Source: Patescibacteria group bacterium (lineage in GTDB: Bacteria > Patescibacteriota > Patescibacteriia > Patescibacteriales > BS150m-G62). From it: a stretch of DNA of 64,000 nt. Positions 1 through 64,000 of the stretch are shown here, one piece after another (positions within the stretch are counted from its first letter, which is position 1; every line of letters starts with the position of its first letter). Location of the stretch: NCBI GenBank assembly GCA_016784175.1, contig JADHVC010000001.1, positions 5,567 to 69,566 on the forward strand, written 5' to 3'. The notes under the pieces are model-generated. The model ran no database searches. It was not told the DNA's origin and was given only the letters and a program-made list of their open reading frames with translations. The position numbers and the translations under genes were made by a program.

Positions 1-3
1 AAA

Positions 4-537
4 TTACCTACTTGCAAAACGCCAATTATATAACTTAGTCGCCACCACATAATCATGATCCGCTCCCCGCTCACTCCACTTAACAGTAGATATAATTTCT
101 ACATACTCATTGTTGGAATTTATTTTTTCAATAATTCGCGAAAATAAAGTCGGGCTATTAGACGAAGAATCATGGGTATAAAAATTATCAACATCGATAT
201 ATAACTTTGAATTTTCATCATCAATACTACTAACCGGCTGAATATTATCTCTGCCACGATAATCAATTGCAAAAGCTTGATTAGCGTCCCCACCCTTACC
301 ATCTACAATATCTATCTTCCAGTCACTAGAATCAGGATCAAGCCAATTGTTATCACGTACATTTCGAACCAACTCAATACCCTCCTGGGCCAACTGAGCA
401 GCTACAATGCTATTCTTATTAATATCTTGCGCCTTTAAACTTTGGTGCAATAAAGACATAAGACCGAATAAGCCCATTGTTAATATATATATTGAAACTG
501 TTACTTCTATTAAACCAAAGCCTCTTTGATTATTCAT
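4..537 (-). CDS. prepilin-type N-terminal cleavage/methylation domain protein (minor pilin / pseudopilin-like)
   Basis: N-terminus MNNQRGFGLIEVTVSIYILTMGLFGL is a class III signal: G|F cleavage site, E at +5, then a hydrophobic helix. Overlaps the next pilin-like gene by 4 nt. Confidence 0.7.
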   Translation of the reverse strand: MNNQRGFGLIEVTVSIYILTMGLFGLMSLLHQSLKAQDINKNSIVAAQLAQEGIELVRNVRDNNWLDPDSSDWKIDIVDGKGGDANQAFAIDYRGRDNIQPVSSIDDENSKLYIDVDNFYTHDSSSNSPTLFSRIIEKINSNNEYVEIISTVKWSERGADHDYVVATKLYNWRFASR

Positions 538-1091
538 TGTATTACATCAATTAAGCCAATAAAATTAATATTGATTTTTTTTATTGTATTGTTCACATCT
601 TCTGTTAGAGTCAGCTCCACAGTTTGACCATAATCTCCGTTTATATATGTCCGCGGATCTGGAGGAAGAAAAATAACATCCACAGGACTTGCGATAGTCA
701 CACCAGTAATCCTAACATTTCTCGGCAAATAGGTTGTAGAATACTCTTCACCTTCATCAAAGATATAGTTGCCATTTAAATCAGCAAAAACCTTATAACT
801 GTTATCATTATTCTCGTAGTCAAAATGAACTCCCCAATTACTAAGAGGTGTAACATAGTTAAACTTTTTTGTTCCCAAGCTATAATTTTGTGCAATGCGA
901 ATTTTAGAAGCCATCTCTTCAGCTGCTGAACTTAAGTCTACTCCGACTCCGCCTTTATTATAGTTCGTAAAATACATAGTACTCATAATTCCAATAATCG
1001 AAACACTAACTAACATCTCAACCAAAGTAAAACCAGCTTGCTTATTGCAAAACTTAATAAACAACAATTGTATTTTAGCTTTTTCTTTCAT
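534..1091 (-). CDS. type IV pilin-like protein (minor pilin)
   Basis: N-terminus ...KQAGFTLVEMLVSVSIIGIMS is a prepilin leader with GFTLVE and a hydrophobic helix. Confidence 0.7.
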   Translation of the reverse strand: MKEKAKIQLLFIKFCNKQAGFTLVEMLVSVSIIGIMSTMYFTNYNKGGVGVDLSSAAEEMASKIRIAQNYSLGTKKFNYVTPLSNWGVHFDYENNDNSYKVFADLNGNYIFDEGEEYSTTYLPRNVRITGVTIASPVDVIFLPPDPRTYINGDYGQTVELTLTEDVNNTIKKININFIGLIDVIQ

Positions 1092-1122
1092 CTATTCTTA
1101 TAAACTTTATGCTCTTAAATCC

Positions 1123-2619
1123 TTAAGGACGCTTTTCCTGCCATAAAGGTAAACAAACACTAACATTTTCAACATTTGCTGAATTGTAACAATAATAGCC
1201 TTCATTATCAGTAACCTTCACAACCACATTCATGCTACCACCTTGTAAAAATTTAATTTCACTTGGCGCCATACTCATAGAAGTATTCGGTAAAGCCTGT
1301 TCAAAAGTCCACTCGTAATTACAAAAAGTATCATTACAAGTATGTTGATTGTCACCAGTTTCCGTTTTGTAATACTTTGTATTATCCGTAAAATACACAT
1401 TCTCACCAATATTCGGATATGTTGGCAACCAACTAAAGCTTGGATTTGGGAACTTATGATAATAAGTTGTAAATGTTAAATTTGGGTCAAAAGATTCTGC
1501 TAAATTTCCAGCTATATTATCTGTAACAACATGATTAAGTGCTGAGTCAGTATTAAATTGAAACCAATCTGATTCCTTTTCACGCTCATCCCAAACTTTT
1601 ATCCACCAATAATATGGCGTTCCATACTCCAACTCTGCCGTTGAACTCGCCCCACCATTTGCAAGAGCTGCCTTCAAATTAAACCTATTTGCAACCACTG
1701 TTGTCTGACAAGCAGATCCATCATATCCACCAGAGCATACCCCACCTGAATATGTACCTAAACATTTCCCTGTATCCAACACAGGAGAGCTAGTAGAATT
1801 TGTTGTATTTACAATAATTTGATAGGCCAATTCACAACCTCCAGCATCACGATCAGAAAAATCCCACTCTAAGAATGTTTGAAGCGAGCCATACCCAGAA
1901 CAGCCCTCTTCAAAACTCCAATTTGGAGCTGACAAATTTGCAAGCTCTGGTTTATTATTCACAAAATCACCAACTACTCTATAACCAATAATTAATGGGT
2001 TAGAACAGCCAGCTGGATCATCCTCGCAATTAAAACTTATCCATCCCACACCTACCTCTGAAGCAAGATCGCTATTCGTATTATTCCCATTCCAGCCATA
2101 TCCCCTAAAAAAACCAGTATCTGACTCCGCCCGAAGATTATACAAATCCGTTCCAGTACCACCATCGTGGTCAAATCTTATCCAACCAGAATCTCCAAGA
2201 CTCAATATCTTTGCCCAACCATACACCTTATTATCAATAAAATTATAACAAGCAGAACAGCTATTTTGATCATTACTATCACATGAACTTTCCTCAATAC
2301 ATCCATCAAAAAAACCAGCTGCTGAGCTATATCCATTCTCCTGAAAACTAATCCATCCCAAATTAGGCGACCAAGCATACCCCTCAAAATCACCAGTCAT
2401 TGGTTCCACATTCACTCCATAATTAACACTTCCACATGTAAAAGTATTAGTACAATTAAAACTTATCCAACCAAAATTACCTGCCCAAGCCCAACCATAA
2501 ACATTATCACTTGTATTAGCTTTAGCTACACTAAAACTAGCCAAAAACGTTAAAGCTAGTAAAAAAAATATTTTATTTATAAATAAAGTTTTCATTGTTT
2601 TAATATAATAACCCAACAT
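1123..2619 (-). CDS. secreted Cys-rich repeat protein with four G-W...GWISF repeats
   Basis: Signal peptide MKTLFINKIFFLLALTFLASFSVAKA. Four internal repeats: YGWAWAGNFGWISFNC, GYAWSPNLGWISFQ, YGWAKILSLGDSGWIRF, GYGWNGN..VGWISFNC. Many Cys. Sits between the minor pilins and pilD. Confidence 0.5.
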   Translation of the reverse strand: MLGYYIKTMKTLFINKIFFLLALTFLASFSVAKANTSDNVYGWAWAGNFGWISFNCTNTFTCGSVNYGVNVEPMTGDFEGYAWSPNLGWISFQENGYSSAAGFFDGCIEESSCDSNDQNSCSACYNFIDNKVYGWAKILSLGDSGWIRFDHDGGTGTDLYNLRAESDTGFFRGYGWNGNNTNSDLASEVGVGWISFNCEDDPAGCSNPLIIGYRVVGDFVNNKPELANLSAPNWSFEEGCSGYGSLQTFLEWDFSDRDAGGCELAYQIIVNTTNSTSSPVLDTGKCLGTYSGGVCSGGYDGSACQTTVVANRFNLKAALANGGASSTAELEYGTPYYWWIKVWDEREKESDWFQFNTDSALNHVVTDNIAGNLAESFDPNLTFTTYYHKFPNPSFSWLPTYPNIGENVYFTDNTKYYKTETGDNQHTCNDTFCNYEWTFEQALPNTSMSMAPSEIKFLQGGSMNVVVKVTDNEGYYCYNSANVENVSVCLPLWQEKRP

Positions 2620-3382
2620 ACCAATTTATAAGCTCTGAGCCCCAAAGCATCGTAATAACAGTGGAAAAAGTTAAAAAAACACCAAATGGAACCTCCGAGT
2701 CCATCTTCTTTTTTTTCATCGAGATTAAAGCAACCCCAATTATAGAACCAAGAATATACGAAATAAATAATGCCGCTAATATATTAGGCCAACCTAAGAT
2801 CATACCCATTAAAAATCCAAGCCTAATATCTCCACCCCCTATCCACCGACCACTAGAAACAATAAATTGAATTAAAAAGAAGCTCCCTCCAATTATAGCA
2901 GAAATTAACATACCCGACCAACTAGCTCCTGTTAGTAAGTTTAGCCCAAATATTAGAACAATAGCCGGCAAAGTCACTTTATCCAAAATTAAATAATATT
3001 TTAAGTCATAAATAAAAATCACCACCAATACAGCGATGATAAAAAAGTCACGGAATAGAGCAACAAACGCAACAGCATTATAATTTAAAAAGATATGATC
3101 ATGCCTTAACAAAAAGAACAGAACAAATAATGCCCCCGTAGCCAATTCGACCACAGGGTATTGCCAAGAAATAGATTTTTTACAATGTCGACATCTAGCT
3201 TTCAACCAAACATAACTTAAAACTGGCACATTGTCATACCAATCAATTTGAACCTTACATTTAGGGCACATTGATCTACCATCCACTCTCTTTTGCGCGT
3301 GCAATCGCCAAACAAAACAATTAATAAAACTTCCTATTGAAAGACCCAATATTAAAACTAACAGTATCGAAAATATAAGCAT
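2600..3382 (-). CDS. pilD: prepilin peptidase (A24 family), PilD-like
   Basis: N-terminal tetracysteine zinc-binding region: CPKCKVQIDWYDNVPVLSYVWLKARCRHCKKSISWQYPVVELATG. Polytopic membrane body. Lies in the pilus locus. Confidence 0.85.
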   Translation of the reverse strand: MLIFSILLVLILGLSIGSFINCFVWRLHAQKRVDGRSMCPKCKVQIDWYDNVPVLSYVWLKARCRHCKKSISWQYPVVELATGALFVLFFLLRHDHIFLNYNAVAFVALFRDFFIIAVLVVIFIYDLKYYLILDKVTLPAIVLIFGLNLLTGASWSGMLISAIIGGSFFLIQFIVSSGRWIGGGDIRLGFLMGMILGWPNILAALFISYILGSIIGVALISMKKKKMDSEVPFGVFLTFSTVITMLWGSELINWYVGLLY

Positions 3383-3403
3383 ACTATAATCTTACTAAAA
3401 AAA

Positions 3404-4777
3404 TTACTTACTTCCAAGCCCTTCCATATCTCCACGACTCTCATTGCCAAAAGTAACTCCGACAATCAGTACAGAGATCGGCGTATAGGTTAAAATGTTA
3501 CGCACAATAGCAGTGTAATTCAATACTGCCCAATAAGAATTTGTGAACAAATAAACCGCAAAAAATAACAATATTACCAAAAATAGATAAGCCCATGCAA
3601 AAATTAGATTCTTATCGCACATTATCTTTTTGAAATATACTAAGAATATAATAAAAAATATATACCACCAAACATTAAAACTATTTGTCAAAAAATATGC
3701 TGGCAAAATATTCTGAAATATTTCATAATGCAAGCCAAGCTCACCACCCTCATTCATGATCCCTAAATCATACTTAAACTTAAAAATCTCCCATGGCAAT
3801 GCCATCAAAAATACCACAATAAAATATCTTAATAATAGTCGACATTTCAAATCCCCTAACCTAGACATTAACATTAACATTATAAATACCGCGAAAACGA
3901 ATATTATACTTTCCGATTTAACAAAAAAAGAAATGCCATAAAAAATCGCAGATAGATACAAAAAAATCATTCTCCTTCTTTGTTGCCACATTAAGAGAAA
4001 ACCAAATCCACAAAGAATATAATAACTCAAAATTAAATCAGCATAAGCATTAAAACCATGATAAAAAAATAAAGGCATCGAGCTTAAAAAAAATACCAAA
4101 ACTAGACTATAAAATAGACTAACAAAATTAATCAACAAGCAAGAAAGCACAATAAGAGTAGCCACATAATATCCAAAAAAAATAAAATTAATATATACAT
4201 CATTATACTCACCGATTACATCATGCATCCAAAACTGTACAATTGAAACTAGCCACGGATAATTAGGATGAGATCCTCCTCCTAAATATTCAAAACTATC
4301 ACTATCTGTAAGTTCGACTCCTTGTGAAGAATACAAAAGCTTAGCCCTAAAAGCCCACATAGTAACACTATCGTAGGTTGCGACTGGACGTGAAAATGCA
4401 TTAAACGCAACCATGCTGATTTGAATAAAAATAAATAGCAACATCAATGCCTCCTTCAATCGTATTCTTTCCAACAAATGTGCAATTTTTTTTGCAACAT
4501 ATATTTTCTCATTTCGCACAAATCCTCTTTGATACATATCAGCTAAAATAACATTCTCAATCAATACTAAAAGCCAAAACCAATAAACATCTAGGTTCAA
4601 TTTAAAAAGAAATATCCAAATAAAAATTTGGATTGTAATAAAATACACTCCCACTCCATACGCCAAAGCTAAACGAAACAACAAACTAAATTTATTCTCT
4701 CGCAGAAATATACCAACAAGAAAATACCCTGGCACAAAAATCGAAATAAAAAAAATGGCTAAATTAATAATTATCAT
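3404..4777 (-). CDS. polytopic membrane protein of unknown function (possible GT-C-like partner)
   Basis: 457 aa, at least 10 predicted TM helices, no recognisable soluble domain. Overlaps the downstream GT-C gene by 14 nt, which suggests translational coupling. Confidence 0.4.
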   Translation of the reverse strand: MIIINLAIFFISIFVPGYFLVGIFLRENKFSLLFRLALAYGVGVYFITIQIFIWIFLFKLNLDVYWFWLLVLIENVILADMYQRGFVRNEKIYVAKKIAHLLERIRLKEALMLLFIFIQISMVAFNAFSRPVATYDSVTMWAFRAKLLYSSQGVELTDSDSFEYLGGGSHPNYPWLVSIVQFWMHDVIGEYNDVYINFIFFGYYVATLIVLSCLLINFVSLFYSLVLVFFLSSMPLFFYHGFNAYADLILSYYILCGFGFLLMWQQRRRMIFLYLSAIFYGISFFVKSESIIFVFAVFIMLMLMSRLGDLKCRLLLRYFIVVFLMALPWEIFKFKYDLGIMNEGGELGLHYEIFQNILPAYFLTNSFNVWWYIFFIIFLVYFKKIMCDKNLIFAWAYLFLVILLFFAVYLFTNSYWAVLNYTAIVRNILTYTPISVLIVGVTFGNESRGDMEGLGSK

Positions 4778-6269
4778 ATCTTATTGCTAAAATATTATTA
4801 CTTGGTTTAAAAATACTCACTACCTTAAGATGATATTTAGAAACCAAGAAAGCATCCTCCGGTCTTAAATAGTAAACATCATAAATATTATCTGGGCCTT
4901 TTCTAGTTATAGGGTCAATATCAAACATTCCAAATTTATATCGATAAAAACTAAGTGATGGTGCCAAAATCCAAGTAGAGCCAATCATATGAATGTTTAC
5001 TCCACTCTCCTTTAGACGCGCTATCTTCTCAACCGCTTCACGAGAATTTGCATCATAACCCCATACAAAACTTGAATTATAATTTAATGAATTTAAAAAA
5101 TGAATATAACAAAAAAATATTACCACGATCCCAATAACATTAAAAATATTTTTAACTCTAGCACGACTAGCGATAATGACCATCCACACACCTAAAAATT
5201 GCAACATAAACAAAGGCAATAAGAATATGGCCGCCCGCTCAACTAAGTATCGCGTGCCAAAAAAAATATTTTGAGCCTCAATCCCAAGTAAAATAGAAAC
5301 AATAAGCAAAAGGATCAAACCGAATTCCCTTCTGACAACAAAATATTTACCACATTTCGCCAACACCAATACAATGCCAGTCACCAATTGCATTGATAAA
5401 AAAACCCATGCGATAATCTTAATAATATCGTCTCGATAATTAATACCATATAGTGTTGCTTCAATCAGACTATTAATAGTATCGCTCCATAAATTATTTA
5501 CTCCACCAAAATAAAATTCACCAGAACCATTCATCGCAACAACAGGAAAATAGTAAATTGTTAAAAGTAGTAGCAATGAAGGAACAATTGGAAGCACGAT
5601 TTCATCCCGCACATAGACAAATTTTTGCACAATACTCTTACCACTATTTCTCAGCACCCCAGCTTCAAAGAACAACACAACAACAATACTTCCCAAGTAT
5701 ACATTTAAAAATGCCAAGTTCGACAAGGTCGAGATTGTAAGGCAAGAAAAAACAATAAACAAATATTTTCTTTTTACGCGACCATCATTTAATCCCACCC
5801 ACTTTAAAAAATATATTAAGGCCCAAATAAATGTACCAATTGCCAATGAATACCCACGAGCAAGGGAAAAAAAATCTATAACAAATGGATTTACACTTAG
5901 CAAAACTACACTTGAAAATATTAAGAAATTTTCGTTAAAAAGTTTTTTAGAAATAACAAGCACGCCAGATAAATATAATAGAGCGCCAAATAATACTGGC
6001 ACTCTAGCCACAAACTCATTCAAACCGAATATGGTTGTCGTAAACTTTATCAATAAAGTATTTAGCAAGTGATGATTAGACAAAAGCGAACCCTGAAAAT
6101 ATAAAATATCGTAAAGTGAATTTTGCACATGATACATTACAGTAACTGCCTCATCATGAGTAACTGACAAAAAAACAGAACGCATTAGTGCATACAAAAA
6201 AATTGAAAAAAGAAATAGACTCAATAATGAATCCAAAATACTAACATTTTTTAAACTCTTATAAACCAT
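4764..6269 (-). CDS. GT-C fold glycosyltransferase, ArnT/PMT-like (GT39/GT83-like)
   Basis: 501 aa polytopic protein. An acidic motif sits in the first extracytoplasmic loop (SVTHDEAVTV), typical of polyprenyl-phosphate-sugar-dependent GT-C enzymes. Confidence 0.55.
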   Translation of the reverse strand: MVYKSLKNVSILDSLLSLFLFSIFLYALMRSVFLSVTHDEAVTVMYHVQNSLYDILYFQGSLLSNHHLLNTLLIKFTTTIFGLNEFVARVPVLFGALLYLSGVLVISKKLFNENFLIFSSVVLLSVNPFVIDFFSLARGYSLAIGTFIWALIYFLKWVGLNDGRVKRKYLFIVFSCLTISTLSNLAFLNVYLGSIVVVLFFEAGVLRNSGKSIVQKFVYVRDEIVLPIVPSLLLLLTIYYFPVVAMNGSGEFYFGGVNNLWSDTINSLIEATLYGINYRDDIIKIIAWVFLSMQLVTGIVLVLAKCGKYFVVRREFGLILLLIVSILLGIEAQNIFFGTRYLVERAAIFLLPLFMLQFLGVWMVIIASRARVKNIFNVIGIVVIFFCYIHFLNSLNYNSSFVWGYDANSREAVEKIARLKESGVNIHMIGSTWILAPSLSFYRYKFGMFDIDPITRKGPDNIYDVYYLRPEDAFLVSKYHLKVVSIFKPSNNILAIRYDNY

Positions 6270-6271
6270 AT

Positions 6272-6943
6272 TTAAAGCGCATTACTACTTCTCTTAAAAA
6301 CTTCCGCACCAGAGTGAAAAGCATCTATAGTTTTAAAACCTAAAAGCTTTTCATACCCTTCAGATATTTTTTTATATAGTGAACCTTCCCGAGAAAGATA
6401 GTCCACAGGATAATACAAAACAACATATTCTGCCTCCTCTAGATTACTAGCAAAATCAAAGCTTGGGTAAAGATTGTAAACTAAGTAGGCGTAATAATCA
6501 TGAGGAGCCAATACGTAGATTCGCGAATCTAGTGGCAAGGTCCTCTTAATAAATCTCACATAACTCATAAGAGCACACCACCTCTCTCCATTGCCATGAG
6601 TATATCCAAGGTTACAAAGCCTAACTACATTCTTATGATAGCTCTGCAAATTTCTATCCACATAATCATAATTATCACGCATATCATGCGCATTATTGTA
6701 TGAGAAAATCAAATAAAGCGGAAGCCAAAAAAACAAACACACATATAGAATTGATATATTAAAATTAGTCTTGAATATTTCTATTCTCTTTTTAAACAAA
6801 ACGATAGACAATACAACAATAAAAAGCAGGATACCAATAAATAATCCAACCTCCACCTTGCCAATATATACACCCGGTATCATATTAATAGTATAAAAAG
6901 CTTCCGCCTGATTCACGAAGAATTTATCGAACATTATAAACAA
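6272..6943 (-). CDS. hypothetical membrane-anchored protein
   Basis: 223 aa. Two N-terminal TM helices then a soluble domain. Overlaps the upstream gene by 20 nt. Confidence 0.35.
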   Translation of the reverse strand: MFIMFDKFFVNQAEAFYTINMIPGVYIGKVEVGLFIGILLFIVVLSIVLFKKRIEIFKTNFNISILYVCLFFWLPLYLIFSYNNAHDMRDNYDYVDRNLQSYHKNVVRLCNLGYTHGNGERWCALMSYVRFIKRTLPLDSRIYVLAPHDYYAYLVYNLYPSFDFASNLEEAEYVVLYYPVDYLSREGSLYKKISEGYEKLLGFKTIDAFHSGAEVFKRSSNAL

Positions 6944-9362
6944 ACATATTATTAATTATATTCGGTTGCATGTCATATAATCCATTTAAATATTCAATAG
7001 TATTTCTTAATTGAACATGATAATAATACTCCGGATGAATTATAATATATTTGATATTCAACTTCTCAAAATTATCCAATGCGTCAACTTGAATATTTGA
7101 TATTTGGTTGTGAGGCATTGGTTCCTTAGGATTAATCAAATATGTCAGACCAACTAGCTGACTATAAAAACTATAATAATTATTCGGCACCCTAGAAATC
7201 CAAGCATTAATTAATTTTTTATGATGAATAGACTGATAATATTCAAGTTTAGAGGACACTGAAATATTTCCCAAAGTATAGAAGTTAGTACTTAGTGCAA
7301 ATGGCAACTCTAAGATCGAATAATCCGACTTATCCTGTGCCAATCTATAATAAAGACTTGGAATTTCTGCGTTCGATATTGGAATAGGAGCTAAAATATT
7401 TTCAAATAGAAATACACCGAAAAATAACAATGCTATACTTACCCTTATCACTTCACTCTTTATGCCACTTAATATAAATCTTAACCCAAATGCAGCTAAA
7501 ACAATCAAAGCTAAAATTACAAATATAATAAATCTAGCTGGCACTAAAATACCACTAATAAATGGAACTTTCATTGGCAATAAATATGGCAATGGCACAC
7601 TGAACTCATAATCAAACAAACTAAAAATAAATCCTTCCATATATAAATACGGACCCAACACAACCAATATATACGAAAATATAACAGTTACCCAAAAAGC
7701 GTATACCTTAATATTCTTCCTAAAAGAATTTAAAATCAAACCAACCAATGCAAGAAAGATCAAGGAATAACTCAAATATATCATAGAACCGTGAAAGCCA
7801 AGTGCTTTATAATAATCACCAACAATATCAGAAAATACAGTATGGTATTGCGAAGGCATAAAAAATGACCTGACATCTGGTGAATATAAACTAACTTGTG
7901 ACAAATTTGCTGAAGGATAAGCACCACTCAAGGCCGTTAATACAGATAAATAAATTAGTGGAGATGAAAGTATCAACCACACAACAATAAATATAATTAA
8001 TGATTTAATTTTTTGAAAATAGAATTGTCTCTCAACTATAAAATAGTAAACAATATATATCAGGGCAAATGCTAATAAACCCAACGTATAATAAAACTCA
8101 TTATATAAAGATACAGCTAAAATTATACTAGCAAAAACAGCATTTCTTACACGACTCTCGCTAAAAATTTTTAAAAAAAAGTAAATAAAAAAAGGAATAA
8201 CATAAACGCTAGTATATTGGAAATGTCCCCTTGCCTCACCCAAAACATATGAATTCAAAAAAAACATCAAACCACCGATAATTGCAACTAACTGATTTTT
8301 AACTAAATCCATAAGCAAAAAATACATTCCAAGGCCTGCAAGCACCAATGATCCCAAAAATATTATATTAAACGATATCACTGGCGAAATAACCAGTTGC
8401 AAAGGTATAGATATCAAGCCACTAAAAAATGTTAAGGTATGAAATACTAAATTAGTATCAAAGGGATAAGCTATAAAATTAACAAAATATGGATTTTGAC
8501 CCAAATCAATCAAAGCATACTTAACCCACCACTGGTTCCACAGAAACAAAAATGAATCGCCACCATCGCCAGGAATAGAAGTATCAACATTAATAATTAA
8601 GGGATATGTAGCGACTATTAATGTCAAAAAATATAAAAAAATTACCCAAGAAAGCTTTAGTTTTTTATTCTTTTTTTTTACTAATGTATTTCCTAAGCGA
8701 TGTTTAATTAAGGTTGCAATTGCAGTCAAGCCATCACGCCAACCAATCTTCTTACCCTCTTCAAAACTTCTACCATCATAATCAATTGGCAGCTCCATAA
8801 TCTCATGCCCAGCCAAAATAAATTTCGCAGTAATTTCCGGCTCAATATCAAAGCGATTAGCAACCAAATCAATATCATCTATAACACTTCTACTGAACAT
8901 TTTATAACAAGTTTCCATATCAGTTACCTTCTGGCCATACAAAAAACTTGTCAAAAAAGACAAGAACTTATTACCCACATAAGCCATAAAATACTGGGGC
9001 CTAAAACTCTTATTTAAAAACCTTGATCCATAAACAACCTTCACTTTTCCTAAAATAATTGGCTGAATCAGTTTTATAAAATCCTGGGGGTTATACTCCA
9101 AATCAGCATCTTGCACCACAACAATATCTCCACTTGCATTTTTAAAACCAGTTCTTATGGCAGCGCCTTTCCCACGATTCTTGTCTTGATAAATTATTCT
9201 ATACTTACCTTCTAACTTCGATAAAATATTTCGCGTCGAATCTGTCGAATAATCATCAACAATAATAATTTCTTTATTGATCGGCACCACCTCTACCCTT
9301 CTAATTATTTCTAAGAGGGTCTTCTCTTCATTGTAAACTGGGATTACAATACTTAATTTCAT
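6924..9362 (-). CDS. GT2 glycosyltransferase (polyprenyl-phosphate sugar synthase, DPM1/GtrB-like) fused to a large polytopic membrane domain
   Basis: N-terminus MKLSIVIPVYNEEKTLLEIIRRV...IIVDDYSTDST...VVQDADLEY is a GT-A/GT2 DxD catalytic domain of about 230 aa. It is followed by about 580 aa with many TM helices. Confidence 0.7.
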   Translation of the reverse strand: MKLSIVIPVYNEEKTLLEIIRRVEVVPINKEIIIVDDYSTDSTRNILSKLEGKYRIIYQDKNRGKGAAIRTGFKNASGDIVVVQDADLEYNPQDFIKLIQPIILGKVKVVYGSRFLNKSFRPQYFMAYVGNKFLSFLTSFLYGQKVTDMETCYKMFSRSVIDDIDLVANRFDIEPEITAKFILAGHEIMELPIDYDGRSFEEGKKIGWRDGLTAIATLIKHRLGNTLVKKKNKKLKLSWVIFLYFLTLIVATYPLIINVDTSIPGDGGDSFLFLWNQWWVKYALIDLGQNPYFVNFIAYPFDTNLVFHTLTFFSGLISIPLQLVISPVISFNIIFLGSLVLAGLGMYFLLMDLVKNQLVAIIGGLMFFLNSYVLGEARGHFQYTSVYVIPFFIYFFLKIFSESRVRNAVFASIILAVSLYNEFYYTLGLLAFALIYIVYYFIVERQFYFQKIKSLIIFIVVWLILSSPLIYLSVLTALSGAYPSANLSQVSLYSPDVRSFFMPSQYHTVFSDIVGDYYKALGFHGSMIYLSYSLIFLALVGLILNSFRKNIKVYAFWVTVIFSYILVVLGPYLYMEGFIFSLFDYEFSVPLPYLLPMKVPFISGILVPARFIIFVILALIVLAAFGLRFILSGIKSEVIRVSIALLFFGVFLFENILAPIPISNAEIPSLYYRLAQDKSDYSILELPFALSTNFYTLGNISVSSKLEYYQSIHHKKLINAWISRVPNNYYSFYSQLVGLTYLINPKEPMPHNQISNIQVDALDNFEKLNIKYIIIHPEYYYHVQLRNTIEYLNGLYDMQPNIINNMFVYNVR

Positions 9363-9570
9363 ATTTCCTTGACTACATTGAATTAATTAGCACAAAACTA
9401 TAAAACTTTAACAAAACTACATGATTATATCTTAATCTAAGAAGTAGCTTGATTATTTTCAATCTTACCTGGATTAGCTATATTTTACAAATAATATATT
9501 AACTTAACTCCAATTATGATAAAATAGAAAAAAGCTGACTATACTTTATTGTATTTTTAACAAAAAAATT

Positions 9571-10431
9571 ATGATCGAAATTCAAACCCTAAAAAAAAAG
9601 ATAGCTGGTGTAGTGATTATTTATAATCCGCCAAAAAGCTTAATATGCAATATTAATTCCTACATCAACTTTGTCGATACCTTAATTATAATTGACAACT
9701 CTCAACACAGGAATAAAGCAATAATTAATGAATTAAATCAAAATAGAAAAATCATTTACAATTTTAGCAATAAAAACATTGGAATAGCAAAGGCACTAAA
9801 CAAAGCAGCTAACATAGCAATACAAAAAAAATACAACTGGCTTCTTACAATGGATCAGGACAGTAAATTTAACCCAGGAGCACTTAACCTGATGCTTGAG
9901 TTTATACAAAAAAATAACACTGAAACTGTTGGGATAGTGGCACCCATACAAAAAAATAAACTTGAAAAATATCCAACTCACACTGCTGAGTATGAAGAAA
10001 TTCTAAGCAGCATGAACTCTGGAAACCTCATCAATCTAAATATATATAAAAAAACTGGACCATACCTCGAAAAATTATTTATAGATTATGTTGATCACGA
10101 ATATTGTCTAAAAATAAAATCTTATGGATACAAAATTATTCGAATCAATAATGCAATACTATACCACAACCTAGGTAACTTAAAAAAACATGCTTCTTTC
10201 TTAGTCACAAACCACAATGAACAAAGAAGATTTTTCATTACCTTAAATAGACTATACGTAATGAATAAATACAAAAAACAATTTCCGATTTTTTATAATA
10301 TCTGTCTACGCGCTTCAATAAGAGAGTTTGTCTTTATCATATTATTTGAAAATAGAAAATATCTTAAAATAAAAAATATTATAAAGGCAATTATCCATTA
10401 TAATAAAAATTTTAAACTTGATGCAAAATAA
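9571..10431 (+). CDS. GT2 family glycosyltransferase
   Basis: GVVIIYNPPKSLICNIN...LIIIDNSQ...LLTMDQDS is a GT-A fold with DxD motifs. It is the only plus-strand gene in the block. Confidence 0.65.
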   Translation: MIEIQTLKKKIAGVVIIYNPPKSLICNINSYINFVDTLIIIDNSQHRNKAIINELNQNRKIIYNFSNKNIGIAKALNKAANIAIQKKYNWLLTMDQDSKFNPGALNLMLEFIQKNNTETVGIVAPIQKNKLEKYPTHTAEYEEILSSMNSGNLINLNIYKKTGPYLEKLFIDYVDHEYCLKIKSYGYKIIRINNAILYHNLGNLKKHASFLVTNHNEQRRFFITLNRLYVMNKYKKQFPIFYNICLRASIREFVFIILFENRKYLKIKNIIKAIIHYNKNFKLDAK

Positions 10432-10455
10432 TGCACTCCAAAACTAAACACTCCG

Positions 10456-12933
10456 CTATTTTCTATTCAATAAAATTTGTTTCAACCAAAGTAAATAGTT
10501 AATCTCATTTTTTATTCCGGAAGTCACAATCTGATCATCCATTATAAGTAATTCTTTTCTATTAACTACCTCGTCGGGATAATAATTCAAAACCTTTTCA
10601 ATATATTCGTTAGCTTCCAATATTCTCTCCTGACCGATCAATAAATTTATCAAATTTATATAGTACCTGGGTCTGTACTTATCTAAAGATATTGCGCGCT
10701 TAAATTCATTTTCAGCTTTTAGTGTATTACCATCTGTCTCGAATAATTTTCCACTTAACTCATAATTTAACGAATCACCCTCGTCGTGCTGTATCAAATA
10801 ATTAGCAATAGATCTTGACTCCGCCAACTTCATACTCCTCATATTTTGATCATCCATCTGAAGCCCAAGAGTATATTTTATTATTGCAAGCTCACGCAAA
10901 TATTTTACACTCAGTATATTAACTTTAACGGCTCGTTCTAAATATATTTCTGACTGCACATAATCACCCTGATGTTTATGTGCAACTCCTATATTAAAAT
11001 TATAGTAACTCATAGTTATAACTACGCCAACAACTAAAAATAAACATAACCCGACTAACAAATAAAATTTACCAATATTAATTATATTTATATTAGTATC
11101 TTCAGTGTCGACTTCTACAAAAACTGCATTACTCAACAAACCTAAATAAATCCAAAATATAAAATTATTAACTTGATAATGAGATCCAATATCTATAAAA
11201 TTATGCATCAAAAAAGCTAAAACACATAAATAGATTACTAAACATAAATCATCTTTCCTGCTTAATAAAAAACCATAATACAACATATACAATAAAAATA
11301 AAGCAAAGAAAACAAAATTCACAACCCCTACTTCACTAAGCAATTCTAAATACCAATTATGTGCATATTTTCCAGAACTTAAGGGGTTCACCTGATATTC
11401 CGGATAAGCCAAGCTGAATGTACCAAGCCCACTCCCAAACAATGGATAATTTGCAATTATATCAACAGCACCATTCCAATAATCCAAGCGTATATTTGCC
11501 GACACGTCCCCCACCCCAATACTCGACTCTTCTCGCTCTATGAAAGACGCTTTTGAACCTTTCATAAAATCAATTACACTAAAAAATATACCGATCGATA
11601 GAGTCACTAACACTAAACTAAAATATATATTTTTTAAATTAACTTTCTTAATTACGAATAAAAACAAACAAACAATTCCTCCACATAAAAATGCACCCCT
11701 CGACCCAGTTAAAATTAGTGCCGTGATATTTATTCCAGATAATAGAGCAAATAGAATTTTTCTAAAAAAATCTGTAGAAACAAATAAAAAATACAGGCCA
11801 ATAGGAGTCGTCAAAAGCAAAAAACTAGCGAATGGATTAGGCCAATAAAAAACCGAAGTAAGTCTATTATAACTGCCGCCAAGATAAATATCCAAACCAA
11901 CTAAACTAAGAGTCACAGAAATCAACAATAAAGCGAACAACAATATTTTTACATATCGTCTTCTAAGCCTCAAATGCATAAATATAAAATAAACAATACC
12001 AAAAAATAAATAGTAAAACCAATTAACAAGACTCACTAACAATGAACTTGAAAATGGTAAACTTAAAAATGTTAATAATAGAAATAACGACAACATACTC
12101 ATGGCCGTTAACTTCACACCAGCATGACTTGAGCTCACCACTTTATTATGAATCTTTATAAACAATCTAATTGGACATCTTAATAATTTCATAATATATA
12201 ACTGCACAACACCTAAGTGCTTTCTAAAATAGTAATCTTGTGAAACATAGTACAACTCTTTCTTTAAACTAAATATCTTTGAACTTCCTCCACCCAAATG
12301 TATTAAATGTACTGAAGGTAACACCACGCTCACAAACCCAGCAACATTCACTTTTTTACACAAATCAATATCCTCAAAATACATAAAAAATTTTTCATCA
12401 AAACCACCAACCATATCAAAAATAGATTTTCTAATTACTAATGCAGCACCTGTAACCCAATCGGTCTCAAAATATCCATTCCTACATTCACGTTTTCCTA
12501 CTTTAAACTTATTAGAAATTAAACTGAATATATTTGGAAAATCACCATATGCATGTGCCTGCTCACTTCCATCTTCAAGGATCAACTTTGGCAAGACAAT
12601 ACCCACCCCCTCATTAAATATAAATAATTCATCTATCTTTTCTAGAATGTTATCACTTACAATTGTGTCAGAATTTAAAAAAAACAAATATTTACCAGTA
12701 GCAATTTTTGACGCTTGATTATTAGCACATCCAAAACCAACATTTGTTTTATTACTTATTATCTTAACTTTATTAATAAATTTATCTTTAAAATACTCAA
12801 CACTTCCATCGCAAGAATTATTATCAACCAAAATAATTTCAAACATCCTTTCTGAACAATGTTTTAAAACAGAAATTATACAGTTCTTTGTTAACTCTAA
12901 TGTATTATAATTTACTATTATAATTGAAAACAT
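10456..12933 (-). CDS. fusion protein: N-terminal GT2, central O-antigen-ligase-like (Wzy_C) polytopic domain, C-terminal TPR repeats
   Basis: N-terminus MFSIIIVNYNTLELTKNCIISVLKHC...ILVDNNSCDGS is a GT2 domain. The middle has about 10 TM helices with a long periplasmic loop, the Wzy_C/O-antigen ligase architecture. The C-terminus has TPR-like repeats (YLERAVKVN..., ENEFKRAISLDKYRPRYYINLINLLIGQERILEANEYIEKVLNYYPD). Confidence 0.6.
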   Translation of the reverse strand: MFSIIIVNYNTLELTKNCIISVLKHCSERMFEIILVDNNSCDGSVEYFKDKFINKVKIISNKTNVGFGCANNQASKIATGKYLFFLNSDTIVSDNILEKIDELFIFNEGVGIVLPKLILEDGSEQAHAYGDFPNIFSLISNKFKVGKRECRNGYFETDWVTGAALVIRKSIFDMVGGFDEKFFMYFEDIDLCKKVNVAGFVSVVLPSVHLIHLGGGSSKIFSLKKELYYVSQDYYFRKHLGVVQLYIMKLLRCPIRLFIKIHNKVVSSSHAGVKLTAMSMLSLFLLLTFLSLPFSSSLLVSLVNWFYYLFFGIVYFIFMHLRLRRRYVKILLFALLLISVTLSLVGLDIYLGGSYNRLTSVFYWPNPFASFLLLTTPIGLYFLFVSTDFFRKILFALLSGINITALILTGSRGAFLCGGIVCLFLFVIKKVNLKNIYFSLVLVTLSIGIFFSVIDFMKGSKASFIEREESSIGVGDVSANIRLDYWNGAVDIIANYPLFGSGLGTFSLAYPEYQVNPLSSGKYAHNWYLELLSEVGVVNFVFFALFLLYMLYYGFLLSRKDDLCLVIYLCVLAFLMHNFIDIGSHYQVNNFIFWIYLGLLSNAVFVEVDTEDTNINIINIGKFYLLVGLCLFLVVGVVITMSYYNFNIGVAHKHQGDYVQSEIYLERAVKVNILSVKYLRELAIIKYTLGLQMDDQNMRSMKLAESRSIANYLIQHDEGDSLNYELSGKLFETDGNTLKAENEFKRAISLDKYRPRYYINLINLLIGQERILEANEYIEKVLNYYPDEVVNRKELLIMDDQIVTSGIKNEINYLLWLKQILLNRK

Positions 12934-12944
12934 ATAATCTCAAT

Positions 12945-14954
12945 TTATTTATCTATTTGGCTAATTAAATTTTCAAATACCTCTCTCTCTATCCTTACCT
13001 CTTCTTTATGCTCCCCATGAATAATGAGATTTAACTTTTCATTTGCAAGATCAGGAAGCTTGTTTAGTCCCCTATTTAAATATGCTAATGCTTCCGTGGG
13101 CCTATCTTGCCAAAAGAGCAATTGAGCTAAGTTTCGATAATGTATCGTAAAATTTGGATTATACTCTATCGCTTTTTTATATTCCATCTCTGCCTCACTA
13201 AAATATTCAGAGTTATAGTAACTACCAATATATGTATATGCATGCGCGACACTAATCATCGACCTAAATGAATAATTCATTAATTTTATATCCTTAACAA
13301 TACTTAGTAAATCACTTACTAGCTCATGCTTAACTACGCCAGTCTCCATTTGTGATAAACACCTTGAACCATACTCTAAAAAATCTTCCTTGTATGTTAC
13401 TTTATTTGGATTTAAAAATATAGCCATATTTATATTCTCGACAAAATCAGAGCAATTATTTGACGTTAAATATTTGTCTGCGCGTGAACGAAAAAAATCT
13501 GCCCGAGCTACAAATATTAGTTCATAACTCATAAACAGTGCAAAAACCATCACAACCATTAACAATAATCTTTTAAAATATATTTCATTAAAGTACAAAA
13601 CAACAAAACTATCACTTAAAACACAAAGATTCTGAACCAAGATAACCATAAAACCTAAGCACAACAAAGCCATCATATTCCCAACTACTAAAGAAAAACT
13701 AAATAAATCATTAACTGTATGAGCAAATAAAGAGCAAGCTAAAGCAATTATAAGCCAGCACTCATCACGATTAGATTTATCAAGGCCTCTTATGCACGAC
13801 AAGCCGAGGGATAATATATAACAAAATATTGAAATCAATAATAAAAAACCAATAATACCAACTTGTAAAAGTGAGTCCAATACAAAGCTATGTGCACGAG
13901 AGGGATAAGTATTTACTTTTTCATAAATAGCCAGCTCTGGTTTATAATGCTTAGCAAAAATATAATCTAAAGTATCAGGACCATAACCAAACAAAACCCT
14001 AACACTAGTCGCACCTCTCAATTCATCTAATGCGGAACCCCAATGAATCATTCTATTTTTTACTGAACCACTGCTAAAATCTGCAATACTCTTAACTCGC
14101 TGAGCAAAAATGGGACTCAATTGCATTAAGACTATCCCCAAAAATAAAATACCAATCATTATAACATAATGAACCATATTTAATTTAAACTTTAAGGCGT
14201 CAAGGCGTTTAAGATTTAGTGCAAAGAATATCAAAATAATTAAAACAGCGAAGCCGAGCCCAAGCCAAGCTGCTCTTGAATAGGTTAAAATTAAACATAT
14301 AAATTGCAACACAACTAAGCCCAACAAGCTCACCCTCCAAAACATATTAGATGCTAGGAAATAGACTGAATATATAGAAAGCGGAATTACAATTATCAAA
14401 TAATGTCCAAGATAGTTTGGATGACCTAGTGTCGATGATAGTCTATCAGCAAAAGAGTTCTCCATAACACCAAAAAACTGCAATAAACCAAAAACACAAA
14501 CAACAAAAGAAGCTGCACAGAGACAAATTATAAATCTCTTTATCTGACTTAAACTCGAAACACTAAAAACAAGAAGCAAAAAAAATAAAACATAAAAAAA
14601 ATAACTTACAAATCCCTGTTCACGCAAATTTCCACCCCAAATACTTTGATTTAAATTTAAAGAAAAAACTGATGAGATAAATACAGATACTAAATATAAA
14701 AAACACAACGAGATTAAAGTAACTTGTACTTTACTAAACCTCAAACCAGTTCTCAAATTGTCTTTATCAACAAAATATTTAAATATTAACAATAACCACC
14801 CCCCCCCTACTAGCACTTGAAAAATAACCAACTTAGGTAAAATAAATATATCATAAAACTCATTAAAAAAAGCAATGTATACAGGAATAATTAAAACTAT
14901 AGCATATATCAAATAGTCAATAAACCGATCAATATTATTAATAATAACTTTCAT
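12945..14954 (-). CDS. O-antigen-ligase-like (Wzy_C family) polytopic membrane protein with C-terminal TPR repeats
   Basis: 669 aa, multi-TM with a large loop. C-terminal TPR-like segment (EMEYKKAIEYNPNFTIHYRNLAQLLFWQDRPTEALAYLNRGL). It is a paralogous architecture to the neighbouring fusion gene. Confidence 0.55.
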   Translation of the reverse strand: MKVIINNIDRFIDYLIYAIVLIIPVYIAFFNEFYDIFILPKLVIFQVLVGGGWLLLIFKYFVDKDNLRTGLRFSKVQVTLISLCFLYLVSVFISSVFSLNLNQSIWGGNLREQGFVSYFFYVLFFLLLVFSVSSLSQIKRFIICLCAASFVVCVFGLLQFFGVMENSFADRLSSTLGHPNYLGHYLIIVIPLSIYSVYFLASNMFWRVSLLGLVVLQFICLILTYSRAAWLGLGFAVLIILIFFALNLKRLDALKFKLNMVHYVIMIGILFLGIVLMQLSPIFAQRVKSIADFSSGSVKNRMIHWGSALDELRGATSVRVLFGYGPDTLDYIFAKHYKPELAIYEKVNTYPSRAHSFVLDSLLQVGIIGFLLLISIFCYILSLGLSCIRGLDKSNRDECWLIIALACSLFAHTVNDLFSFSLVVGNMMALLCLGFMVILVQNLCVLSDSFVVLYFNEIYFKRLLLMVVMVFALFMSYELIFVARADFFRSRADKYLTSNNCSDFVENINMAIFLNPNKVTYKEDFLEYGSRCLSQMETGVVKHELVSDLLSIVKDIKLMNYSFRSMISVAHAYTYIGSYYNSEYFSEAEMEYKKAIEYNPNFTIHYRNLAQLLFWQDRPTEALAYLNRGLNKLPDLANEKLNLIIHGEHKEEVRIEREVFENLISQIDK

Positions 14955-15042
14955 AATTATAGCCCAACCAAAACTAAAAAAAATTCTCTACCTAAGCAAA
15001 GAACTTTAATTTATTTTACAAAAAAATACAACCAACACGTCC

Positions 15043-15495
15043 TTAACCACCCCAAATTCCAGCTTCAGAAGCTGTTTGAACACCTGCTGGAATCCCACCA
15101 GTCACATTCTCAAGACTATACTGAAGTTTATAAGCCCTTTTATTTACTGGATCTACATTCGTATAAGTATATTCAACATCTCCATTGGGCTGAGGCGTTT
15201 TTGGCACCCTTGTCATATATATTAAAGACGCATCCGAACAAGTCGAATTAAAACCAGAATTTTTTGAATCCAAACACTTATTCCCAATATCAACATTTTC
15301 ACCAGGAGGATAAGAATATTTATCATTATAATAAATTTCCAATGCCGATTGAAGCTGCTTTATATCTGAAATACGACGAGCATCTCTAGACTTCGATCTA
15401 GCTCCATTCAATGCAATCACAGCAAAAGTTGAAAGCAAACCAATTATGGCAATTACTACTAGCAATTCTATAAGAGTAAAACCTTTTTTATTCAT
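15043..15495 (-). CDS. type IV pilin (major pilin-like paralog 2)
   Basis: MNKKGFTLIELLVVIAIIGLLSTFAVIALNGARSKSRDARRISDIKQLQSALEIYYND is a canonical class III leader plus alpha-1 helix. Two Cys near the C-terminus, consistent with a D-region disulfide. Confidence 0.85.
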   Translation of the reverse strand: MNKKGFTLIELLVVIAIIGLLSTFAVIALNGARSKSRDARRISDIKQLQSALEIYYNDKYSYPPGENVDIGNKCLDSKNSGFNSTCSDASLIYMTRVPKTPQPNGDVEYTYTNVDPVNKRAYKLQYSLENVTGGIPAGVQTASEAGIWGG

Positions 15496-15531
15496 AATTA
15501 TTATAATATATCATCTTTATCTCTAAAGGTC

Positions 15532-15540
15532 ATTATACCA
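15532..15540 (-). promoter_or_regulatory. extended -10 element (TGgTATAAT) upstream of pilin paralog 2
   Basis: The minus-strand sequence reads tggtataatgacc, about 36 nt upstream of the ATG at 15495. Confidence 0.4.
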
Positions 15541-15627
15541 CAAATTAAAAAATATATTTAAGATACATGCCGTGCAGAAATGTGCATAAGTTCAAATCTG
15601 TATTTCCAGCGCATAAAACAACAAATT

Positions 15628-15679
15628 CCCCGTTCTGATTTTTAATGAAACTTCAATTTCATTAAAAAATAGAACGGGG
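15628..15679 (-). terminator. long hairpin (about 23-bp stem) immediately downstream of pilin paralog 1, a probable intrinsic terminator
   Basis: ccccgttctgatttttaatgaaa-cttcaa-tttcattaaaaaatagaacgggg is a near-perfect inverted repeat. On the transcribed minus strand it is followed by the U-rich tract aatttgttgtttt. Confidence 0.55.
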
Positions 15680-15718
15680 AATATTGAATCTTTAAGCAGG
15701 ATCCCTTTAAAGACTCAA

Positions 15719-16198
15719 TTAATCAACAATTTTAGAAGCACCATAGATACCAGCTTGTGAAGCAGTGTTCACGCCAGCTGGAACGCCACCAGCACCATTT
15801 TCTAAAGTATATTCGATCTTGTATTCTCTAGCATTTGCAGTGTCTGTATTCCTATACTTATATGCACTTCCATTTGGTGCAGGGTTAGAAGGAACTCTTG
15901 TCATATAAATAGTACCCGTTGGGTTACAAGTAGTTTCTACGAATCCATTTGTGAATAGTTGCAAACATTTATTACCAATTTCAATCGGATTAGCTCCAGT
16001 AGTAGGAGGATATCCATTAGCATCGTTATAATAAAGCTCTAAAGCAGATTGAATTTGCTTAATATCAGAAACACGACGTGCATCTCTAGACTTTGATCTA
16101 GCATTATTTAACGCAATAACAGCTAAAGTTGATAGTAAACCAATAATAGCAATTACTACTAATAGCTCGATTAATGTAAAACCTTTTTGTCTTTTCAT
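15719..16198 (-). CDS. type IV pilin (major pilin-like paralog 1)
   Basis: MKRQKGFTLIELLVVIAIIGLLSTLAVIALNNARSKSRDARRVSDIKQIQSALELYYND. Strong Shine-Dalgarno aagggggtga 7 nt upstream. Two C-terminal Cys. Confidence 0.85.
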   Translation of the reverse strand: MKRQKGFTLIELLVVIAIIGLLSTLAVIALNNARSKSRDARRVSDIKQIQSALELYYNDANGYPPTTGANPIEIGNKCLQLFTNGFVETTCNPTGTIYMTRVPSNPAPNGSAYKYRNTDTANAREYKIEYTLENGAGGVPAGVNTASQAGIYGASKIVD

Positions 16199-16339
16199 TA
16201 TTTCACCCCCTTTCTATTATAAATTATTATAAATATTATAAACAAACCTAAATATACATTTATCCACATTATAGCATACGCTAAAGAAACTTTCAACTAT
16301 CTCTTTTCAACATATTATAAACAACCGATCTACGACGCT

Positions 16340-16531
16340 GTTTAACTGCTCATTATGTCTGCATTATTTTTGAGCGTATATGGAATATGTAATAATTTTT
16401 AGCATAATTTAACTTAAAAAAATTTTATGTTTGAGTGAAGCGAGTTTAAAATTTTTGTTAAATTGTGCGTAAAAAATTGCCCAATATTCCATCCTAAGCG
16501 AAAAAGTGATGCAGGTATAGTGAGTACTTAC
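16340..16531. mobile_element. MITE-like element copy A (about 192 bp, 23-bp terminal inverted repeats)
   Basis: The ends are an inverted pair: left gtttaactgctcattatgtctgcat, right atgcaggtatagtgagtacttac. The body is about 90% identical to copy B. The right end abuts the pilC stop codon. Confidence 0.6.
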
Positions 16532-17739
16532 TACGCTGTTGCCATATTATACATGGGCAATATTACAGCTGCCACCATAGTTCCCACCGCAATTCCCATA
16601 ATAACCATAATAATTGGCTCCATTAATGTCATCAAATTATCGATTGTAGTATTTACCTCACGCTGATAAAACTGAGCCACTCTACCTAGAATCATATCCA
16701 ATTTGCCCGTCTTCTCTCCAATACTCGCCATTTGTGACATCATCTGAGGAATCAATTTCGAAGTTGACAACACACTTGACATAGGACTTCCGTCCTCTAC
16801 TTCTTCCGTTGTTTTTTTGATTAATTTCGCAAAAACCTTATTATTTACTACCTCACCAGACACCTTAAGACTCTCAGTTACAGTAATACCACCGGAAATC
16901 AAAGTCTCCATCGATCGTGAAAAACGAACAATATAAATCTTTTGAAACAACTTACCAAATATTGGCAACTTAAGTAATACATAATCAGCAACATATCCAC
17001 CTTTTGGAGTAGCAACATAGTACTTAAAACCAACGCCAGCACATATTGCACCGATAAAAATCAATATCCAATAATTTTGCATAAAATCAGACAATCCTAT
17101 TAAAATTCGTGTAGCAATAGGTAACTCCACGCCTGATTCAGTCAATACACCAGTCAATTTTGGCACAACAAATACCATCATCACGACACCGACAACAGTC
17201 AAACCAGTCATAACAAAAGCAGGATAAGTCATAGCACCCTTAATCTTTGACATCATATCATAATCCTTTTCCACTTCATCGGCCAAATAAGTTAATGACT
17301 CTGCTAATTTTCCAGAACTTTCGCCACCTCGTATTACACTAGTATGAAAACCAGTAAATACCTTTGGATGACGCGACATAGCATCAGACAGCCTAGAACC
17401 AGAATCAACCTCGTCTGCAACCTCTGAGATAAGCATTTTAAGCTTAATACTTTCAGTTTGCTCAACAATAATCTTTAAAGCTTGCACCATTGCAACATTA
17501 GCAGAAACCATAACCGAAAATTGCCTAAAAAATATCACAAGATCACGAGTTTTAACTGATGAACCAAAAGAAATTACAAAGTTCTTCGATGTAGCCTTGA
17601 TTTTTTGCGCTTCAACAAAAATAACCTTAAGGCCCTCAGCGACAACAAGCCCAGAAGCCTCTTTCTCACTCACCGCGTCCACCAACCCCTCCACTTCCTC
17701 GCCCTGGGTATTTATTGCTTTATATTTGAATACTGCCAT
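16531..17739 (-). CDS. pilC: type IV pilus assembly platform protein PilC (GspF family)
   Basis: 402 aa with two T2SS-F type repeats. N-terminus MAVFKYKAINTQGEEVEG.. is typical of PilC. Three TM segments. Confidence 0.85.
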   Translation of the reverse strand: MAVFKYKAINTQGEEVEGLVDAVSEKEASGLVVAEGLKVIFVEAQKIKATSKNFVISFGSSVKTRDLVIFFRQFSVMVSANVAMVQALKIIVEQTESIKLKMLISEVADEVDSGSRLSDAMSRHPKVFTGFHTSVIRGGESSGKLAESLTYLADEVEKDYDMMSKIKGAMTYPAFVMTGLTVVGVVMMVFVVPKLTGVLTESGVELPIATRILIGLSDFMQNYWILIFIGAICAGVGFKYYVATPKGGYVADYVLLKLPIFGKLFQKIYIVRFSRSMETLISGGITVTESLKVSGEVVNNKVFAKLIKKTTEEVEDGSPMSSVLSTSKLIPQMMSQMASIGEKTGKLDMILGRVAQFYQREVNTTIDNLMTLMEPIIMVIMGIAVGTMVAAVILPMYNMATA

Positions 17740-17762
17740 ATAATTATAGATTATATTCTTAC

Positions 17763-17951
17763 GTAACTACTCACTATATCTGCATTATTTTTGAGCGCAT
17801 ATGGAATATGTAGTAATTTTTAGCACAATTTAACTTAAAAAATTTTATGTTTGAGTGAAGCGAGTTTAAAATTTTTGTTAAATTGTGCGTAAAAAATTGC
17901 CCAATATTCAATCCTAAGCGAAAAAGTGATGCAGATATAGTGAGCAGTTAC
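17763..17951. mobile_element. MITE-like element copy B (189 bp, 23-bp perfect terminal inverted repeats)
   Basis: Left end gtaactactcactatatctgcat and right end atgcagatatagtgagcagttac are reverse complements. Sits between the response regulator stop and the pilC start. Confidence 0.6.
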
Positions 17952-17955
17952 ATTC

Positions 17956-18387
17956 TTACTTCTTTACTAATTGTTTTTTCTTTACTACAGAACTTTTTTT
18001 AGATTTCTTTAGAAGACCCTCTACTTTTTCTACGACCTCAGAAGGCATAAAATGCGCCTTCACTAAATAATCATCTGCTCCCATTGCAAGCCCCCTATCA
18101 ATATCTTTTCTTTGACTCAAATTAGTTAGCAAGATAATTGGTATACCATCAGTTTTTTTGTCTTTTTTAATCTCTCTTAAAAATCCAAAACCATCCAATT
18201 TCGGCATCAAAATATCAAGCAAAATAATATCAGGACTCTTTACTTTCACTAAATCTAATCCCTCCATACCATTCGAAGCTACGAAAACTTTATAATTTTC
18301 ACCTTCAAATTTTGTCGAGTAAATATTTAATAAAAAATAATCATCTTCAACAATCAAAATTACTCCTTTTGGTTTTTGCTTTACCAT
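17956..18387 (-). CDS. stand-alone response regulator receiver domain protein (CheY-like) with Lys-rich C-terminal tail
   Basis: ILIVEDDYFLL...ILLDILMP...DDYLVK shows the conserved receiver Asp residues and a phospho-acceptor in the LLDILMP context. The tail is KKSKKSSVVKKKQLVKK. Confidence 0.8.
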   Translation of the reverse strand: MVKQKPKGVILIVEDDYFLLNIYSTKFEGENYKVFVASNGMEGLDLVKVKSPDIILLDILMPKLDGFGFLREIKKDKKTDGIPIILLTNLSQRKDIDRGLAMGADDYLVKAHFMPSEVVEKVEGLLKKSKKSSVVKKKQLVKK

Positions 18388-18470
18388 ATTTTACTAATAT
18401 AAATAATTATTTATAAAACTTATAGAGAGCTAAATTATACATCAAATATAAAATCGCCTCTTCATATTTT

Positions 18471-20219
18471 TTAACCAGACACAACTCTAAATATTTCCTC
18501 CAAAGTAGTCTTCCCCTGTAGTGCTTTAATAATACCATCTTGCATTAAATCAATAAATGTTTGTGTTGCCTGCACATCGTCTAATGATATCGGTCTATCT
18601 GGCTCATATATCAATTTACGCAATTCATCATTAATATCAATGATCTCCGTAATAGCTAATCGACCAGTATATCCAGTATTTCCACATCGAGGACAACCCT
18701 CTCCCTTATAAAATTGAATCTTATCTACATCATAGCCCTTAATACGTCTTTTTAATACATCTATTGGGGTTTTTTTAAGACTATCATACACTTGCTTAGA
18801 AGCACTCTTTGGAAGATCTGCCTTTACTCGACAATTTGAACAAATTCTGCGAACCAATCTTTGAGCTAAAATAACATTAATAGTGGATGCCAACAAGAAT
18901 CTCTCAGCATTCATATCGATCAATCTAGGAATTGCTCCAATGGCGTTGTTAGTATGCAGTGTTGATAGAACTAGATGGCCTGTTAAGGCAGCGTGTATGC
19001 CGAGTTCAGCAGTTTCATTATCACGAATTTCTCCGACCATCATAATATCTGGATCTTGTCTTAACAATGTACGCAAACCAGATGCAAATGTATAGCCAAG
19101 TAGAGGTCTAATTTGAGACTGATTTACTCCAGGCACATAATACTCAACCGGATCCTCCAATGTAGAGATATTTACACCTTCCTTGTTGATCAAGTTAAGT
19201 ATTGAAAAAAGAGTAGTTGATTTACCAGACCCAGTTGGCCCAGTAATCAAAAATATACCATAAGTCTTTTTCATCTGCTCTCTAATAACCTTCCCTTCCC
19301 TATCCTCAAACCCAAGTTCCTCTAAAGTTGGAGCTCCTTTCGTAACATCTAAAATTCTCATTACAACCTTTTCAGTATCCACTAATGGAATAATTGAAAC
19401 ACGGAAGTCAATCTCATTATCATTAATAAGCAATCGAATACGACCACCCTGAGGAATTCTTGTTTCGTCCAATTTTAAACCAGCCAAAACTTTAATTCTT
19501 GCCACAACCGCATAGTGAATATTTTTAGGTAAAACCAAAGAAGTATGAAGTATTCCATCAATACGATATCTAACCCTAGTCTCCCTAAGCAATGGCTCAA
19601 TATGAATATCACTTGCTTTACCATCAACCGCATGCCTAATAATAACAGAAACAATCTTTGTAACTGGGGCTGATTTAACAACTTCCTCAAGCTCTACACT
19701 TTCAACCTCCTTCTCTTTAATTTCAATCAACTCTTTATCATCCTCCTCCTTAGCCTGTAACGCGGAAACCACTTCCCTACTCATTGATTCGTATTGCTTC
19801 CTAGCATGATTATAGCTAGCAGATGAGATCAAAAAATATTCAATTCTTAGCTGCTTCTTTTTAGCCAAAAAATCCAAAGCACCGATTGCCTTAAAATCAT
19901 CAGGGTTAACTAAACCAACCTTCATAGTTTTTTCATCTTTTTGAAAACAGATAGCCTTATAATTTTCCGAAACCTCATTCGGAATCATATTAAGATCCAT
20001 GTCATTAATCTTTGCAGAAAAAAGGTTTATATATTCAATACCGCTCAAACTAGCCTTCAAATTAATTAACTTCTCTTCGTCAATAAGTTGTTTAGATATC
20101 AACACAAACTCTAAAGATTTCTTCTTTTCATTCGCTTGCTCTTCAGCCTTACTAATATTTACCTGACTTATTAAATTATTTTTTACTAGAGCTTTAATGA
20201 GCTCAGATTTTTTTACCAT
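18471..20219 (-). CDS. pilB: type IV pilus assembly ATPase PilB (GspE family)
   Basis: Walker A GPTGSGKSTT, Asp/His boxes, and the tetracysteine CSNCR...CPRCGNTG. N-terminal GSPII_E_N-like region. Confidence 0.9.
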   Translation of the reverse strand: MVKKSELIKALVKNNLISQVNISKAEEQANEKKKSLEFVLISKQLIDEEKLINLKASLSGIEYINLFSAKINDMDLNMIPNEVSENYKAICFQKDEKTMKVGLVNPDDFKAIGALDFLAKKKQLRIEYFLISSASYNHARKQYESMSREVVSALQAKEEDDKELIEIKEKEVESVELEEVVKSAPVTKIVSVIIRHAVDGKASDIHIEPLLRETRVRYRIDGILHTSLVLPKNIHYAVVARIKVLAGLKLDETRIPQGGRIRLLINDNEIDFRVSIIPLVDTEKVVMRILDVTKGAPTLEELGFEDREGKVIREQMKKTYGIFLITGPTGSGKSTTLFSILNLINKEGVNISTLEDPVEYYVPGVNQSQIRPLLGYTFASGLRTLLRQDPDIMMVGEIRDNETAELGIHAALTGHLVLSTLHTNNAIGAIPRLIDMNAERFLLASTINVILAQRLVRRICSNCRVKADLPKSASKQVYDSLKKTPIDVLKRRIKGYDVDKIQFYKGEGCPRCGNTGYTGRLAITEIIDINDELRKLIYEPDRPISLDDVQATQTFIDLMQDGIIKALQGKTTLEEIFRVVSG

Positions 20220-20245
20220 ATATTCTAAACTTCAATATATAAAAT

Positions 20246-20620
20246 TTATTTTATCTCAAAACTTTTAAACGGGTCTTTTTTGCCCAAATTTATATCAATA
20301 ACCTCAGCCGAATTTTCTCTAAGTGATCTAAACTTAGGATCATAAAATAACTCAATATCAAAATATCTTTGTATTTTAGACATTACATCCTCCCCATCCA
20401 CCTTATCCTTATTAATATCCACAATAGCACTCGATCTTGATCCATAATAAGCAGGTAGCCCCAGATCTGGCTCAGTCAAATCAAATGTCTTAACATAATA
20501 ACTATAAGTTAAATAAATAGTTCCAACCACCATAGTAAGTATAATAGCTGAATGCACTGCTAATTTTTTCTTTTGTGTTACTTTTGTTGCAATTAACATT
20601 TTATTTTTGATAATAAGCAA
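20246..20620 (-). CDS. small membrane-anchored protein (PilP-like position)
   Basis: 124 aa, single N-terminal TM segment, located between pilO-like and pilB. Assignment rests on position only. Confidence 0.35.
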   Translation of the reverse strand: MLIIKNKMLIATKVTQKKKLAVHSAIILTMVVGTIYLTYSYYVKTFDLTEPDLGLPAYYGSRSSAIVDINKDKVDGEDVMSKIQRYFDIELFYDPKFRSLRENSAEVIDINLGKKDPFKSFEIK

Positions 20621-21158
20621 GAATTATTAAACTAGAACCCTTTCCCCCAGGTGCAAAAGTTAATGATTGTATATCCATCAATCTTAAATTATTCTCAAGC
20701 GATCTTAACAAATTCTTAAAACCTAAATAATCAGCTCCCACAACATTAATATTAATTTCCGCACTACCAATGTCTGGTGTTAAATTTTTCGCCTCCCTAG
20801 TAGTAATATTAGAAAGAAACAGCCCATTTTGCATCATAATAACCTCCATCTGTTTTATCAACTCCTCAAGCTCAATTTTCTTCGGTAAAATTTTATCCAA
20901 CTTGGCTATATTCTTACTATCAATACTGTCATAAACAATTGTTAATTCTTCCAACCTAGACAACTCACTCTTCAATGACAAATATCTTTGTTCACGCACC
21001 GCAGCCTCACTTCCTACTCGCTCATCTGCTGATTGCTTCTTTGGCAAAAGAATAAAAAAATAACTACCGATTAAAATACCAAGTACAATAACAATAACAA
21101 TTGTATTAAAATAATACCCTAGATAATAATTTATTTGTTTTTGATACGGTATATTCAT
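20601..21158 (-). CDS. PilO-like pilus assembly protein
   Basis: 185 aa with a short cytoplasmic N-terminus, one TM, a coiled-coil segment, then a C-terminal globular domain. This is the PilN/PilO architecture, and it sits in the pilMNOP position. Confidence 0.5.
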   Translation of the reverse strand: MNIPYQKQINYYLGYYFNTIVIVIVLGILIGSYFFILLPKKQSADERVGSEAAVREQRYLSLKSELSRLEELTIVYDSIDSKNIAKLDKILPKKIELEELIKQMEVIMMQNGLFLSNITTREAKNLTPDIGSAEININVVGADYLGFKNLLRSLENNLRLMDIQSLTFAPGGKGSSLIILAYYQK

Positions 21159-21159
21159 T

Positions 21160-22995
21160 TTATTTTTTAAATACTTCAGGATTAATCTCTATATCGATAC
21201 TAAAATCAACCAAATCTACTGCTCCACCTTCCGAGCCAGAAACACTTCCTCCAGTAGTACTAACCATAAATACATTCTCATTCGTTCTCAAAGATTTTAT
21301 TTGCTCCGCCAACACATTAAAGCTACGAGCCTTTGCGTTCAACGCGTACTCACCAGACACATCACCTGAAAAACCCGACAAATACACATCATCAGATATT
21401 GAATTTTCAAGAAACTTAAAAAAATTGGTCCAATATATATGCTCTGACAATAAACCCTTTACAAGTTCCATTTTCTTTTGAAACCTTAAAATATTATCTA
21501 CATTTCGATTAGCTACTTCTATTTTCTGATTTGTTTGATCAATTTTTTCTAATAACATTTCACTAACTACCTGCTTTTGAGCCTCCTGAACATCCAGATA
21601 TCTATAAGATACTGCTACCGTCCCAACAGCCACCCCAACTCCAACAACAAGCATCATTAAATTTCGTTTCCAGTTTATATATATTGCAACCTCTCCTCTA
21701 ACAAGATTAGCTCTAAGAATATCAGGATTCATCCACTTAATCTTTTTTAACTCCTTCTCTCTAAGCTTTCTACCCGCCATATCCTCTTTAGCCTTAGCTT
21801 TAGCTCCCTTATCAATTTCATTTTTGGCCTCAACTTTCTTTTTAGCATCATCGGTTACTTTATCGCGAGACAACACTCGATGTAAAAAAGATTTTTTACT
21901 AACTAATTGTTTCCTTTCTAATTCCTTATCATTAATTTTTAACATCTTCTCTGCCTCAATAGACGCTACCTGATCAGCTTCCTTTTTCTCACCCGATTCT
22001 TTTTTAATAAGAGACTTCTTTCTTAAATCTAAAAGACCTTTTGCAGTTTCAGCTTTCTTTTTAGCTTCAGCTTTTTTTGATGCATTTTCTTGAAGTAAGT
22101 ATTGAAGCTTTTGCTTCATAAAACCATCTTGTGTTTTTTCTTGGCCATTAACTATACTACCAATTTTTCTTCCACGAAAAGCATTCACCAAACCACTAAA
22201 GGCGGAACTCAATTTCACTTGCCTACGTCTCTTTGCTTCCGCTCGCAATTGCTCTCTAGACCTACGCGCAGAAGCTTTTCTTTCCTTTTCTATTAAACTT
22301 TTTTTCTTCAGCGTTTTTGTGTACAACTTTGCAGCTTTCAAATACTTAATTCTCTCATTTTCCAACAACTCCTTCTTTTTCAATCTAGCATCTTTTAATG
22401 CTTTTCTTTTCTCTATAAATCCACGCCAAACTATCTTAAAATTATTACTTTTTGCCTTTTTACTCTTTGCTTTTGATTCTTTTAATTTCCTTAAAGCTTC
22501 AGCCCTTTTCAGCACAGAAGCTTTTTTATTTTCTTCTGCCAAAATCTTAGCATCAGCATGTACCTTCAACATCAATAATTTGTTTTTCTTTTTATCTAAT
22601 AACTTCTCTTTTCCAAATAAAAAATCTCTCAGATTAGTTACTGGCTTAGAATTCACTAGTGTATCTTTTTTTTCTGCTACTGATTTACCTTGAGCCTTCA
22701 CTGAAGTCTTTTTTAATTCTAAAGCTACCACTTCGCGAGACTCTTTTGCAGCCTTTTTTTCTTGCACCTTTTTTTTATTTTTAACTTTTAATGCAAGCTT
22801 TCTAGCTTTTTTTATCTCAAGCTTATTTCGACTTTCTTTTAATAAATCAATTTGCTCCTTTTTAATTTTATTAGCCTTCCCAGATGCAGTAAAGCTAGAA
22901 AAAAAAGAACTACGCTGTAGCTCATTCTTTAAAGAACTAAGCATTTTAGCGCGAGCTTCTTTTAAATCAATTTTAGAATCCCCCCTTTTGAGCAT
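21160..22995 (-). CDS. PilN-like protein with about 440-aa Lys/Glu/Arg-rich low-complexity N-terminal extension
   Basis: The C-terminal roughly 170 aa (..ILRANLVRGEVAIYINWKRN + TM LMMLVVGVGVAVGTVAV + periplasmic domain) match PilN architecture. The N-terminal roughly 440 aa is extremely charged and coiled-coil-like (KKAAKESREVVALELKK..., RRSREQLRAEAKRRRQ). Confidence 0.5.
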   Translation of the reverse strand: MLKRGDSKIDLKEARAKMLSSLKNELQRSSFFSSFTASGKANKIKKEQIDLLKESRNKLEIKKARKLALKVKNKKKVQEKKAAKESREVVALELKKTSVKAQGKSVAEKKDTLVNSKPVTNLRDFLFGKEKLLDKKKNKLLMLKVHADAKILAEENKKASVLKRAEALRKLKESKAKSKKAKSNNFKIVWRGFIEKRKALKDARLKKKELLENERIKYLKAAKLYTKTLKKKSLIEKERKASARRSREQLRAEAKRRRQVKLSSAFSGLVNAFRGRKIGSIVNGQEKTQDGFMKQKLQYLLQENASKKAEAKKKAETAKGLLDLRKKSLIKKESGEKKEADQVASIEAEKMLKINDKELERKQLVSKKSFLHRVLSRDKVTDDAKKKVEAKNEIDKGAKAKAKEDMAGRKLREKELKKIKWMNPDILRANLVRGEVAIYINWKRNLMMLVVGVGVAVGTVAVSYRYLDVQEAQKQVVSEMLLEKIDQTNQKIEVANRNVDNILRFQKKMELVKGLLSEHIYWTNFFKFLENSISDDVYLSGFSGDVSGEYALNAKARSFNVLAEQIKSLRTNENVFMVSTTGGSVSGSEGGAVDLVDFSIDIEINPEVFKK

Positions 22996-23060
22996 AGATG
23001 TTTATATTATTAAAAATATTTTTTTGAACCAAAGCTTTAATAAGACACACAAGAAATAGT

Positions 23061-24122
23061 TTAAGCGACATCTCTCATTGCCAGTCCAACCGCAACCGCC
23101 ATCTTCGGACCAATTTGATCCAATGTCTCTCGTAAATCATTGGGATAAATTACTCTTGCCCAAGGATCACCCACAACAACCTTCTTGTCCAATTCTTTTG
23201 ATAATAACGTACTAAAATTAATCAACATAGATGAACCACCCGATAGAATTATTTTTTCAACTTCAACATCGTTGCTATTTTTAAATAGATTTAACGCGTA
23301 TTTAATTTCATTTACAATCGGGGAAAGAGTTTCTTTGATTGTCTTTGGAACCGTCTCTTCAGCTAGGTCCAATGAGCTTAAACCTAAATCACACTTAAAT
23401 TGTTCTGCTCTACCGATATCTACTTTTAGGCTTCCTGCAACAGCCCTCGAAATAAGAAGTCCACCAATATCAATACTTCGGCTGTGCATAGGTATAGAAT
23501 TAATAATCATTGAAATATCTGTAGTATTTGCTCCCACCTCAACAATAAGAAATGGAGACTTATCATTCCCTACTAAAGCCCTAACCAACGAAAAAGTTTC
23601 CGTTTCAAGACTTAATAAATTTAGCTGAGCTTTTTTAAAAATATTAATATAGTTCGTTACAAGATTTTTTGGCGCACCCGTAATCAGTACCTTTATCATA
23701 TCATCGCCTTGCTTTTCTTCATTACCCACTACTCCAGGATCTTCAATCTTTCTCCAATCCAATACCATCTCATCAAGAGGTAATGGAATTATTTTTTTTG
23801 CCTCCCATCTAACTGCAGAGTCAAGTGATTTTTCTGGAGCTGACTTTAAACTTAAAACAGAAGAAAACACTGCAAATGTTGGTAAAGCGCCAACTACATT
23901 TCTCGACTGAATTTTACTTTTTTTCAAAACCTCACTAATCGATCGAGCAATATTATCAACATCTAGTTTTGCACCAATATCAATCTTCTCAATTTTCTTC
24001 TCACTGAACCCATAGTTCGACAACATAACAGAATTTCCACTTTTCAACAGCTCAACAATCTTAACACCAGATGTGCCAATATCAACTCCGACAAAATTTT
24101 TATTAGAAGAAAATATTCCCAT
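23061..24122 (-). CDS. pilM: type IV pilus assembly protein PilM (actin-like ATPase fold)
   Basis: N-terminus ..FVGVDIGTSGVKIVEL is the PilM/FtsA-like phosphate-1 motif. 353 aa. First gene of the minus-strand pilus operon. Confidence 0.8.
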   Translation of the reverse strand: MGIFSSNKNFVGVDIGTSGVKIVELLKSGNSVMLSNYGFSEKKIEKIDIGAKLDVDNIARSISEVLKKSKIQSRNVVGALPTFAVFSSVLSLKSAPEKSLDSAVRWEAKKIIPLPLDEMVLDWRKIEDPGVVGNEEKQGDDMIKVLITGAPKNLVTNYINIFKKAQLNLLSLETETFSLVRALVGNDKSPFLIVEVGANTTDISMIINSIPMHSRSIDIGGLLISRAVAGSLKVDIGRAEQFKCDLGLSSLDLAEETVPKTIKETLSPIVNEIKYALNLFKNSNDVEVEKIILSGGSSMLINFSTLLSKELDKKVVVGDPWARVIYPNDLRETLDQIGPKMAVAVGLAMRDVA

Positions 24123-24347
24123 ATTTAGAATTTATTTAAACTTAATTTTTTATCTATTATTATTAAACTAGAGCTTTTATATTCTACTTATTTATAATAT
24201 AATGATTATAGGCTCTTAATGAATAGACAAGTACACTTAAAAAGTTTTACACATTTTACATTTCTATTATATCACAATTAAAAACAACTACCTAATTTAT
24301 AAATGTGTACATTTTTACATAATTTAATAATTAATTAAAATAAATAA

Positions 24348-25580
24348 ATGAATTTTTTCACTCAATATAAAAAAGTTTTTCTTGTTATTAGCTTTATCGG
24401 AATAGTGTTTCTAATCGCCTATGCAATATATAGTTTATTCTTTAAAGCAATGCTACCGACAGATCAGGATGAAGAGCCAATTGATATTACGACCCCATCT
24501 CCATTACCAATTGCCGGTGAAGGCAAAATAAATATTCAAGAGCCTACTGACACTGAAGAACTTCCAAGCAGCGAAGAAATAAAAAAACCAAGTGCGATCG
24601 CATTGGGCGGAATAACACAAGTAAAAAACATAACAGACCATGCTACTATAGGTAATAGCATTTCCATGGATGGTAAAAATGTAAACTTTTATGACAAAGA
24701 AGATGGTAAGTTTTACACAACAACTAGTGATGGCACAATCAAAGCTCTCTCAGAAAAACAATTTTATAATGTAGGTAGTGTCACCTGGTCTCCAATAAAA
24801 CAAAAAGCTATTATCGAGTACCCAGATGGAGCAAATATCATTTATGATTTTGAAACAGAAAAACAAGTTACACTTCCGGCTCATTGGGAAGAATTTAAAT
24901 TTTCACCCAATGGCGATAAAATAGCACTAAAAAGTATTGGGCTTGACCCAAATAATCGTTGGCTTGCAACTGTTAATGATGATGGCTCTGGGGCAAAGAA
25001 AATTGAATCAATTGGACTAAATGCCGAAAATATCCATACTAGCTGGTCACCGAACAACCAAGTAATAGGTCTAGAAACTGAGGGGATTGATGGAGACAGA
25101 CAAAAAGTATACTTTATTGGACTAAACAAAGAAAACTTCAAATCAACTGTTATTAATGGAAGAGGCTTTGAACATCTTTGGACCCCACAAGGCGACAAAC
25201 TAGTATATTCAGCCTACTCTTCACTAACAGACGACAAGCCAAGCGTCTGGACAGTCAACGCCTCAGGAGATTCAATTGGGTCGAATAGAAAAAGATTAAA
25301 TGTCGAAACTTGGGCATCTAAATGCACAATCCACGATGAAAATAATCTATACTGCGCAGTTCCGGACGAACTACCAAAAGGTGCTGGAATATTTCCAGAA
25401 CTAGCCAAAACTACCAATGATAATTTTTATAAAATCGACATTAAAACTGGAACAAAAAAATTAATAGCCATTCCTGAAAGCCAAGTATCAGCTTCCGATT
25501 TGATTGTCTCTGATGATGGTCAATATCTATATTACAAAAATAATACGACCGAAGGAATTCAACAACTAAAACTAAAATAA
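24348..25580 (+). CDS. secreted/membrane-anchored PD40 (TolB-like) beta-propeller repeat protein
   Basis: N-terminal TM/signal segment. Repeated WSP..Q/SPNGDKIAL motifs resemble PD40 repeats. Confidence 0.45.
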   Translation: MNFFTQYKKVFLVISFIGIVFLIAYAIYSLFFKAMLPTDQDEEPIDITTPSPLPIAGEGKINIQEPTDTEELPSSEEIKKPSAIALGGITQVKNITDHATIGNSISMDGKNVNFYDKEDGKFYTTTSDGTIKALSEKQFYNVGSVTWSPIKQKAIIEYPDGANIIYDFETEKQVTLPAHWEEFKFSPNGDKIALKSIGLDPNNRWLATVNDDGSGAKKIESIGLNAENIHTSWSPNNQVIGLETEGIDGDRQKVYFIGLNKENFKSTVINGRGFEHLWTPQGDKLVYSAYSSLTDDKPSVWTVNASGDSIGSNRKRLNVETWASKCTIHDENNLYCAVPDELPKGAGIFPELAKTTNDNFYKIDIKTGTKKLIAIPESQVSASDLIVSDDGQYLYYKNNTTEGIQQLKLK

Positions 25581-25592
25581 TTTAAGAATTAC

Positions 25593-26324
25593 ATGCAAAA
25601 AAAAACAAAATTATTTATCATCGCCTCTTTTACAGCACTAATCTTTGTGCCAGTAGCTATCAAATATTTGAACTTTCAAGCATTTAAATATGCACCAGAA
25701 AAATCCGTTCAAGAACAAAAAGCCAACCAACAAACAAAAGAGTATCAAGGATACGACACGAGTGATCCCTTTATAACAAAAACTACCAACTTAGAGCAAT
25801 TGCTGAAAGGTCCAATCATCACAGACATTGATGAGGTATTCGGCCCAGCAACTGCAAAGGTTACAATTACCTATTTTGGAGATTACGACTGTAAGCATTG
25901 CCTCAAACAACTAGAAACAATTAAAAGCATTGTAAAAAAAGAATATGCAAAAGACGTAAAATTTGTCTGGAAAGACTTTCTGACTAGCTCTGATAAAGAA
26001 TCCCTTAGTTACAATTTAGCTATTGCCAACAGGTGTGCAGGAGAGCAAAATAAATTTTGGGAATTTCAAGATCAAATTATAAACATTAAAGAAGTTAATG
26101 TTTTCAACTCAATAGATACTGCATCAAAACTCAACTTAAATATCGATGATTTTAAAAATTGCACCGACAATAACAATGCAATATTAACCATCGAGGACAA
26201 CAAAAAAGAAGGTTACGCATTGAATATACCTGGAGTACCATTCATATATATAAATAAGCAAGAATTTATGGGAGAATTAACTGAAGAAGAATTAAGAAGA
26301 GTAATTAAACTAGAATTAAAATAG
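25593..26324 (+). CDS. DsbA-like thiol:disulfide oxidoreductase (thioredoxin fold)
   Basis: Signal/TM N-terminus and a CxxC active site (YFGDYDCKHCLKQ). Confidence 0.65.
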   Translation: MQKKTKLFIIASFTALIFVPVAIKYLNFQAFKYAPEKSVQEQKANQQTKEYQGYDTSDPFITKTTNLEQLLKGPIITDIDEVFGPATAKVTITYFGDYDCKHCLKQLETIKSIVKKEYAKDVKFVWKDFLTSSDKESLSYNLAIANRCAGEQNKFWEFQDQIINIKEVNVFNSIDTASKLNLNIDDFKNCTDNNNAILTIEDNKKEGYALNIPGVPFIYINKQEFMGELTEEELRRVIKLELK

Positions 26325-26336
26325 CTCACTAAACCA

Positions 26337-26360
26337 AAAGGCACTCAATGTGCCTTTTTT
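26337..26360 (+). terminator. intrinsic terminator after the dsbA-like gene
   Basis: aaaggcac-tcaa-tgtgccttt hairpin followed by tttttt. Confidence 0.6.
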
Positions 26361-26514
26361 GACACGAAAAATATTTAAATGTTAGAATTTAGATCTAAGT
26401 GTAAATAATCCCATGAATTTTAAAAAAATCAACAACTCAATAATTAGACTTGATCGTGACTACAGGCTAAACAGAAAATACTAGTTTTATTTAATTATTA
26501 ATTACCCTATATAT

Positions 26515-27753
26515 ATGAACTACTCTACCCTATCTCAAAAAGACCCAGAAATTTACAAATCGGTTTACAAGGAAATCAAACGCCAATCAGAAGAAATGGA
26601 GTTAATTGCTTCTGAAAACTATGTCTCTAAAGCGGTTCTAGAAGCTCTTGCAACTCCACTAACCAATAAATACTCCGAAGGCTATCCTGGTAAAAGATAT
26701 TATGGTGGCAATCAAGTAATAGACGAAGTAGAAACTATTGCTATCAATCGAGTAAAGAAACTTTTTTCCGCCGAACATGTAAATGTGCAACCCCTAAGCG
26801 GATCCCCTGCTAACGCTGCAGTTTACTTTGCTTTCCTTAAACCAGGCGATAAAGTTATGGGACTAAAACTTGACCATGGCGGTCACCTTTCACACGGTCA
26901 CCCTGTAAACTTCTCTGGCATGCTATATAACTTTGTTCAATATGGTGTATCAGATAAAGACGGCTATATCAACATGGATGAAGTTGAAGAAATTGCTCTA
27001 AGAGAAAAACCAAAGATGATAGTTGCCGGATTCAGTGCATATTCACGCGAAATAGACTGGAAACGCTTTAAAGAAATTGCTGATAAGATCGGAGCGTTCA
27101 CCTTTGGCGACATCGCTCACACTGCTGGACTAATTGCAGCTGGTGCTATGAACAACCCAGTACCAATATTTGATGTAACCTCAACTACCACACACAAAAC
27201 CCTCCGTGGGCCACGAGGCGCAATAATAATGTGCAAAGCACAATTTGCCAAACAAGTTGACCGTGCAGTCTTCCCTGGCATGCAAGGCGGACCACACAAC
27301 CATATGACAGCCGCTAAAGCAGTAGCCTTTAGAGAAGCGTTACAACCAGAGTTCAAAGAATATGCCGCCCAAGTCATAAAAAATGCTCAAGCCATGGCAA
27401 AAAGCTTTCTTGATCTAGGCTATAGAGTAATATCTGGCGGCACAGACAATCACTTAATCGTCGTAGACATGACCTCAAAAAACCTAAGTGGCAAAGAAGC
27501 TGAAGTTGCGCTAGAAAAGATTGGAATTTCTGTTAGCAGATCCACCATTCCAAACGACACAAACCCACCAATGAACCCAAGTGGTATAAGATTTGGCACT
27601 GCAGCTATCACAACAAGAGGTATAAAAGAAAAAGAAATCATCAAAATCGTTGAATTAATAAATAAAGCAATCGAGAACAAAGAAAACGATAATATATTAA
27701 GTGAAATAAAAAGCAATATTCGCGAAATGTGCTTAGCATTTCCAATTTACTGA
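26515..27753 (+). CDS. glyA: serine hydroxymethyltransferase
   Basis: Full-length SHMT. The PLP-lysine region TTTHKTLRGPRG is conserved. Confidence 0.9.
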   Translation: MNYSTLSQKDPEIYKSVYKEIKRQSEEMELIASENYVSKAVLEALATPLTNKYSEGYPGKRYYGGNQVIDEVETIAINRVKKLFSAEHVNVQPLSGSPANAAVYFAFLKPGDKVMGLKLDHGGHLSHGHPVNFSGMLYNFVQYGVSDKDGYINMDEVEEIALREKPKMIVAGFSAYSREIDWKRFKEIADKIGAFTFGDIAHTAGLIAAGAMNNPVPIFDVTSTTTHKTLRGPRGAIIMCKAQFAKQVDRAVFPGMQGGPHNHMTAAKAVAFREALQPEFKEYAAQVIKNAQAMAKSFLDLGYRVISGGTDNHLIVVDMTSKNLSGKEAEVALEKIGISVSRSTIPNDTNPPMNPSGIRFGTAAITTRGIKEKEIIKIVELINKAIENKENDNILSEIKSNIREMCLAFPIY

Positions 27754-28910
27754 TGAACTATAACGAAGAATCAATCAAACTACACCAAAAAACAAGAGGC
27801 AAAATCGAAATTAAATCAAAAGTAAACCTAATCACCAGAGACGATCTTTCTCTTGCCTACACACCAGGCGTTGGTGCTGTCTGCCAAGAAATTGCTAAAA
27901 ATCCGTCTAGCTCATGGACGCTAACTAATAGAGCTAACCAAGTAGCGATTGTCACTGATGGCTCTGCAATATTGGGTCTTGGTGACTTAGGCCCCGAAGC
28001 TGCCATGCCAGTTATGGAAGGCAAGTCGATAATATTTAAAGAATTTGCAGACATAGACGCAATCCCCCTTTGTATTAACACCAAAAATACAGAGGAGATA
28101 ATCCAATTTTGCAAAAATATCGAACCCAGTTTCGCCGGCATCAACCTAGAAGACATCTCTGCACCAAGATGTTTCGAAATACTCAAAAGACTAGAAGAAG
28201 AACTTAACATTCCAATTTTTCATGATGACCAAGATGGCACCGCAATAGTCGCCCTCGCCGCCTTAATCAACGCCTGCCAACTAACCAATAAAGACATCAA
28301 AACATTAAAAATAGTCATAAATGGAGCAGGTGCAGCCGGCATAGCAATAGCTAAATTACTCTACTTCTATGGCATAAGAGACATAACCCTTGTTGATAGC
28401 AAAGAAATAATATGTAATCTTAGGTTAGATTTGAACCCTATTAAACAAGAGATCATAAAACAAATCAATCATGAAAAAAACATAAAAACTCCTGACAGTA
28501 GTAAAATTTGTGGCAACCTCGAAGATGCTTTTGTCAAAACAGATGTCTTTATCGGAGTATCCGTTGGAAATTTAGTATCCAAAGAGATGGTAAAGTCTAT
28601 GAACGCTAACCCTATCATCCTTGCAATGGCTAACCCTATTCCAGAAATTATGCCCAACGATGCATACGCTGCTGGAGCAGCTATAGTCGGCACAGGCAGA
28701 TCAGACTTTCCCAACCAAATTAATAATGCCCTAGTATTCCCAGGAATATTCAAAGGCCTTCTAGAAAACAAAGTAAAGCATGTCACCAAAGAAATGAAAA
28801 TCGCCACCGCCATAGCTATCGCCCAGACCATACAACCCACAAAAGATCAGATCCTTCCCTCTATCACAAACAAAAAAGTAGTTGACGCCATCGCAGAGGT
28901 TATAAGATAA
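27729..28910 (+). CDS. NAD(P)-dependent malic enzyme (short form)
   Basis: Malic enzyme N-terminal and NAD-binding domains (VNGAGAAGIAIAKLL Rossmann motif). Overlaps glyA by 25 nt. Confidence 0.85.
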   Translation: MLSISNLLMNYNEESIKLHQKTRGKIEIKSKVNLITRDDLSLAYTPGVGAVCQEIAKNPSSSWTLTNRANQVAIVTDGSAILGLGDLGPEAAMPVMEGKSIIFKEFADIDAIPLCINTKNTEEIIQFCKNIEPSFAGINLEDISAPRCFEILKRLEEELNIPIFHDDQDGTAIVALAALINACQLTNKDIKTLKIVINGAGAAGIAIAKLLYFYGIRDITLVDSKEIICNLRLDLNPIKQEIIKQINHEKNIKTPDSSKICGNLEDAFVKTDVFIGVSVGNLVSKEMVKSMNANPIILAMANPIPEIMPNDAYAAGAAIVGTGRSDFPNQINNALVFPGIFKGLLENKVKHVTKEMKIATAIAIAQTIQPTKDQILPSITNKKVVDAIAEVIR

Positions 28911-28914
28911 ACTC

Positions 28915-28950
28915 AAAAAAAGAGCTTTCACAAGAAAGTTCTTTTTTTTA
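28915..28950 (+). terminator. intrinsic terminator after the malic enzyme gene
   Basis: aaagagctttc-acaa-gaaagttcttt hairpin followed by a T8 run. Confidence 0.55.
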
Positions 28951-29162
28951 TAATCATGATTAAGTTATTTTACTCGACAATTATACCAAAAGGCTATGAA
29001 TATCTATAAAAGTGTTAGAGGCACCTTTATTCTTTTTAACAATTAGATGAGCTCCGCTAATACTATGATTATCTCACAACAAGTTACACTTTATTTTAAA
29101 ATTATCATTTCAAAATAAAAATTAATTTTTTGTAAATTTATTTTTATTGCTCCCTTCTCACC

Positions 29163-29191
29163 TTGAAAAAAATTAACCCTCGAGTTATAAT
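29163..29191 (+). promoter_or_regulatory. near-consensus sigma70-type promoter cassette, copy 1 (TTGAAA-17-TATAAT)
   Basis: ttgaaa aaaattaaccctcgagt tataat. An almost identical cassette recurs at 30838. Confidence 0.5.
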
Positions 29192-29429
29192 AATAATCAA
29201 TAATCTAGCCAGTGCATCTAGGTGCCTATTTATAAAGCTAAGACGATGAATCGCTAAAACTAAATCTACAAAATGATTAATTAAGTATTATAATTTATAA
29301 ATATGAATAATTTAAAAAAAGAAGAAATTGAACAAATAATATTAGAATTTAAAAATTCTATTCAAGAAGAGACTAAAAAAGGTATCAAGGAAATAGAAGA
29401 AATTTTTAATAACTCAACAAAATAAATAT

Positions 29430-30122
29430 ATGTTTAACAAAATACCAACTAACAAAAGTCCACTTCAAAGTAATCCTATTGAGGATAACGTTGTTACAAC
29501 TAATAGGTCAGACACCTTAGAATTTGGAGAATCCCTCAGAAAAATGGATGAATTAAGTAAAAAAAAGATTGAAAAAATTATAACGAGCATGCTTGAAGAA
29601 TGCCAAACAAAAGAAGATATACAAAATATAATGAAAAGCTTAGTTGATACAGGCGAAATTGATACAATCGAATATAAAGAATTATTATTACTCATAAACT
29701 CAGATACTCCCGATAAAGACTTGTTTACAATAGGAATTAATAAAATAACAAATCTACCTGATTCTGTACGATTTAACTTTGTATCTGCCTTTCACAGAAT
29801 ATCCCAGAATATTGATGCTAAAAGTAAGACGAAGCAAGAAATAAAAGACAATATTAAAAGGCTATTTATTCTAACAGAAAATGAATATGAACGAGAAATT
29901 TTAATAGCAAGAGGATTTACAGAGTATCAAGTCAACGAAATTGTAAATATAGAAAAATCTGCATGGAACACTTTATACAATAAACTAATGGAACAAATTG
30001 ACTTACTAAAAGAAGAAAATATTAACAATATAATTATTAATATTTATTCATTCCTAAAGAGAAAAAATAAAAAAATCAGTGAGGTTTGGAAAGGAGTGGC
30101 TATGCACACAAGCGAATATTAA
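29430..30122 (+). CDS. hypothetical protein
   Basis: 230-aa ORF with no recognisable motifs. Confidence 0.3.
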   Translation: MFNKIPTNKSPLQSNPIEDNVVTTNRSDTLEFGESLRKMDELSKKKIEKIITSMLEECQTKEDIQNIMKSLVDTGEIDTIEYKELLLLINSDTPDKDLFTIGINKITNLPDSVRFNFVSAFHRISQNIDAKSKTKQEIKDNIKRLFILTENEYEREILIARGFTEYQVNEIVNIEKSAWNTLYNKLMEQIDLLKEENINNIIINIYSFLKRKNKKISEVWKGVAMHTSEY

Positions 30123-30170
30123 AAAAAAGCGTCCTAATTGTTAGGGCGCTATTATTTTAGCAAATCTATT

Positions 30171-30707
30171 TTAGATCTTTTTTATAAACTGATCTTCTTC
30201 ATAATTTTTCCAAATTCTGACTAAACCTTCATAATATATAACTTGATCGATACCTAACCACAGAAGAGAGAAGGCTCGTCTTACTGAGCCGCATAGCCTC
30301 ATCTGCCTTTTTTTTGATGTATATTCAGACTTCTTTGCGTCATAAATAAGTAACACATAGGCAAACTCCTCATTAATTGTGAAATAAAATGCTGGGTCTA
30401 TGTACATGTAACCAGGCTCATGCCATATTGAATACCTACCAATCCTAATAACCTTATCTTCATCTAGCTTACTCTCTTCAGCTAAACTAGTATTAAGATT
30501 GCCAAATCCAGGAACAGCAAGATCAAAATTAAAGAAAGTTTTATCTTTTTTCTTTATTTGTTTTGCCTGAAATATATCATATGGCACTCCTCCATAAGGA
30601 ACGAGCTCTATAAGTCTTTGTGCATCAGACAATTTAAATGTTTTTACTTTTGGGTCAAGGAGCCGGACAAGTAACTCGCCTGCCTCCATTTTTTGATACA
30701 TATCCAT
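30171..30707 (-). CDS. hypothetical protein
   Basis: 178-aa ORF, convergent with the upstream gene. No recognisable motifs. Confidence 0.3.
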   Translation of the reverse strand: MDMYQKMEAGELLVRLLDPKVKTFKLSDAQRLIELVPYGGVPYDIFQAKQIKKKDKTFFNFDLAVPGFGNLNTSLAEESKLDEDKVIRIGRYSIWHEPGYMYIDPAFYFTINEEFAYVLLIYDAKKSEYTSKKRQMRLCGSVRRAFSLLWLGIDQVIYYEGLVRIWKNYEEDQFIKKI

Positions 30708-30837
30708 GAAGGACTCCTCAATACCTTTAATTGTTAAAGTTCATTTCTTAAACCAATATTAAACCTATAATGATATTAGCAAACTATTGTAACATATGTC
30801 AAATACAATCATAATCCTCTTCTTGCATAAGCTCCTC

Positions 30838-30865
30838 TTGAAAAAATTAACCCTCGAGCTATAAT
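30838..30865 (+). promoter_or_regulatory. near-consensus sigma70-type promoter cassette, copy 2 (TTGAAA-16-TATAAT) upstream of rubrerythrin
   Basis: ttgaaa aaattaaccctcgagc tataat. Same spacer sequence as copy 1, including the CTCGAG palindrome. Confidence 0.55.
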
Positions 30866-30892
30866 GTAATTATTATTATTAGATACAATATT

Positions 30893-31468
30893 ATGGAAAC
30901 TTTAAAAGGAACAAAAACAGAACAAAATTTATTAAAAGCTTTTGCGGGTGAATCGCAAGCAAGAATGCGTTATGATTATTTTTCTAAGCAAGCAAAGAAA
31001 GAAGGTTTAGAGCAAATTTCTGCCATTTTTTCAGAGACCGCATTAAACGAAAAAGAACATGCAAAAAGATTTTTCAAATTTTTAGAAGGAGGAGCAGTTG
31101 AAATAACAGCCACTTATCCTGCTGGCATGATTGGAAATACACTTCAAAATTTAAAAGAAGCAGCTGGTGGAGAATATGAAGAGTGGGCAGAAATATACCC
31201 TAACTTTGCTCAAACCGCACAAGAAGAAGGCTTTATTGAAGTTGCTACTGCTTTTCGCTTAATTGCAAAAGTAGAAAAAGCACATGAAGAAAGATACAAA
31301 AAGCTCTATAACAATCTAGAAGCTGGTATGGTTTTTAAAAGTGAGGAAAAAGTGATCTGGAAATGCTTAAATTGTGGCTATTTACATGAAGGAGATTCTG
31401 CTCTTGATGAATGTCCAGCTTGCCTACACCCCCAAGCTCATTTTCAAATTAAAGAAAGTAATTACTAA
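30893..31468 (+). CDS. rubrerythrin
   Basis: Ferritin-like diiron E..EH motifs plus a C-terminal rubredoxin-like CxxC...CxxC (WKCLNCGYLHEG...CPACLHP). Confidence 0.85.
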   Translation: METLKGTKTEQNLLKAFAGESQARMRYDYFSKQAKKEGLEQISAIFSETALNEKEHAKRFFKFLEGGAVEITATYPAGMIGNTLQNLKEAAGGEYEEWAEIYPNFAQTAQEEGFIEVATAFRLIAKVEKAHEERYKKLYNNLEAGMVFKSEEKVIWKCLNCGYLHEGDSALDECPACLHPQAHFQIKESNY

Positions 31469-31750
31469 AGAAACGTAAGAAAGCACAAATAGACATTAAA
31501 CTTACCTGGATTACCACCGTCATTGCCGCTAAAATTTTAAGCATACTTGTCAACAATTGACATTATATAAACTTTGATAAATAATTAACTTACTATGAAG
31601 TTTAACTTATCAAACAATCAAATTACTTTGCACAAGAAATTTATGTTTACATACTGGCCTTGCCTAGAGATTGATTTTGGTTTGTGTAAATTTTAGCTCC
31701 TCAGTAATAAATTTATCTAGACCTAAGTCAGTCTCAAGGGACTGACTTTA

Positions 31751-32905
31751 TTGTTCATTCCAATTAAATACAACCAAAAAGGAAATACCATGTTCAATAT
31801 TGTTATATGTAACAATTTGTCATTTGCAGATCTTCGAGACTTACACAACCGTGGTATGCCAGTCATTAAAACACCTCATGTTGGGAATATGTATCCAAAC
31901 AACCTTGCTGTTGCGAAGATAGGCATCCCCCTACTGTTAAATGATAGAACGATAGGTTATAAAGACAAAAATTTTCATCCCCATTTAATTATTCAAAGTG
32001 GTAAGTATGAAGCTATTGCTTGTGATAAAAAATTTACCCCTCACAATGTATTTCAAAAACGAGTAAACGGATACGAGATCGGCTCAAGTGTCGTTAACAT
32101 TCACACAGCAAAGCTTCGCAGAATTTTTCCCAATACCAGAATCGAAACCTACACCGAATATCAGCAAAGGCATATCTCAATATTCACAGAAATTGTTAAT
32201 CTTCTCCTAAGAAATTATTATCAATTGTTTGGAAAATATGTAGACACCAATGGAACCATTCATCTTATTCAGCCAAGTAATGAAAGCTCGATAAGTAAAG
32301 ATAAAATTTTTGGCATAACAAATGCTCATGAAGGCTGGTTGCTTCCCAACATAATAACAATATTGATATGTGGAATTTGTGAAATTTTAGACTACCAAAC
32401 GTATCAATCATATCACCTTTCTGGACCAGACATGGTTCGCTACATTGGCCAACTAAGACCTACTCTAAACGATCTTTATGACCATATTTGTAAACACTCT
32501 TCTTTACCTATTCCGCCACACCTTGATTATTTCTTAATACCAGCCTCAGAGATGAGATTTGCAGTTCACAAATCTCAAGAATCTATTCTTAATGATCTTA
32601 TTGATAGCTATCTATCAACCAAAACCAATAGACAAAATAGATCATCTCAGATGCAAAGTGCGACAGAAGACCAAAAAAAAGAATTAATCGCAACAATAAC
32701 TAGAGAGAGAAAAGCTCACAATAATGTTTTTGCACAAGCAGTGAATACGTGTAAAGGTATATTTTATGATATCCATTCTGCAAAATATCTTAGCCAACAT
32801 GACTTATTTGAGTCTTCAGATCTCTACGTTCATCCTTGGGGTATCAAGACTCCCATCGAGGAAATAGTACATACCGTAAAATACATGAAAAAATTTCTCC
32901 TATAG
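31751..32905 (+). CDS. hypothetical protein
   Basis: 384-aa ORF with no recognisable motifs. Confidence 0.3.
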   Translation: MFIPIKYNQKGNTMFNIVICNNLSFADLRDLHNRGMPVIKTPHVGNMYPNNLAVAKIGIPLLLNDRTIGYKDKNFHPHLIIQSGKYEAIACDKKFTPHNVFQKRVNGYEIGSSVVNIHTAKLRRIFPNTRIETYTEYQQRHISIFTEIVNLLLRNYYQLFGKYVDTNGTIHLIQPSNESSISKDKIFGITNAHEGWLLPNIITILICGICEILDYQTYQSYHLSGPDMVRYIGQLRPTLNDLYDHICKHSSLPIPPHLDYFLIPASEMRFAVHKSQESILNDLIDSYLSTKTNRQNRSSQMQSATEDQKKELIATITRERKAHNNVFAQAVNTCKGIFYDIHSAKYLSQHDLFESSDLYVHPWGIKTPIEEIVHTVKYMKKFLL

Positions 32906-32966
32906 GTTGATTTGATTTAACAAAAACTTAGGGTTAGTCACACAACTAACCCTAAGTAATTCATTT

Positions 32967-33929
32967 ATGATTTCATCACTAAAAACAATTGATCTTCATC
33001 AAGACATATTATTAAACACAAAATATCCAGATTCTCAAAAAGACGATTCTCAAACTAGCTTTGATATGCTTAAAGCAGCAAACATTAAAATTGTTTTAGG
33101 TTCTGTTTTTCCCATACCACCACAAGAAAATTTTTTTCACCCCAAAGTTAATTCTCTAATAACAAGTGATATAAATTCATATATCAATCAATGCAAACTA
33201 GATATTAATTTTTCGATTATTTTTAATAAAGAAATTCTAAACGATATCATAACAAGCCAAACTAAATACGGCATAATAATCCACATAGAAGGACTAAATG
33301 TTTTTAAAGACCAATGCAGTGATTGGAGACTTTTAGAAAACTGGTTCAATTTGGGCCTCCGATCGATTGGTCCAATCTGGAATTTACACAATAGCTTTGG
33401 AGGTGGTGCACAAGACAATCAAATAGGTTTAACTAGCCTAGGTCATGAACTAATTGAATGGGCAGAAAACAAAGGAGTTCTTATAGATTTCGCTCACATG
33501 AACCCAAAAACTTTTATGGGAGCCGCTAAAATATCCAACAAACCAATACTAGTAAGTCATGGAAATGCTTATGATTTATGCTCAAAAATAAGGAACTACG
33601 ATAAATTACAGCTCAAGCAAATTGCCGAGTCAAATGGTGTTATTGGTATATTTTTTGCTGGTAATTTTATTAAACCTAGTGGGCAACTAAACCTTCAAGA
33701 TGTTGTAGATCATTTTGATTATATTAAAAAAACTATTGGGATCAATCACATATCTATCGGGTCCGATTTTGGTGGAATTATTAATCGAAAAATTAATGGC
33801 CTTGCAAAATCAACCGATCTCCCCGCCCTATATCAAACCCTAGAAAAAAGAGGATATACCCAAAATGAAATTCAAAAAATATCTTACGAAAATGCACTTA
33901 GAGTATTAAATAGTAATATACAATCCTAA
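32967..33929 (+). CDS. membrane dipeptidase (peptidase M19)-like protein
   Basis: N-terminal IDLHQD and later HGNAYD...GSDFGG motifs resemble the M19 renal-dipeptidase family. The last codons and stop lie inside a MITE fragment. Confidence 0.45.
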   Translation: MISSLKTIDLHQDILLNTKYPDSQKDDSQTSFDMLKAANIKIVLGSVFPIPPQENFFHPKVNSLITSDINSYINQCKLDINFSIIFNKEILNDIITSQTKYGIIIHIEGLNVFKDQCSDWRLLENWFNLGLRSIGPIWNLHNSFGGGAQDNQIGLTSLGHELIEWAENKGVLIDFAHMNPKTFMGAAKISNKPILVSHGNAYDLCSKIRNYDKLQLKQIAESNGVIGIFFAGNFIKPSGQLNLQDVVDHFDYIKKTIGINHISIGSDFGGIINRKINGLAKSTDLPALYQTLEKRGYTQNEIQKISYENALRVLNSNIQS

Positions 33930-33963
33930 GCGAAAAAGTAATGCAGATATAGTGAGCACTTAC
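33921..33963. mobile_element. MITE right-end fragment (43 bp)
   Basis: caatcctaagcgaaaaagtaatgcagatatagtgagcacttac matches the right terminus of the MITE copies at 16340 and 17763. Confidence 0.45.
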
Positions 33964-35108
33964 ATAATATCTTTCATTGTACCCGCCACCATCTCATCAA
34001 TATCAATACTTTTTTCAGCTAGCTCAACCTCGCTTAATTTTGCTTTTGTTTCTGGATGCTTTGGAATAAAACGAGTGCAACAATCATCATGTGGTTTAGC
34101 CGAAATATCGTACGTACCAATAAAACGGGCCTTTTCTATTATGTCTTCCTTATCAAAACACACTAAAGGTCGAATTATGGGCAAATTTACAACGGATCCA
34201 ATAGCACGCATATTTTCTAAAGTTTGAGAAGCCACCTGACCTACTGCTTCACCAGTCACAAGTGCTTTGCAATTTTTCTTAAAAGCTAAGCTTTCAGCAA
34301 TTCTCATCATAGCACGACGATATAAAACAACGCGTAACTTTTCCGGACACTTCATTATAATCTCTTTTTGAATATCAGCAAACGGAAATAAATAAATTTT
34401 AGAACTCGAGCCAAACTTCTCTAACACCTTTACCAAAGCCTTCACCTTATCAACGGAGGCTTGCGAAGTATATGGCATAGAATGAAAATGTAAAAATTCA
34501 ACTTGAATCCCTCGTTTAAGAGCAAACCAAGACGCAACCGGAGAATCAAAACCACCAGATATTAACACCATCGCCTTACCGCTTGTTCCAACTGGCATCC
34601 CACCCATACCCTTTATTTTGTCATAATAAACATAAGCTTGCTTACCTACTAATTCTATGTGACAATTTAACTCTGGGTTTTTTAAGCTAACCTTCTTGCC
34701 ATAGAGATCAACAACAGATGCTCCAATTTTAGTATTCATTTCAGGTGAGTCCATCGGAAAGCTTTTATCTGACCGTCGAGTGCTAATGCGAAAAGTATTA
34801 AACTCTCTATTCTTCAGACTTTTCAAAATTTCTTTCTCTATTAGATCGAAATTAGCTTCAATTACACAAACAAAAGAAAAGTTAGCAATGCCAAAAATTT
34901 TTTCCAGTTTATCACTTACCATATTTATCTCGTCAACACTAAACTCCTTTTTATAATCAACCAAAAAACGACCGAAGATTCTTCTGCAAGTAAAATCACC
35001 ATCCAGCACTCCTTTCAAAGCCACTTTAATATTTTGAACTAATTGGTTTTCAAAAAAATCCCTATTACCACCTTTTAGTCCAATTTCAGAATAATGTATA
35101 ATAATCAT
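33960..35108 (-). CDS. thiI: tRNA 4-thiouridine synthase ThiI
   Basis: THUMP-like N-terminal domain plus the PP-loop SGGFDSPVA motif. Confidence 0.85.
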   Translation of the reverse strand: MIIIHYSEIGLKGGNRDFFENQLVQNIKVALKGVLDGDFTCRRIFGRFLVDYKKEFSVDEINMVSDKLEKIFGIANFSFVCVIEANFDLIEKEILKSLKNREFNTFRISTRRSDKSFPMDSPEMNTKIGASVVDLYGKKVSLKNPELNCHIELVGKQAYVYYDKIKGMGGMPVGTSGKAMVLISGGFDSPVASWFALKRGIQVEFLHFHSMPYTSQASVDKVKALVKVLEKFGSSSKIYLFPFADIQKEIIMKCPEKLRVVLYRRAMMRIAESLAFKKNCKALVTGEAVGQVASQTLENMRAIGSVVNLPIIRPLVCFDKEDIIEKARFIGTYDISAKPHDDCCTRFIPKHPETKAKLSEVELAEKSIDIDEMVAGTMKDIM

Positions 35109-35131
35109 ATAAAATTTTAATTTAATTTATT

Positions 35132-35971
35132 ATGCCAGAGTTACCAGAGGTTCAAACCATTGTAAACGATTTAAACCAAAATATCAAAGGCGAGACTATT
35201 AGTCGATTTTGGAGTGACTGGAATAAAGGGATCAAGATTTCACTGTCCAAATTCAAAAAGAAAAATAAAAACGCTAAGATTGTTGACGCTGCAAGAATCG
35301 GCAAACACATAATCATCCACTTAGATAATAATTATTCTATAATAATCCACCTAAAAATGACAGGACATTTATTATACAAAAGGAAAAATTTAGACTCTCC
35401 CATTTTTCAAGAACGAGTTAACAACTACGTTCATCATATCTTTTACTTCATAAGTGGCAATACTTTAGAATTTTCTGATTTGCGAAAATTTGGCTGGCTA
35501 AACCTAGTTCCCACCAAAAATGTTAACGAACAAAAATCAATTAAAAAACTAGGCATTGACGCACTTCTATTAACTTCTATAAAATTCAAAAACTTGATAA
35601 ATAAATATCACAAAGCTAAAATTGGTATATTTTTACTTAATCAGGATATAATATCTGGCATTGGCAATATTTATCGAAGTGAAATATTATTCGATGCTCG
35701 TATTAATCCAAAAAAACTTAATAGCAAGTTGTCTAACGTGGAAGTAGAAAACATCTTAATTTCAACAAAAAAAATATTAAAAAAAGCTATAAAGCTAAGA
35801 GGCACAACCGATTCTGATTATAGAGACACTAAAGGTGAATCAGGAAAATTTCAAACGCAACTTAAAGTATACAGAAAAGAAAACCAACCATGTGTTGCTT
35901 GTGCCAAAATAATTACAAAAGAAAAGCTAGCTCAAAGAAGTGTATTCTACTGTCAATCTTGTCAAAAATAA
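35132..35971 (+). CDS. mutM: formamidopyrimidine-DNA glycosylase (Fpg/MutM)
   Basis: N-terminal MPELPEVQT (catalytic Pro2/Glu3) and a C-terminal zinc finger C..C...C..C. Confidence 0.85.
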   Translation: MPELPEVQTIVNDLNQNIKGETISRFWSDWNKGIKISLSKFKKKNKNAKIVDAARIGKHIIIHLDNNYSIIIHLKMTGHLLYKRKNLDSPIFQERVNNYVHHIFYFISGNTLEFSDLRKFGWLNLVPTKNVNEQKSIKKLGIDALLLTSIKFKNLINKYHKAKIGIFLLNQDIISGIGNIYRSEILFDARINPKKLNSKLSNVEVENILISTKKILKKAIKLRGTTDSDYRDTKGESGKFQTQLKVYRKENQPCVACAKIITKEKLAQRSVFYCQSCQK

Positions 35972-36023
35972 AACCTCCTACTTTCGTAAGAGGCACTAAA
36001 CAAAGAACACCTAAAAATTCCAA

Positions 36024-36380
36024 CTACTTAGTTTTACGTAAAAACGTAAAACAACTTATAAAAAAGAAACAAGACTCACAATCTAAACTTTTAACCCATC
36101 CAATCTCATGACTTCTCCTACCACGACAAGCCGCATCTCTCACCATCCAACAACACTTACCAGCATGCTTCTCGGTTATTATACCTTCTGGACAATGAAC
36201 AACAGGAACCGGACAAAACCGACCATCATGTCCGACCGGTTTTCTTACTCCTCTGCCACAGTCCATAGCCTCCCAACAATTTAAGCCCCGTCCTCGTATC
36301 AATGCTGCTTGCTCTAAAATATTCTCAATATGATCATCAGCTTTCATTACTACTCCCCATTGGATTGTTAGTAAAAACAT
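36024..36380 (-). CDS. small Cys-rich protein of unknown function, locally GC-rich
   Basis: 118 aa with at least 11 Cys/His in pairs (CWEAMDCGRG, CPVPVVHCPEG, CCW, CESC). Composition is visibly more GC-rich than flanking DNA. Confidence 0.35.
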   Translation of the reverse strand: MFLLTIQWGVVMKADDHIENILEQAALIRGRGLNCWEAMDCGRGVRKPVGHDGRFCPVPVVHCPEGIITEKHAGKCCWMVRDAACRGRRSHEIGWVKSLDCESCFFFISCFTFLRKTK

Positions 36381-36578
36381 TTCAAAAGAACAATATTTCT
36401 ATAAATCGTTTAAAACAAAAATAATGTCAATCAATGTCAACACTTATATAGTATACACCGTCCCTTCATAAATTCAAGTATATTTATCCCCACTTTAATT
36501 GACTAAATAATACAACTAAGGTAAGCTTAAAATAATTAAATTACTAATATACTTTAGTGATTATTTTTATATAATTAT

Positions 36579-38555
36579 ATGAATGTCAGTGAACTTGCAA
36601 GAAATCTAAAAGTGACACCTCAAGAGCTCCTAAGAACATTACCGGAGATCGGTTTTGATATTGGCGCAAGAGCTATCAAAATTGACTCTCGAACAGCACA
36701 AACCATCATTAGAGACTGGCGACGACTAACAACTCAGTTAAAAGAACAAAAAGAAGAGGAAGAAAATAAACTTAGAACCGAAGAGCGAATCAAAATAAAT
36801 AAAAAGGTCTTAATTCCCAAATTTGTTAGCGTAAAAGATTTTTCAAATATACTTGGATTACCTGTTAGTAAGGTTTTGCCAGAATTAATGAAAAACGGAA
36901 TCTTCACTTCTATTAACGAAAAAATTGACTTTGACACAGCTTCTATTATTGCAACTGACATGGGCTTTGAAGTAGAACAAAAAATTCAAATTGATGATGA
37001 AAGTAGCACAGGCGCAGATCAATTAAAGAATATTTTAGAAAATAAATCCAAGGTCGATAAAACAAAAAGACCGCCTGTTATCGTTGTAATGGGTCATGTC
37101 GACCATGGAAAAACTAGTCTACTTGATGCTATCCGCACAACAGATGTCATGAAAGGAGAAGCTGGTGGCATTACTCAACATATTGGAGCCTACCAAATTG
37201 AACGTAAAGGCGAATTGATTACCTTTATTGACACACCTGGACACGAAGCTTTTTCTGCTATGCGTTCTCGTGGTGCACGAGTTGCTGATATTGCTATTTT
37301 AGTTGTAGCGGCTGACGATGGAGTAAAACCACAAACCATCGAGTCATACAACATGATAAAAAATGCCGGTATTCCATTTATTGTTGCAATTAATAAAATT
37401 GATAAAGATGGTGCAGACATCAATAAAACAAAGCAAGAACTTTCAACCATCCTTAATATTACTCCAGAAGATTGGGGAGGTAAAACAATTTGCTCACCAA
37501 TTTCAGCCAAACAAAAACAAGGCGTTGAAGAACTACTAGACATGGTTCTACTTACCGCAGATGTTGAAAGCGACAATATTATCGCCAATAAGAATGGTGG
37601 CGCTATTGGTACGATTATTGAATCTCGTATTGATAAGGGTGAGGGTCCTGTTGCAACAATACTAATCCAAAATGGCACACTGAGACTTGGCGACCAATTG
37701 TGTTTTAATAACATGATTTATGGTAAAGTGCGTGCTTTAAAAGATTTTCATGGGAAAAATATAAAGTTTGCCGAACCATCCACTCCAACTAAGATTATCG
37801 GTCTAAAAGTTTCTCCGAAAGTTGGAGATATTATGCAAACAGGCGCGGGTGACGGAACCAAAACAAAATTTAAAAAAATCAGAACCAACGCAAGCAGAGA
37901 AATAACCAAGGATAGTTACGATGAATCTAGTGAAACTCTAATCGCAAGACTTAATATTATTTTAAAGACTGATGTACTTGGATCTGGTGAAGCTATCGAA
38001 GACTCTTTGCTAAAACTCAATACAAAAAAAGCCATTGTTAAAATTGTTTCAAAGGGCCTAGGAAATATTACAGAAAGTGATATTGCAAAAGCTGAAGCGA
38101 CAAAGGCTAAAGTACTTGCGTTCAATGTAAAAATACCACCAACAGTTGAAGGTTTAGTGAGAGATAAACAAGTTGAAGCAAAAATTTTTCATATTATTTA
38201 CGACTTGATCGATTACTGTCAAATTGAGCTAAACAAGATAATTAAACCTGAATACATCAGAGTAGAGATAGGAAAACTTAAAGTATTAAGTATATTCCGA
38301 ACAGAAGCTAATTCTCAGATTATTGGTGGCAAAGTGCTTGATGGTGAAGTCACAGAAGACGCTTTAATTGAAGTTTTTCGAAACAAAAAGCTTATCACTA
38401 CAGGAAAATTAACTAACCTACAATCCGGCAAGCAAAATGTGCACAGCGTTGAAATAAACAAAGAATGTGGATTAAAATTTGAAGGAAAACCACTCATAGA
38501 AGAAGGATGTATATTGCAATTTTACAAGAATGAAAAGATCACTAAAGAAGACTAA
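36579..38555 (+). CDS. infB: translation initiation factor IF-2 (short form)
   Basis: GTP-binding motifs GHVDHGKT, DTPGH and NKID. Full C-terminal domains present. Confidence 0.9.
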   Translation: MNVSELARNLKVTPQELLRTLPEIGFDIGARAIKIDSRTAQTIIRDWRRLTTQLKEQKEEEENKLRTEERIKINKKVLIPKFVSVKDFSNILGLPVSKVLPELMKNGIFTSINEKIDFDTASIIATDMGFEVEQKIQIDDESSTGADQLKNILENKSKVDKTKRPPVIVVMGHVDHGKTSLLDAIRTTDVMKGEAGGITQHIGAYQIERKGELITFIDTPGHEAFSAMRSRGARVADIAILVVAADDGVKPQTIESYNMIKNAGIPFIVAINKIDKDGADINKTKQELSTILNITPEDWGGKTICSPISAKQKQGVEELLDMVLLTADVESDNIIANKNGGAIGTIIESRIDKGEGPVATILIQNGTLRLGDQLCFNNMIYGKVRALKDFHGKNIKFAEPSTPTKIIGLKVSPKVGDIMQTGAGDGTKTKFKKIRTNASREITKDSYDESSETLIARLNIILKTDVLGSGEAIEDSLLKLNTKKAIVKIVSKGLGNITESDIAKAEATKAKVLAFNVKIPPTVEGLVRDKQVEAKIFHIIYDLIDYCQIELNKIIKPEYIRVEIGKLKVLSIFRTEANSQIIGGKVLDGEVTEDALIEVFRNKKLITTGKLTNLQSGKQNVHSVEINKECGLKFEGKPLIEEGCILQFYKNEKITKED

Positions 38556-38567
38556 TAGATATCACTT

Positions 38568-38915
38568 ATGTCTCGAATCACACAAGTAAATGAACTCTTA
38601 AAGAACAATCTATCGTATATTATTACCAGAGAAATTGAGATAGGCGATGCTTTATTAACAATAACTTATGTAGATACCTCACCCGACCTGCAAAATGCCA
38701 AAGTCGGTATATCTGTGCTACCAAAAAATAATACGGGAACTGTTTTACACAAATTAAAAAATAGCACTGTACAAATAGTTCAAAAACTAAACAAAATAAC
38801 TAAAATCAGGAAAATGCCTAAGTTAAACTGGGTTGTTGATGATACAGAAAACAGACTAGCAGACATGGAAGAATCTTTTTTAGAAATAAAAAGTGAAAGA
38901 CAAAGGACAAGATAA
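38568..38915 (+). CDS. rbfA: ribosome-binding factor A
   Basis: Size, and its position immediately after infB, fit RbfA. It is KH-like. Confidence 0.75.
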   Translation: MSRITQVNELLKNNLSYIITREIEIGDALLTITYVDTSPDLQNAKVGISVLPKNNTGTVLHKLKNSTVQIVQKLNKITKIRKMPKLNWVVDDTENRLADMEESFLEIKSERQRTR

Positions 38916-38926
38916 ACTACCAAGAA

Positions 38927-39775
38927 ATGTTTAGTCTACTCCACAACTTCGAACCTACTCCTATAATACTCTCAATTGGCTTTATCAAGATTTATTGGTA
39001 TGGTCTTTTTATGATCATCGCAATTTTAAGCGGACTCTTTGTTAGCTTTAAAATTGGTAAATACCATAATTTAAAAGAAAAAACTATTCTTGATTTAGCC
39101 TTCTATTTAATTATATTTGGCATAATTGGAGCTAGAATTTATGACGTATTTCTAGAACTTCCCTACTATTTAAAAGATCCAACCGCTATATTTAGAATCT
39201 GGCAAGGAGGCTTAGCAATTCATGGCGGCTTACTTGGTGGCGCTATAGGCCTTTATTATTTTACAAAAAAAAACAACTCATCTTTGATTAAGCTAGGAGC
39301 CATAATTGCACCAGGACTAGCCCTTGGACAAGCAATCGGTCGATGGGGAAACTACTTTAATCAAGAACTCTTCGGATTACCAACCACTCTGCCTTGGGGA
39401 ATCCCAATAAATATTATAAATCGACCGGAACTCTACATAACCAATACTTATTTCCATCCCACATTCCTATATGAATTTACTGGCAATTTAGTTATTTTTG
39501 GAATACTGCTATACTTAAATTTAACAATCATCAAACAAATCAATAAAAAATCCTCGCAAGAATCAATTTTTAAAGATCAAGAATTAAAAAAGGAGGCAAT
39601 CGACTTAAAATTTGTCATTTTGGCTTATCTATTTCTTTATTCACTTCTTCGACTTAGCTTAGAGCTTGTTAGGATTGACTATACCCCCACTCTCTTTGGT
39701 ATACGCTGGCCTCAAATTATTAGCATAATTATTATTAGCAGTATAATTTATTATAAAGTAAAAAATAAGGAATAA
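38927..39775 (+). CDS. lgt: prolipoprotein diacylglyceryl transferase
   Basis: Polytopic protein with the Lgt signature G..GRWGNYFNQELFG. Confidence 0.8.
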   Translation: MFSLLHNFEPTPIILSIGFIKIYWYGLFMIIAILSGLFVSFKIGKYHNLKEKTILDLAFYLIIFGIIGARIYDVFLELPYYLKDPTAIFRIWQGGLAIHGGLLGGAIGLYYFTKKNNSSLIKLGAIIAPGLALGQAIGRWGNYFNQELFGLPTTLPWGIPINIINRPELYITNTYFHPTFLYEFTGNLVIFGILLYLNLTIIKQINKKSSQESIFKDQELKKEAIDLKFVILAYLFLYSLLRLSLELVRIDYTPTLFGIRWPQIISIIIISSIIYYKVKNKE

Positions 39776-39786
39776 CTTATAAAAAT

Positions 39787-40470
39787 ATGACAAATACATA
39801 CATAATATCTCTTGGTGGCTCTTTGATTGCTACTCAACAAGGAATTGAAGTTAATTTTCTAAAGGAATTTAGGGAAGTTATAATCAACCAAGTTTCTAAG
39901 GGTGATCGATTTTTTATAATAACAGGAGGTGGGCAAATCGCAAGAACATCGATCGAATCAGCCAACGAAATAGTCGCACTAAATAATGAACAAAAAGATT
40001 GGATAGGCATAGCTGCTACTAGACTAAATGCAAGCATAGTACGAAATATTTTTTCCGAGTATGGTTATGAAAAAGTTGTACATAACCCAAGCGAAGAAAT
40101 AAAAACAGATAAACCAATAATTGTTAGTGGTGGATGGAAGCCCGGACACTCAACTGACTTTGTTGCTGCTTTCCTAGCCGAAAAACACAATATCAAAACA
40201 ATCATTAATCTGTCCAACATTGACTATGTTTACACAACTGACCCACGGGAAAATCCAGAAGCCACACTAATCAAACAAACTAGTTGGTCAGAGTTTCAAA
40301 AGATCGTCGGCACTCAATGGGAACCAGGTTTAAATGCACCATTTGACCCCATAGCATCACTTAGGTGCGCCGAATCTACTACAAGGGTCATAATATGCCA
40401 TGGTAAAAAAATGACCAACTGGGTTAAGATTTTCAATGATGAAGAATTTGAAGGAACAGTAATTCAATAA
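39787..40470 (+). CDS. amino-acid kinase family protein, probably UMP kinase (PyrH-like)
   Basis: N-terminus ISLGGSL...FFIITGGGQIAR is the aspartokinase/UMP-kinase fold. Confidence 0.55.
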   Translation: MTNTYIISLGGSLIATQQGIEVNFLKEFREVIINQVSKGDRFFIITGGGQIARTSIESANEIVALNNEQKDWIGIAATRLNASIVRNIFSEYGYEKVVHNPSEEIKTDKPIIVSGGWKPGHSTDFVAAFLAEKHNIKTIINLSNIDYVYTTDPRENPEATLIKQTSWSEFQKIVGTQWEPGLNAPFDPIASLRCAESTTRVIICHGKKMTNWVKIFNDEEFEGTVIQ

Positions 40471-40493
40471 ACAATATAAACACTAAAAAAAAC

Positions 40494-40548
40494 GTAACTG
40501 CTCACTATACCTGCATTATTTTTGAGCGCATATGAAATAAGCAGTTAC
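40494..40548. mobile_element. internally deleted mini-copy of the MITE (55 bp)
   Basis: gtaactgctcactatacctgcat + tatttttgagcgcatatg + aaataagcagttac: the left TIR and first roughly 18 bp of the element are joined to the last roughly 10 bp of the right TIR. Confidence 0.45.
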
Positions 40549-40550
40549 TA

Positions 40551-40590
40551 AAAAAAACACCTCGCTTAATTGTTATGCGAGGTGTTTTTG
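40551..40590. terminator. bidirectional intrinsic terminator between convergent genes
   Basis: acacctcgc-ttaattgttat-gcgaggtgt hairpin flanked by an A-run and a T-run. Confidence 0.5.
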
Positions 40591-41367
40591 CTATTTATAT
40601 TTCGCTGCAGAACATACTATAAAATATTGCTGAATTTTAAATAATATCCTCGCAACAACCATAAATATTGGAACGCAAAAACCATTAACACGCCAAGCCA
40701 TATACAACTCGCTCCATCCAGCTATTCTCTGTTTTAAACTTTTTGCACTATGCCCACACTCCCGCATATAAACCAAAGACTCGTCGATATAGGCTATTTT
40801 TATTCCACGCTTCAGCACCCTTAACATAAACTCATAATCTGCTGCGATGTTAAAATTTAAATTAAATAAACCTTGCTTAGAATAAACATCTCTTTTACAA
40901 AAGAATGTTGGGTGTGGCGGCATCCAACCATACTTTAGTCTTCTTTGCTCATACTCTCCCGCCTTCCAATATCTCTTTATTTTTCCTATATTATCTCTTT
41001 CTACATAAACTAAATTACCATAACAAGCATCAATATCATTTACTTCGAAGCTTTGTGCTACCCTTCCTAGCACTTCATTATTAAAATAAAAATCATCAGC
41101 ATTAAGTATCCCGACGATATCTCCAGTTGCCAACTTTACCCCCTTATTCATAGCATCATAAAGACCACTATCAGGTTCAGAAATAACCCTCGTGATTCTA
41201 GAATTTTTTCCCTTACTCCTCATGACAATATTCAATGTTCTATCTTTCGATACTCCATCAACAATAATATGTTCAATATCTAGATAAGTCTGATTGTTAA
41301 CAGAATCTATAGCATCTTTGATAGTCGCCTCGCTATTAAGACATACTGTTATGATAGATATTTTCAT
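40591..41367 (-). CDS. GT2 family glycosyltransferase
   Basis: MKISIITVCLNSEATIKDAIDSV..IIVDGVSKD.. and a later NADD motif indicate the GT-A fold. Confidence 0.7.
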   Translation of the reverse strand: MKISIITVCLNSEATIKDAIDSVNNQTYLDIEHIIVDGVSKDRTLNIVMRSKGKNSRITRVISEPDSGLYDAMNKGVKLATGDIVGILNADDFYFNNEVLGRVAQSFEVNDIDACYGNLVYVERDNIGKIKRYWKAGEYEQRRLKYGWMPPHPTFFCKRDVYSKQGLFNLNFNIAADYEFMLRVLKRGIKIAYIDESLVYMRECGHSAKSLKQRIAGWSELYMAWRVNGFCVPIFMVVARILFKIQQYFIVCSAAKYK

Positions 41368-42455
41368 AAACTAAAAAATCCTTTGACTTGCTTGATAACA
41401 AAATCTTGCTCGTCTTCTTTTAAGAAAGGATAACAAGGTAAAGACAAAATCTCCTCTTGAAATTTATCTGTATTAACAAGTACTACATTGTCATACTCAT
41501 CCTTATAACAAGGTTGTTTATAAATTGTCACAGGATAATGAACCAAAGAATCTACCTCATTTTTCTTAAGATGATCTCTAAGATTATCACGCTCCCCATT
41601 CAACACTCTTATGACAAACAAATGAAACGATGAAGAACTATTGTAATTATTAATTTTAATTTGCTCAAGATGCCCAAGTGATTCAATATATTTTTTTGCA
41701 ATTTCTTTACGCCTTTCAACGGCCTTATTTAATGAATCCAATTTAACATTAAGCAAAGCACACTGCAAAGGGTCAATCCGATAATTCGTTCCTTTAATTT
41801 CATGATTATATCTGCCATTCTGTCCATAATTTCTATATTTTAAAGAAAAATCTCTTACTACCTCTTCATTAGTAACAATTATCCCCCCCTCTCCAAATGC
41901 GCCCAAATTCTTTGTTGGATAAAAACTAAAAGCTTTGCTATTCACAGCTGACTCATTGATAAATTTGCAACCATGAGCCTGACATGCATCTTCTATCACG
42001 AAGATTTTATACTTTTTAGCTAACTCATTTATTGGTCTCATGTCGCATACCCCACCAAATAAATGCACTGGCAATATTGCCTTAGTTTTACTTGTAATTA
42101 ATGACTCGATTTGTTCAACATCGATTAAAAAATTTTCATTAACATCGCAAAAAACTGGCTTTGCACCAACACTTGAAATAGCCAAGCTCGTTGCAACTGC
42201 ACTATTTCCAACAGTAATGACCTCATCGCCACTTTTAACATCATAAGCTCGTAAAATAACTTCCAACGCGGCTAGTCCGGTAGAAACGCCTACGGAATAT
42301 CTATAACCACAATATTTTGCAAAATTCGCCTCAAAGTTTTCTACATCCGACCCAAGAGCATAAACTGCATTTTGACCGAATAGCTTAAAAGCTTTAATAA
42401 ATTCCTCTTCAAAAAAATCCCACTCTCTACATAATTCAATAAATGGCACCTTCAT
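41364..42455 (-). CDS. DegT/DnrJ/EryC1/StrS family PLP-dependent sugar aminotransferase
   Basis: Full-length (363 aa) match to the aspartate aminotransferase fold type I sugar aminotransferases. Confidence 0.8.
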   Translation of the reverse strand: MKVPFIELCREWDFFEEEFIKAFKLFGQNAVYALGSDVENFEANFAKYCGYRYSVGVSTGLAALEVILRAYDVKSGDEVITVGNSAVATSLAISSVGAKPVFCDVNENFLIDVEQIESLITSKTKAILPVHLFGGVCDMRPINELAKKYKIFVIEDACQAHGCKFINESAVNSKAFSFYPTKNLGAFGEGGIIVTNEEVVRDFSLKYRNYGQNGRYNHEIKGTNYRIDPLQCALLNVKLDSLNKAVERRKEIAKKYIESLGHLEQIKINNYNSSSSFHLFVIRVLNGERDNLRDHLKKNEVDSLVHYPVTIYKQPCYKDEYDNVVLVNTDKFQEEILSLPCYPFLKEDEQDFVIKQVKGFFSL

Positions 42456-42499
42456 AATAAAAGAAAGACTTAGACAAAATCAAGTTCATAAATTTTGAC

Positions 42500-42928
42500 T
42501 TAATCCCTAATTACATATTTTAAAAATTCCTTATAATCTCTTATATAATCAGATTCACTATAATAATCACTGGCCACAACAAGTATAACACAATCTATCG
42601 AGAACTTAGTCATTGTATGCCACAAAAAATTGCCTAACTTTATACCTACACTAGGATCATCCATTATAATGTCTTGTTTGTTAATACCATCATCTAAATG
42701 CAATAAAAATGACCCGTGAATACAAAAAATAATTTGCTCCAATTCCTTATGAGCATGCTTACCACGAATAGCAACACTATCACCAAAATTAGTAATATAA
42801 TAAATACGTTTAATTTCGAATGGCACACTTCTCAAAGACTCCCCAATCACCAAGACCCCATCCGGAGAATCATCATAATGCTGTAAATTTACAATTCCCG
42901 AATTATTTACTTTAATTTGATTTATCAT
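42500..42928 (-). CDS. cupin-fold sugar 3,4-ketoisomerase, FdtA/QdtA-like (WxcM C-terminal-like)
   Basis: 142 aa with a RIYYI...RG.HAH motif typical of dTDP-4-keto-6-deoxyhexose 3,4-isomerases. Adjacent to the aminotransferase. Confidence 0.6.
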   Translation of the reverse strand: MINQIKVNNSGIVNLQHYDDSPDGVLVIGESLRSVPFEIKRIYYITNFGDSVAIRGKHAHKELEQIIFCIHGSFLLHLDDGINKQDIIMDDPSVGIKLGNFLWHTMTKFSIDCVILVVASDYYSESDYIRDYKEFLKYVIRD

Positions 42929-42944
42929 ATCTCTAGTTTAATTG

Positions 42945-43913
42945 CTATCTTAAAAATGACCTTAGATAAAAAAGAATTAGTAATTTTCTTTTCACAAACT
43001 GCTTTAATCTTATTTCTAAAGTAGGTCTATTGTCAAAGCCATAAGTAAATTTCGGAAAATCATTGCGGATTTTCTTTATTATTGCATTTAAATGATCAAC
43101 ATATGGTGAATATACTACTTTTTCGTCAAAAAATGAAATTAAATATGAATTCAAATAGAGTGAAAAATTATCGTAACCATATATTTTCAATGAATGAAAA
43201 TGAAAAAAAATAAGAGGATCTTCGTCTACAAAAACCTGATCTTTATAACTTGAAACAATATAACGATTTAAATTCCATGGAGCCAGATTCGCACCCTTTT
43301 GCCTCAAAACATGAACACCTTTAAAACGAGTCGGCCAATCATTAAGGTACATCTGATCACCAAACTTTCCATTTTCATGCTTAGAATAGCACCATTTAAT
43401 ACATTGCCTGCGCCACCACTCCAAACAACGCCGACCTTCTTTATCATTCTTTATACAAACCAAACTAACATTATAAATTCCAGATCTTTCCTCCTGATAA
43501 TACAACTCCTTAGAATAATTATGCCTAACAATAAGAATTGAACCATCCCCGATCTCATCAAAAATTGGTTTAGGGGTTGAAAAAAAATAAAGATCAGCAT
43601 CCAAATAAGTTATCGATCTAATTCTCAAATCAGTTTTAAAAATATGCAACATAAATGAAGAAGTAATCGTCCAACAATACTCCCCAGAAGAACGGCTTTT
43701 CTTTATTGCTAATAGTTCATTATCTTCTACATCGCTCAGTTTAATTAAAAAAACGTTTGGTAAATTCATACCAAGTAAGAGATCATAAATCTCACCATCC
43801 ATACACAAAACCCATAAAACAAAATTTGAACAATGCTTAGCAAGCGAAAAATACATCGCCAACCCCCTATAGGCATAATTTTTATCAAATAAAGTACAGA
43901 AATTATATGTCAT
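42945..43913 (-). CDS. hypothetical protein (possible nucleotide-sugar transferase)
   Basis: 322 aa with a DxD-like LDADLYFF. No confident family assignment. Confidence 0.3.
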   Translation of the reverse strand: MTYNFCTLFDKNYAYRGLAMYFSLAKHCSNFVLWVLCMDGEIYDLLLGMNLPNVFLIKLSDVEDNELLAIKKSRSSGEYCWTITSSFMLHIFKTDLRIRSITYLDADLYFFSTPKPIFDEIGDGSILIVRHNYSKELYYQEERSGIYNVSLVCIKNDKEGRRCLEWWRRQCIKWCYSKHENGKFGDQMYLNDWPTRFKGVHVLRQKGANLAPWNLNRYIVSSYKDQVFVDEDPLIFFHFHSLKIYGYDNFSLYLNSYLISFFDEKVVYSPYVDHLNAIIKKIRNDFPKFTYGFDNRPTLEIRLKQFVKRKLLILFYLRSFLR

Positions 43914-44641
43914 ATTTTCTTCTTAGCTATTATTATATAGTCCAATGTAATCCAAGAATTCTTAAACAAAAAATCCAACGCAACAAATAATAACTGCACA
44001 GGAAAACAAAAAAATAAAGAAATTAACAATCTTAATAAAATATTTCTATTATTAAATTGCTCAAAAATAAAAGCCGAGAGCAACTGTCCGCAAACCCCAA
44101 ATACTCCACAGGTAGAAGCTATTTCCTCGATCTTAAAACCAGCCTGATCAAATATTTTCTTATGTCCATATCGAGTATACCTTCTAAAATCATATGGAAC
44201 TTCATGCTCATTCCAGATAAACGGCATAGTAAGAAAAATTTTACCGTCTTCTCTTAAAACCCTATAACACTCATCAAGTAAAATTTCAGGATTTACTGCA
44301 TGCTCTAAGACTTGTGTGCAAATTACTACATCAAAACTTTCATTATTAAACGGGATTCTTTCACCATCAAAATATTCATCTGCGCTCTTTGCCACATCGC
44401 TATGCCCACCGCCATCAATATCAATGCCTATATACTTTTTATAGTTTTTAAACAAATTTTTGTAAGGCCTATTCCCACATCCGACATCCAAAATAATTTT
44501 GCCAGAAAATTCATTTAAAGAAAATTTTCTTATCTTCTTAAACAAGCCGGACCTAGCAATATAGTAAGGATTAATTGTAATAGAATACCAATTTGGATTA
44601 AAAAAATTCTTATTAATAATGTCTTTTAATTCTTTTCGCAT
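43910..44641 (-). CDS. class I SAM-dependent methyltransferase
   Basis: Motif I ILDVGCGNRPY plus downstream acidic motifs. Confidence 0.7.
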   Translation of the reverse strand: MRKELKDIINKNFFNPNWYSITINPYYIARSGLFKKIRKFSLNEFSGKIILDVGCGNRPYKNLFKNYKKYIGIDIDGGGHSDVAKSADEYFDGERIPFNNESFDVVICTQVLEHAVNPEILLDECYRVLREDGKIFLTMPFIWNEHEVPYDFRRYTRYGHKKIFDQAGFKIEEIASTCGVFGVCGQLLSAFIFEQFNNRNILLRLLISLFFCFPVQLLFVALDFLFKNSWITLDYIIIAKKKI

Positions 44642-44657
44642 AAATATAGAAAAAATC

Positions 44658-45572
44658 TTAAGTTAAGGATTTTTTCAATAGCTTGATAATATTTTTTATC
44701 CTAATAATATTTATAACCACTAGCATTTTCGTAGAAGTAAGATATTTATTTATATATTCTAAAACTTTCTCATTCTCTTCCATTAAAATCTTTTTAATTA
44801 AAATTGGAACTCCAGAAACCTCAACATCAAACATACTATAAGTACCGCTATGCGTTCCACTGTCATCATTCCCAATGTTATGCACCAAGGATTTGCCAGG
44901 GTAAAGAGTAAGTTTATTTTTTAAAAATGCTGACGCATGCCATCTAATCGCCCAAGAATTATTTAATCCGACAATTTGCATCTTAAGCATTTGTGAATAT
45001 GGGTAAGCATTATCAAAATCAAACTTTTTAGTTAACTTTTTTTCTCTTAGCTCATTTAACAACTTCTGACCATCTGCCTCAAACATATCCCAACCCCTCT
45101 TCCATGTGCCCCAACCCCAACAATCAGCACCTTTAATAAAAAAAGTTTCTGGCAAATCCTCTTTAATTGGGTAGATATAACCATTAATACTGGCCACTTG
45201 CCTATCACATTCATACATATCGAGTGCATCATTCATATATTTCAGAAAATATTTAGAAGTCACCAAATCATCTTCTAAAACAACAATTTTACCATAATTA
45301 TTAACAATTTCTGTTACACCATTAATAATAGACTTTGCCAAGCCATAATTCTCTTCTCTTTCAACAATATCAACAGTCTTAAAGCCAGAGATACTTTTCA
45401 AATATTTTCTCACCTCATGCACCCCTACCGCCGCATCTTTATTTTTTGGTCCATCAGAAAAAATAATTAAATTACTTTCAATGGCTAAGTCATTTTTTCG
45501 TAAAGCCTCAATCGTTTTACGAGTATGCTCAGGACGGTTATAAACAAATAGTGCTATTGGAGCTATTGGCAT
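44658..45572 (-). CDS. GT-A type glycosyltransferase-like protein
   Basis: ALFVYNRPEHTRKTIEAL..IIFSDGPK resembles a GT2-like sugar transferase N-terminus. Confidence 0.5.
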   Translation of the reverse strand: MPIAPIALFVYNRPEHTRKTIEALRKNDLAIESNLIIFSDGPKNKDAAVGVHEVRKYLKSISGFKTVDIVEREENYGLAKSIINGVTEIVNNYGKIVVLEDDLVTSKYFLKYMNDALDMYECDRQVASINGYIYPIKEDLPETFFIKGADCWGWGTWKRGWDMFEADGQKLLNELREKKLTKKFDFDNAYPYSQMLKMQIVGLNNSWAIRWHASAFLKNKLTLYPGKSLVHNIGNDDSGTHSGTYSMFDVEVSGVPILIKKILMEENEKVLEYINKYLTSTKMLVVINIIRIKNIIKLLKKSLT

Positions 45573-45657
45573 ATTTCATTTAATAATATATTAACTATTC
45601 TCTCGCTAAACTTACCATCGCCATAAGGATTAATTACTTTTAACATTTGTCATATTA

Positions 45658-46431
45658 CTATTGTTCATACTTGGTTACAACTTCCTCCATTCCTCCAAAC
45701 ATCTTAACACCTCCTTTTTCTAGCCACAAACATTTCTTACAAAGCCTTCGTACTGTTTTTATATTATGACTAACAAATAAAATAGTACGACCATCTTCTT
45801 TTACAATCTCTTCCATCTTAGCTAAACATTTATCTTGAAATTGCTGATCACCTACAGATAAAACCTCATCGACTATCAAAATCTCTTGTCGTAAATGTGC
45901 AGCTACTGCAAATGCTAAACGCATTGTCATACCTGTTGAATAGCGCTTAATTGGTGTATCTAAAAATTGTTCAACTTCTGCGAACTCCACAATCTTATCA
46001 AACTGTTGAATAATCTCTCGCCTTTTCATACCCAATATCATCCCACTCATAAAAATATTTTCCCTACCACTTAAATCGCCATGAAAGCCCGTCCCAGCCT
46101 CCAAAAGACTTCCCACGCGACCATCCAGCTTTATCTCACCCGTTGTTGGAGGAGTAATTTCAGAAATAATCTTTAAGAGAGTAGACTTTCCCGCCCCATT
46201 ACGGCCAATCACTCCCAAAGTTTCTCCTTCCTTCACCTTAAAGCTTACATCTTTTAGTGCAAAAAATTCTTCTTGGAGAGCTAACCCAGCCACCTCCTTA
46301 GCCTTATTTTTAGCAAAAGAAAAAGGACTTTTAGCAATATTTGTTAAAACATCTCGCAGCGAAATATACCCAGCCGTTGCGTGCTGTATTTTATATTTTT
46401 TAGACAAATTGCTAACCTCAATGATATTCAT
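45658..46431 (-). CDS. ABC transporter ATP-binding protein (Wzt/TagH/KpsT-like polysaccharide export)
   Basis: Walker A GRNGAGKST, ABC signature LSVGDQQ, Walker B ILIVDE. No C-terminal carbohydrate-binding domain. Confidence 0.8.
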   Translation of the reverse strand: MNIIEVSNLSKKYKIQHATAGYISLRDVLTNIAKSPFSFAKNKAKEVAGLALQEEFFALKDVSFKVKEGETLGVIGRNGAGKSTLLKIISEITPPTTGEIKLDGRVGSLLEAGTGFHGDLSGRENIFMSGMILGMKRREIIQQFDKIVEFAEVEQFLDTPIKRYSTGMTMRLAFAVAAHLRQEILIVDEVLSVGDQQFQDKCLAKMEEIVKEDGRTILFVSHNIKTVRRLCKKCLWLEKGGVKMFGGMEEVVTKYEQ

Positions 46432-46464
46432 AAAAATTCAATTAACAAATATAGGCCGGCTAAC

Positions 46465-47280
46465 TTAAACTATGTCTGCAAAAAAACGTTCTGTTTTCTT
46501 AAAAAAATAAATACCTATAGATAAAAAAAACAGACAAACCACTCCAGAAAATGAAAGTAAGGGCCAATCAATTGGTCCACTATTTAGGGCAGACGATCTA
46601 GCTGCCTCAATCACCCCAGTCATAGGATTCAACTTTAAAATCCACTCATAGCTTTTAGCAATACTGGCTGGATAAATTACAGGCGTCATAAAAAGCAAAA
46701 GCTGAACAAAAAATGGTAGAACATAGCGTATATCTCGATATTTTACATTAAGTGATGCCAAAATTAAACCAGGACCAACCGCAACACCAAAGACCAAAAG
46801 AAATAAAAGCGGGAAAACAAATATTACCTCCCAATAAGGAACATAACTATAATAAATCATAATAAAGAACAAGATTACTAAGTTAATCAAAAGATCGACG
46901 AATTTAACTGTAACCACCGCTAAAGGTAAAATTAAACGCGGAAAGTAGACTTTAGTAACTATTCCTTGATAACGCACCAAACTATCGGCCGTATCCACCA
47001 AGGCACCAGAAAAAAATTGCCAAAAAATTAAACCAGTAAATACAAAAAGCGGATATGGAACACCATCTGAGGGCATCTCGGCTAATTTACCAAAAAAAAT
47101 ACTAAAAACAACCATAGTAATAAACGGCTGAAATACAGCCCACAAAACACCAATCATAGTTTGCTTATAGCGAATTTTATATTCTCTCCATACAAAAAAA
47201 TACAACAATTCACGAAAACGCCAAACCTCCTTAAAATCCTCCGTACTTAATATTTTTTTTGGTCTAATTATTTTTACCAT
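46465..47280 (-). CDS. ABC-2 type polysaccharide export permease (Wzm/TagG/KpsM-like)
   Basis: 271 aa with 6 TM segments, immediately upstream of the ATPase. Confidence 0.75.
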   Translation of the reverse strand: MVKIIRPKKILSTEDFKEVWRFRELLYFFVWREYKIRYKQTMIGVLWAVFQPFITMVVFSIFFGKLAEMPSDGVPYPLFVFTGLIFWQFFSGALVDTADSLVRYQGIVTKVYFPRLILPLAVVTVKFVDLLINLVILFFIMIYYSYVPYWEVIFVFPLLFLLVFGVAVGPGLILASLNVKYRDIRYVLPFFVQLLLFMTPVIYPASIAKSYEWILKLNPMTGVIEAARSSALNSGPIDWPLLSFSGVVCLFFLSIGIYFFKKTERFFADIV

Positions 47281-47329
47281 TCCTTACAAAATCTAAATAA
47301 TAATCAATAAATCTCTAATCAATATTTCT

Positions 47330-48039
<710 letters not shown>

Positions 48040-48059
<20 letters not shown>

Positions 48060-48186
48060 AATCGGATTTCGCTATCATCTCGACCAATTGGTCAAATTTT
48101 ATTTTTGGCTCCCAGCCTAAAATATTTTTAGCCTTTGAATAATCACCCAACACCACGTTCACTTTAATAGTTAAAAAGAATACCAT
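48040..48186 (-). pseudogene. C-terminal remnant (about 40 codons) of an NDP-sugar 4,6-dehydratase (Gmd-like)
   Basis: The translation ..[37 protein letters not shown] matches the conserved C-terminus of GDP-mannose 4,6-dehydratase. It overlaps the fcl start. No upstream body is present. Confidence 0.5.
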
Positions 48187-48205
48187 TTTTCATATTTTTA
48201 ATAAA

Positions 48206-48847
48206 TTAAGAATTACTGATAGCCTCCTGAGCATTAACTATAAAATCATTAGCAATCATACGATTATTCCACAATTTTATTATATTCATAACTAACTTAT
48301 TTTTATCCCCAATATCCACCAATAATCCATTCACATCGTTGGTAATAAATTTCGAATAAGCATCAATATTTGAAGCAATTATTGGCACACCCACCTTCAT
48401 CGCTTGTCTTAATCTATCCTGATTAAACCCCAAAGAATCATTTAGTACAAGCATATCGCTTGCCTTCATTAACTTATATAATTCTACATTATCAAGATTA
48501 GTAGAAAAAAATATCGATTTTCCCAACTCAAGTTCTTTAATTTTTGCCTTAATGCTCTCCTCTTGGTCCAAGCTACCAACAATAATTAATTTAAATCCTG
48601 GATTAGCTTGAATCAACTCTGGCATTATGCCGATAAGAACATCGCAATGTTTTTCTTTATTTGAATTAGTTATCGCAAGCACAATATCACCTTTTAAGCC
48701 TAATTCAATTTTAAGCGTACTTTTTCCTTGTTTTATTTCTGGAATATTAGCAATATGTATTACCTTATCGATAATACTTGCCTCATTTTTCCAATAACCT
48801 AGAACTTTATTTAAAATATTTTTCATATAAACTAACAATTGATTCAA
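48206..48847 (-). pseudogene. glycosyltransferase family 1 (GT4-like) C-terminal domain only, a probable truncated remnant
   Basis: The 213 aa contain the GT-B C-terminal nucleotide-binding half (..LIIVGS...E..LK..SD..V.......G..EA...G.P.I.S). No N-terminal acceptor domain is present. Confidence 0.45.
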
Positions 48848-48929
48848 ATTATTTCATTGACTTACAACTCTCTCACAATTATACTATTAATATAGTTAAA
48901 AAATCAAAAAAAATTAACATACGCACTAT

Positions 48930-49190
48930 ATGCTTGTTACAATAACAATAAGCAAGGGAGAAAAAAGAAAGAATATTGCATTAGTTAGTGCTGTTAGTTT
49001 ATTTATGGTTGTAATTATACTGTTTTGGGGGATAAATTTTAATAAAGGATTAGCTAGCGCTAATGACGAGCCTAGCTTACTTAACAATTTTGAAGAATCT
49101 AGTAATGGAATATACGAAGTAATATATACTTTTAAGAAAGATTATGAAAAGATAAAAGATAATCAAGAGATAATAGTCCCCGAACTATAA
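48930..49190 (+). CDS. small hypothetical membrane protein
   Basis: 86-aa ORF with one TM helix. Confidence 0.3.
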   Translation: MLVTITISKGEKRKNIALVSAVSLFMVVIILFWGINFNKGLASANDEPSLLNNFEESSNGIYEVIYTFKKDYEKIKDNQEIIVPEL

Positions 49191-49227
49191 CCAGAATAAT
49201 ATATTTAATAATAAATAACGAATAAAC

Positions 49228-51849
49228 ATGTCCGACAATAACGAAGAAAAAATAAATAACAAAGATGAAACAGGTGATGATATAACCAAAGATGAAATAA
49301 AAAAAGATGATACTGTAGCTGAAGCGGATATCAAAGATAACGAGGATAAAACAAAAGAGATTGTAGAAATAAACTCTAATATTGTTACAGAAAAAAAATA
49401 CACCGCTTTTGGTTTAGTTGAACCGCTCGCTATCACCGACGAAATGAAAAAAAGCTATCTCGAATATGCTATGAGTGTTATCGTCACTCGTGCTCTTCCA
49501 GACGTAAGAGATGGATTAAAGCCAGTACACAGAAGAATACTTTATGCTATGTGGACAGTTGGACTGAAAGCTAATGGTAAATTTAGAAAATCAGCTACCG
49601 TAGTCGGAGAAGTACTTGGTAAATATCATCCACATGGTGACTCTGCTGTTTATGATTCTATGGTAAGAATGGCACAAGATTTTTCAATGCGTTATCCATT
49701 AGTAAGGGGACAAGGAAATTTTGGCAGCATGGATGGAGACAGAGCAGCTGCTATGCGTTACACAGAAGCTAAGCTTTCGGCTATTTCTGAAGAATTGCTT
49801 TTTGATATAGACAAAGATACGATCGATTTTTCACCAAACTTTGATGGGTCAAACAAAGAACCAAAGGTCCTACCAGCCAAGCTTCCAAACCTATTATTAA
49901 ACGGCACTATGGGCATTGCAGTTGGAATGTCCACCAATATCCCACCACACAACTTAAGTGAATTAATTGATGCCATTACCTACCTAATCGATAAACCAGA
50001 GGCAACCATAGAAGAACTAGCAGAGTTTATCAAAGGACCTGACTTTCCTACTGCCGGCATTATCTATAACAAAAAAGACATTTTACAAACCTACATTACA
50101 GGAAGAGGTGGAATTGTGATGCGCGCAAAGACAGAAATCTATGAAACAAAAGAAGGTCGATTTCAAATCATCATTACCGAACTACCATATCAAGTTAATA
50201 AAGCCAATTTAGTAGAAAAAATTGCAGATTTAGTGCGCAACAAAAAAATTGAAGGCATTAAAGATTTGCGTGATGAGTCAGACAAAGAGGGCGTAAGAGT
50301 TGTTGTCGATTTAAAGAAGGATTGTTATCCAAAAAAGATACTTAACAGCTTATTTAAACACACTCAACTGCAAGACACCTTTCATGTAAATATGCTTGCT
50401 TTAATTGATGGATTGCAACCAAAAGTATTAACTCTCAAGTCAATCTTAGAAGAATATATTAAGCACAGAGAGGTAGTAGTTAAAAGAAGAGCTGAATTTG
50501 AGTTAAAAAAGGCCAAGGCACGCGCGCATATTCTAGAAGGATTAATGATAGCATTAAACAATATTGATGCTGTTATAGCCCTAATTAAGAAGTCAAAAGA
50601 TCGCGAAGAAGCAAAACTTGGCTTAATAAAACAGTTTAAGTTAAGTGAAATCCAGTCGATTGCAATTCTTGAGATGAGATTGCAAAGTCTTGCGAACTTG
50701 GAACGATTACGAATCGAAAATGAACTAAAAGAAAAAAATGAAATAATTAAAGAACTTGAAGGAATCCTAGCTTCTCGAGAAAGAATTCTTGGAATAATCA
50801 AAGAAGAAATCAAAGAAATCAAAGAAAAATACGGTGACGAAAGACGAACACAAATTATATCACGAGGCGTAAAAGAATTTGGCATAGAAGATCTTGTACC
50901 TAACGAAGAAACAATGATCGTTATGACAAGAGACGGATACATTAAACGCTTCCCTACTGACACATTTAAAGTACAAGGCAGAGGTGGCAAAGGTGTTGTA
51001 GGACTCTCAACTAAAGAAGAGGATTCTGTTGAGTTCATGTTCACCACTATGACACATACTGACATATTATTCTTTACTACTCGCGGAAGAGTATTCCAAT
51101 TAAAAGCTTTTGAAATCCCTCAAACATCAAGAACTGCCAAAGGACAAGCAATTGTAAATTTCTTGCAATTGCCAGGCAATGAGAAAGTAACTTCCATCTT
51201 ACCTCTCGATAAAATCAGCAACAAAAACTACCTATTCTTTGCAACTGAAAAGGGCTTGGTTAAAAAAGTTAAACTAGAAGAATTTTCAAATGTAAGAAGA
51301 TCAGGTCTAATAGCAGTAAAGATCAAAGACGATGATAAATTAATTTGGTCTAAACCAAGCTCTGGAAAAGACCACATTATCCTTGTAACAGCTAAAGGGC
51401 AAGCCATAAGATTCCCAGAAGAAGACATACGATCAATGGGAAGAACAGCAGCTGGCGTAACAGGCATCAAACTTAAAAAAGATGACTATGTGGTAGGCAT
51501 GGGAATAATTAACACCAATCCAGAAAAACTTAAAAAATATGAAGTATTTTCAATTTCTGAACAAGGCCTTAGCAAGAGAACAGCCCTTAAAGAATATAAA
51601 AAACAAGGTAGAGGTGGTAGTGGCCTAAAGACAGCAAAAGTAACTAGTAAGAGTGGTAATCTTATCAATGCCTTCGTAATAAACTCCGAAAAGATGCAAG
51701 ACAAAGATTTAATTATTATATCTACTGGAGGTCAAGTTATTAGACTCGCCTTTAAAAATGTACCGCAATCAGGTAGAGACACTCAAGGAGTAAAATTAAT
51801 GCGCTTTAAAAACACTGGAGATAAAGTAGCTTCTCTTATCTGGACATAA
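49228..51849 (+). CDS. gyrA: DNA gyrase subunit A
   Basis: The region around [28 protein letters not shown] has the conserved structure. The catalytic Tyr region and C-terminal beta-pinwheel repeats are present. A roughly 60-aa acidic/Lys-rich N-terminal extension precedes it. Confidence 0.9.
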
Positions 51850-51869
51850 AATTTAATTATCTATTAAAA

Positions 51870-52577
51870 GTGAATAGACAAACTCAAAAAGAGCTTCTTA
51901 AAATTGTAGAAAAAAATTATATTGAAATAGCAAAAGAATTTAATGAAACAAGAAAAAAAGAATTGTGGAGTGAATTAAAAAAAATCAGTGAACAAATAAA
52001 AAAAGGTAGTAAAATACTAGATGTTGGTTGTGGAAATGGAAGAATAATCGATGCCCTACTAGATAAAGACATTAAATATCTAGGCATTGACTCTAGCACA
52101 AATTTAATTGAACTAGCAAAAAGTAACCACAAAGAGCAAGGTTGGGCTCAATTTGAATTAGGAAAAATAGAAGAACTAGGAAAAATAAAAGAACACAATT
52201 TTGACTATGTTTTTTGCCTTGCTGTTATTCATCACATACCAGGAACTCAACTACAAATAGAAGCTCTAAAACAATTAAAAAACAAAGTAAAAAAAGATGG
52301 TAGAATTATAATATCGGCTTGGAATTTATGGAATAAACCTAAATTTAGGTCGCTTATTATTAAGTTTGCTCTACTTAAGTTAATTGGAAAAAACAAAATG
52401 GATTTTGGCGATATTTTATTTGACTGGAAAAATAAAAAAGGAGAAAAAGTCAGCAAAAGATATTACCACGCATTCACAAAAAGAGAGCTCAAAAGAATTG
52501 TGAAAAAATCAGGCCTAAAGATTGAAAAAATATACAAAGACACCTACAATTACTACCTTATTCTAAAATGGAGTTAG
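51870..52577 (+). CDS. class I SAM-dependent methyltransferase
   Basis: Motif I ILDVGCGNGRII. Confidence 0.65.
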   Translation: MNRQTQKELLKIVEKNYIEIAKEFNETRKKELWSELKKISEQIKKGSKILDVGCGNGRIIDALLDKDIKYLGIDSSTNLIELAKSNHKEQGWAQFELGKIEELGKIKEHNFDYVFCLAVIHHIPGTQLQIEALKQLKNKVKKDGRIIISAWNLWNKPKFRSLIIKFALLKLIGKNKMDFGDILFDWKNKKGEKVSKRYYHAFTKRELKRIVKKSGLKIEKIYKDTYNYYLILKWS

Positions 52578-52675
52578 TAAATTAAACTAAAATAAACTAA
52601 TTAGCGAATAACTTTTTAGCCATATCCTGCAACACATTGACTTTTGACCAATTTTTGATAAAATATTAAACATAA

Positions 52676-53290
52676 AATTTAAATTTCAAAAAAATACATT
52701 ATCTTTTTGAAATATTAAAAATTTTTTGTAAAAAGTTTTAAACATAAAGAACATACATTTTTTGAAAATTTTATGGCAGTAGAGCTTCGCTCGCTATAAA
52801 ATTTCAAAAAATACCTTATGTTTTTGAAATATTAAGAACTTTTTTGTAAAAAGTTTTAAGCTAAAATATTAAGAACTTTTTTGTAAAAAGTTTTAAGCTA
52901 AAATATTAAGAACTTTTTTGTAAAAAGTTTTAAATCAGTGCTCGTAGCTCAGCTGGATAGAGTGCTTGGCTTCGGACCAAGAGGTCGCAGGTTCGAATCC
53001 TGCCGGGCACACAACATTTGAAATATTAAGAACTTTTTTGTAAAAAGTTTTAAACCTAAAAAGCATACTTTTTTTTAAGTTTTATGGCGGTAGAGCTTCG
53101 CTCGCTATAAAATTTCAAAAAATACATTATGTTTTTGAAATATTAAGAACTTTTTTGTAAAAAGTTTTAAACCTAAAAAGCATACATTTTTTTAAGTTTT
53201 ATGGCGGTAGAGCTTCGCTCGCTATAAAATTTCAAAAAATACCTTATATTTTTGAAATATTAAGAACTTTTTTGTAAAAAGTTTTAAAAT
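52676..53290 (+). repeat. array of tandem AT-rich repeats (about 118-bp long units and 37-bp short units) carrying promoter-like modules TTGAAA-N17-TAAAAA around the tRNA genes
   Basis: The module ttgaaatattaagaacttttttgtaaaaagtttta(a/g) occurs at least 7 times, in intact or degenerate form. The long unit (..aacctaaaaagcatacatttttttaagttttatggcggtagagcttcgctcgctataaaatttcaaaaaatac..) recurs 3 times. Confidence 0.7.
52938..53011 (+). tRNA. tRNA-Arg (anticodon TCG)
   Basis: Folded manually into a 74-nt cloverleaf. 7-bp acceptor stem, anticodon loop cuTCGga, T-loop TTCGAAT. No encoded CCA. Confidence 0.8.
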
Positions 53291-53364
53291 GGCGGCGTAG
53301 CTCAGCTGGTTAGAGCGAAGGAATCATAACCCTTAGGTCAGAGGTTCGAGTCCCCTCGCCGCTA
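53291..53364 (+). tRNA. tRNA with CAT anticodon (Met; initiator, elongator or Ile-lysidine not resolved)
   Basis: 74-nt cloverleaf with acceptor GGCGGCG/CGCCGCU, anticodon loop auCATaa, T-loop TTCGAGT. One mismatch in each of the anticodon and T stems. Confidence 0.7.
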
Positions 53365-53494
53365 CATTAAAATATAAGTCCTCTTTTTGGTAAATAAAGT
53401 TTTCAATGATGTACAGCCCGATCGTTATGCTCGTTTAGTATAGGATCATCATTAAAACAAAACCAAAAAGAGTTCTTTTAAATTTTATAGCATT

Positions 53495-53570
53495 GCCCTT
53501 ATAGCTCAGTTGGTAGAGCAGACGCCTCTTAAGCGTAAGGTCGCAGGTTCGAGTCCTGCTGGGGGCACCA
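53495..53570 (+). tRNA. tRNA-Lys (anticodon CTT), CCA encoded
   Basis: Cloverleaf with anticodon loop cuCTTaa, T-loop TTCGAGT and a 3' ACCA. Confidence 0.8.
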
Positions 53571-53648
53571 AAGAAAAAAAACACCCTTTCATTGAACTGT
53601 ACCCCGTTTAGTAGACACGGGTAAAAAACAACTAAGTAATTTGTAAAA

Positions 53649-53689
53649 GATGATTTCGATATTGCACCGAAGTCATCTTTTTTAAATCC
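53649..53689 (+). terminator. intrinsic terminator downstream of the tRNA cluster
   Basis: agatgatttcg-atattgcac-cgaagtcatct hairpin followed by tttttt. Confidence 0.5.
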
Positions 53690-53758
53690 CATTGATAACG
53701 TGCATTATTATAATACTCTATGTATTCCTGAACCATCAAATTAAGCTCATTAAAGGTT

Positions 53759-54166
53759 TTGCATTCTTTGAAAGAAATGAATTATTATCAGCAGAACGAA
53801 TTTGCTAAAGCAGCGGAGGCATATAGACAAGCGCTGGTAATTAAACTTAATGATATTGATATTAATTTTACTCTAGTTGGGGCAGAGTCGGGTGCTAAGC
53901 AGTATCAAGCAGAAAGCAGAACGTTGGACAAGATTTGGCAGATTCAAACCATGGGAATCAAGATGGCGCCATACTATTATTATCGAGCCGAGATATTAGT
54001 CGCGGGAGAGAAATACAATGATGCGCGGGAACAGATTGATAATGCTATAGTGGCCGATAGTAGCCATTCGAAGTATTATCGTTTAAAAATAGACATCCTA
54101 ACTAAGCTAGGTAGATTAAGGGAGGTGAATGCGGTAAAGAAAGAATTAGCAGAGCTGGAGAAGTAG
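53759..54166 (+). CDS. hypothetical TPR-like protein
   Basis: 135-aa ORF, helical-repeat-like (AEAYRQAL.., YYYRAEILVAGEKYNDAREQIDNAI). Higher GC than the core. Confidence 0.3.
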   Translation: MHSLKEMNYYQQNEFAKAAEAYRQALVIKLNDIDINFTLVGAESGAKQYQAESRTLDKIWQIQTMGIKMAPYYYYRAEILVAGEKYNDAREQIDNAIVADSSHSKYYRLKIDILTKLGRLREVNAVKKELAELEK

Positions 54167-54401
54167 GGATTGTCGGTATATTGCCACCACCTTTAAAGCA
54201 TGGCAAGAACTACGTAAATATGGCTATTATAACCTATAGGACGATTCAAAAAGATTGAGGCGATGGATTTTACGGTTAAAGATTTTTCGATGCTCATGGG
54301 GGGCTAGGCGGGCTAGTTTTTGGTAGTATTGAGCGAGAAACTGGTGTAACTTTATAGTATTAATGAAGACTGATTAATTTACATTAATGGTAGTTTAATC
54401 G

Positions 54402-56011
54402 TTGCTTATTGTTTTAAAGGGTGGTAACTTTATATTAAAGTTAAAAAATTATGATTCTATGACTAAAGTAAAAGAGAAAAAACAATCCACCTCTGCCAAT
54501 ATCGGTTTTGAAGAAAAGCTTTGGGCAACTGCTGATAAAATGCGTAATAATATGGATCCGGCTGAATATAAGCATGTTATTCTAGGTCTCATTTTTTTAA
54601 AGTATATTTCCGATTCATTTGAAGAGTTGCATGTTAAATTAAAAAATGATTCGGAAGGACTGGACGATCCGGAAGATAAAGATGAATATAAAGCTGAAAA
54701 TGTTTTTTGGGTGCCAAAAGAAGCTCGTTGGTCATATATTACAATTAACGCTAAAAAACCGGAGATTGGAAAGTTAATTGATGATGCCATGGTTTTAATC
54801 GAAAAAGAGAACCCTAATTTAAAAGGTGTGTTACCTAAAATTTATGCTCGTCATGATTTAGACAAAGTTAAACTTGGAGAAATAATCGACACAATTGGCA
54901 CTATCGGCATGGGAGATAAAGAAAGTAAGTCAAAAGATATGCTTGGTCGTATTTATGAATATTTTATCGGTCGATTTGCTGGAGCAGAAGGCAAAGGCGG
55001 AGGAGAGTTTTTACGCCACAATCAGTAGTTAAATTATTAGTCAGCATGCTTGAGCCATATAAAGGTAGAATTTATGATCCTTGTTGTGGTAGCGGAGGCA
55101 TGTTTGTGCAAAGTGAAAAGTTTATTGAAAGCCACGGTGGTAACAAAGACGATATCGCTGTTTATGGTCAGGAGTCAAATCCAACCACTTGGAGATTGTG
55201 CAAAATGAATTTAGCTATTCGCGGTATTGCTGGGAACATTGGATCAATTCATGCCGATAGTTTTCGTAATGATTTACATAAAGATTTGAAAGCAGATTTT
55301 ATCCTTGCTAATCCACCATTTAACATAAGTGATTGGGGCGGAGAACAGCTTAAAGATGATGTGCGTTGGAAATATGGCATGCCACCAACCGGCAATGCTA
55401 ACTATGCTTGGATAGAGCATATGATCCATCACCTTTCACCAACAGGAATCGCTGGTTTTGTTTTGGCTAATGGCTCTCTTGCGTCTAATACTTCAGGCGA
55501 AGGAGAGATTAGAAAAAAACTTATTCAAAATGGTTTAGTGGACTGCATTGTCGCTATGCCACCACAACTTTTTTATACTACTCAAATTCCGGCTTGCCTT
55601 TGGCTTGTTTCTCGTGATCGCTATGATCATAAACTTCGCGATCGACATAAAGAAATATTGTTTATAGATGCTCGTAAAATGGGTACTATGGTAACTAGAA
55701 AGAATCGCGAATTAACCGATGAAGATATCGCTAAAATTTCTAGTACTTATCATAGCTGGCGTAGCATTAACGGTAAATATGAAGATGTAAAAGGATTCTC
55801 TAAGGCGGCGAACATGGAAGAAGTAGAAAAGAATGGCTTTGTTTTGACTCCAGGTCGTTATGTTGGATCGGATTATGTAGAAGAAGATGACGAAGTGTTT
55901 GAAGAAAAAATGAAAAGATTGACCGGTGAATTGTCAGGACAGTTTAAGCAATCAAAGGAGTTGGAGGAGAGGATAAAGAAAAATTTAGAAAGCATTGGTT
56001 TTAAGATATAA
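54402..56011 (+). pseudogene. hsdM: type I restriction-modification methyltransferase subunit HsdM, disrupted by a frameshift in a T5 run (annotated as two ORFs, 54402-55028 and 55046-56011)
   Basis: An HsdM N-terminal domain (..LWATADKMRNNMDPAEYKHVILGLIFLKYISD) is followed by ..GGGEF. The correct continuation [31 protein letters not shown]...NPPFN is in the -1 frame from the T-run at 55008-55012. One extra T would restore EFFTPQS. Confidence 0.7.
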
Positions 56012-56014
56012 AAT

Positions 56015-56665
56015 ATGTGGTATCTATATTTAGATGAAAGTGGAGATCTGGGTTTCGATTTTGTCAATAAAAAGCCGTCAAAATTTTTTACGGTTACTAT
56101 TTTAGCGTTAAGTTGTCACGATGCTAATCGCCAGTTGATTAAAGCAGTCAAAACCACAATTCGTCATAAGTTAAACAAATCAAAGAATCAAAAAAGAGTA
56201 GCGAAAGAACTAAAAGGTACTGGCACAACACTGGACGTCAAGAAGTATTTTTTTGAAAAGGCTAAGAATGTTAAATTTGGAGTTTACTCTATTACGCTAA
56301 ACAAGAAACGTGTTTTTGAAAAGTTATCTAAAGACAAGTCAAGAGTTTACAACTATATTGCCAGACAAGTACTTGATCAAATTCCTTTTGAAAAAAATAA
56401 TAGTGATCGTGTTGAATTGATTTTAGATAAATCTATGGCCAAACCGGAAATAAAAGAATTTAATGCTTATATAAGACGCCAACTTGAAGGTCGCTTGTCT
56501 CCGAATGTGCCGCTTGATATTTATCATTGGTTATCACATGAGAATTATGGCCTACAGGCAGCGGATTTGTTTTGCTGGGGAATATTCCAAAAATATGAAC
56601 GACAGAATAAGGACTGGTTTAATGTTTTTGCAGATAAGATATTGTTTGATGAACAATTTTTATAA
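56015..56665 (+). CDS. DUF3800 family protein embedded between hsdM and hsdS
   Basis: N-terminus MWYLYLDESGDLGF is the hallmark YxDESG motif of DUF3800. It starts 4 nt after the hsdM stop. Confidence 0.6.
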   Translation: MWYLYLDESGDLGFDFVNKKPSKFFTVTILALSCHDANRQLIKAVKTTIRHKLNKSKNQKRVAKELKGTGTTLDVKKYFFEKAKNVKFGVYSITLNKKRVFEKLSKDKSRVYNYIARQVLDQIPFEKNNSDRVELILDKSMAKPEIKEFNAYIRRQLEGRLSPNVPLDIYHWLSHENYGLQAADLFCWGIFQKYERQNKDWFNVFADKILFDEQFL

Positions 56666-56843
56666 ACAAAAAACCCCTTACGGGGAAGCAACTTTATAGG
56701 TTTGTTGTGTCCAGACTATAGCCAACCGATGGATGGGAATATCTAGAACAACCTATAAAAGATTTACGCTTATTTATAATATAGCATAAAATGATATAAA
56801 AAATCAATAGTTATCCACAGATGGAGAGTAAAAATACAAAAAT

Positions 56844-58085
56844 ATGGCTAATAACCAAACAAAATTTAAAGAAACAGAAATAGGAACCATCCCAGAGGAA
56901 TGGGATGTTTTTGATATTCAAACTGTTTCTGATGTTGTCGGTGGTGGTACTCCATCAACAACAAATAATAATAATTTTAACGGTGAGATTCCGTGGATAA
57001 CACCGAGAGACCTGTCTTCATATCAGGATCGGTTTATTTCCCGTGGTGAGAGATGTATTTCAGAGGAAGGACTTAACTCAAGCAACGCTAAATTATTACC
57101 GGTCAATACAGTTTTATTGACGACAAGAGCCCCTGTTGGGTATCTTGCTATCGCAAAAAATGAAGTTACTACCAATCAGGGATTCCACAGTCTAATTCCA
57201 AACAATAAGACAAATAGTCTTTTTCTTTTTTACCTTTTGAAAAATAATGTTGAAAAACTTATCAGCAATGCTTCTGGTAGTACTTTTCAAGAACTTAATG
57301 GCAAAACACTAAAGTCATTAGAGTTTGCTTTTCCAAGAATTAGCGAGCAAGAACAAATCGCCGAAATCCTTTCCTCTCTTGATGATAAAATAGAACTTAA
57401 TCGTAAAATAAATGCTAACTTAGAAAAGATAGCGAGTGCTTTGTTTAAGAGGTGGTTTGTTGATATTGGCGATGAATTGCCGGAGAGGTGGAAAATGGGA
57501 ACGATTGGAGATTTTGGAAAAGTTAAATCAGGTTTCGCATTTAAGGGAGAATGCTTTAATGATCAAGAGGGAGTGCCGGTTATTAAAATTAAAAATATTA
57601 TTGAGCCAAATGTTGATTTAAATAATGTTGATTATGTTTCTGATGAATTAGTGAACAAAAAAGCAAAAGAGTTCATTCTGGAAGCAGGAGATATTTTAAT
57701 CGCTATGTCCGGCAATACTACCGGCAAGATTGGTATTATGCCTAAGACAAAAAATGATTATGTTTTAAATCAGCGGGTCGGCAAATATTTTTTAAAAGAT
57801 AAAAATAATTTAGGCTATGTATATTTCTATTTAAGAAGCGGCGACATTCAAGAAAATATAATTCAGGCCGCATATGGCAGCGCGCAACCAAATATTAGTC
57901 CAAGTATTCTAGAAAATATAAAAATTATTATTCCCGATAATGCAGCATTAAACACTTTTAATAACGTGGCAAATAATGCTATAGAAATAATTGTAAGGAA
58001 CAATTTTGAAATTAATGTTTTAACAGAACTAAGAGATTCTATTTTGCCTCGATTAATGAGTGGAAAAATAAGAGTAAAAATATGA
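56844..58085 (+). CDS. hsdS: type I restriction-modification specificity subunit HsdS
   Basis: Two target-recognition domains separated and followed by conserved HsdS repeats (..LPEEWDV..., central ..LFKRWFVD.., C-terminal ..LRDSILPRLMSGKI). Confidence 0.85.
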   Translation: MANNQTKFKETEIGTIPEEWDVFDIQTVSDVVGGGTPSTTNNNNFNGEIPWITPRDLSSYQDRFISRGERCISEEGLNSSNAKLLPVNTVLLTTRAPVGYLAIAKNEVTTNQGFHSLIPNNKTNSLFLFYLLKNNVEKLISNASGSTFQELNGKTLKSLEFAFPRISEQEQIAEILSSLDDKIELNRKINANLEKIASALFKRWFVDIGDELPERWKMGTIGDFGKVKSGFAFKGECFNDQEGVPVIKIKNIIEPNVDLNNVDYVSDELVNKKAKEFILEAGDILIAMSGNTTGKIGIMPKTKNDYVLNQRVGKYFLKDKNNLGYVYFYLRSGDIQENIIQAAYGSAQPNISPSILENIKIIIPDNAALNTFNNVANNAIEIIVRNNFEINVLTELRDSILPRLMSGKIRVKI

Positions 58086-58920
58086 ACAATCCAATAAAAC
58101 AACACACGGTGCCTAATTTTTATTTAAAAAACTTTGCAGATAAAAATTTATGTGTTTGGGTATGTGATAAAAAGAAAAAGGAACTCAGGAAGCAACCAAC
58201 CAAAGACACGGCTATAATTAATGATTATTACACATTTATAAATAGTTCGAATGAAAAAGATTATAAAGTTGAAAAGGAGTTATTTGCAAGCACGATAGAA
58301 AAAGAAATGAGTGCCATACAAAATAAAATTTTAAATAATTTGGAATATGATGATAATGATAAAAAAATAATTTGCAGATTTTTAACATTTCAATTTTCGC
58401 GAACAACAAAATTCAAGGAAGATTTTGAAAAAATTTATACAAGCATCTTAGGAGAAACTTTAAATAATAAATTTTGTAATGAAAAAATAAAAAGAATTGC
58501 GTGAGTCCGCATAAAAAATTGCATCTAAGAGCAATGGCTAAATTTTATGAAAAATTTTATAATGCTTTTTTGAAATTAAACTTTTTATTTTTAATAACTA
58601 GTGGAAAGGGCGTTGATCAATTTATTACATCTGATAATCCAGTTATTTTATTTGGCTTTGAAAAGTTAAATGGAAAATTTTATAATTTTAAGACTATTTA
58701 TTTCCCTTTTTCGCCTTCAATAGCATTGTTACTAAATGATAAATGCTTAGGAATAAAAAATATTAATAAACAAAAAACCGAATTATTTAATAGCACAACA
58801 ATAAAACAATCTGATCAGTATTTAATATCTAATAGTCGGAAACTATTATTAAATATAAAGTTAATTACAAAAAGTTACGATCAGGAAAAAATTAAAAAAA
58901 TGATAAGTGAAATTTTATGA
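58082..58920 (+). CDS. DUF4238-like protein, present as two overlapping ORFs (58082-58504 and 58501-58920) embedded between hsdS and hsdR
   Basis: ORF1 begins ..[11 protein letters not shown], the N-terminal DUF4238 signature. ORF2 contains ITSDNPVIL, the central DUF4238 motif. The ORFs overlap by GTGA. The start overlaps the hsdS stop (ATGA) and the end overlaps the hsdR start (ATGA). Confidence 0.5.
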
Positions 58921-61900
58921 CCCACAACTACTACGAATCCGATCTTGAACAAGCTACATTGGAATGGCTGGAAGAGATTGGATATAAAACAATTTATGGA
59001 CCATCCATTGATCCGGAGGCAGAAGATGGAAAGGCAGAAAGAAAAAACTATTCCGAGGTTATTTTAGTTGACCGCTTGAAGTTTGCGATAGAAAGAATTA
59101 ATCCGAATATACCGATAGAGGCACAGCAAGATGCAGTTGATAAAGTTTTAGGCTTGCCTTGGTTAAAGCCGAATTTGGTAGAAAATAATTACGCAATGCA
59201 CAAAATGCTGACCGATGGCGTTGATATTACATATAAAGATAAGGATGGCTTAATGCGTGGCGATAAAGTTTATCTAGTGGACAAAAATAATTTAGATAAT
59301 AATGATTGGTTGGCGGTTAATCAATTTACAGTCAAAGAGGATAATAAAACTCGCAGACCGGATGTTGTTATTTTTATTAATGGCTTGCCACTTGCCATCA
59401 TTGAACTTAAAAATCCGGCAGATGAAAATGCAACCATTATCCAAGCCTATAATCAAATTCAGACTTACAAACAAGATATTCAAACATTTTTTACATATAA
59501 CAGTTTAGTTGTAGTTAGTGATGGCGTTAATACACGCATTGGATCTTTAACTGCCAACGAAGAACGCTTTATGAAATGGCGGACGATTGACGGCTCTGAC
59601 TTAGCTCCTGCCTCTATTCCTGAAATGGAAGTTTTAATTAAAGGCGTATTTGATAAAAAAAGAATTTTAGATATTCTTTTAAATTTTATTATCTTTAATA
59701 CTGACGGAGAAAATACTATTAAAATTTTAGCCGCTTATCACCAATACCACGCTGTAAACAAAGCTGTTATTCAAACAATAGAAGCTACCAAAGAAGATGG
59801 CGACCGGCGTTGCGGAGTGGTTTGGCATACCCAAGGCAGTGGGAAGTCTTTAACTATGGTATTTTATGCCGGTAAGCTCATACAAGTTTTAGATAACCCA
59901 ACTATTGTAGTTTTAACCGATAGAAATGATCTAGATGAGCAATTATCTACTACTTTTTCTTTATGCCAAGATTTAATCAGACAAACTCCGGTTCAAGCAG
60001 AAAGCAGAATGAATTTAAAAGAACTGTTGAAAGTAGCTTCCGGCGGAGTTGTCTTTACTACTATTCAAAAATTTTCTGAAGGTGACGAAATGTTGTCTAA
60101 TAGAAAAAATATAGTAGTTTGTGTAGATGAAGCACATCGATCACAATATGATTTTATGGATGGCTTTGCTCGTCATATGCGTGAAGCCTTGCCCAACGCC
60201 TCGTTTATCGGATTTACCGGCACGCCAATTGAATTAACCGATGCAAACACCAGGGCGGTATTTGGAGAATATATCGATGTTTATGATATTGCTCAAGCAG
60301 TAGAAGATAAAGCGACAGTTCCAATTTATTACGAAGCACGTTTAGCTAAAATTCAATTATTGGAATCAGAAAGACCAAAGATTGATCCAAAGTTTGAAGA
60401 ACTAACAGAGGGAGAAGAAGCGGATAAAAAAGAAAAGTTAAAAAGCAAATGGGCCAAGCTTGAAGCGATGGTTGGTTCAGAAAAAAGAATTGGCCTTATC
60501 GCTCAAGATATTGTAAGCCATTTTAAGCAAAGGTCAGATGTGATTAATGGTAAGGGCATGATTGTAACCATGAGTCGTCGTATTGCAGTTGAACTATACG
60601 ATGAGATTATAAAATTGAGACCGCATTGGCATAGTGATAATGACGAGAAAGGATTTTTAAAGGTAGTAATTACAGGATCGGCAACTGACCCGCTTAATTT
60701 TCAAAAACATATTAGAAGTAAACAAGCGAGAAAAGATTTAGCTAAGCACATGAAAAAACCCAGTAGCGATTTAAAACTGGTGATTGTGCGTGATATGTGG
60801 CTAACTGGTTTTGATGTACCTAGTTTGCATACAATGTATTTAGATAAACCAATGCAAGGTCATGGTTTGATGCAAGCGATTGCCAGAGTGAATAGAATTT
60901 ATAAAGATAAACAAGGTGGTTTAGTGGTTGATTATCTTGGAATTGCCCCAATGTTAAAAGAAGCTCTAGCCTATTACACTAATAGCGGTCGCAACAAACC
61001 AACTATTCCACAAGAGGAGGCAGTATCGGTTATGTTAGAAAAGTACGAAGTTGTTAAGGGTATGTATCATAATTTTGATTATTCAGATTTTTTTAGCAAT
61101 AAAGCCTCAAAAAGAACCAGAGTAATCGCTAGTAGTATTGATTTTATTCTTGGTCTCACAAATGGCAAGAAAAGATACGTTCAAGTTGTTACCGAGCTGT
61201 CCTATGCTTTTTCTTTGTCTGTTCCAAATGAAGAGGCTATTAAAATTAGAGATGAGGTGGCGTTTTTTCAAGTTATTAAAGGAGCAATTGTTAAAATGGA
61301 AGATTTTGAAAAACAAAACAAGAAAGATATCGGCATTCAAGATAGCTATGATCAAGCGATAAAACAAATTATTTCTCATGCTATTACTTCAGATGAGGTG
61401 GTTAATGTTTTTACTGCCGCTGGCTTAAAAAATCCAAATGTTTCTGTTTTATCAGATGAATTTTTAGAGGAAGTAAAGAATCTGAAATATAAGAATTTGG
61501 CCTTAGAAATATTGAAGAAATTATTGAACAATGAGATTAAAACTATGACAAAAAAGAATCTGATTAAATCCAGGTCATTTGCTAAATTACTTCAAGATAT
61601 CATCCGTAAATATCAGAATCAAACGATTGATGCGGCTCAAGTTATTTATGAATTAGTAGAACTGGCTAAGAAGATTAAGAATGAAGAGACTCAAGGAGAG
61701 TCTTTAGGTTTATCAGTTGAAGAAGTGGCTTTCTATGATGCTTTAATTGAAAATGAAAGTGCTGTATTAGAATTGGGAGACGATGTATTAAAACAAATTG
61801 CTAGAGAGCTAGTATCTATGCTGAGAAAGAACACCACCATTGACTGGACATTAAAAGAAAGTATCAGAGCAAAACTCAGACTCTATGTTAAAAAGTTATT

Positions 61901-61997
61901 AAAGAAATATAAATATCCGCCAGATAAACAAGAAAATGCCACGCGGACAGTATTGGAGCAAGCCGAAGTATTATGTAAGGATTGGAGCGGAAAATAG
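58917..61997 (+). CDS. hsdR: type I restriction enzyme endonuclease subunit HsdR
   Basis: 1026 aa. N-terminal nuclease region, SF2 helicase motifs ([24 protein letters not shown]) and a C-terminal HsdR helical domain. Confidence 0.9.
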
Positions 61998-62342
61998 GAT
62001 TTAAAAATTAAAATAAATAATATGACAATCTTAGAAAATTCAATTTTTATTACCACAGAATCCTCAATTACTTTTGGAGCCACTACTATACCAACCTAAT
62101 TTAAACAATCAGATAATCTGTGCGTAAAATCAGAAAGACAATTTTCAGAAGTGTCGTAAAAATTAGTCTGAAATAATAGCTTTGGGATTGAGCATTGTAT
62201 TTTTAGATAATTTTCTTTAAATCCGCCTTTTGCGTCGGCGGTCAAATGCTAGTTTGACACAAATAGAATATTCAAAAATCATGGATCATATATTCTCAAT
62301 ATGAGCTAATAAAGCATCTAGACAACCATTAATTTAAAAAAA

Positions 62343-62384
62343 ATGCAACTTGTATTATGCAACTCGTATTATGCAACTCGTATT
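62343..62384. repeat. three tandem copies of a 14-bp unit (atgcaactYgtatt)
   Basis: atgcaacttgtatt atgcaactcgtatt atgcaactcgtatt lies in the intergenic region downstream of hsdR. Confidence 0.6.
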
Positions 62385-62571
62385 AGTCACAACATATTGG
62401 ACAATTTACATTTCTAGTCAAAATGGCTTTGGATTTTTTTGCGATTAAAACAAAAATAGAAATTTATTAACAAAGAAAAAACCGCCAGAGGTCCATTTGT
62501 AGACTTAGCGGTGTTTTGGTTAGACTCAGATTTTTAACCTATTATTTCTTGCAGTATTAATGCGAGTTGAA

Positions 62572-63081
62572 TTACTTTGGCACAGTACGCCAAACGCCAC
62601 ATGGCTTACCATTCATATACGTTTGGGTTAGATACATATTTGTGATAGTAATATGTCCGTCTTTTCGGGCTAACCCATATTTAATATTCCTGATTGTCGC
62701 GGTCATAGTGGACTCATTGCCAACTTTAGCAGAAACAAATTGAATTGATTCTCCTTTAAACACATGACGTTCTTTTTGCACATATTGCTCAAATTCAGCA
62801 CGTGACATTGGTATTATTCTTGGACATGGTCCATCGCATGTACTCCTCATCTCTTCTACTGAAAGAAAATCTAAACCTTCTTTCGGTATTGACGACATAA
62901 ACTCTGTAACCTGACCTGTTCCTTGATGTTGATACAAGGAAATTTTTTCTACAATTATTGAGCAAGCATTAATTGCCGTTTCCTCTTTAGACATTTTTTG
63001 TGGTTTGCCAATGCTTGTCGCACAGCCACAGAGCAAAATGGTAAGTAATAAGGTTAATGGTAAAAAACGTTTTTTCCACAT
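62572..63081 (-). CDS. lipoprotein of unknown function
   Basis: Signal peptide with a lipobox (LLTILLCGC|A). 169 aa. Confidence 0.5.
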   Translation of the reverse strand: MWKKRFLPLTLLLTILLCGCATSIGKPQKMSKEETAINACSIIVEKISLYQHQGTGQVTEFMSSIPKEGLDFLSVEEMRSTCDGPCPRIIPMSRAEFEQYVQKERHVFKGESIQFVSAKVGNESTMTATIRNIKYGLARKDGHITITNMYLTQTYMNGKPCGVWRTVPK

Positions 63082-63136
63082 TGCAATTCTCCCGTTAACG
63101 TCAAAGATTTTACTATTAAAGTCTTTGTTATTAGTT

Positions 63137-63745
63137 TTATAGCAAAGGTATCAAAACCTCCTTTGCTCTTGGCCCTAAAAGCCAAATTTCTTCGCTTCCG
63201 TGTTCATGCTTAAAAACCAACTCCCAATTCTCTAGCTTTTTTAATGCCCTATCCAATAATATATCTGTCAGTCCGCTTATCTCATTTAAAATTTCATTTT
63301 TCGAGCTAGCTCGGTTTTTAGCGATAAGCTGCAATATCTCATGCATATAAGGACGATTCATCACATACGCATCATCAGCCTCAAATTTGCAATCTCTTGC
63401 GGCCAATAAATCCTCCAACATATCCAGCAACATCGCCCAGCGAAATCCGTAGTGTATATCAAAGCTATCTAAAGCGCTACGTCGAGCTGGATCACTTATA
63501 ACAATATCCAAGTGAAGAGCAAGCGAATGTAACTTATCAGTAGAGGCATGTCGCTTTAAAAGCAAACTAACGTTGGTTCTATAGGCAAAATCCAATACTT
63601 TAGCCCCGCACTCGCTCCATTTCTCTATATTCTCAATATGAGCTAATAAAGCATCTAGAGAATCCATTAAAGTGAAACAAAGAATTATAGGATCATCACG
63701 ATCTAAATCAAACGCTACCTTTTTATCGACATCGGGTTTAATCAT
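63137..63745 (-). CDS. hypothetical protein
   Basis: 202-aa ORF. An internal 33-bp segment is duplicated in the intergenic region at 62289-62322. Confidence 0.3.
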   Translation of the reverse strand: MIKPDVDKKVAFDLDRDDPIILCFTLMDSLDALLAHIENIEKWSECGAKVLDFAYRTNVSLLLKRHASTDKLHSLALHLDIVISDPARRSALDSFDIHYGFRWAMLLDMLEDLLAARDCKFEADDAYVMNRPYMHEILQLIAKNRASSKNEILNEISGLTDILLDRALKKLENWELVFKHEHGSEEIWLLGPRAKEVLIPLL

Positions 63746-64000
63746 TTCTATTTCCCCTTTTTATTTTAACCGTGAATAAGAGTGAAAACTGACTATTTAA
63801 AGAACATCTTTCAGCGGTCTTCTCATCTGCATGTATAGACTGATACTTCACTGCATTTTTCAGTATTCGCGAAGCTTGATTTAATGCAAATAATTACCTG
63901 CTTACCATTTGCGACTTTTTTATTGCTCCTTTAATTGTTAAAGAACAGCGCATAAATAACTCTTAAATTAATTATAGACAATTTACACAAATTTGTCAAT

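What the first reader, a model, noticed from the sequence alone, without database searches (positions are those of the whole stretch)
3404..9362. DPM1-like GT2 fused to a roughly 580-aa polytopic domain plus ArnT/PMT-like GT-C and a second polytopic protein inside the pilus locus
The 812-aa protein has a canonical polyprenyl-phosphate sugar synthase GT2 head (VIPVYNEE...DD.S.D.T...QDAD) fused to a large multi-TM body. The next genes are a GT-C enzyme with an acidic loop motif (THDEA) and another polytopic protein, with overlapping start/stop codons (14- and 20-nt overlaps). This suggests a coupled synthase-plus-transferase for a polyprenyl-P-linked monosaccharide that decorates a periplasmic or surface target, possibly the pilus or adhesin encoded around it.
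Basis: partly seen in the sequence, partly recalled or inferred. Interest (0 to 1): 0.55.

Follow-up and report, generated by a model that had tools for sequence, protein, structure and literature searches.

The report
Fused lipid-sugar synthase and GT-C transferase
In an uncultured Patescibacteria (CPR) genome, the type IV pilus operon contains a four-gene sugar-attachment module in which the enzyme that loads a sugar onto a membrane lipid is fused to one of three enzymes that probably transfer that sugar to a target outside the cell; this is an unusual layout of a well-known system, and the target is not proven.

Summary
The ORFs and motifs are real, but the region holds four genes, not three. 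They are an 812-aa fusion, an overlooked 223-aa membrane protein, and two GT-C enzymes of 501 and 457 aa.

- **GT2 head:** residues 1-223 of the 812-aa protein are an intact DPM1/ArnC/GtrB-type GT2. Its best matches are polyprenyl-phosphate sugar synthases.
- **C-terminal domain:** residues 226-812 have no Pfam hit. A confident AlphaFold model (pLDDT 91) matches STT3/AglB/PglB, DPY19 and ArnT, so the domain is a GT-C glycosyltransferase, not a transporter. One loop-1 acid (D269) is conserved in 37/37 homologues.
- **Downstream proteins:** the 501- and 457-aa proteins belong to PMT_2/GT39-like families. Profile comparison links the three GT-Cs (Cdom-p501 93%, p501-p457 75%) and aligns their loop-1 acids.
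- **Fusion:** it recurs in independent assemblies. Orthologous GT2s in relatives are free-standing (228-241 aa), and GT2::GT-C fusions arose independently elsewhere.
- **Context:** the core GT2 - p223-like - GT-C - PilD module lies downstream of a Wzy_C-TPR gene in several Patescibacteria loci.

Best reading: a GtrB/GT-C-type extracytoplasmic glycosylation system, probably acting on pilins. The target and the sugar are unproven, and no flippase is visible in the window.

Novelty: a new variant of a known kind, of moderate interest.

The parts
6924..9362 (-). 812-aa fusion protein: polyprenyl-phosphate sugar synthase-type GT2 joined to a GT-C glycosyltransferase
   Evidence: ORF. The identical protein is on three contigs shown from separate assemblies. 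NCBI names it 'glycosyltransferase [Patescibacteria group bacterium]'.
8694..9362 (-). GT2 head, aa 1-223 (cytoplasmic, DPM1/AglJ/ArnC/GtrB type)
   Evidence: Pfam PF00535 at 3.4e-36. NCBIfam top hits are AglJ, dolichyl-P-hexose transferase, ArnC, PpgS and PgfS, all below their equivalog cut-offs. PDB hits: 5mlz DPMS 6e-20, ArnC 2e-16, GtrB 6e-9. D36-D37, D85-A-D87 and D148 are present. Free-standing GT2s of 228-241 aa are 45-72% identical.
8671..8679 (-). A9 homopolymer inside the Lys-rich linker (VKKKNKKLK) at the GT2/GT-C junction
   Evidence: A8 or A10 would stop translation after 232 or 230 aa, which is the size of a free-standing GT2. There is no canonical in-frame start codon for a separate GT-C gene before the middle of TM1.
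6927..8657 (-). GT-C domain, aa 236-812: 11 TM helices plus a C-terminal extracytoplasmic alpha/beta domain (~155 aa), with loop-1 acid D269
   Evidence: AlphaFold2 pLDDT 91.4, pTM 0.91. Foldseek against PDB: STT3, AglB, PglB at E 6e-8 to 2e-4; DPY19 2e-5; ArnT 3e-4; all at probability 1.00. D269 is D or E in 37/37 homologues; R610, E654 and H713 are nearly invariant. hhalign to the 501-aa family gives probability 92.9%. The domain itself has no Pfam hit; some homologues carry DUF6311 or PMT_2.
6272..6943 (-). p223: conserved 2-TM accessory protein with a ~140-aa C-terminal domain holding two invariant Cys; function unknown
   Evidence: ORF. Two TM segments. Orthologues sit next to the GT2/GT-C genes in L005-L008 and L014-L016. 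It is fused to the C-terminus of a p501-type GT-C in L016. No Pfam, NCBIfam or profile link was found. The model is poor and has no significant fold match.
4764..6269 (-). p501: PMT_2/GT39-like GT-C glycosyltransferase with loop-1 T37-H-D39-E40
   Evidence: 19 of 29 family members hit PF13231, and some are named GT39. T37, D39 and E40 are at least 90% conserved. 10 TM segments. Orthologues in L006/L007 are 38-41% identical.
3404..4777 (-). p457: PMT_2/GT39-like GT-C glycosyltransferase with a ~100-aa N-terminal 3-TM extension; invariant D136
   Evidence: 25 of 28 family members hit PF13231. D136 is invariant. hhalign to the p501 family gives probability 74.6% and aligns TYD136S with THDE. This is the most widely conserved GT-C of the module.
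2600..3382 (-). Context: prepilin peptidase PilD, immediately downstream
   Evidence: Pfam A24_N_bact 4e-30 and Peptidase_A24 8e-13. It is adjacent to the glycosylation genes in at least 9 related loci.
9571..10431 (+). Context: 286-aa GT2, rhamnosyltransferase-like, divergently oriented
   Evidence: Pfam PF00535 4e-13; TIGR01556 6e-30, below its cut-off.
10456..14954 (-). Context: two Wzy_C + TPR membrane proteins (825 aa with an N-terminal GT2; 669 aa), directly downstream of the pilin genes
   Evidence: Pfam Wzy_C 1e-19 and 1e-15, with TPR repeats. The 825-aa protein's GT2 head is free-standing in L014/L015 at 51-54% identity.
15043..16198 (-). Context: two type IV major-pilin-like genes (150 and 159 aa, GFTLIELLVVIAIIG)
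   Evidence: Translations. N_methyl in the public gene calls. PilC, PilB, PilO and PilM lie upstream on the same strand.

Best explanation
The region encodes a four-gene, multi-component transmembrane glycosylation module of the GtrB/GT-C ('three-component') kind. It sits inside a type IV pilus operon of a Patescibacteria bacterium.

**Step 1 (inferred from homology).** The cytoplasmic GT2 head of the 812-aa protein transfers a sugar from a nucleotide sugar to a polyprenyl phosphate. This gives polyprenyl-P-sugar.

**Step 2 (not accounted for).** The lipid-linked sugar reaches the outer leaflet. No GtrA- or Wzx-type flippase is present in the 64-kb window.

**Step 3 (fold and motifs shown, chemistry inferred).** Three GT-C enzymes use the lipid-linked donor at the outer face of the membrane. 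They are the domain fused to the synthase, p501 and p457. Each carries a conserved acidic residue in its first extracytoplasmic loop. They either act on different acceptors or add successive sugars.

**p223.** This is an extracytoplasmic-facing accessory subunit of the GT-Cs.

**Topology of the fusion.** The GT-C N-terminus is taken to be cytoplasmic by analogy with solved GT-Cs. An N-terminal GT2 therefore sits on the cytoplasmic face, tethered by a ~12-residue linker. The fusion also supplies the membrane anchor that this TM-less GT2 otherwise lacks.

**Acceptor (inferred from gene context only, about 45% likely).** The most likely acceptors are type IV pilins or pilus-associated proteins. 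This would parallel TfpW (a GT-C encoded beside pilA) and TfpO/PglL (Wzy_C-type enzymes encoded beside pilins).

The confidence given (0.6) is for the whole statement. The enzyme assignments alone (GT2 synthase plus three GT-Cs forming one glycosylation module) I put at about 0.85.
For: **GT2 head.**
- Pfam, NCBIfam ranking and PDB matches to DPMS, ArnC and GtrB with the motifs aligned all point to a polyprenyl-phosphate sugar synthase.

**C-terminal domain is GT-C.**
- The AlphaFold model has pLDDT 91.4.
- Foldseek hits are STT3, AglB, PglB, DPY19 and ArnT at probability 1.00.
- D269 is D or E in 37/37 homologues.
- The profile link to the p501 family aligns GDGGD269S with THD39E40.

**p501 and p457.**
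- Their families are PMT_2 by Pfam in 19/29 and 25/28 members.

**The fusion is real.**
- The identical protein is on three contigs shown from separate assemblies.
- There is no separate start codon for the GT-C part.

**Functional coupling.**
- The same GT2 subfamily is fused to other GT-Cs in both orders (P0209, P0219, P0238).
- A different GT2 is fused to the same GT-C family (P0120).
- In L004 a separate GT2 gene and a GT-C homologue overlap by 8 nt.

**p223.**
- It is fused to a p501-type GT-C in L016.

**Context.**
- The operon runs PilM...PilB-PilC-pilins-Wzy_C-...-PilD-minor pilins on one strand.
- Adjacency of the glycosylation genes to PilD is conserved at 25-72% protein identity.

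**Precedents.**
- Three- and four-component systems (PMC10821137; PMC11127046).
- PgfS with two GT-Cs, encoded together with their adhesin substrates (PMC12041528).
- TfpW (doi 10.1101/2020.04.19.049825).
Against: - No biochemical data exist, and neither the sugar nor the acceptor is known.
- All NCBIfam hits for the GT2 head are far below their equivalog cut-offs, so donor specificity cannot be assigned.
- No flippase gene is in the window.
- The GT2 subfamily is fused more often to methyltransferases and GT4 enzymes than to GT-Cs. Its lipid-linked product may therefore be elaborated further in the cytoplasm rather than used as a monosaccharide donor.
- Three GT-C-domain homologues in GTDB genomes (L009-L011) have no GT2 or PilD within 10 kb.
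- In two loci PilD is followed by FtsA/FtsZ rather than pilins. The link to PilD could therefore reflect conserved gene order in reduced genomes rather than shared function.
- The window proteins p501, p457 and the GT-C domain give no Pfam hit themselves.
Confidence: 0.6

Rival explanations
1. The enzymology is the same, but the acceptor is not the pilus. The module would decorate a cell-envelope glycopolymer (a teichoic-acid-like polymer or other wall polysaccharide), or glycosylate many extracytoplasmic Ser/Thr-rich proteins. Its position next to PilD would be inherited gene order.
For: - Most characterised GtrB/GT-C systems modify LPS, teichoic acids or rhamnan (PMC10821137; PMC11127046). 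The streptococcal GtrB/PgtC2 and Pgf systems glycosylate many membrane proteins (PMC12041528).
- In L015 and in the P0120 locus, PilD is followed by FtsA/FtsZ, not pilins.
- L009-L011 carry the GT-C homologue without PilD nearby.
Against: - In the window and in L001, L004, L006, L007 and L016, the genes lie between pilin or Wzy_C genes and PilD plus minor pilins on one strand. In L014 they lie between the major pilin and Wzy_C genes and PilD.
- The adjacency to PilD survives divergence down to 25-45% identity.
- Known pilin-modifying enzymes are typically encoded beside pilin genes (PMC3643930 and PMC9829042 abstracts).
Confidence: 0.3
2. The GT2 head makes a polyprenyl-monophosphate sugar that acts as a primer, not as a final donor. 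Cytoplasmic enzymes extend it: the 286-aa GT2 and the GT2 head of the 825-aa protein here, and methyltransferases or GT4 enzymes in relatives. After export, a GT-C transfers or polymerises the oligosaccharide en bloc, as proposed for lactococcal WpsA/B with WpsH/WpsJ.
For: - This GT2 subfamily is often fused to SAM methyltransferases (7 of the 20 multidomain or unusually long proteins from the list that were scanned), to GT4 enzymes (2) or to a second GT2 (2).
- Related loci are rich in methyltransferases and additional GT2/GT4 genes.
- Three GT-Cs could divide polymerase and ligase roles as in lactococci (PMC10821137).
Against: - The window's island contains no methyltransferase and no flippase for an oligosaccharide.
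- The minimal conserved module is only GT2 - p223 - one GT-C - PilD. That arrangement is typical of monosaccharide side-chain systems.
Confidence: 0.25
3. The fusion is not real. A one-base error in the A9 run at the junction merged two adjacent genes, a free-standing GT2 and a GT-C.
For: - An A9 homopolymer sits exactly at the junction. A8 or A10 would end the GT2 at 232 or 230 aa, the size of its free-standing orthologues.
- Of 66 GT-C-type cluster representatives in the top 150, only one other (P0120) has a GT2 N-terminus.
Against: - The identical 812-aa product was called on contigs from separate assemblies: two ENA assemblies and one Logan assembly of a sequencing run.
- No ATG, GTG or TTG in frame exists between the GT2 end and the middle of TM1, so a separate GT-C gene would lack TM1.
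- Independent fusions of the same kind exist (P0120, P0209, P0219, P0238).
Confidence: 0.05
4. The C-terminal ~587-aa domain is a flippase or transporter for the lipid-linked sugar rather than a glycosyltransferase.
For: - No other flippase candidate is in the window.
- TfpW has been proposed to combine flippase and transferase roles.
Against: - All significant fold matches are catalytic GT-C enzymes. MFS and other transporters score probability ~0.1 with TM-score ~0.1.
- The loop-1 acid D269 is conserved in 37/37 homologues.
- The profile link to the PMT_2-like p501 family is 92.9%.
Confidence: 0.03

Closest known systems
Three/four-component extracytoplasmic glycosylation systems (GtrA/GtrB/GtrC of Shigella/Salmonella phages; CsbB/GtcA/YfhO; GacI/GacJ/GacK/GacL)
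   Same: Both have a DPM1-like GT2 that would make a polyprenyl-P-sugar, plus GT-C enzyme(s) with a loop-1 acid. The genes are tightly clustered and translationally coupled.
   Different: Here the synthase is covalently fused to a GT-C. There are three GT-Cs for one synthase. No GtrA-, Wzx- or MATE-type flippase lies in the locus. An extra 2-TM accessory protein (p223) is unrelated in sequence to GacJ/WpsB as far as could be tested. The genes sit in a type IV pilus operon.
Streptococcus mutans Pgf pathway (PgfS GT2 + PgfM1/PgfM2 GT-C, encoded with adhesins Cnm/CnaB/CbpA)
   Same: One GtrB-type synthase serves more than one GT-C, and the genes lie next to genes for surface proteins that are the substrates. 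The GT2 head hits the PgfS model at 3e-14.
   Different: The Pgf GT-Cs are YfhO-type; here they are PMT_2-like and DUF6311-related. There is no fusion in Pgf. No epimerase is present here. The candidate substrates would be pilins rather than sortase-anchored adhesins.
Pseudomonas aeruginosa TfpW (with TfpO/PilO and Neisseria PglL for the neighbouring Wzy_C genes)
   Same: A GT-C enzyme encoded in the pilin locus uses a polyprenyl-P-monosaccharide donor to glycosylate the major pilin. Wzy_C-type O-oligosaccharyltransferases are encoded directly downstream of pilin genes, as the two Wzy_C-TPR genes are here.
   Different: Sequence relatedness to TfpW was not tested. TfpW's donor (decaprenyl-P-arabinofuranose) is made by DprE-type enzymes, not by a GT2. 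The organism here belongs to the Patescibacteria (CPR).
STT3/AglB/PglB oligosaccharyltransferases (GT66), and ArnT (GT83), PMT (GT39), DPY19 (GT98)
   Same: These are the best structural matches to the fused domain, so they share its GT-C fold. They also have an N-terminal TM1 followed by a long first external loop carrying the catalytic acid, and a C-terminal extracytoplasmic domain.
   Different: No sequence-level match to any of them was found. There is no WWDxG motif. TM-scores are only ~0.5. Their donors are polyprenyl-PP-oligosaccharides (GT66) rather than the P-monosaccharide expected from the fused GT2.
Mycobacterial Ppm1 (polyprenyl-P-mannose synthase fused to a membrane domain) - recalled from memory, not tested here
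   Same: A TM-less DPM1-like GT2 gains its membrane anchor by fusion to a polytopic protein from the same pathway neighbourhood.
   Different: The partner in Ppm1 is an Lnt-like acyltransferase domain, not a GT-C that would consume the product.

Membership tests
DPM1/GtrB/ArnC-type polyprenyl-phosphate sugar synthases (GT2, GT-A fold) | GT2 catalytic domain recognised by family models | tested here: met
   PF00535 at 3.4e-36 and 125 bits against a cut-off of 23.3, covering profile positions 1-167 of 168.
DPM1/GtrB/ArnC-type polyprenyl-phosphate sugar synthases (GT2, GT-A fold) | Nucleotide- and metal-binding motifs (PxYNE, DDxSxD, DxD) and the acidic residue aligned with the ArnC/GtrB catalytic region | tested here: met
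   IPVYNEE, VDD36-37YSTD, QD85AD87LEYNP and TD148METCYK align with DPMS 5mlz and ArnC 9bhc.
DPM1/GtrB/ArnC-type polyprenyl-phosphate sugar synthases (GT2, GT-A fold) | Closest characterised relatives are lipid-phosphate sugar synthases rather than other GT2 enzymes | tested here: met
   The top PDB hits are DPMS, three ArnC entries, then GtrB (sll0501). The top NCBIfam hits are AglJ, dolichyl-P-hexose transferase and ArnC, with PpgS and PgfS among the next three.
DPM1/GtrB/ArnC-type polyprenyl-phosphate sugar synthases (GT2, GT-A fold) | Equivalence to a specific characterised enzyme (donor sugar assignable) | tested here: not met
   All NCBIfam equivalog scores are far below their cut-offs, for example AglJ at 116 bits against 325.
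DPM1/GtrB/ArnC-type polyprenyl-phosphate sugar synthases (GT2, GT-A fold) | Formation of polyprenyl-P-sugar from a nucleotide sugar | not testable with these tools
   This needs an enzyme assay.
GT-C fold glycosyltransferases (fused C-terminal domain, aa 226-812) | GT-C architecture: polytopic N-terminal module, long first external loop, extracytoplasmic C-terminal domain | tested here: met
   The AlphaFold2 model has pLDDT 91.4 and pTM 0.91, with 11 TM helices and an alpha/beta C-terminal domain. Foldseek gives 22 PDB hits at E<=1e-3, all catalytic GT-C enzymes.
GT-C fold glycosyltransferases (fused C-terminal domain, aa 226-812) | Conserved acidic residue in external loop 1 | tested here: met
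   D269 is D in 31 and E in 6 of 37 aligned homologues. It aligns with D39/E40 of the p501 family.
GT-C fold glycosyltransferases (fused C-terminal domain, aa 226-812) | Membership of a curated GT-C sequence family (Pfam) | tested here: inconclusive
   The domain itself has no hit at E<=0.1. Homologues carry DUF6311 (precomputed, 8 of 45), or PMT_2 (3), YfhO (1, weak) or PTPS_related (1).
STT3/PglB/AglB oligosaccharyltransferases (GT66) | WWDxG motif and sequence-level similarity to STT3 | tested here: not met
   There is no WWD in the protein. No STT3, PglB or AglB sequence hit appears even at E<=1. The similarity is in fold only.
PMT_2 / GT39-GT83-like GT-C (p501 and p457) | Match to PF13231 | tested here: inconclusive
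   The window proteins themselves have no hit at E<=0.01. However, 19 of 29 p501-family members and 25 of 28 p457-family members match (best 2e-9 and 1e-13), and sources name several of them GT39.
PMT_2 / GT39-GT83-like GT-C (p501 and p457) | Acidic motif in loop 1 after TM1 (DE in PMTs, Asp in ArnT) | tested here: met
   In p501, D39 and E40 are at least 90% conserved. In p457, D136 is invariant and aligns with them.
Gtr-type three-component system | Dedicated small flippase (GtrA/GtcA) or a Wzx/MATE flippase in the locus | tested here: not met
   No ORF of 80 aa or more with at least 3 TM segments exists in the window, other than the GT-Cs, the Wzy_C proteins, PilC, PilD, Lgt, an ABC-2 permease and one 83-aa ORF. 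The rest of the genome was not available.
Pilin glycosylation systems (TfpW / TfpO / PglL type) | Glycosyltransferase gene located in the pilin locus | tested here: met
   The order is pilins - Wzy_C-TPR x2 - GT2::GT-C - p223 - p501 - p457 - PilD - minor pilins, all on one strand. This is conserved in relatives.
Pilin glycosylation systems (TfpW / TfpO / PglL type) | Pilin actually carries the glycan; homology to TfpW | not tested
   No TfpW sequence was compared, and showing the glycan needs mass spectrometry.

The most novel reading that the evidence does not exclude
The 812-aa protein is a self-contained transmembrane glycosylation machine. The synthase and the transferase in one polypeptide hand the polyprenyl-P-sugar across the membrane, with the GT-C domain or p223 assisting translocation. 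No dedicated flippase would then be needed, and the machine would be dedicated to glycosylating Patescibacteria type IV pilins. As an extension, slippage at the A9 run in the linker could set the ratio of free synthase (230-232 aa) to fused enzyme, so that one gene also supplies donor to the two unfused GT-Cs.
Probability: 0.1. Interest if true: 0.8.

Novelty: new variant of a known kind. Interest (0 to 1): 0.45.

Why it matters
**Mechanism.**
- How polyprenyl-phosphate sugars cross the membrane, and how they reach GT-C enzymes, is still poorly defined. [quoted passage not shown]
- A natural fusion of donor synthase and GT-C, with free-standing orthologues available as controls, gives a compact construct for reconstituting the pathway. 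It could show whether proximity or channelling matters.

**Biology.**
- Type IV pili are central to the episymbiotic lifestyle of Patescibacteria. Their glycosylation has been predicted but not shown (PMC11623550).
- A glycosylation island conserved inside the pilus operon names concrete candidate enzymes, and pilin C-terminal Ser/Thr candidates, that can be tested.

**New families.**
- The analysis also defines two uncharacterised families: a DUF6311-related GT-C family and the p223 accessory family.

Tried and rejected
**Searches that gave nothing**
- Direct Pfam and NCBIfam scans of p223, p501, p457 and the GT-C domain gave no hits apart from one sub-threshold Pfam match for p223 (DUF2162, E 0.007).
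- PDB sequence searches with single sequences and with family profiles of p501 and p457 gave no hits even at E<=1-10.
- Pairwise BLASTP among the three polytopic proteins found nothing significant. Only profile-profile comparison linked them. The link between the GT-C domain and p457 stayed weak at probability 27%.

**p223**
- It showed no profile link to either GT-C family tested.
- The single-sequence model was poor (pLDDT 64.7).
- Foldseek on that model found nothing significant. The best hit was the GT-C enzyme DPY19 at E 0.07, which I treat as a hint only.

- The search for related loci failed with the broad alignment. With the narrower alignment it returned only 6 loci.
- The promoter/terminator scan was at chance level (49 sites against 45.4 +/- 6.6 expected).
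- The literature search found no paper describing GT2::GT-C fusions or DUF6311.

**Hypotheses rejected**
- MFS or flippase identity for the C-terminal domain.
- STT3-family membership.
- Assembly artefact as the main explanation for the fusion.

Full report
**What is in the sequence**

Four co-directional ORFs fill 3404..9362 on the minus strand:

| ORF | Coordinates | Length |
|---|---|---|
| 812-aa fusion | 6924..9362 | 812 aa |
| p223 | 6272..6943 | 223 aa (TTG start; 220 aa from the ATG at codon 4) |
| p501 | 4764..6269 | 501 aa |
| p457 | 3404..4777 | 457 aa |

- The 812/p223 overlap is 20 nt, or 11 nt with the ATG start.
- p223 and p501 are separated by 2 nt.
- p501 and p457 overlap by 14 nt.
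It did not list p223 as a gene and attributed the 20-nt overlap to the GT-C gene.
- The window is ~31% G+C.
- The 812-aa protein is identical to an NCBI entry from a 'Patescibacteria group bacterium'.

**The GT2 head (aa 1-223)**

- Pfam Glycos_transf_2 matches aa 4-164 at 3.4e-36.
- The best NCBIfam models are AglJ, dolichyl-phosphate hexose transferase and ArnC, with PpgS and PgfS among the next three. All are lipid-phosphate sugar synthases, and all score far below their equivalog cut-offs.
- The best solved relatives are Pyrococcus DPMS (6e-20), ArnC (2e-16) and GtrB (6e-9).
- PxYNE, DDxSxD, D85-A-D87 and the TD148 region align with these structures.
- The donor sugar cannot be assigned.

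**The C-terminal ~587 aa**

- No Pfam, NCBIfam or PDB sequence match was found.
- Forty-four homologues were found in addition to the query's own entry. Most are free-standing proteins of ~580 aa, and a few carry DUF6311 or PMT_2.
- An AlphaFold2 model built with 38 sequences is confident (pLDDT 91.4, pTM 0.91). It shows TM1, a long first external loop, ten further TM helices and a ~155-aa alpha/beta C-terminal domain.
- Foldseek against the PDB returns only catalytic GT-C enzymes at E<=1e-3, all at probability 1.00 with TM-scores ~0.5:
  - STT3 of yeast and human OST, AglB, PglB
  - the C-mannosyltransferase DPY19
  - ArnT
- MFS and other transporters appear only at probability ~0.1.
- One acidic residue in loop 1, D269 in PGDGGD269SF, is D or E in 37/37 aligned homologues. 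R610, E654 and H713 are nearly invariant.
- The domain is a GT-C glycosyltransferase from an uncurated family. It is not an STT3-family member: there is no WWDxG motif and no sequence-level hit.
- Solved GT-Cs have a cytoplasmic N-terminus (established knowledge of PglB, ArnT and PMT topology). By analogy, the N-terminal GT2 is placed in the cytoplasm, joined by a ~12-residue Lys-rich linker.

**The other three proteins**

- p501 and p457 themselves give no Pfam hit, but their families do. PMT_2 (PF13231) matches 19/29 members of the p501 family and 25/28 of the p457 family, and sources name several 'glycosyltransferase family 39'.
- Profile-profile comparison links the fused GT-C domain to the p501 family at probability 92.9% (E 3.8e-7, 410 columns). 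This aligns GDGGD269S with T-H-D39-E40.
- It links the p501 family to the p457 family at 74.6% (E 2.6e-5). This aligns THDE with T-Y-D136-S.
- The locus therefore has three divergent GT-Cs, each with a conserved loop-1 acid. p457 has an extra ~100-aa, 3-TM N-terminal extension.
- p223 has two TM segments and a ~140-aa C-terminal domain with two invariant cysteines.
- The positive loop between its TM segments suggests both termini face outward. A DsbA-like gene is present in the window.
- Its fold could not be established.
- In locus L016 a complete p501-type GT-C is fused in frame to a p223-type protein. This argues that p223 is a GT-C accessory subunit.

**Is the fusion real, and how unusual is it?**

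- The identical 812-aa product was called on contigs from two ENA assemblies and one Logan assembly.
- The closest orthologues of the head are free-standing proteins:

| Locus | Identity to the head | Length |
|---|---|---|
| L006, L007 | 70-72% | 230, 241 aa |
| L015, L016 | 59-60% | 228 aa |
| L005, L008 | 45% | 234 aa (L005) |

- In L004 a different GT2 gene overlaps a homologue of the GT-C domain by 8 nt.
- An exhaustive phmmer search of 1.8 billion cluster representatives was run. Among its best 150 hits there were 66 representatives of the GT-C-domain type. Only one of these, P0120 (837 aa), has a GT2 N-terminus, and it is a different GT2 subtype.
- The head's own subfamily is fused to other GT-Cs in both orders: P0209, P0219 (GT2::PMT) and P0238 (PMT_2::GT2).
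- More often that subfamily is fused to SAM methyltransferases, GT4 enzymes or a second GT2.
- The junction carries an A9 run at 8671..8679. A8 or A10 would terminate the GT2 at 232 or 230 aa. There is no in-frame canonical start for a separate GT-C before mid-TM1.
- I therefore regard the fusion as genuine: rare, recurrent and lineage-specific. I flag the A9 run as something to check at the read level.

**Context**

The minus strand carries a type IV pilus operon in this order:

1. PilM
2. an unannotated 611-aa ORF
3. PilO
4. PilB
5. a response regulator
6. PilC
7. two major-pilin-like genes
8. Wzy_C-TPR (669 aa)
9. GT2::Wzy_C-TPR (825 aa)
10. a divergently oriented GT2 (the only plus-strand gene in the series)
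11. the four genes described here
12. the prepilin peptidase PilD
13. a 498-aa repeat protein
14. minor pilins, followed by DNA ligase in the longer public contig L001

- The core 'GT2 - p223-like - p457-like GT-C - PilD' module recurs in L005/L008, L006, L007, L014, L015 and L016, usually downstream of a Wzy_C-TPR gene.
- Homologues of the GT-C domain sit beside PilD in L004 and L013 and in the P0120 locus.
- Three other GTDB loci have the GT-C homologue alone.
- In two loci PilD is followed by FtsA/FtsZ instead of pilins.
- No GtrA-, Wzx- or MATE-like ORF is present in the window.

**How it most likely works**

- *Shown:* domain identities, folds, motifs, the fusion and the synteny.
- *Inferred:* the GT2 head makes a polyprenyl-P-sugar on the cytoplasmic face. 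After translocation by an unidentified route, the three GT-Cs use it outside the membrane, and p223 assists them.
- This is the logic of the Gtr, CsbB-YfhO and GacI-GacL three- or four-component systems (PMC10821137; PMC11127046). It is also the logic of the streptococcal PgfS/PgfM1/PgfM2 pathway, which is encoded with its adhesin substrates (PMC12041528).
- By analogy with TfpW and with Wzy_C-type O-oligosaccharyltransferases encoded next to pilins (abstracts), the acceptor is most plausibly a pilin or a pilus-associated protein. I put this at about 45%.
- A general envelope or protein target (~30%) is not excluded.
- A primer-and-oligosaccharide variant (~25%, not exclusive of the other two) is also not excluded.
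- Pilin glycosylation in Patescibacteria has so far only been predicted (PMC11623550).

**Verdict**

- This is a new variant of a known kind of system, not a new kind. What is unusual:
  - the covalent synthase::GT-C fusion;
  - three GT-Cs and an uncharacterised accessory protein;
  - the absence of a visible flippase;
  - the conserved position inside CPR pilus operons.
- Interest is moderate (0.45).

Noticed in passing
window 10456..12933 (-): The 825-aa protein is a second fusion in the same locus: GT2 (aa 1-257) + Wzy_C + TPR. Its GT2 head is a free-standing 259-263-aa protein in L014 and L015 (51-54% identity). This genome has therefore fused two separate glycosyltransferases to their membrane partners.
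   Followed up: partly
window 8671..8679 (T9 on + strand, A9 in the mRNA sense): A homopolymer lies exactly at the GT2/GT-C junction. One base more or fewer would give a 230- or 232-aa free-standing GT2. It could be a slippage site, or it could be coincidence in an AT-rich genome.
   Followed up: partly
window 4764..6269 (-): Public gene calls start this protein at M29 (473 aa). That start would remove TM1 (aa 11-29), which precedes the THDE loop. Homologues of 493-498 aa align from about residue 25, so the 501-aa start is more likely.
   Followed up: partly
L016 5766..7997: A 743-aa protein is an in-frame fusion of a complete p501-type GT-C with a p223-type protein. The order is the reverse of the gene order in the window.
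   Followed up: partly
window 15043..15495 and 15719..16198 (-); L014 2252..2668: The major-pilin-like proteins share a C-terminal motif, GG(I/V/L)P.GV..A(S/T).AGI, with a conserved Ser/Thr close to the C-terminus. This is a candidate O-glycosylation site by analogy with C-terminal Ser glycosylation of Pseudomonas group I pilin (from memory).
   Followed up: no
window 1123..2619 (-): A 498-aa secreted protein lies directly after PilD. It has four or more repeats of a G(W/Y)(A/G)W...GWISF motif, many Cys residues and a weak Ig_Rha78A_N hit. It is 61-64% identical in L006/L007 at the same position and may be a pilus-associated adhesin or lectin.
   Followed up: no
L012 1820..2692 and 3834..4622: A homologue of the GT-C domain is split into two tblastn segments (query aa 25-315 and 324-585) separated by ~1.1 kb. 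This suggests an insertion or a disrupted gene.
   Followed up: no
window 21160..22995 (-) and 20246..20620 (-): ORFs of 611 aa and 124 aa inside the pilus operon, between PilM and PilB, have no Pfam hit.
   Followed up: no
window 25593..26324 (+): A DsbA/thioredoxin-like protein is encoded here. It fits extracytoplasmic disulfide formation, which is relevant to the invariant Cys pair of p223 and the Cys-rich pilus proteins.
   Followed up: no
window 46465..47280 (-): An ABC-2-type permease (7 TM) is the only other exporter-like membrane protein in the window. It could belong to a glycan or teichoic-acid-type export system.
   Followed up: no
related loci L004, L006, L007, L015, L016: The equivalent islands in relatives are rich in SAM methyltransferases (up to four in L015), and the GT2 subfamily is often fused to methyltransferases. 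The window's island has none. This suggests methylated glycans in relatives and a variable glycan structure between lineages.
   Followed up: partly

Follow-up and report, generated by a model that had tools for sequence, protein, structure and literature searches.

The window (the whole 64-kb stretch of DNA analysed here) contains the type IV pilus locus of an ultrasmall bacterium of the Patescibacteria, in which glycosylation-type genes stand between those of the major pilins and that of the prepilin peptidase. The pilus assembly genes (16531–24122, minus strand, Pfam) encode PilM (23061–24122), a 611-aa conserved protein, a PilO-like protein, a 124-aa ORF, PilB (18471–20219), a response regulator and PilC (16531–17739), an order shared with locus L001 and most of the loci surveyed below. 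Next come two minus-strand pilin genes: pilin 1 (159 aa; 15719–16198; N_methyl E 1.3e-10) and pilin 2 (150 aa; 15043–15495; N_methyl E 4.9e-9). The best promoter-like site (16296–16268) is located 5' of pilin 1 and scores 11 of 12 in a promoter scan, in which the number of such sites in the region is not above that in shuffled sequence.

The gene of a type-1 ligase-like protein of 669 aa (12945–14954, minus strand) begins 88 nt after the stop of pilin 2, in the same orientation. It is followed after 11 nt by the gene of a type-2 ligase-like protein of 825 aa, a three-part fusion (10456–12933, minus strand). Both ORFs are real, with exactly the boundaries given in the initial annotation, which had placed them upstream of the pilins; since all these genes lie on the minus strand, the ligase-like genes are in fact directly downstream, on the 3' side. 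Further genes, several of them sugar-related, separate the pair from the gene of the prepilin peptidase PilD (2600–3382, minus strand; Pfam A24_N_bact E 4.3e-30, Peptidase_A24 E 8e-13). The locus ends (4–2619, minus strand, Pfam) with an Ig-domain protein (1123–2619) and two minor pilins (534–1091 and 4–537), and the tail of PilD, Ig-like protein and pilins is also present in L088.

Architecture and active-site residues of the ligase-like proteins

The proposed Wzy_C identity of both central domains is borne out. Pfam Wzy_C (PF04932; gathering cut-off 31.7 bits) matches the 669-aa protein with 58 bits (E 1.1e-15) and the 825-aa protein with 71 bits (E 1.2e-19), and both central domains adopt the polytopic fold of WaaL. 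The 669-aa protein consists of a 12-TM WaaL-fold core (residues 1–443) with a large, predicted outward loop (279–356), a 13th TM helix from about residue 457 (model helix 457–497) and a TPR tail (501–668). In the 825-aa protein, a GT2 domain (1–265) and a 16-residue linker precede a 10-TM WaaL-fold core (270–601), in which TM helices 1 and 2 of the type-1 core are missing, followed by an extra TM helix from about residue 615 (model helix 615–654) and a TPR tail (658–824). The tail measures about 170 residues in both proteins, and its TPR matches are borderline (TPR_2 27.1 bits, cut-off 27.0; TPR_19 E 1.2e-4). Neither protein matches PglL_A (PF15864) or Wzy_C_2 in Pfam at E up to 0.01. The two are collinear paralogues with 24% identity over 548 residues (E 1e-18), which confirms the annotated tandem pair for this window; the pair is an exception, as a second ligase copy occurs in none of the 80 surveyed loci.

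Profile alignments with hhalign place R227/R301/H355 of the 669-aa family and R412/R482/H525 of the 825-aa protein on R215/R288/H338 of E. coli WaaL, with scores that are weak overall (E 6e-4 and 2e-3) and a register that is identical in both proteins. WaaL depends on these three residues, and PglL conserves them (PMC3643930). The conserved positions comprise R171, S226-R227, R301, G323/G325 and H355-N356 in the 669-aa protein, and R357, S411-R412, R482, G500/G502 and H525-N526 in the 825-aa protein. The catalytic Arg/Arg/His set is invariant in 50 family members and invariant or nearly so family-wide, and together with the G-x-G motif it is invariant over hundreds of divergent members, which argues for retained enzyme activity. 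A structural role, in which the TPR tail would scaffold or align the pilus machine in place of the TPR proteins PilF/PilW of Gram-negative bacteria and the WaaL-like core would anchor it in the membrane, is very improbable against this invariance. PilF/PilW themselves are outer-membrane lipoproteins serving the secretin, and Pfam finds no secretin in the pilus locus; membership of these TPR pilotins, which requires a free-standing lipoprotein with that function, was rejected.

Helix counts in confident models predict the N-terminus inside and the large loop and TPR tail outside, which puts the GT2 domain of the 825-aa protein inside as well. The distribution of Lys and Arg in short loops (13 inside versus 4 outside in the 669-aa protein, 11 versus 2 in the 825-aa protein) agrees with the positive-inside rule. 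No Lys or Arg occurs in the final cytoplasmic loop ahead of the extra TM helix, so that it is helix counting which places the TPR tail outside. The catalytic loop is thus predicted to face the outside of the cytoplasmic membrane, as the initial annotation had expected.

The GT2 domain of the 825-aa protein (12139–12933, minus strand) matches Glycos_transf_2 over residues 3–108 (E 5.8e-19), related GT2 models extend to residue 210, and residues 1–265 combine the Pfam GT2 match with the GT-A fold of nucleotide-sugar-dependent enzymes. It aligns (MAFFT; phmmer E 1e-84 to 1e-87) with stand-alone GT2 genes of L009, L012 and L013, which stop at the position of residue ~262; in relatives, the homologue is a separate gene just before PilD. 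The DNA of the fusion junction contains an out-of-frame TAATAA and no in-frame stop. The GT2–Wzy_C–TPR fusion exists as annotated, but it is seen only in the protein of this MAG, the GT2 being absent from all of the ~15 close 825-type orthologues.

Position of the 669-type family between pilin and PilD

The survey of relatives of the 669-aa protein covers 80 loci from species-representative genomes. A pilus gene neighbours the ligase gene in 73 of the 80 (54 of the 57 where both flanks are present), a strongly positive outcome of the co-occurrence check that the initial annotation had suggested. A pilin lies directly 5' in 25/25 close relatives that could be judged, and in 55 of 66 loci PilD is found no more than 8 kb downstream, with a median gap of ~60 nt. 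Pilin motifs number 0.52 per kb across the 1.5 kb upstream and at most 0.012 per kb farther out, a local enrichment of more than 40-fold. Divergent members retain the pairing with PilD even between secDF and ftsAZ. The 669-type is a large family that in Patescibacteria is almost always encoded between a pilin gene and the prepilin peptidase gene, and this near-constant position recommends it as a strong candidate, as yet unproven, for a hitherto undescribed class of enzymes that glycosylate pilins. Proteins with Wzy_C and TPR from outside the Patescibacteria are not in pilus loci, which favours a specific tie to pilins in this phylum. Evidence to the contrary comes from Southlakia, a cultured Saccharibacterium, in which the only annotated O-antigen ligase adjoins a sugar transferase, not PilD. 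We found no paper describing such a TPR-bearing Wzy_C enzyme in a pilus locus.

On balance, the 669-aa protein is probably a TPR-bearing O-oligosaccharyltransferase relative that O-glycosylates pilin. It has the core of a WaaL-type glycosyltransferase (GT-C fold), whose donor would be a polyprenyl-diphosphate-linked glycan. Its active-site loop would lie outside the cytoplasmic membrane, and the extra TM helix would bring the TPR domain to that side. The enzyme would transfer a finished glycan from the polyprenyl-diphosphate carrier to Ser/Thr of a membrane-anchored pilin, the reaction of TfpO, TfpM, PglL and PglS in Proteobacteria, and the TPR tail may bring in the pilin itself or its PilD-containing processing complex. 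The initial proposal of a pilus-associated glycosylation module agrees with the domain, predicted topology and co-occurrence results; the pilin is a putative acceptor, inferred solely from gene order.

An alternative is a general envelope-glycan ligase or polymerase, which would attach or build a cell-surface polysaccharide on the cell wall, on an S-layer protein or on a lipid anchor, its place in the pilus locus reflecting co-regulation of surface structures rather than a pilin substrate. Wzy_C proteins do include ligases and polymerases for non-protein acceptors (PMC10920833), and the divergent members accompany housekeeping envelope genes (secDF, ftsAZ). Moreover, GT2–Wzy_C fusions of L007 and L094 are located in polysaccharide-type clusters without pilus genes, and a Wzm/Wzt ABC-transporter glycan cluster lies 25 kb away inside the window. 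This alternative is nevertheless unlikely in view of the tight, direction-conserved pilin–PilD position over 80 species and the local motif enrichment. PilD, whose only known substrates are prepilin-type proteins, stays the partner even in the secDF/ftsAZ context, and the pilin-adjacent Wzy_C enzymes so far tested in Proteobacteria are pilin O-oligosaccharyltransferases (PMC3643930, PMC9829042).

The C-termini of the window pilins, ...GVQTASEAGIWGG in pilin 2 and ...GVNTASQAGIYGASKIVD in pilin 1, end in ...WGG and ...KIVD, neither in Ser nor in Thr. Among 60 ligase-adjacent pilins, only 2 have Ser or Thr as the last residue, and 46 carry A-[ST]-x-x-G, usually 6–8 residues from the C-terminus; pilin 2 is a carrier. 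This motif is a possible acceptor site, and it could instead be an element of the fold. No Patescibacteria pilin is known to carry a glycan, that of Saccharibacteria being only a prediction (PMC12206443).

Relation to known glycosyltransferases

TfpO (PilO) and TfpM, the O-oligosaccharyltransferases specific to pilins in Pseudomonas, Acinetobacter and Moraxellaceae, share with the window proteins the Wzy_C membrane domain and its conserved His, which is required in TfpM (PMC9829042), and like the 669-type gene theirs lies immediately 3' of a pilin gene in the same orientation. These enzymes are compact, with 420–470 aa and no extra domain, and modify a C-terminal Ser or Thr (PMC9829042). In contrast, the window proteins are larger, at 669 and 825 aa, and each adds a TM helix and a TPR tail, the conserved hydroxy residue of ligase-adjacent pilins usually stands 6–8 residues from the end, and the 669-type gene is also coupled to PilD, in a different phylum. 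PglL and PglS, general or ComP-specific O-oligosaccharyltransferases, likewise have Wzy_C and Arg/Arg/His in common with the window proteins; they modify internal sequons, and O-oligosaccharyltransferase genes adjoin pilin genes in 21 of 31 PglL-like cases (PMC3643930). However, PglL and PglS have 520–600 aa and lack a TPR tail, whereas the window proteins have no detectable PglL_A (PF15864), the motif that sets PglL apart from WaaL. With PglL_A missing and neither window pilin ending in Ser or Thr, the proteins are not strict members of the PglL or TfpO/PilO families to which they had been likened.

WaaL (structure 7tpj; CAZy GT121) shows 15% sequence identity to the window proteins. It lacks the extra TM helix and the TPR tail, and its glycan acceptor is lipid A-core. 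Patescibacteria are not known to have LPS or an outer membrane, and the ORFs scanned include no lipid A or core genes. The eukaryotic TMTC1-4 are GT-C O-mannosyltransferases with luminal TPR repeats that act on specific proteins, the cadherins (PMC7001481, PMC7801869). They share the predicted design of the window proteins, a polytopic lipid-linked-sugar transferase with TPR on the non-cytoplasmic side, but the likeness is one of analogy, not homology. TMTCs are members of the PMT clan, and their donor is dolichyl-phosphate-mannose rather than a diphosphate-linked oligosaccharide.

The 825-type protein and the variable sugar island

The 825-type is a rarer second copy within a variable island of sugar-modifying genes. 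Its surroundings contain methyltransferases, a sulfotransferase, GT1, GT2 and GT10 enzymes, an aminotransferase and radical SAM enzymes. The setting is a pilus locus in four of the six orthologues whose context was looked up. The other two lie outside a recognisable pilus locus: P0003 adjoins Wzx and GT1 genes, which speaks for an envelope-glycan function, and P0002 is located in a GT-rich stretch of a short contig that also carries a 669-type gene. The 825-aa paralogue would be an accessory second enzyme of the same kind in a strain-variable island. The GT2 joined to its predicted cytoplasmic N-terminus in this genome corresponds to a free-standing gene in other instances of the locus.

The tandem genes might instead divide their labour, with the 825-type as a polymerase or extender on the lipid carrier and only the 669-type ligating to the acceptor. 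A GT2–Wzy_C fusion followed by a second Wzy_C gene recurs in L007 and L094, the 825-type is found only alongside a 669-type gene, among glycan-tailoring genes, and its core is without the two N-terminal TM helices of WaaL. Such a division is quite unlikely, as the 825-type retains its TPR tail and the full Arg/Arg/His set, which is typical of ligases and O-oligosaccharyltransferases rather than Wzy polymerases. Membership of the Wzy O-antigen/capsule polymerases, which operate with a Wzx flippase and usually a Wzz co-polymerase from their own cluster, was rejected, as the ORFs scanned across the window include neither a Wzx flippase nor a Wzz chain-length regulator (no match to Polysacc_synt or Wzz). 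An initiating phosphoglycosyltransferase is likewise absent among these ORFs; the donor must originate elsewhere, and the annotated self-contained pathway does not hold.

Two other annotated enzymes, a DPM1-like GT2–membrane fusion and an ArnT/PMT-like GT-C, are supported. The first is an 812-aa fusion of a GT2 N-terminus and a polytopic membrane C-terminus (6924–9362, minus strand; GT2 E 3.4e-36). Its N-terminus resembles polyprenyl-phosphate sugar synthases, with weak similarity to AglJ, dolichyl-P-hexose transferase, ArnC and PgfS (each under cut-off), and shares 60% identity with a 229-aa GT2 that stands alone in L089. Its C-terminal part (580 residues) is a polytopic membrane domain without family assignment, to which a separate ORF in L016 and L075 corresponds. 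The second, a 457-aa PMT_2/ArnT-like GT-C-type glycosyltransferase (3404–4777, minus strand), has no direct Pfam match of its own and is 43–45% identical over its full length to proteins of L089 and L090 that carry Pfam PMT_2. A 223-aa membrane protein (6272–6943, minus strand) recurs with the GT-C gene in pilus loci, with 34% identity to 213–220-aa neighbours of the PMT_2 genes in L089 and L090, and in 9 survey loci a protein of this type is encoded after the ligase gene and before PilD.

TfpW (P. aeruginosa group IV pilins), Ppm1/Pmt (protein O-mannosylation in Actinobacteria), Gtr and Pgf combine a GT2 polyprenyl-phosphate sugar synthase with a GT-C transferase, and these systems adjoin or act on a surface protein. 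The trio of GT2, 223-aa and 457-aa proteins (3404–9362) matches their layout, with no detectable sequence relation beyond family level. The trio would add single sugars from a polyprenyl-monophosphate donor, and it may decorate the glycan rather than a protein.

Two further genes lie in this stretch. A 501-aa polytopic membrane protein (4764–6269, minus strand) has no Pfam or NCBIfam match, and a homologue follows the same genes in L006. The 286-aa rhamnosyltransferase-like GT2 (9571–10431, plus strand; Pfam GT2 E 3.8e-13) belongs to the variable sugar island and matches TIGR01556 with E 6e-30, under the cut-off of that model.

The pilus locus and the conserved neighbourhood of the 669-type

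The window is part of a metagenome-assembled genome (MAG) of a Patescibacteria bacterium. ORF and Pfam annotation place a single type IV pilus locus at window positions 4-24122, encoded on the minus strand throughout except for one gene. In transcription order it opens with PilM, a conserved 611-aa protein, a PilO-like protein and a 124-aa ORF, followed by PilB, a response regulator, PilC and the two pilins (15719-16198, then 15043-15495, both minus strand). The 669-aa protein (12945-14954, minus strand), which combines a core resembling the O-antigen ligase WaaL with a TPR tail, comes next and precedes its 825-aa paralogue (10456-12933, minus strand). On this minus-strand order both genes lie downstream of the pilins, not upstream as the initial annotation had described. 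The remainder comprises a GT2 gene, the sole plus-strand gene of the locus, an 812-aa GT2-membrane fusion (6924-9362, minus strand), minus-strand genes for membrane proteins of 223, 501 and 457 aa, the prepilin peptidase PilD (2600-3382, minus strand), an Ig-domain protein and two minor pilins. About 9.5 kb is inserted between the WaaL/TPR enzyme gene and PilD in the window. Promoter counts in the region are no higher than in shuffled sequence, and a terminator scan between the pilins and the ligase genes found none.

The 611-aa protein (21160-22995, minus strand) occupies the PilN position between PilM and the PilO-like gene and is kept in nearly all related loci. It consists of a 443-residue N-terminal region containing 133 lysines and arginines, one TM helix and a 144-residue tail, and matches no Pfam family. 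Many relatives (loci L009-L013, L017, L023, L031, L037, L038, L043, L051 and L053) also encode a second, shorter PilB-like ATPase of ~350 aa, possibly for retraction, between the response regulator and PilC; the window and the orthologous locus L001 lack it, with only a 216-nt gap at its place.

A HMMER scan of 1.84 billion cluster representatives yielded 202 relatives of the 669-aa protein at E <1e-30, nearly all of 650-800 aa and aligned from the first helix to the TPR tail. The Wzy_C plus TPR arrangement therefore defines a large family, not a rarity, which automated annotation names just "O-antigen ligase family protein". Scanning one genome per GTDB species gave 80 loci, whose neighbouring genes were identified by means of the window's pilus proteins and a prepilin-motif pattern. 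As far as named, these belong to Patescibacteria, including Falkowbacteria, Buchananbacteria, Parcubacteria and Saccharimonadales, with one labelled Planctomycetota. A pilus gene is a neighbour in 73 of the 80, and in five of the other seven the sequence ends close to the gene. Where at least 1.5 kb is available on both sides, a pilin immediately upstream or PilD downstream is present in 54 of 57 loci, and the two together in 24; every close relative that could be judged (25 of 25, E <1e-60) has a pilin directly upstream. Pilin motifs reach a density of 0.52 per kb over the first 1.5 kb upstream, against at most 0.012 per kb at 1.5-10 kb. PilD lies within 8 kb downstream in 55/66 loci at a median gap of ~60 nt. 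Beside more divergent members a pilin is usually absent, with PilD still the next gene. This gene order identifies pilin(s), WaaL/TPR enzyme and PilD as the conserved unit, a tie to the pilus much stronger than the initial annotation, working from sequence alone, could show. Two Wzy_C plus TPR proteins from outside Patescibacteria are not located in pilus loci.

A general ligase of envelope glycans is the principal alternative. In two loci the order is secD-secF-ligase-PilD-ftsA-ftsZ (L055, 7282-15691; L057, 7489-15557), and the 10 kb around the ligase-PilD pair hold neither pilins nor pilus assembly genes. Set beside the survey counts, including the retention of PilD in L055 and L057, this alternative appears unlikely. 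The idea that each pilin has a ligase of its own is rejected, since only one ligase gene accompanies the two or three pilins of some relatives. In the Tn-seq tables of Southlakia, a cultured Saccharibacterium, there is one O-antigen ligase family protein (SEML1_0863, 450 aa), which adjoins a sugar transferase instead of PilD and is thus no usable proxy.

Fold, conserved residues and predicted topology

Pfam and structural models agree with the earlier description of two tandem Wzy_C proteins with TPR tails, one of them fused to GT2. Wzy_C is matched at E 1.1e-15 in the 669-aa protein and 1.2e-19 in the 825-aa protein, and GT2 at the N-terminus of the latter at E 5.8e-19; the HMM matches to TPR are marginal. 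Alignment-based AlphaFold2 models, from which the helix boundaries are taken, reach a mean pLDDT of 89.4 (pTM 0.90) for the 669-aa protein and 91.5 for the 825-aa protein. In the former, nine TM helices lead into a large helical loop (279-356), and three more helices and a 13th one precede the TPR tail (501-668). The latter starts with a GT-A domain (1-265); its core has 10 helices, those corresponding to the paralogue's first two being absent, and is followed by one extra helix and by the TPR tail (658-824). The best 50 Foldseek matches of this model in the PDB are to the GT-A domain only. The two proteins are old paralogues that share 24% identity and remain collinear along core, extra helix and TPR tail.

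Residues R227, R301 and H355 (669-aa numbering) and a G-x-G motif are invariant in 50 family members. Profile alignments with WaaL of E. coli K-12 are weak overall (E 6e-4 for the 669-type, 2e-3 for the 825-type); despite the weak score, both set the equivalents of these three residues, R412, R482 and H525 in the 825-aa protein, exactly on WaaL R215, R288 and H338. The WaaL residues are reported to be functionally required and to be conserved in the O-oligosaccharyltransferase (O-OTase) PglL (PMC3643930), and the corresponding histidine is needed in the O-OTase TfpM (PMC9829042). A mainly structural role in the pilus machine is very improbable beside this invariant set.

With the N-terminus inside, as in WaaL, the large loop and all conserved motifs are predicted to face outward, and the extra helix would place the TPR tail outside too. 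The same orientation puts the GT2 domain of the 825-aa protein in the cytoplasm, the side that a nucleotide-sugar enzyme needs. The positive-inside rule agrees, with 13 lysines and arginines in short loops inside against 4 outside in the 669-aa protein and 11 against 2 in the 825-aa protein; since the last inner loop contains neither Lys nor Arg, the side of the TPR tail follows from helix counting.

Candidate acceptor motif and proposed function

The possible acceptors were compared in 60 pilins whose genes lie no more than 1.5 kb ahead of a family member (the two at window 15043-16198 and 58 from L001-L077). An A-[ST]-x-x-G motif occurs within the last 25 residues of 46 of them, typically in the form G-T-H-x-A-[ST]-P-x-G-[IL]. 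Its Ser or Thr usually lies 6-8 residues from the pilin end, in an alignment column that is 96% Ser or Thr. Both window pilins carry it, as TASQAG and TASEAG. In two-pilin loci the distal pilin is often of a different type, which ends in ...(I/V)RGW and lacks the motif. The motif may be the acceptor site or simply part of the fold. Only 2/60 pilins end in Ser or Thr, so the rule that holds for TfpO and TfpM does not apply.

From the conserved unit and the ligase active site we infer a function in O-glycosylation of pilins or, more broadly, of PilD substrates, a reading towards which the evidence leans by a modest degree. The WaaL-type core would transfer the glycan, and the outward TPR tail would recruit the protein acceptor. 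The analysis shows the folds, the invariant residues and the order of the genes; donor, acceptor and TPR function are inferences. The pilin-glycosylation module first proposed is partly supported. Its tie to the pilus holds, carried chiefly by the plain 669-type rather than by the one-off tri-domain protein; for the diphosphate route, the pathway is not self-contained in the ORFs scanned.

Both window proteins are members of the Wzy_C/WaaL superfamily. Four O-OTase families of 420-600 aa (TfpO, TfpM, PglL and PglS) have been described, none with a TPR tail (PMC9829042). The window proteins resemble these on paper but fail strict tests of membership: they lack the PglL_A motif of PglL, the adjoining pilins lack the terminal Ser or Thr of TfpO and TfpM substrates, and they carry extra domains. 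The nearest analogue in design is the eukaryotic TMTC family, in which a GT-C enzyme is joined to luminal TPR repeats (PMC7001481, PMC7801869). No description of the Wzy_C/TPR family or of its link to the pilus was found in the literature searched, including work on cultured Saccharibacteria. More tentatively, and somewhat short of probable, the 669-type could form a fifth, Patescibacteria-wide O-OTase class (WaaL core, 13th TM helix, outward acceptor-binding TPR domain), coupled to PilD and glycosylating pilins at A-[ST]-x-x-G, with the sugar island, the variable genes between the 669-type gene and PilD, producing lineage-specific pilus glycoforms; these could in turn influence how such episymbionts recognise hosts and evade phages or immunity.

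Type IV pili are the best-supported means of host attachment, movement and probably DNA uptake in Patescibacteria, and we know of no studies of their pilin modifications. In Saccharibacteria, pilin glycosylation has only been predicted (PMC12206443). With a conserved enzyme encoded between the pilin gene and PilD and a hypervariable sugar island beside it, the locus offers a concrete, testable handle on variation of the main surface filament. If correct, the proposed function would extend WaaL-type protein O-glycosylation to a phylum not known to have LPS, and an O-OTase that brings its own protein-binding domain and uses an internal sequon could serve glycoconjugate engineering.

The GT2 fusion, the sugar island and donor supply

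The fusion of GT2, Wzy_C and TPR pointed out in the initial annotation is present in the window's 825-aa protein and is a one-off: the core-plus-TPR part has ~15 close homologues (35-44% identity, all 600-640 aa), none with GT2. Stand-alone genes located just ahead of PilD in L009, L012 and L013 match the GT2 part along its full length (phmmer E 1e-84 to 1e-87) and end at the position of residue ~262. A 16-residue linker joins the GT2 part to the first core helix, which in the model starts on the cytoplasmic side. The fusion is therefore topologically sound and joins two genes of the same locus. As a single observation in one MAG, it may be an assembly error or a frame artefact; however, a related GT2 is fused to more distant Wzy_C proteins (P0006, P0011 and P0013), without TPR. 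The GT2/Wzy_C junction (12090-12170, minus strand) has no in-frame stop and carries TAATAA in another frame, and the fusion may have arisen through recent loss of a stop codon. Met codons at residues 278 and 280, just before the first core helix, make separate translation of the Wzy_C core conceivable. A 102-aa ORF antisense within this gene (11540-11848, plus strand) is most likely spurious, the genome being AT-rich.

No second Wzy_C gene occurs in any of the 80 survey loci, and the tandem pair is thus an exception. A division of labour within it, one member acting as polymerase and the other as ligase, is compatible with pilin glycosylation as the main function but rather improbable. Paired genes do exist in L007 (10001-13418) and L094 (2877-6215), where a GT2-Wzy_C fusion of 695-721 aa without TPR is followed by a second Wzy_C gene of ~400 aa; no pilus genes lie beside these pairs, and that of L007 is located after a Wzx flippase and two GT2 genes. 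Genomic context is available for six of the ~15 825-type homologues. In four cases the gene is the second of the Wzy_C/TPR type in a pilus locus, flanked by a type-1 gene of 760-773 aa (where visible) and PilD. Another, P0002, lies on a short contig, also with a type-1 gene and the window's downstream genes, and P0003 is instead near Wzx and GT1 genes.

The genes around these homologues vary by genome (methyltransferases, a sulfotransferase, GT1, GT2 and GT10 enzymes, a DegT aminotransferase, radical SAM enzymes), a pattern typical of variable glycan islands such as O-antigen or pgl loci. Downstream there is usually a small GT2, then a membrane protein of ~215 aa and a PMT_2-type GT-C, and L001 is laid out on the same plan. 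In ~9 survey loci the stretch from the ligase gene to PilD holds such a trio (GT2, ~220-aa membrane protein, GT-C), which fits a polyprenyl-monophosphate sugar route. In the window, the 457-aa protein has no Pfam match of its own up to E 10 and is 43-45% identical, over its full length, to PMT_2-annotated proteins in L089 and L090. The 812-aa protein (6924-9362, minus strand) is a second fusion of the same locus whose halves are separate in relatives. Its N-terminal GT2 resembles AglJ, dolichyl-phosphate hexose transferase, ArnC and PgfS, each below the family cut-off, and shares 60% identity with a free-standing GT2 of 229 aa from L089; its 580-aa polytopic membrane half is encoded on its own in L016 and L075. 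Neither the 501-aa protein nor this C-terminal part has a Pfam match up to E 10, and the two share no similarity with each other or with the large membrane proteins of L001 and L090.

The pathway had been described as self-contained. A Pfam scan covering the locus ORFs plus 30 others from elsewhere in the window found no initiating phosphoglycosyltransferase and no Wzx, so a diphosphate route is incomplete within these scanned ORFs. A second glycan cluster (40591-48847, minus strand), ~25 kb from the pilus locus, encodes a GT1, an ABC-2 permease and ABC ATPase of the Wzm/Wzt type, two GT2 enzymes, a methyltransferase, an FdtA/WxcM-like isomerase and a DegT aminotransferase. This content suggests an ABC-transporter-dependent polymer with a 3-amino-3,6-dideoxyhexose, and the cluster could be the source of the lipid-linked glycan donor for the ligases. 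An NAD-dependent epimerase/dehydratase gene (47330-48059, minus strand) appears to be split into two overlapping ORFs (47330-47743 and 47592-48059) and may represent a frameshift or a pseudogene.

Further along the window, a type I restriction-modification system (54402-61997, plus strand) comprises an N6 methylase, a specificity subunit and an R subunit, with a DUF3800 gene between the methylase and specificity genes. The methylase match begins at model position 41, after a separate 208-aa ORF, and the gene may be split.

Follow-up and report, generated by a model that had tools for sequence, protein, structure and literature searches.

Probable MITE insertions on both sides of pilC in a Patescibacteria bacterium, and a hairpin loop motif that also occurs in other phyla

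Several MITEs of bacteria reside in transcription units, among them the Correia elements of Neisseria, ERIC of enterobacteria, RUP of pneumococcus and MITEAba12. These elements are co-transcribed with their neighbors, duplicate TA or 9 bp of target sequence, and have as their source IS families other than the one considered below. IS200/IS605-type palindromes and REP/REPIN sequences, by comparison, have neither terminal inverted repeats nor target duplications, and consist of short subterminal hairpins or GTAG-type REP units. For Patescibacteria, we found no description of MITEs in the searchable literature.

We analyzed a repeated element in a 64,000-nucleotide stretch of a Patescibacteria genome (hereafter, the window), in which two full-length copies flank the type IV pilus gene pilC. 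The element resembles Correia, ERIC, RUP and MITEAba12 in its size class (100 to 200 bp), in its terminal inverted repeats, in the hairpin formed by the whole element, and in its intergenic or 3'-end sites. An IS200/IS605-type or REP/REPIN identity was rejected in view of the element's long inverted termini and its 8-bp duplications. In our assessment, the two repeats are very probably separate insertions of a 189- to 190-bp MITE with IS66-type ends and a hairpin core, most likely mobilized by an ISBst12-type transposase, and are probably tolerated passengers at this locus. They would thus represent an active or recently active MITE family, with two insertions in a core type IV pilus operon of a small-genome bacterium that separate pilC from the regulator gene and from the pilins.

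Copies of the element and their insertion sites

The two full-length copies (Table 1) have the same orientation and are 94.2% identical across 189 nt, a value above the roughly 90% given in a preliminary description of this DNA. That description placed copy 1 at 16340-16531. The repeat is present there, but it starts at 16342, and the "gt" at 16340-16341 belongs to a target-site duplication; the span and the 189-bp length given for copy 2 stand unchanged. Terminal inverted repeats of 23 bp had been noted, and we find a range of 23 to 30 nt with 87-90% complementarity (in copy 2, 30 nt with 90%). The 23-mer GTAACTGCTCACTATATCTGCAT has six matches in the window with at most three mismatches, compared with zero expected from 100 shuffles. 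No ORF of at least 50 aa is contained wholly inside copy 1 or copy 2, in agreement with the earlier view that the elements are non-coding. Hairpin-forming sequence had also been recognized: the whole element is a near-palindrome, with a predicted fold of -42.1 kcal/mol as DNA (z = -9.6) and -63.9 kcal/mol as RNA (z = -11.3).

Table 1. Positions of element copies and associated features in the window
Feature	Position	Strand	Remarks
MITE copy 1	16342..16531 (190 bp)	+ (loop-forward sense, antisense to pil genes)	between pilC stop codon and pilin promoter
MITE copy 2	17763..17951 (189 bp)	+	between response-regulator stop codon and pilC start codon
Apical loop motif TGTTTGAGTGAAGCGAGTT, copy 1	16428..16446	+	
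Apical loop motif TGTTTGAGTGAAGCGAGTT, copy 2	17848..17866	+	
Left target-site duplication, copy 1	16334..16341	.	GACGCTGT; ancestral sequence kept here; 7/8 match to the right one
Right target-site duplication, copy 1	16532..16539	.	TACGCTGT; first base and the element's terminal C form the pilC stop codon (TAG, minus strand)
Left target-site duplication, copy 2	17755..17762	.	ATTCTTAC, 8/8
Right target-site duplication, copy 2	17952..17959	.	ATTCTTAC; includes response-regulator stop codon (17956-17958)
pilC (T2SSF family, 402 aa)	16531..17739	-	intact, one MITE copy on each side
Response-regulator receiver gene	17956..18387	-	upstream of pilC
Pilin promoter candidate TTGAAA-17-TGcTATAAT	16296..16268	-	outside copy 1; kept in relatives without the element
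Right-end MITE fragment	33915..33963 (49 bp)	+	94% identical
Mini-copy, internally deleted	40494..40548 (55 bp)	+	left 45 nt and last 9-10 nt of the element kept

Target-site duplications, which the preliminary description had missed although it proposed a check for them, are 8 bp long. The flanks agree at 8/8 positions for copy 2, 7/8 for copy 1, 7/8 for a diverged copy in a relative (L001:11912-12103) and 6/8 for a copy on metagenome contig L083, and the 8-bp register fits all full-length copies. By our own arithmetic, which assumes 33% GC, the chance of an 8/8 match is about 4e-5.

Both pilC junctions are empty sites in relatives L001, L002/L003 and L087. If copy 1 is removed and its left duplication is kept, the PilC C-terminus becomes ...ILPMYNMATAS*, which is the same as in L001, the closest of the empty-site relatives. 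Also, the order of pilB, regulator, pilC and pilin genes is unchanged in five related loci that carry the element at neither junction.

In a fourth relative, an unrelated palindromic element occupies the same regulator-pilC junction, and this junction therefore seems to take insertions repeatedly.

The window contains four copies or fragments in all. A right-end fragment had been reported as 43 bp at 33921-33963; it exists, but extends to 49 bp from position 33915. It contains the stop codon of an M19 peptidase gene (33927-33929), and its terminal GTAA gives thiI its stop codon (33960-33962, minus strand). The mini-copy, whose previously assigned span stands, has a perfect 10-bp direct repeat, TAAAAAAAAC, on its two sides (40484-40493 and 40549-40558), so that its register is 10 bp and not 8 bp, and it is located in the A-tract of a terminator-like hairpin (40550-40589). 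As the preliminary description had it, both short copies are at convergent gene ends, namely M19 peptidase/ThiI and amino-acid kinase/GT2 glycosyltransferase.

Beyond the window, the copy on L083 is 98.9% identical and is at an unrelated locus, adjoining a tRNA-Gln gene. The terminal-repeat pattern matched one contig in the JGI metagenomes and gave no match in a 185,579-species genome collection. Searches of the MITE against plasmids gave short apex matches only (Aureibacter and Chondrinema plasmids), with nothing annotated at those places.

Because the copies are in direct orientation with exactly one gene between them, we considered whether they and pilC form one unit, which would have arisen by local duplication or as a composite transposon or cassette that imported pilC. 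A composite would duplicate its outer ends only, whereas each copy here has its own matching 8-bp flanks. Further copies at unrelated loci and the conserved gene order in the five loci without the element also speak against a single unit. The target-site duplications and the synteny led us to reject both the composite-transposon and the local-duplication variants, and we view an origin as one unit as extremely improbable. The separate duplications, the copies at unrelated loci, the empty sites and the restored PilC end instead indicate independent MITE insertions. This result agrees with the preliminary description, which read the repeats as MITEs and named as contrary outcomes an absence of further copies genome-wide together with an absence of inverted termini, or a simple local duplication without such termini. 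We observed neither of these, and found inverted repeats, non-coding content, 8-bp duplications for each full copy, additional copies at loci elsewhere, and relatives in which the sites are empty.

Element ends and the probable mobilizing family

The element appears to be chimeric, with IS66-type ends as the outer ~45 nt on each side and a hairpin module as the inner ~100 nt. In their sequence (GTAACTGCTCA...), the ends agree with the ISBst12 group of the IS66 family, as does the duplication length of 8 bp; the preliminary description does not mention this resemblance. We compared the MITE ends GTAACTGCTCACTA and GTAACTACTCACTA with those of two reference elements. The terminal repeats of ISDge4 from Deinococcus geothermalis are GTAACTGCTCAGCA and GTGACTACTCAGCA, its direct repeat is 8 bp long, and its ends entered the comparison as GTAACTGCTCAG and GTGACTACTCAG (PMC12898284). 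Plasmid pHTA426 of Geobacillus kaustophilus carries a single-ORF IS66-family element that encodes a transposase with DDE_Tnp_IS66 and zf-IS66 domains; this element has ends GTATCTATTCAGCCC...GGGCTGAATAGTTAC and a perfect 8-bp duplication, GACGAGTT. Terminal sequences used in the end test were GTAACTGCTCAC and GTAACTACTCAC for the MITE, which start 5'-GTAA(C) as ISBst12 members do, and GTAACTATTCAG and GTATCTATTCAG for pHTA426.

The MITE ends start 5'-GTAAC, their first 11 nt equal one ISDge4 terminal repeat (12/14 overall), and the MITE and the reference elements share the 8-bp target-site duplication. In contrast to members of the group, the MITE is 190 bp long and has no transposase gene, and past ~12 nt its repeats are unlike those of ISDge4 and pHTA426. 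A search for a cognate transposase had been suggested earlier. IS66-type transposases were found neither with Pfam among all window ORFs of at least 90 aa nor with tblastn in the window and every fetched locus. Similarly, no autonomous element with the same terminal repeats was detected in the window, the fetched relatives, the genome collection or the JGI metagenomes. End sequence and duplication length point to the single-ORF ISBst12 group of the IS66 family as the most likely source of the mobilizing transposase. The element would be moved by a DDE enzyme whose gene lies elsewhere; this enzyme would bind its 23- to 30-bp terminal inverted repeats, and integration would proceed via an 8-bp staggered cut.

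Possible effects on the pilus operon

The pilC stop codon (16531-16533) overlaps the last base of copy 1, and copy 2 occupies the spacer that separates the response-regulator gene from pilC, so the flanking of pilC was described correctly at the outset. Copy 1 appears to have inserted inside the last pilC codon, with the terminal G-TAA of the element restoring Ser and the stop, whereas the insertion point of copy 2 appears to be four bases past the response-regulator stop codon. Copy 2 would thereby have lengthened the regulator-pilC spacer from 19 nt to 216 nt. The truncated copies likewise lie at 3' ends of genes, and the fragment at 33915-33963 supplies stop codons to both neighbors.

The preliminary description suggested that the element may act as transcriptional punctuation (terminator or promoter) in the pilus operon. 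We considered this idea in two forms: a terminator or attenuator downstream of the regulator gene and of pilC, or a promoter for pilC or the pilins. Copy 2 in the sense of the pil mRNA does fold into a hairpin of -63.9 kcal/mol. In other phyla, related hairpins (see below) are usually followed by a T-run (38/70, vs 9/70 on the other side) and more often lie downstream of a co-oriented gene (43 vs 20, p = 0.005), and they therefore look like terminators. However, the window copies are oriented opposite to the pil genes and have a T-run on neither side. No terminator-like site was called inside copy 1 or copy 2 on either strand, and on both strands of these copies we saw no U-tract after the hairpin and no T-rich flank. 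The pairing of GC-rich stem and U-tract that characterizes intrinsic (Rho-independent) terminators is thus absent from them.

The promoter-like content that had been noted is not above background: the elements contain two such sites, each a weak 9/12 match, and the whole region has 23 compared with 15.9 +/- 4.1 expected. As for the strong pilin promoter, it is located beyond the element and is older than the insertion. Moreover, pilC is an intact gene that was ancestrally only 19 nt from the regulator gene, so that an efficient terminator in copy 2 would shut off an essential gene of the pilus. A punctuation role is therefore improbable. Transcription of the pil genes would have to continue across a long hairpin that does not qualify as a canonical terminator, and the insertions are probably tolerated passengers that possibly affect how the mRNA is processed or how stable it is. 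Recombination between the two copies, which are direct repeats with 94% identity at a distance of 1.4 kb, could also readily delete pilC.

The inner hairpin and its apical loop

The core hairpin carries a loop motif that recurs across phyla, a feature that is absent from the preliminary description. Its apical loop of ~20 nt is TGTTTGAGYGAAGCGAGTT. A 21-nt pattern that spans the loop has 77 exact matches in the genome collection, of which ~76 are at the tips of intergenic hairpin repeats and 72 are outside any gene. The hosts of these matches include Bacteroidota, Pasteurellaceae, Calditrichaeota, Clostridia and others. Hairpin repeats with the same loop occur, for example, in Flavobacterium, Apibacter, Carboxylicivirga, Fermentimonas, Pasteurellaceae, Calditrichaeota and Clostridium perfringens. 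The 19- to 20-nt loop of the module, yTGTTTGAGYGAAGCGAGTT, thus seems to be common to intergenic hairpin repeats in many phyla, and the core of the MITE aligns with a Calditrichaeota repeat across 103 nt (72%, E = 2e-9).

The stems beside the loop covary. Among 57 distinct stems there are 36 distinct 10-mers, and 9.25 of 10 positions are paired, compared with 7.1 in controls. In 68 of 71 cases, the more stable fold is that of the loop-forward strand (mean -61.1 vs -48.9 kcal/mol for its complement), and G-U pairs number 494 vs 236. In one loop variant, the central GC-GAA-GC is swapped for a longer stem-loop and the flanking loop strands are kept; another copy keeps the loop and has a different closing stem. 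Because matches were gathered by using the loop as query, its invariance is partly by construction; only three features are free of this dependence on the query, namely the flanking TG, the pair of variant copies and the statistics on the stems. TTTGA/TCAAA pairing inside the loop, which RNAalifold also chose, was rejected. Variants in L065 and L046 covary with the outer partner instead, and a loop of 19-20 nt is therefore preferred.

These observations raise the possibility that function resides in the hairpin core, for which the transposon ends serve only as a vehicle. The core would act as a strand-specific structured RNA, or else as single-stranded DNA in a folded state, and its conserved loop would be recognized by a protein or another nucleic acid. 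Such a role is compatible with the MITE explanation, and in the window it would act via the plus strand, antisense to the pil genes. In its favor are the identity of the loop pattern at 77 places across phyla above stems that differ and yet remain paired, the better folding of the loop-forward strand, and the two variants. Also, copy 1 has diverged such that its plus strand keeps its RNA fold (-66.5 kcal/mol, 10 G-U pairs), whereas the fold of its minus strand is lost (-38.7 kcal/mol, 0 G-U pairs). Deamination bias would predict the opposite asymmetry, because the minus strand in the window is both the coding and the G-rich strand. On the other hand, no T-run follows the hairpin in the window copies, unlike in most other families, no promoter that could convincingly drive plus-strand transcription is present in them, and the loop-based query accounts for part of the invariance. 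In addition, Rfam 15 covariance searches gave nothing relevant in the window region (E <= 1), in 12 related loci (gathering score) or in 8 loci (E <= 5). We regard a functional core as a tentative proposal that, on balance, we would not favor.

Further searches provided few leads on the origin of the hairpin. We found no published name for hairpin repeats with this apical loop, and searchable papers held nothing relevant on the loop sequence, on GCGAAGC repeats or on Flavobacterium hairpin repeats. A paper on intrastrand triplexes was set aside, its E. coli motif being unrelated. The loop motif matched no viral contigs, so there is no pointer to a phage origin, and a Pasteurellaceae relative of the hairpin had no match in E. 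coli genomes, so no link to ERIC or REP is indicated. In an all-against-all comparison of 526 ORFs, no protein family recurred beside the 77 loop loci, which therefore suggest no candidate cognate enzyme. A covariance model of the loop region detected no additional copies in the window or the Patescibacteria loci. A MITE-like end beside Pasteurellaceae copy L040 is absent from other copies and was dismissed as chance.

A functional structured nucleic acid is typically recognized by stems that covary and by a strand-specific fold, and this hairpin shows both. We give somewhat more credence, though still short of an even chance, to the broader suggestion that the inner hairpin is an undescribed, widespread structured element (RNA or folded single-stranded DNA) that is carried by, or repeatedly joined to, different mobile repeats, with the loop as a recognition site. 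It would be defined by the ~20-nt loop yUGUUUGAGYGAAGCGAGUU around a tandem AGYGA-AGCGA, and the MITE with IS66-type ends would be one of its vehicles. The hairpin occurs in at least Patescibacteria, Bacteroidota, Pseudomonadota (Pasteurellaceae, Lysobacterales), Calditrichota, Bacillota and Nitrospirota. If this is true, it is a new motif, widespread across distant phyla, and the MITE is an example of a set of transposon ends that captured a hairpin module.

Among the described MITEs, we know of no case in which Correia, ERIC, RUP or MITEAba12 carries this loop motif. The closer comparison is with the hairpin repeats of other phyla. Those repeats share with the MITE the loop itself, the closing pairs ATTTR/YAAAT, an asymmetric internal loop with TAGC opposite GCGT(T)AA(G/A)AA, and a comparable span (median ~126 nt by stem-walk, with units of up to ~200 nt), and the Calditrichaeota family is ~70% similar to it across 100 nt. 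They differ from it in that most are without GTAAC terminal repeats and end in a T-run and a second pyrimidine/purine hairpin, TTCTTTTG...CAAAAGAA.

Two MITE insertions around pilC

The preliminary description reported two repeats flanking pilC, and these are real. Copy 1 and copy 2, non-coding elements of about 190 bp, share 94.2% identity, and both have the inverted termini claimed for them (30 nt with 90% complementarity in copy 2). The 23-mer GTAACTGCTCACTATATCTGCAT matches six sites in the window with three or fewer mismatches, as compared with none in 100 shuffles. The element is near-palindromic along its whole length, with fold energies of -42.1 kcal/mol as DNA (z = -9.6) and -63.9 kcal/mol as RNA (z = -11.3). 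The right-end fragment and the internally deleted mini-copy described earlier were also recovered (see table).

Target-site duplications, which the preliminary description had proposed to seek, are present. Copy 2 is flanked on either side by the 8-bp sequence ATTCTTAC (8/8), and the flanks of copy 1, GACGCTGT and TACGCTGT, match at 7/8 positions. Five related loci from other assemblies conserve the order pilB, regulator, pilC, pilin. In three relatives (L001, L002/L003 and L087), the element is absent from both pilC junctions, and the regulator-pilC gap is 13, 88 and 11 bp, respectively, versus 216 bp in the window. Removal in silico of copy 1 and its right duplication gives a PilC ending in ILPMYNMATAS*, which is the ending in L001; copy 1 was therefore inserted into the last pilC codon. 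On insertion, the terminal G-TAA of copy 1 would have restored Ser and a stop, and the present TAG stop derives from a later change within the right duplication. Copy 2 was inserted four bases past the regulator stop codon, where the ancestral spacer to pilC was 19 nt.

Further copies, also to be sought, were found. One with 98.9% identity lies in a JGI metagenome contig (L083), between genes for a small membrane protein and tRNA-Gln. A diverged relative of 192 bp and approximately 67% identity (L001:11912-12103) lies between two pilin genes of L001; it has related ends (ATAGCTGCTCAC...GTGAGCAAGTAT), the same loop motif, and an 8-bp duplication matching at 7/8 positions (ATATAAAA/ATATAGAA). 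A simple local duplication is ruled out by the target-site duplications, the empty junctions in relatives, and the copies at other loci. Similarly, the pair is not a composite transposon that imported pilC, given the separate duplication at each copy and the conserved synteny. The repeats belong to a true MITE family of this Patescibacteria genome, which has two insertions in the pilus operon.

Features of the window and of loci compared with it
Feature	Coordinates	Strand	Remarks
MITE copy 1	16342-16531		same orientation as copy 2
MITE copy 2	17763-17951		same orientation as copy 1
MITE right-end fragment	33915-33963		49 bp; at convergent gene ends
Mini-MITE	40494-40548		55 bp, internally deleted; at convergent gene ends
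pilB	18471-20219	minus
Response-regulator receiver gene	17956-18387	minus
pilC	16531-17739	minus	T2SSF family, intact
Two pilin genes	15719-16198 and 15043-15495	minus
Two more pilin-like genes	4-537 and 534-1091		N-methyl motif; further upstream pilus genes
Prepilin peptidase gene	2600-3382		also among upstream pilus genes
Epimerase/dehydratase gene	47330-48059	minus	NAD-dependent; two overlapping ORFs, 47592-48059 and 47330-47743
gyrA	49228-51849
hsdM	54402-55028 and 55046-56011		two ORFs: HsdM_N part and N6_Mtase part
DUF3800 gene	56015-56665		between hsdM and hsdS
DUF4238 gene	58082-58504 and 58501-58920		between hsdS and hsdR; two overlapping ORFs
Loop hairpin repeats	L015:4460-4700, L027:4780-4970, L040:5790-5990		examples from the non-Patescibacteria loci among L006-L082

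Genomic context and possible effects on the pilus operon

The window is AT-rich (GC = 33%). Its PilC matches at 100% identity an NCBI protein labelled 'Patescibacteria group bacterium', and the nearest relatives, 'Candidatus Falkowbacteria' among them, are 79-83% identical. Between the two pilin genes is an inverted repeat unrelated to the MITE (15625-15682; 26-nt arms, 92% complementary, 6-nt loop). Elsewhere, hsdM, which encodes a type I restriction-modification methylase, is split into two ORFs, probably by a frameshift or stop codon.

MITE ends also supply stop codons. The fragment provides one to each of its convergent neighbours: the M19 peptidase gene ends within it (33927-33929), and thiI stops in its terminal GTAA (33960-33962). 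Counting pilC, a MITE end is involved in the present or original stop codon of three genes. The mini-MITE is inserted in the A-tract of a hairpin (40550-40589) located between convergent amino-acid kinase and GT2 genes. This hairpin has an A-run 5' and a T-run 3' (AAAAAAAACACCTCGC...GCGAGGTGTTTTT) and looks like a bidirectional terminator.

The suggestion that the elements act as promoters or terminators within the operon was not supported. Promoter matches within them are no better than 9-of-12, and neither element contains a terminator-like site or a U-tract after the hairpin. The top promoter-like site of the region (TTGAAA-17-TGcTATAAT, 16296..16268, minus strand) instead lies in the stretch from copy 1 to the first pilin gene, and its conservation in L001 and L002 shows it to be older than the insertion. 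Transcription of pilC presumably continues as read-through from the pilB-regulator unit, through the 189-nt hairpin. The insertions may affect the pil transcript, for example through the RNase III-type processing known from other MITEs, and the two direct repeats are a possible substrate for pilC loss by homologous recombination. In another relative (L085; PilC 80% identical), an unrelated 158-bp palindromic element (L085:3806-3963) with 26-nt inverted ends (ATACCACATCCAATTAACGCTTCGGA) and an RNA fold of -73 kcal/mol (z = -10.8) occupies the same spacer; the regulator-pilC junction has thus been occupied independently.

A hairpin loop found across phyla

The most interesting lead is the hairpin module at the MITE core, which recurs across phyla. 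A scan of the genome collection with the hairpin apex TTTGAGYGAAGCGAGTTYAAA gave 77 matches, versus approximately 1 expected by chance (an estimate for 596 Gb). Matches occur in Flavobacterium, Apibacter, Carboxylicivirga, Marinilabiliaceae, Fermentimonas and Proteiniphilum, as well as in Pasteurellaceae, Calditrichaeota, Clostridium perfringens, Megamonas, Nitrospiraceae, Lysobacterales and others, and several genomes carry many copies. Most matches (72/77) are intergenic. In all except one, which lies within a Crocosphaera ORF, the apex is preceded by TG and caps a long imperfect hairpin (median span approximately 126 nt by stem-walk, in repeat units of up to approximately 200 nt).

Stems vary by taxon (36 distinct 3' 10-mers among 57 distinct stems) yet pair at 9.25 of 10 loop-adjacent positions; exchanging arms among sequences lowers this to 7.1 +/- 0.13. 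In a second L065 copy the loop persists above a different closing stem, and in one L046 copy a longer stem-loop stands in place of the central GC-GAA-GC, with the flanking strands retained. Given these variants and the paired, varying stems, the conserved unit looks like the 19-20-nt loop yTGTTTGAG-YGAAGC-GAGTT, among matches retrieved by means of the loop itself. Many of the hairpins outside Patescibacteria are followed, after a T-run, by a second, pyrimidine/purine hairpin (TTCTTTTG...CAAAAGAA), with which a CTTGAT/ATCAAG pair in Bacteroidota and Calditrichaeota repeats could form a pseudoknot. Flavobacterium units begin with TGAGTGAAGC, similar to half of the loop.

Searches for the module gave no match in Rfam 15, viral contigs or E. 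coli genomes, no protein family recurrently adjoins the loop-motif elements, and the openly searchable full-text literature contained nothing on the loop sequence or related descriptions. We treat the module as undescribed, with the caveat that its matches were gathered by a loop query.

The fold is strand-specific. Of 71 elements, 68 fold more stably on the loop-forward strand (the one reading the loop in the sense of the motif) than on the complement; mean fold energies are -61.1 versus -48.9 kcal/mol, with 494 versus 236 G-U pairs. In most families a T-run lies 3' of the hairpin (38/70, versus an A-run 5' in 9/70), and the gene upstream shares the orientation of the motif more often than not (43 vs 20, p = 0.005). 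By this T-run bias and gene orientation, the hairpins of other families look like forward-oriented terminator-type hairpins.

In the window MITE, the + strand is the loop-forward one and runs antisense to the pil genes. On that strand copy 1 folds at -66.5 kcal/mol with 10 G-U pairs, as against -38.7 kcal/mol with none on the - strand, and its divergence preserves the + strand fold. GC skew at the MITE region is -0.29, so the - strand is the G-rich strand as well as the coding strand; from deamination bias one would expect G-T pairing to be favoured on the - strand, contrary to what is observed. This pattern suggests that selection acts on the + strand fold. Farther along, the skew changes sign at approximately 48000-50000 (about -0.3 to +0.1); its cumulative minimum adjoins gyrA and is a candidate replication origin.

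Terminal repeats and probable relationship to IS66 elements

The inner 100 nt of the MITE align with a Calditrichaeota member (72% over 103 nt, E = 2e-9), and the two share an asymmetric internal loop, TAGC opposite GCGTAAAA. From this alignment and shared loop, the MITE looks like IS66-type ends enclosing the cross-phylum module. Ends starting with GTAAC and an 8-bp duplication indicate the IS66 family. The terminal-repeat pattern had no match in the genome collection. Because the window contains no transposase of any kind (Pfam, all ORFs of at least 90 aa), the family assignment is drawn from the ends; tblastn with the transposase of an IS66-like element on Geobacillus plasmid pHTA426 likewise found nothing in the window or in any fetched related locus. 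We checked that pHTA426 element directly: it has DDE_Tnp_IS66 and zf-IS66 domains, ends GTATCTATTCAGCCC...GGGCTGAATAGTTAC and a perfect 8-bp duplication, GACGAGTT. Judged by its termini, the MITE most likely depends for its mobility on an IS66 transposase of ISBst12 type. ISDge4, an IS66-family element of the ISBst12 group with a single 449-aa transposase, has terminal repeats GTAACTGCTCAGCA and GTGACTACTCAGCA and an 8-bp direct repeat (PMC12898284, 2026); in comparison, the MITE ends read GTAACTGCTCACTA and GTAACTACTCACTA.

Follow-up and report, generated by a model that had tools for sequence, protein, structure and literature searches.

Repetitive extragenic palindromes (REP) and their mosaic clusters (BIME) are found in enterobacteria and pseudomonads, and REPINs are mobilized by RAYT transposases. 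The Correia elements (NEMIS) of Neisseria and other bacterial MITEs (ERIC, RUP) are imperfect palindromes of ~100-160 bp, whose transcribed hairpins can be cut by RNase III. BOX elements of Streptococcus pneumoniae have a modular boxA-boxB(n)-boxC build. The Escherichia coli tyrT operon contains 178-bp tandem repeats, associated with the rtT RNA (Rfam RtT), that include a real copy of the tRNA 3' end. Small RNAs may also be encoded in tandem clusters in which each copy has its own promoter, such as LhrC1-5 of Listeria. The genomes of CPR bacteria (Patescibacteria) are small and streamlined and, to our knowledge, their intergenic repeat families are essentially undescribed; a full-text literature search for MITEs and for promoter, intergenic or tRNA repeats in CPR/Patescibacteria returned nothing on such elements.

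In a 64,000-nucleotide stretch of DNA from a Patescibacteria group bacterium (GCA_016784175.1, JADHVC010000001.1:5567-69566; hereafter the window), an array of repeats spanning positions 52671-53290 surrounds the genes of tRNA-Arg and tRNA-Met and comprises three 117-bp units, three tandem 37-bp modules and one terminal module. The repeat is a previously undescribed member of a familiar bacterial repeat class and not a new tRNA expression device. Similar to REP and BIME, its modules are imperfect palindromes of 30-40 bp that occur exclusively between genes, either singly (in the related sequence L041) or in composite clusters together with other motifs; the clusters vary in size, their transcripts are predicted to fold as hairpins and they are probably co-transcribed with their neighbors. 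As in REP/BIME, a short intergenic palindrome recurs at several loci and in several genomes, and it accompanies a hairpin with compensatory change, albeit among only eight sequences. Unlike in REP/BIME, the modules inside each array are all in direct instead of alternating orientation, they are extremely A/T-rich and occupy few loci, and no RAYT gene was seen in the ~74 kb of the genome covered. Like the Correia/NEMIS elements and other MITEs, the element is an overall imperfect palindrome (its reverse strand matches its own profile, E 3e-7), is intergenic, occurs in either orientation and has promoter-like hexamers at its ends. Discrete terminal inverted repeats or a duplicated flank were not seen at five junctions, and head-to-tail arrays with one shared module, as found here, are atypical for MITEs. 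With BOX elements it shares a modular intergenic build, a variable number of tandem internal modules and a strong predicted secondary structure, whereas its sequence is unrelated and its module logic is different. The tyrT repeats, like these, lie in tandem within a tRNA operon, where they are co-transcribed, processed out and probably derived from unequal recombination; in contrast to them, the units described here resemble tRNA at chance level, have no Rfam RtT match and belong to a family that is also present outside tRNA operons. The ~100-bp head-to-tail units, in which a promoter-like sequence is combined with a conserved hairpin, finally recall LhrC1-5; however, a convincing -10 or terminator is missing here, and the -35 or the spacing is no longer intact in some copies.

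The tRNA operon and its repeat array

The array is located in an ordinary tRNA-Arg / tRNA-Met / tRNA-Lys operon, downstream of gyrA and a SAM methyltransferase gene and upstream of genes for a TPR protein and a type I restriction-modification system. The nearest non-self matches of the GyrA encoded in the window are 77-78% identical and many of them are labelled Candidatus Falkowbacteria; the host is a member of the Patescibacteria (CPR) related to this group. All three tRNA genes are on the + strand: tRNA-Arg(TCG) at 52938-53012 (ARAGORN; Rfam tRNA, 69.1 bits), tRNA-Met(CAT) at 53291-53365 (ARAGORN, Rfam; identical to its copy in the relative L031) and tRNA-Lys(CTT) at 53495-53570 (ARAGORN, Rfam). 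The last of these ends the operon and forms the border of a variable island. Among the relatives compared (the window, L031 and L041) the DNA 3' of tRNA-Lys is entirely different, leading in the window to restriction-modification and helicase genes as far as the PPDK gene, in L031 to a large serine recombinase gene and in L041 to recombinase remnants. The suspicion voiced in the original prediction, that the array marks an unstable spot bordering a restriction-modification island, agrees with this variability downstream of tRNA-Lys and with the assembly-dependent copy number of the repeats (see below).

The basic piece of the array is a module of ~35 bp that holds an A/T-rich palindrome, P (AACTTTTT-TGT-AAAAAGTT), and the composite element has the order module, X, Y, Z, module. 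A unit consists of the module, a variable segment X (~30 nt), a GC-containing core Y (TATGGCGGTAGAGCTTCGCTCGCTATA) and an A-rich segment Z. The 35-nt module TTGAAATATTAAGAACTTTTTTGTAAAAAGTTTTA is present in exact copies at 52824, 53018, 53135 and 53252 and with two mismatches at 52861 and 52898, i.e. six matches at three or fewer mismatches were found versus 0.00 expected (100 shuffles), while a seventh copy, shorter by 1 nt, starts at 52707. On the + strand, the array begins by direct reading with a partial unit (52671-52706) made of the end of the 3' hairpin arm and the A-rich Z segment; unit homology begins at about 52671, and nhmmer matches positions 96-155 of the unit profile to 52682-52741. 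It continues with the diverged 117-bp unit 0 (52707-52823, + strand; nhmmer E 6e-37), which contains the module shorter by 1 nt, X, the hairpin core TATGGCAGTAGAGCTTCGCTCGCTATA and Z, and with three tandem 37-bp modules (52824-52934, + strand), each carrying P. Between tRNA-Arg and tRNA-Met follow unit 1 (53018-53134, + strand; module, X, hairpin core TATGGCGGTAGAGCTTCGCTCGCTATA and Z, with the hairpin H1 at 53070-53122), unit 2 (53135-53251, + strand; 117 bp, 98% identical to unit 1, with H1 at ~53187-53239) and the terminal module (53252-53288, + strand), which closes the array 4 nt 5' of tRNA-Met; the corresponding distance from module end to tRNA-Arg is 5 nt. In the output of Tandem Repeats Finder, a period of 37 bp recurs in 2.9 copies with 100% match (52827-52933) and one of 117 bp in 2.3 copies with 98% match (53017-53288).

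Direct reading, Tandem Repeats Finder and pattern searches confirm the presence of the repeats as originally predicted, including three units of roughly 118 bp headed by the module, which measure 117 bp and the first of which is diverged. Two details of the prediction hold in part. Three modules do stand in tandem before tRNA-Arg, but only the first begins with TTGAAA; the second and third read CTAAAA, so that there is no -35-like hexamer in them. The module does precede both tRNA-Arg and tRNA-Met, but its TAAAAA ends 11 nt (tRNA-Arg) and 10 nt (tRNA-Met) upstream, not about 13 nt as had been proposed.

The spacer between tRNA-Met and tRNA-Lys (53366-53494, + strand) is a 129-nt imperfect palindrome outside the unit family, which folds as RNA at -28.2 kcal/mol (z -4.84, 0/200 shuffles) and resembles segment Z only weakly, in inverted orientation, at 53458-53491. 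Across the array and the tRNA bodies no credible coding potential was found, the ORFs being of 20-43 aa only; an 85-aa minus-strand ORF (53435-53692) is outside the array, overlaps tRNA-Lys and looks spurious.

Conserved hairpins in the units and modules

Eight units from three genomes were aligned for structure prediction (alignment A1). RNAalifold predicts for A1 a long hairpin, H1, whose stem joins the T-run of X to the A-run of Z and whose tip is the core Y, giving a ~24-bp stem-loop with a conserved 4-nt bulge, a 3-nt loop and a GC-containing tip, and it also predicts the P hairpin of the module. The explicit structure is satisfied by 97.9% of the cells of A1, and 4-5 pairs are altered on both sides versus 0.8 in column shuffles (0/500 as high), with 0-1 such pairs in a slid-partner control. 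The core differences among the copies of the window and of L007, a second metagenome-assembled genome, are located in the bulge and the loop, and two G.U pairs of H1 are invariant. As RNA, the + (module-sense) strand of H1 folds at -16.6 kcal/mol (z -4.4, 0/200 shuffles) and the - strand at -9.6 kcal/mol (z -2.0). Readings of the core as a K-turn or as a T-arm do not fit by inspection.

The T-run and A-run lengths of P are (6,5), (7,6), (7,6) and (8,7) in the different genomes; the arm lengths covary, by which the spacing of the hexamers is shifted and the palindrome is kept. TTGAAA coincides with the 3' arm of a third palindrome (ATTTCAAAAA ... TTTTTGAAAT), as TAAAAA does with that of P, suggesting that the apparent -35 and -10 are palindrome arms rather than selected promoter hexamers. 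The compensatory changes of the hairpin likewise suggest that it is the structure that the copies conserve, a conservation that is suggestive rather than conclusive since the eight sequences come from three genomes.

Copies in other genomes

Within the sequences retrieved, which include ~74 kb of the window's own genome, the family has six loci in four genomes (the window, two in L007, two in L031 and one in L041/L042), all of them intergenic. As the ~74 kb hold a single locus, the label "dispersed" rests on L007 and L031. The four units of L007 lie at two loci between small T4SS_pilin-family genes, three modules with two full units being accompanied by a fourth unit 1.2 kb off, and no tRNA is found near them in 8 kb. 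The L007 modules are 100% identical to those of the window and 181 bp align at 90%, which may reflect close kinship of the two genomes; the L007 core differs from that of the window at three positions.

L031 is syntenic with the window (gyrA, methyltransferase, tRNA-Arg, tRNA-Met, tRNA-Lys; GyrA 77% identical), and its Arg-Met spacer holds one module-X-Y-Z-module element that is the complete reverse complement of the window orientation. A second L031 copy (L031b) stands antisense between two minus-strand genes and has an insertion of 27 bp between TTGAAATATT and CTAAGAAC, i.e. between the two hexamers. L041/L042 have the gene order of the window (methyltransferase 71% identical) and an Arg-Met spacer of 42 nt with a single module, in which AAGAAA takes the place of TTGAAA. 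With the module alone in this spacer and no element between the promoter and tRNA-Arg, L041 is not a clean empty site; its arrangement is compatible with a gain of the element in the lineage of the window.

Other relatives retrieved by GyrA or methyltransferase homology lack the element or are non-syntenic (L032, L033/L034, L035/L036, L037, L038, L044), L047 contains only tRNA-Arg followed by an unrelated MITE-like palindrome, and the profile search found no copy in six other relatives and no further one in the 10 kb to the right of the window (L039). Querying public collections with the exact 22-nt palindrome core returned L007 and four chance matches from the genome collection, as well as 17 metagenome loci and 5 viral loci. 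The single metagenome and viral matches are due to chance, the flanking module being absent (3-9 of 21 upstream bases match), and the L012 match is surrounded by unrelated DNA that appears not to be repetitive and has no tRNA in its vicinity. Nothing was found by searching viral contigs with degenerate patterns of the element or phage records with distant blastn.

The probable promoter of the operon and the promoter-like module

A putative operon promoter (TTGACT, 16 nt, TAAAAT, with a TG one base before the -10, i.e. an extended -10) is located at 52637-52664 on the + strand. In a sigma-70 scan of the + strand from 52600 to 53400 that required A2 and T6 in the -10, the site at 52637 was the only one to pass. 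The motif TTGACTTTT...TGnT(A/T)AAAT is conserved 5' of tRNA-Arg in L031, L041 and the window; the promoter ends 19 nt from tRNA-Arg in L041, and 273 nt of repeats lie between them in the window. Judging from the motif and its conservation, 52637-52664 is likely the true promoter of the tRNA operon.

The modules fit a promoter less well. Their -35-like hexamer is TTGAAA (5/6 to TTGACA) in five of the seven window copies, CTAAAA in two of the tandem copies and AAGAAA in L041, and the -10-like hexamers, TAAAAA and TATAAA variants, have no T at -7. Sites at least as good as the module (-35 at 5/6 or better, -10 at 4/6 or better with A2) occur 153 times elsewhere on the two strands of the window, i.e. 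at 1.1-1.3 per kb per strand. Among homologous copies both spacing and orientation of the module vary, and in L031 the two copies point either away from the flanking genes or against them. The original prediction had offered stacked promoters that boost tRNA transcription as one explanation; this is disfavored by the missing T at -7, the background-level density of such matches and the lack of TTG in two of the three tandem copies, and further by the inverted L031 copy, the 27-bp insertion, the L041 copy without a -35 and the canonical promoter conserved upstream. On sequence grounds the simplest reading would be a single operon promoter with the repeats inside the transcript.

Among the alternatives, the one that survives best regards each module as a genuine sigma-70-type promoter and the units as tandem small-RNA genes, each giving a ~80-117-nt transcript that carries H1 and is ended by the next P hairpin and UUUU, the last module driving the adjacent tRNA or pilin gene. 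It draws on the combination of TTGAAA, exactly 17 nt and TAAAAA in five of the seven window copies, on the TTGAAA-15/16-TATAAA variants in L007c and L031a, and on the A-rich Z segment upstream, which is UP-element-like. The placement of the modules is also in its favor: they end 4-5 nt 5' of two tRNAs and ~45 nt 5' of a pilin ATG with a Shine-Dalgarno sequence, and at four of the six loci the module faces the downstream gene at a regular short distance. Moreover, H1 contains invariant G.U pairs and its fold is much more stable on the module-sense strand; with the element running antisense to the operon in L031, transcription of the favored strand there would need a promoter of the element's own. 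Against this, (i) the near-invariant -7 T is absent and the hexamers match at background density; (ii) TTG is missing from tandem copies 2 and 3 and from the L041 copy, and the hexamers of L031b are split by the insertion; (iii) changes in run length shift the spacing and keep the palindrome; (iv) the terminal module of L031 would fire antisense into tRNA-Arg; (v) the hairpin of the proposed terminator, P, is weak (-5.3 kcal/mol, z -1.6) and only four U come after it; and (vi) the unit matches no Rfam family. We consider promoter activity of the modules unlikely, if still deserving of attention.

A related and somewhat more doubtful possibility is that the 117-bp unit would be a self-contained gene for a small structured RNA of a Falkowbacteria-like CPR lineage, kept in tandem copies and transcribed from an atypical A/T-rich promoter of its own, the module, without dependence on the adjacent genes. 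In such a gene the bulged hairpin GGC-NGWA-GAGY-UUY-RCUC-GCU, placed on a long A-U stem, would bind a protein or an RNA. Compatible with this model are the preferential folding of the sense strand, its invariant G.U pairs and the antisense position of the element in L031.

Less likely readings: recombination, tRNA decay and assembly artefacts

Another reading takes the element for a substrate of site-specific recombination, i.e. an invertible switch or recombinase target with the P modules as crossover sites. The spacer orientation is indeed opposite in L031 and in the window and L041, palindromic modules bracket every unit, and a large serine recombinase gene adjoins tRNA-Lys in L031. However, the L031 copy is a full reverse complement that includes the asymmetric TTGAAATAYTAAG outside P, unlike the product of a P-to-P inversion; neither the window nor L007 has a recombinase gene beside the element, and the serine recombinase of L031 is at the tRNA-Lys end, as expected for the integrase of an island. 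We regard a recombination switch as improbable. The resemblance of the element to a Xer dif site amounts to only ~19/28 positions when compared by hand with a degenerate consensus, and this candidate was rejected. A skew flip at 49 kb prompted the idea of an origin with iterons, which was likewise rejected: DnaA boxes number 25 versus 20.9 expected, with no enrichment or cluster.

The original prediction had seen in the core a likeness to the 5' part of tRNA-Met and had proposed repeated duplication of a promoter-plus-tRNA cassette, in which the tRNA body decayed to GGCGGTAGAGCTTCGCTCGCTA in some units; it had also suggested aligning the units to tRNA-Met. GGCGG and TAGAGC in the core do recall the 5' end and the D-arm of tRNA-Met. 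We carried out the alignment by the Smith-Waterman local method, comparing the core, or the whole X-Y-Z, with shuffled sequence, and the similarity to tRNA-Met is at chance level in the window copies (p 0.10-0.18) and in the core variants of L007 and L031 (p 0.29-0.76). The best core alignment to any of the three tRNAs is the 8-mer GGTAGAGC shared with tRNA-Lys (p ~0.04, uncorrected for the three tRNAs). No match to the tRNA covariance model of Rfam was found within the units at E<=1, and ARAGORN and Rfam together detect the three intact tRNAs only; further Rfam matches at E<=1 are restricted to spurious plant miRNA and plastid ones far below threshold. The core is also found between pilin-type genes with no tRNA nearby, and in inverted orientation, and it makes up one half of a hairpin whose conservation includes compensatory changes. 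The tRNA likeness did not withstand these comparisons, and decay of a tRNA body in the units merits very little credence.

The number of copies is less certain than their existence. Another assembly of the same organism (L001) has two 37-bp copies, not three, and a gap of 100 N within the 117-bp array, and the contigs L002 and L003 stop within the first unit, which implies that copy numbers are polymorphic or are unresolved by short reads. These disagreements, the N-gap and the two contigs that stop in the repeat would be expected if the tandem array were an assembly artefact of a short palindromic repeat, an explanation that is hardly tenable: independent ENA and Logan assemblies recover with identical sequence unit 0, the tandem modules, both tRNAs and at least two further units, and the unit architecture is also present in unrelated assemblies of other studies. 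The elements themselves are independently confirmed, and only their copy number is variable or assembly-uncertain.

A TIGR- or CRISPR-type guide-RNA array, to which the 37-bp period (near the 36-nt TIGR unit) and the report of TIGR systems in CPR bacteria (PMC12045711) might point, can be practically dismissed: a TIGR array has two alternating 8-12-nt repeats, variable 9-nt spacers and an adjacent Nop-domain Tas gene (PMC12045711), whereas here the three copies are 100% identical to each other, which leaves no variable spacers, the 80-nt "spacers" that separate modules are conserved and not unique, and the flanking genes, for a SAM methyltransferase and a TPR protein, include none of the Nop-domain or cas type.

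Origin and significance of the repeat family

The explanation that we favor, and hold to be reasonably probable, is that the array is built from a hairpin repeat of the REP/BIME/MITE kind that is particular to this lineage, is transcribed together with the operon and has multiplied through slippage between its modules. A hairpin-forming intergenic repeat would have colonized the leader and the first spacer of the operon. Transcription of the operon would start from the conserved extended -10 promoter at 52637-52664 and, since this promoter is upstream of the array, the repeats of this genome would be co-transcribed in sense orientation within the tRNA precursor. Their transcripts are predicted to fold as hairpins, which would be removed at tRNA end processing. 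The repeats may be carried along as selfish or nearly neutral DNA, and might affect RNA processing or stability in the manner of REP or Correia elements.

We propose that the 117-bp and 37-bp arrays arose, and are resized, when the identical modules on either side of every unit undergo replication slippage or recombine unequally. Such a mechanism would explain why every array equals n units plus one module, as well as the 98% identity of units 1 and 2, the 100% identity of the three 37-mers and the disagreement between assemblies. Any mobility of the element we only infer, since neither a terminal target-site duplication nor a transposase or RAYT partner was found among the copies retrieved and in the ~74 kb of its own genome.

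At present these results are a useful correction more than a discovery, and the family, though real, is a modest curiosity. Its likeness to promoters and tRNA fragments is sufficient to mislead annotation, and the repeat breaks short-read assemblies at a conserved locus. It also shows that tRNA-operon spacers in these organisms are harbors of hairpin elements beside a site of island integration. If it were true that the hairpins are signals of RNA processing or stability, or that the module is an atypical promoter, the family would be a first entry point to the study of how RNA is processed, or promoters are built, in an uncultured lineage.

Hairpin elements of the tRNA operon

The spacer between tRNA-Met and tRNA-Lys is occupied by a 129-nt imperfect palindrome (window 53366-53494), whose sequence is unrelated to that of the 117-bp unit and whose RNA fold reaches -28.2 kcal/mol (z -4.84; 0/200 shuffles). 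This spacer has a palindrome of its own and, therefore, a hairpin element is found in every spacer of the tRNA operon. The Met-Lys spacer of the syntenic relative L031 also contains a long palindrome, but a different one from that of the window. Immediately 5' of tRNA-Lys in L031 (10133-10177) lies TTGAAATACTAAGAATTCTTTTTACAGAAAATTCTTAGACAT, which has its first 15 nt in common with the module, while its palindrome (CTAAGAATT...ATTCTTAG) differs. TTGAAATACTAAGAATTCTTTTTACAGAAAATTCTTAGACAT may thus represent a divergent form of the module that has retained a palindrome but not the sequence.

The tRNA(CAT) that precedes the 129-nt palindrome (window 53291-53365) carries A.C mismatches, in its anticodon stem as well as in its T stem. 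The tRNA(CAT) of L031 is identical to it, and in L041, a second syntenic relative, the T-stem pair is back to A-U. The window tRNA(CAT) may be an elongator Met tRNA or a lysidine-modified Ile2 tRNA.

Other repeats were noticed in two further genomes. On the minus strand of L007, a metagenome-assembled genome with units between T4SS_pilin-family genes, two units are surrounded by what looks, by eye, like inverted repeats about 15 nt long (1365-1405 and 1120-1140): CTAGTCTTATGCGTA, which belongs to the long X segment of the first unit, and TGCGTATAAGACTAG, directly past the last module. L047, a relative with a methyltransferase 69% identical, has a different MITE-like element 3' of tRNA-Arg (1061-1230), the ends of which are inverted over about 22 bp (ATACTCAATCCCTAAACTAATT / AATTAGTTTAGGAATTGAGTAT); the L047 contig is without tRNA-Met and tRNA-Lys genes.

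Genomic surroundings and the variable island

Gene orientation and GC skew flip jointly at about 48850-49230 of the window, the skew being negative up to about 49.0 kb and positive beyond. There is a small divergent intergenic region 5' of gyrA at this place. No DnaA-box cluster was seen; the flip may mark an origin, or may be only a divergent-operon effect. The epimerase / GDP-mannose-dehydratase gene (window 47330-48120) consists of three short ORFs, but its L031 counterpart (3569-5522) is intact; the window gene is probably a pseudogene. The type I methylase gene hsdM is split in two ORFs (HsdM_N, 54402-55028; N6_Mtase, 55046-56011), hence a possible frameshift or pseudogene, and DUF4238 is also in two ORFs (58082-58504 and 58501-58920).

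The DNA 3' of tRNA-Lys is a variable island. From window position 53570 to 64000, and on into L039, the 10-kb extension to the right, it encodes a TPR protein, a type I restriction-modification system, DUF3800, DUF4238 and an SNF2 helicase, reaching as far as the MamF/PPDK genes. The L031 island (10212-11810) has an intact large serine recombinase and that of L041 (11205-12516) recombinase remnants, followed by PPDK. These island contents are consistent with tRNA-Lys serving as an integration site.
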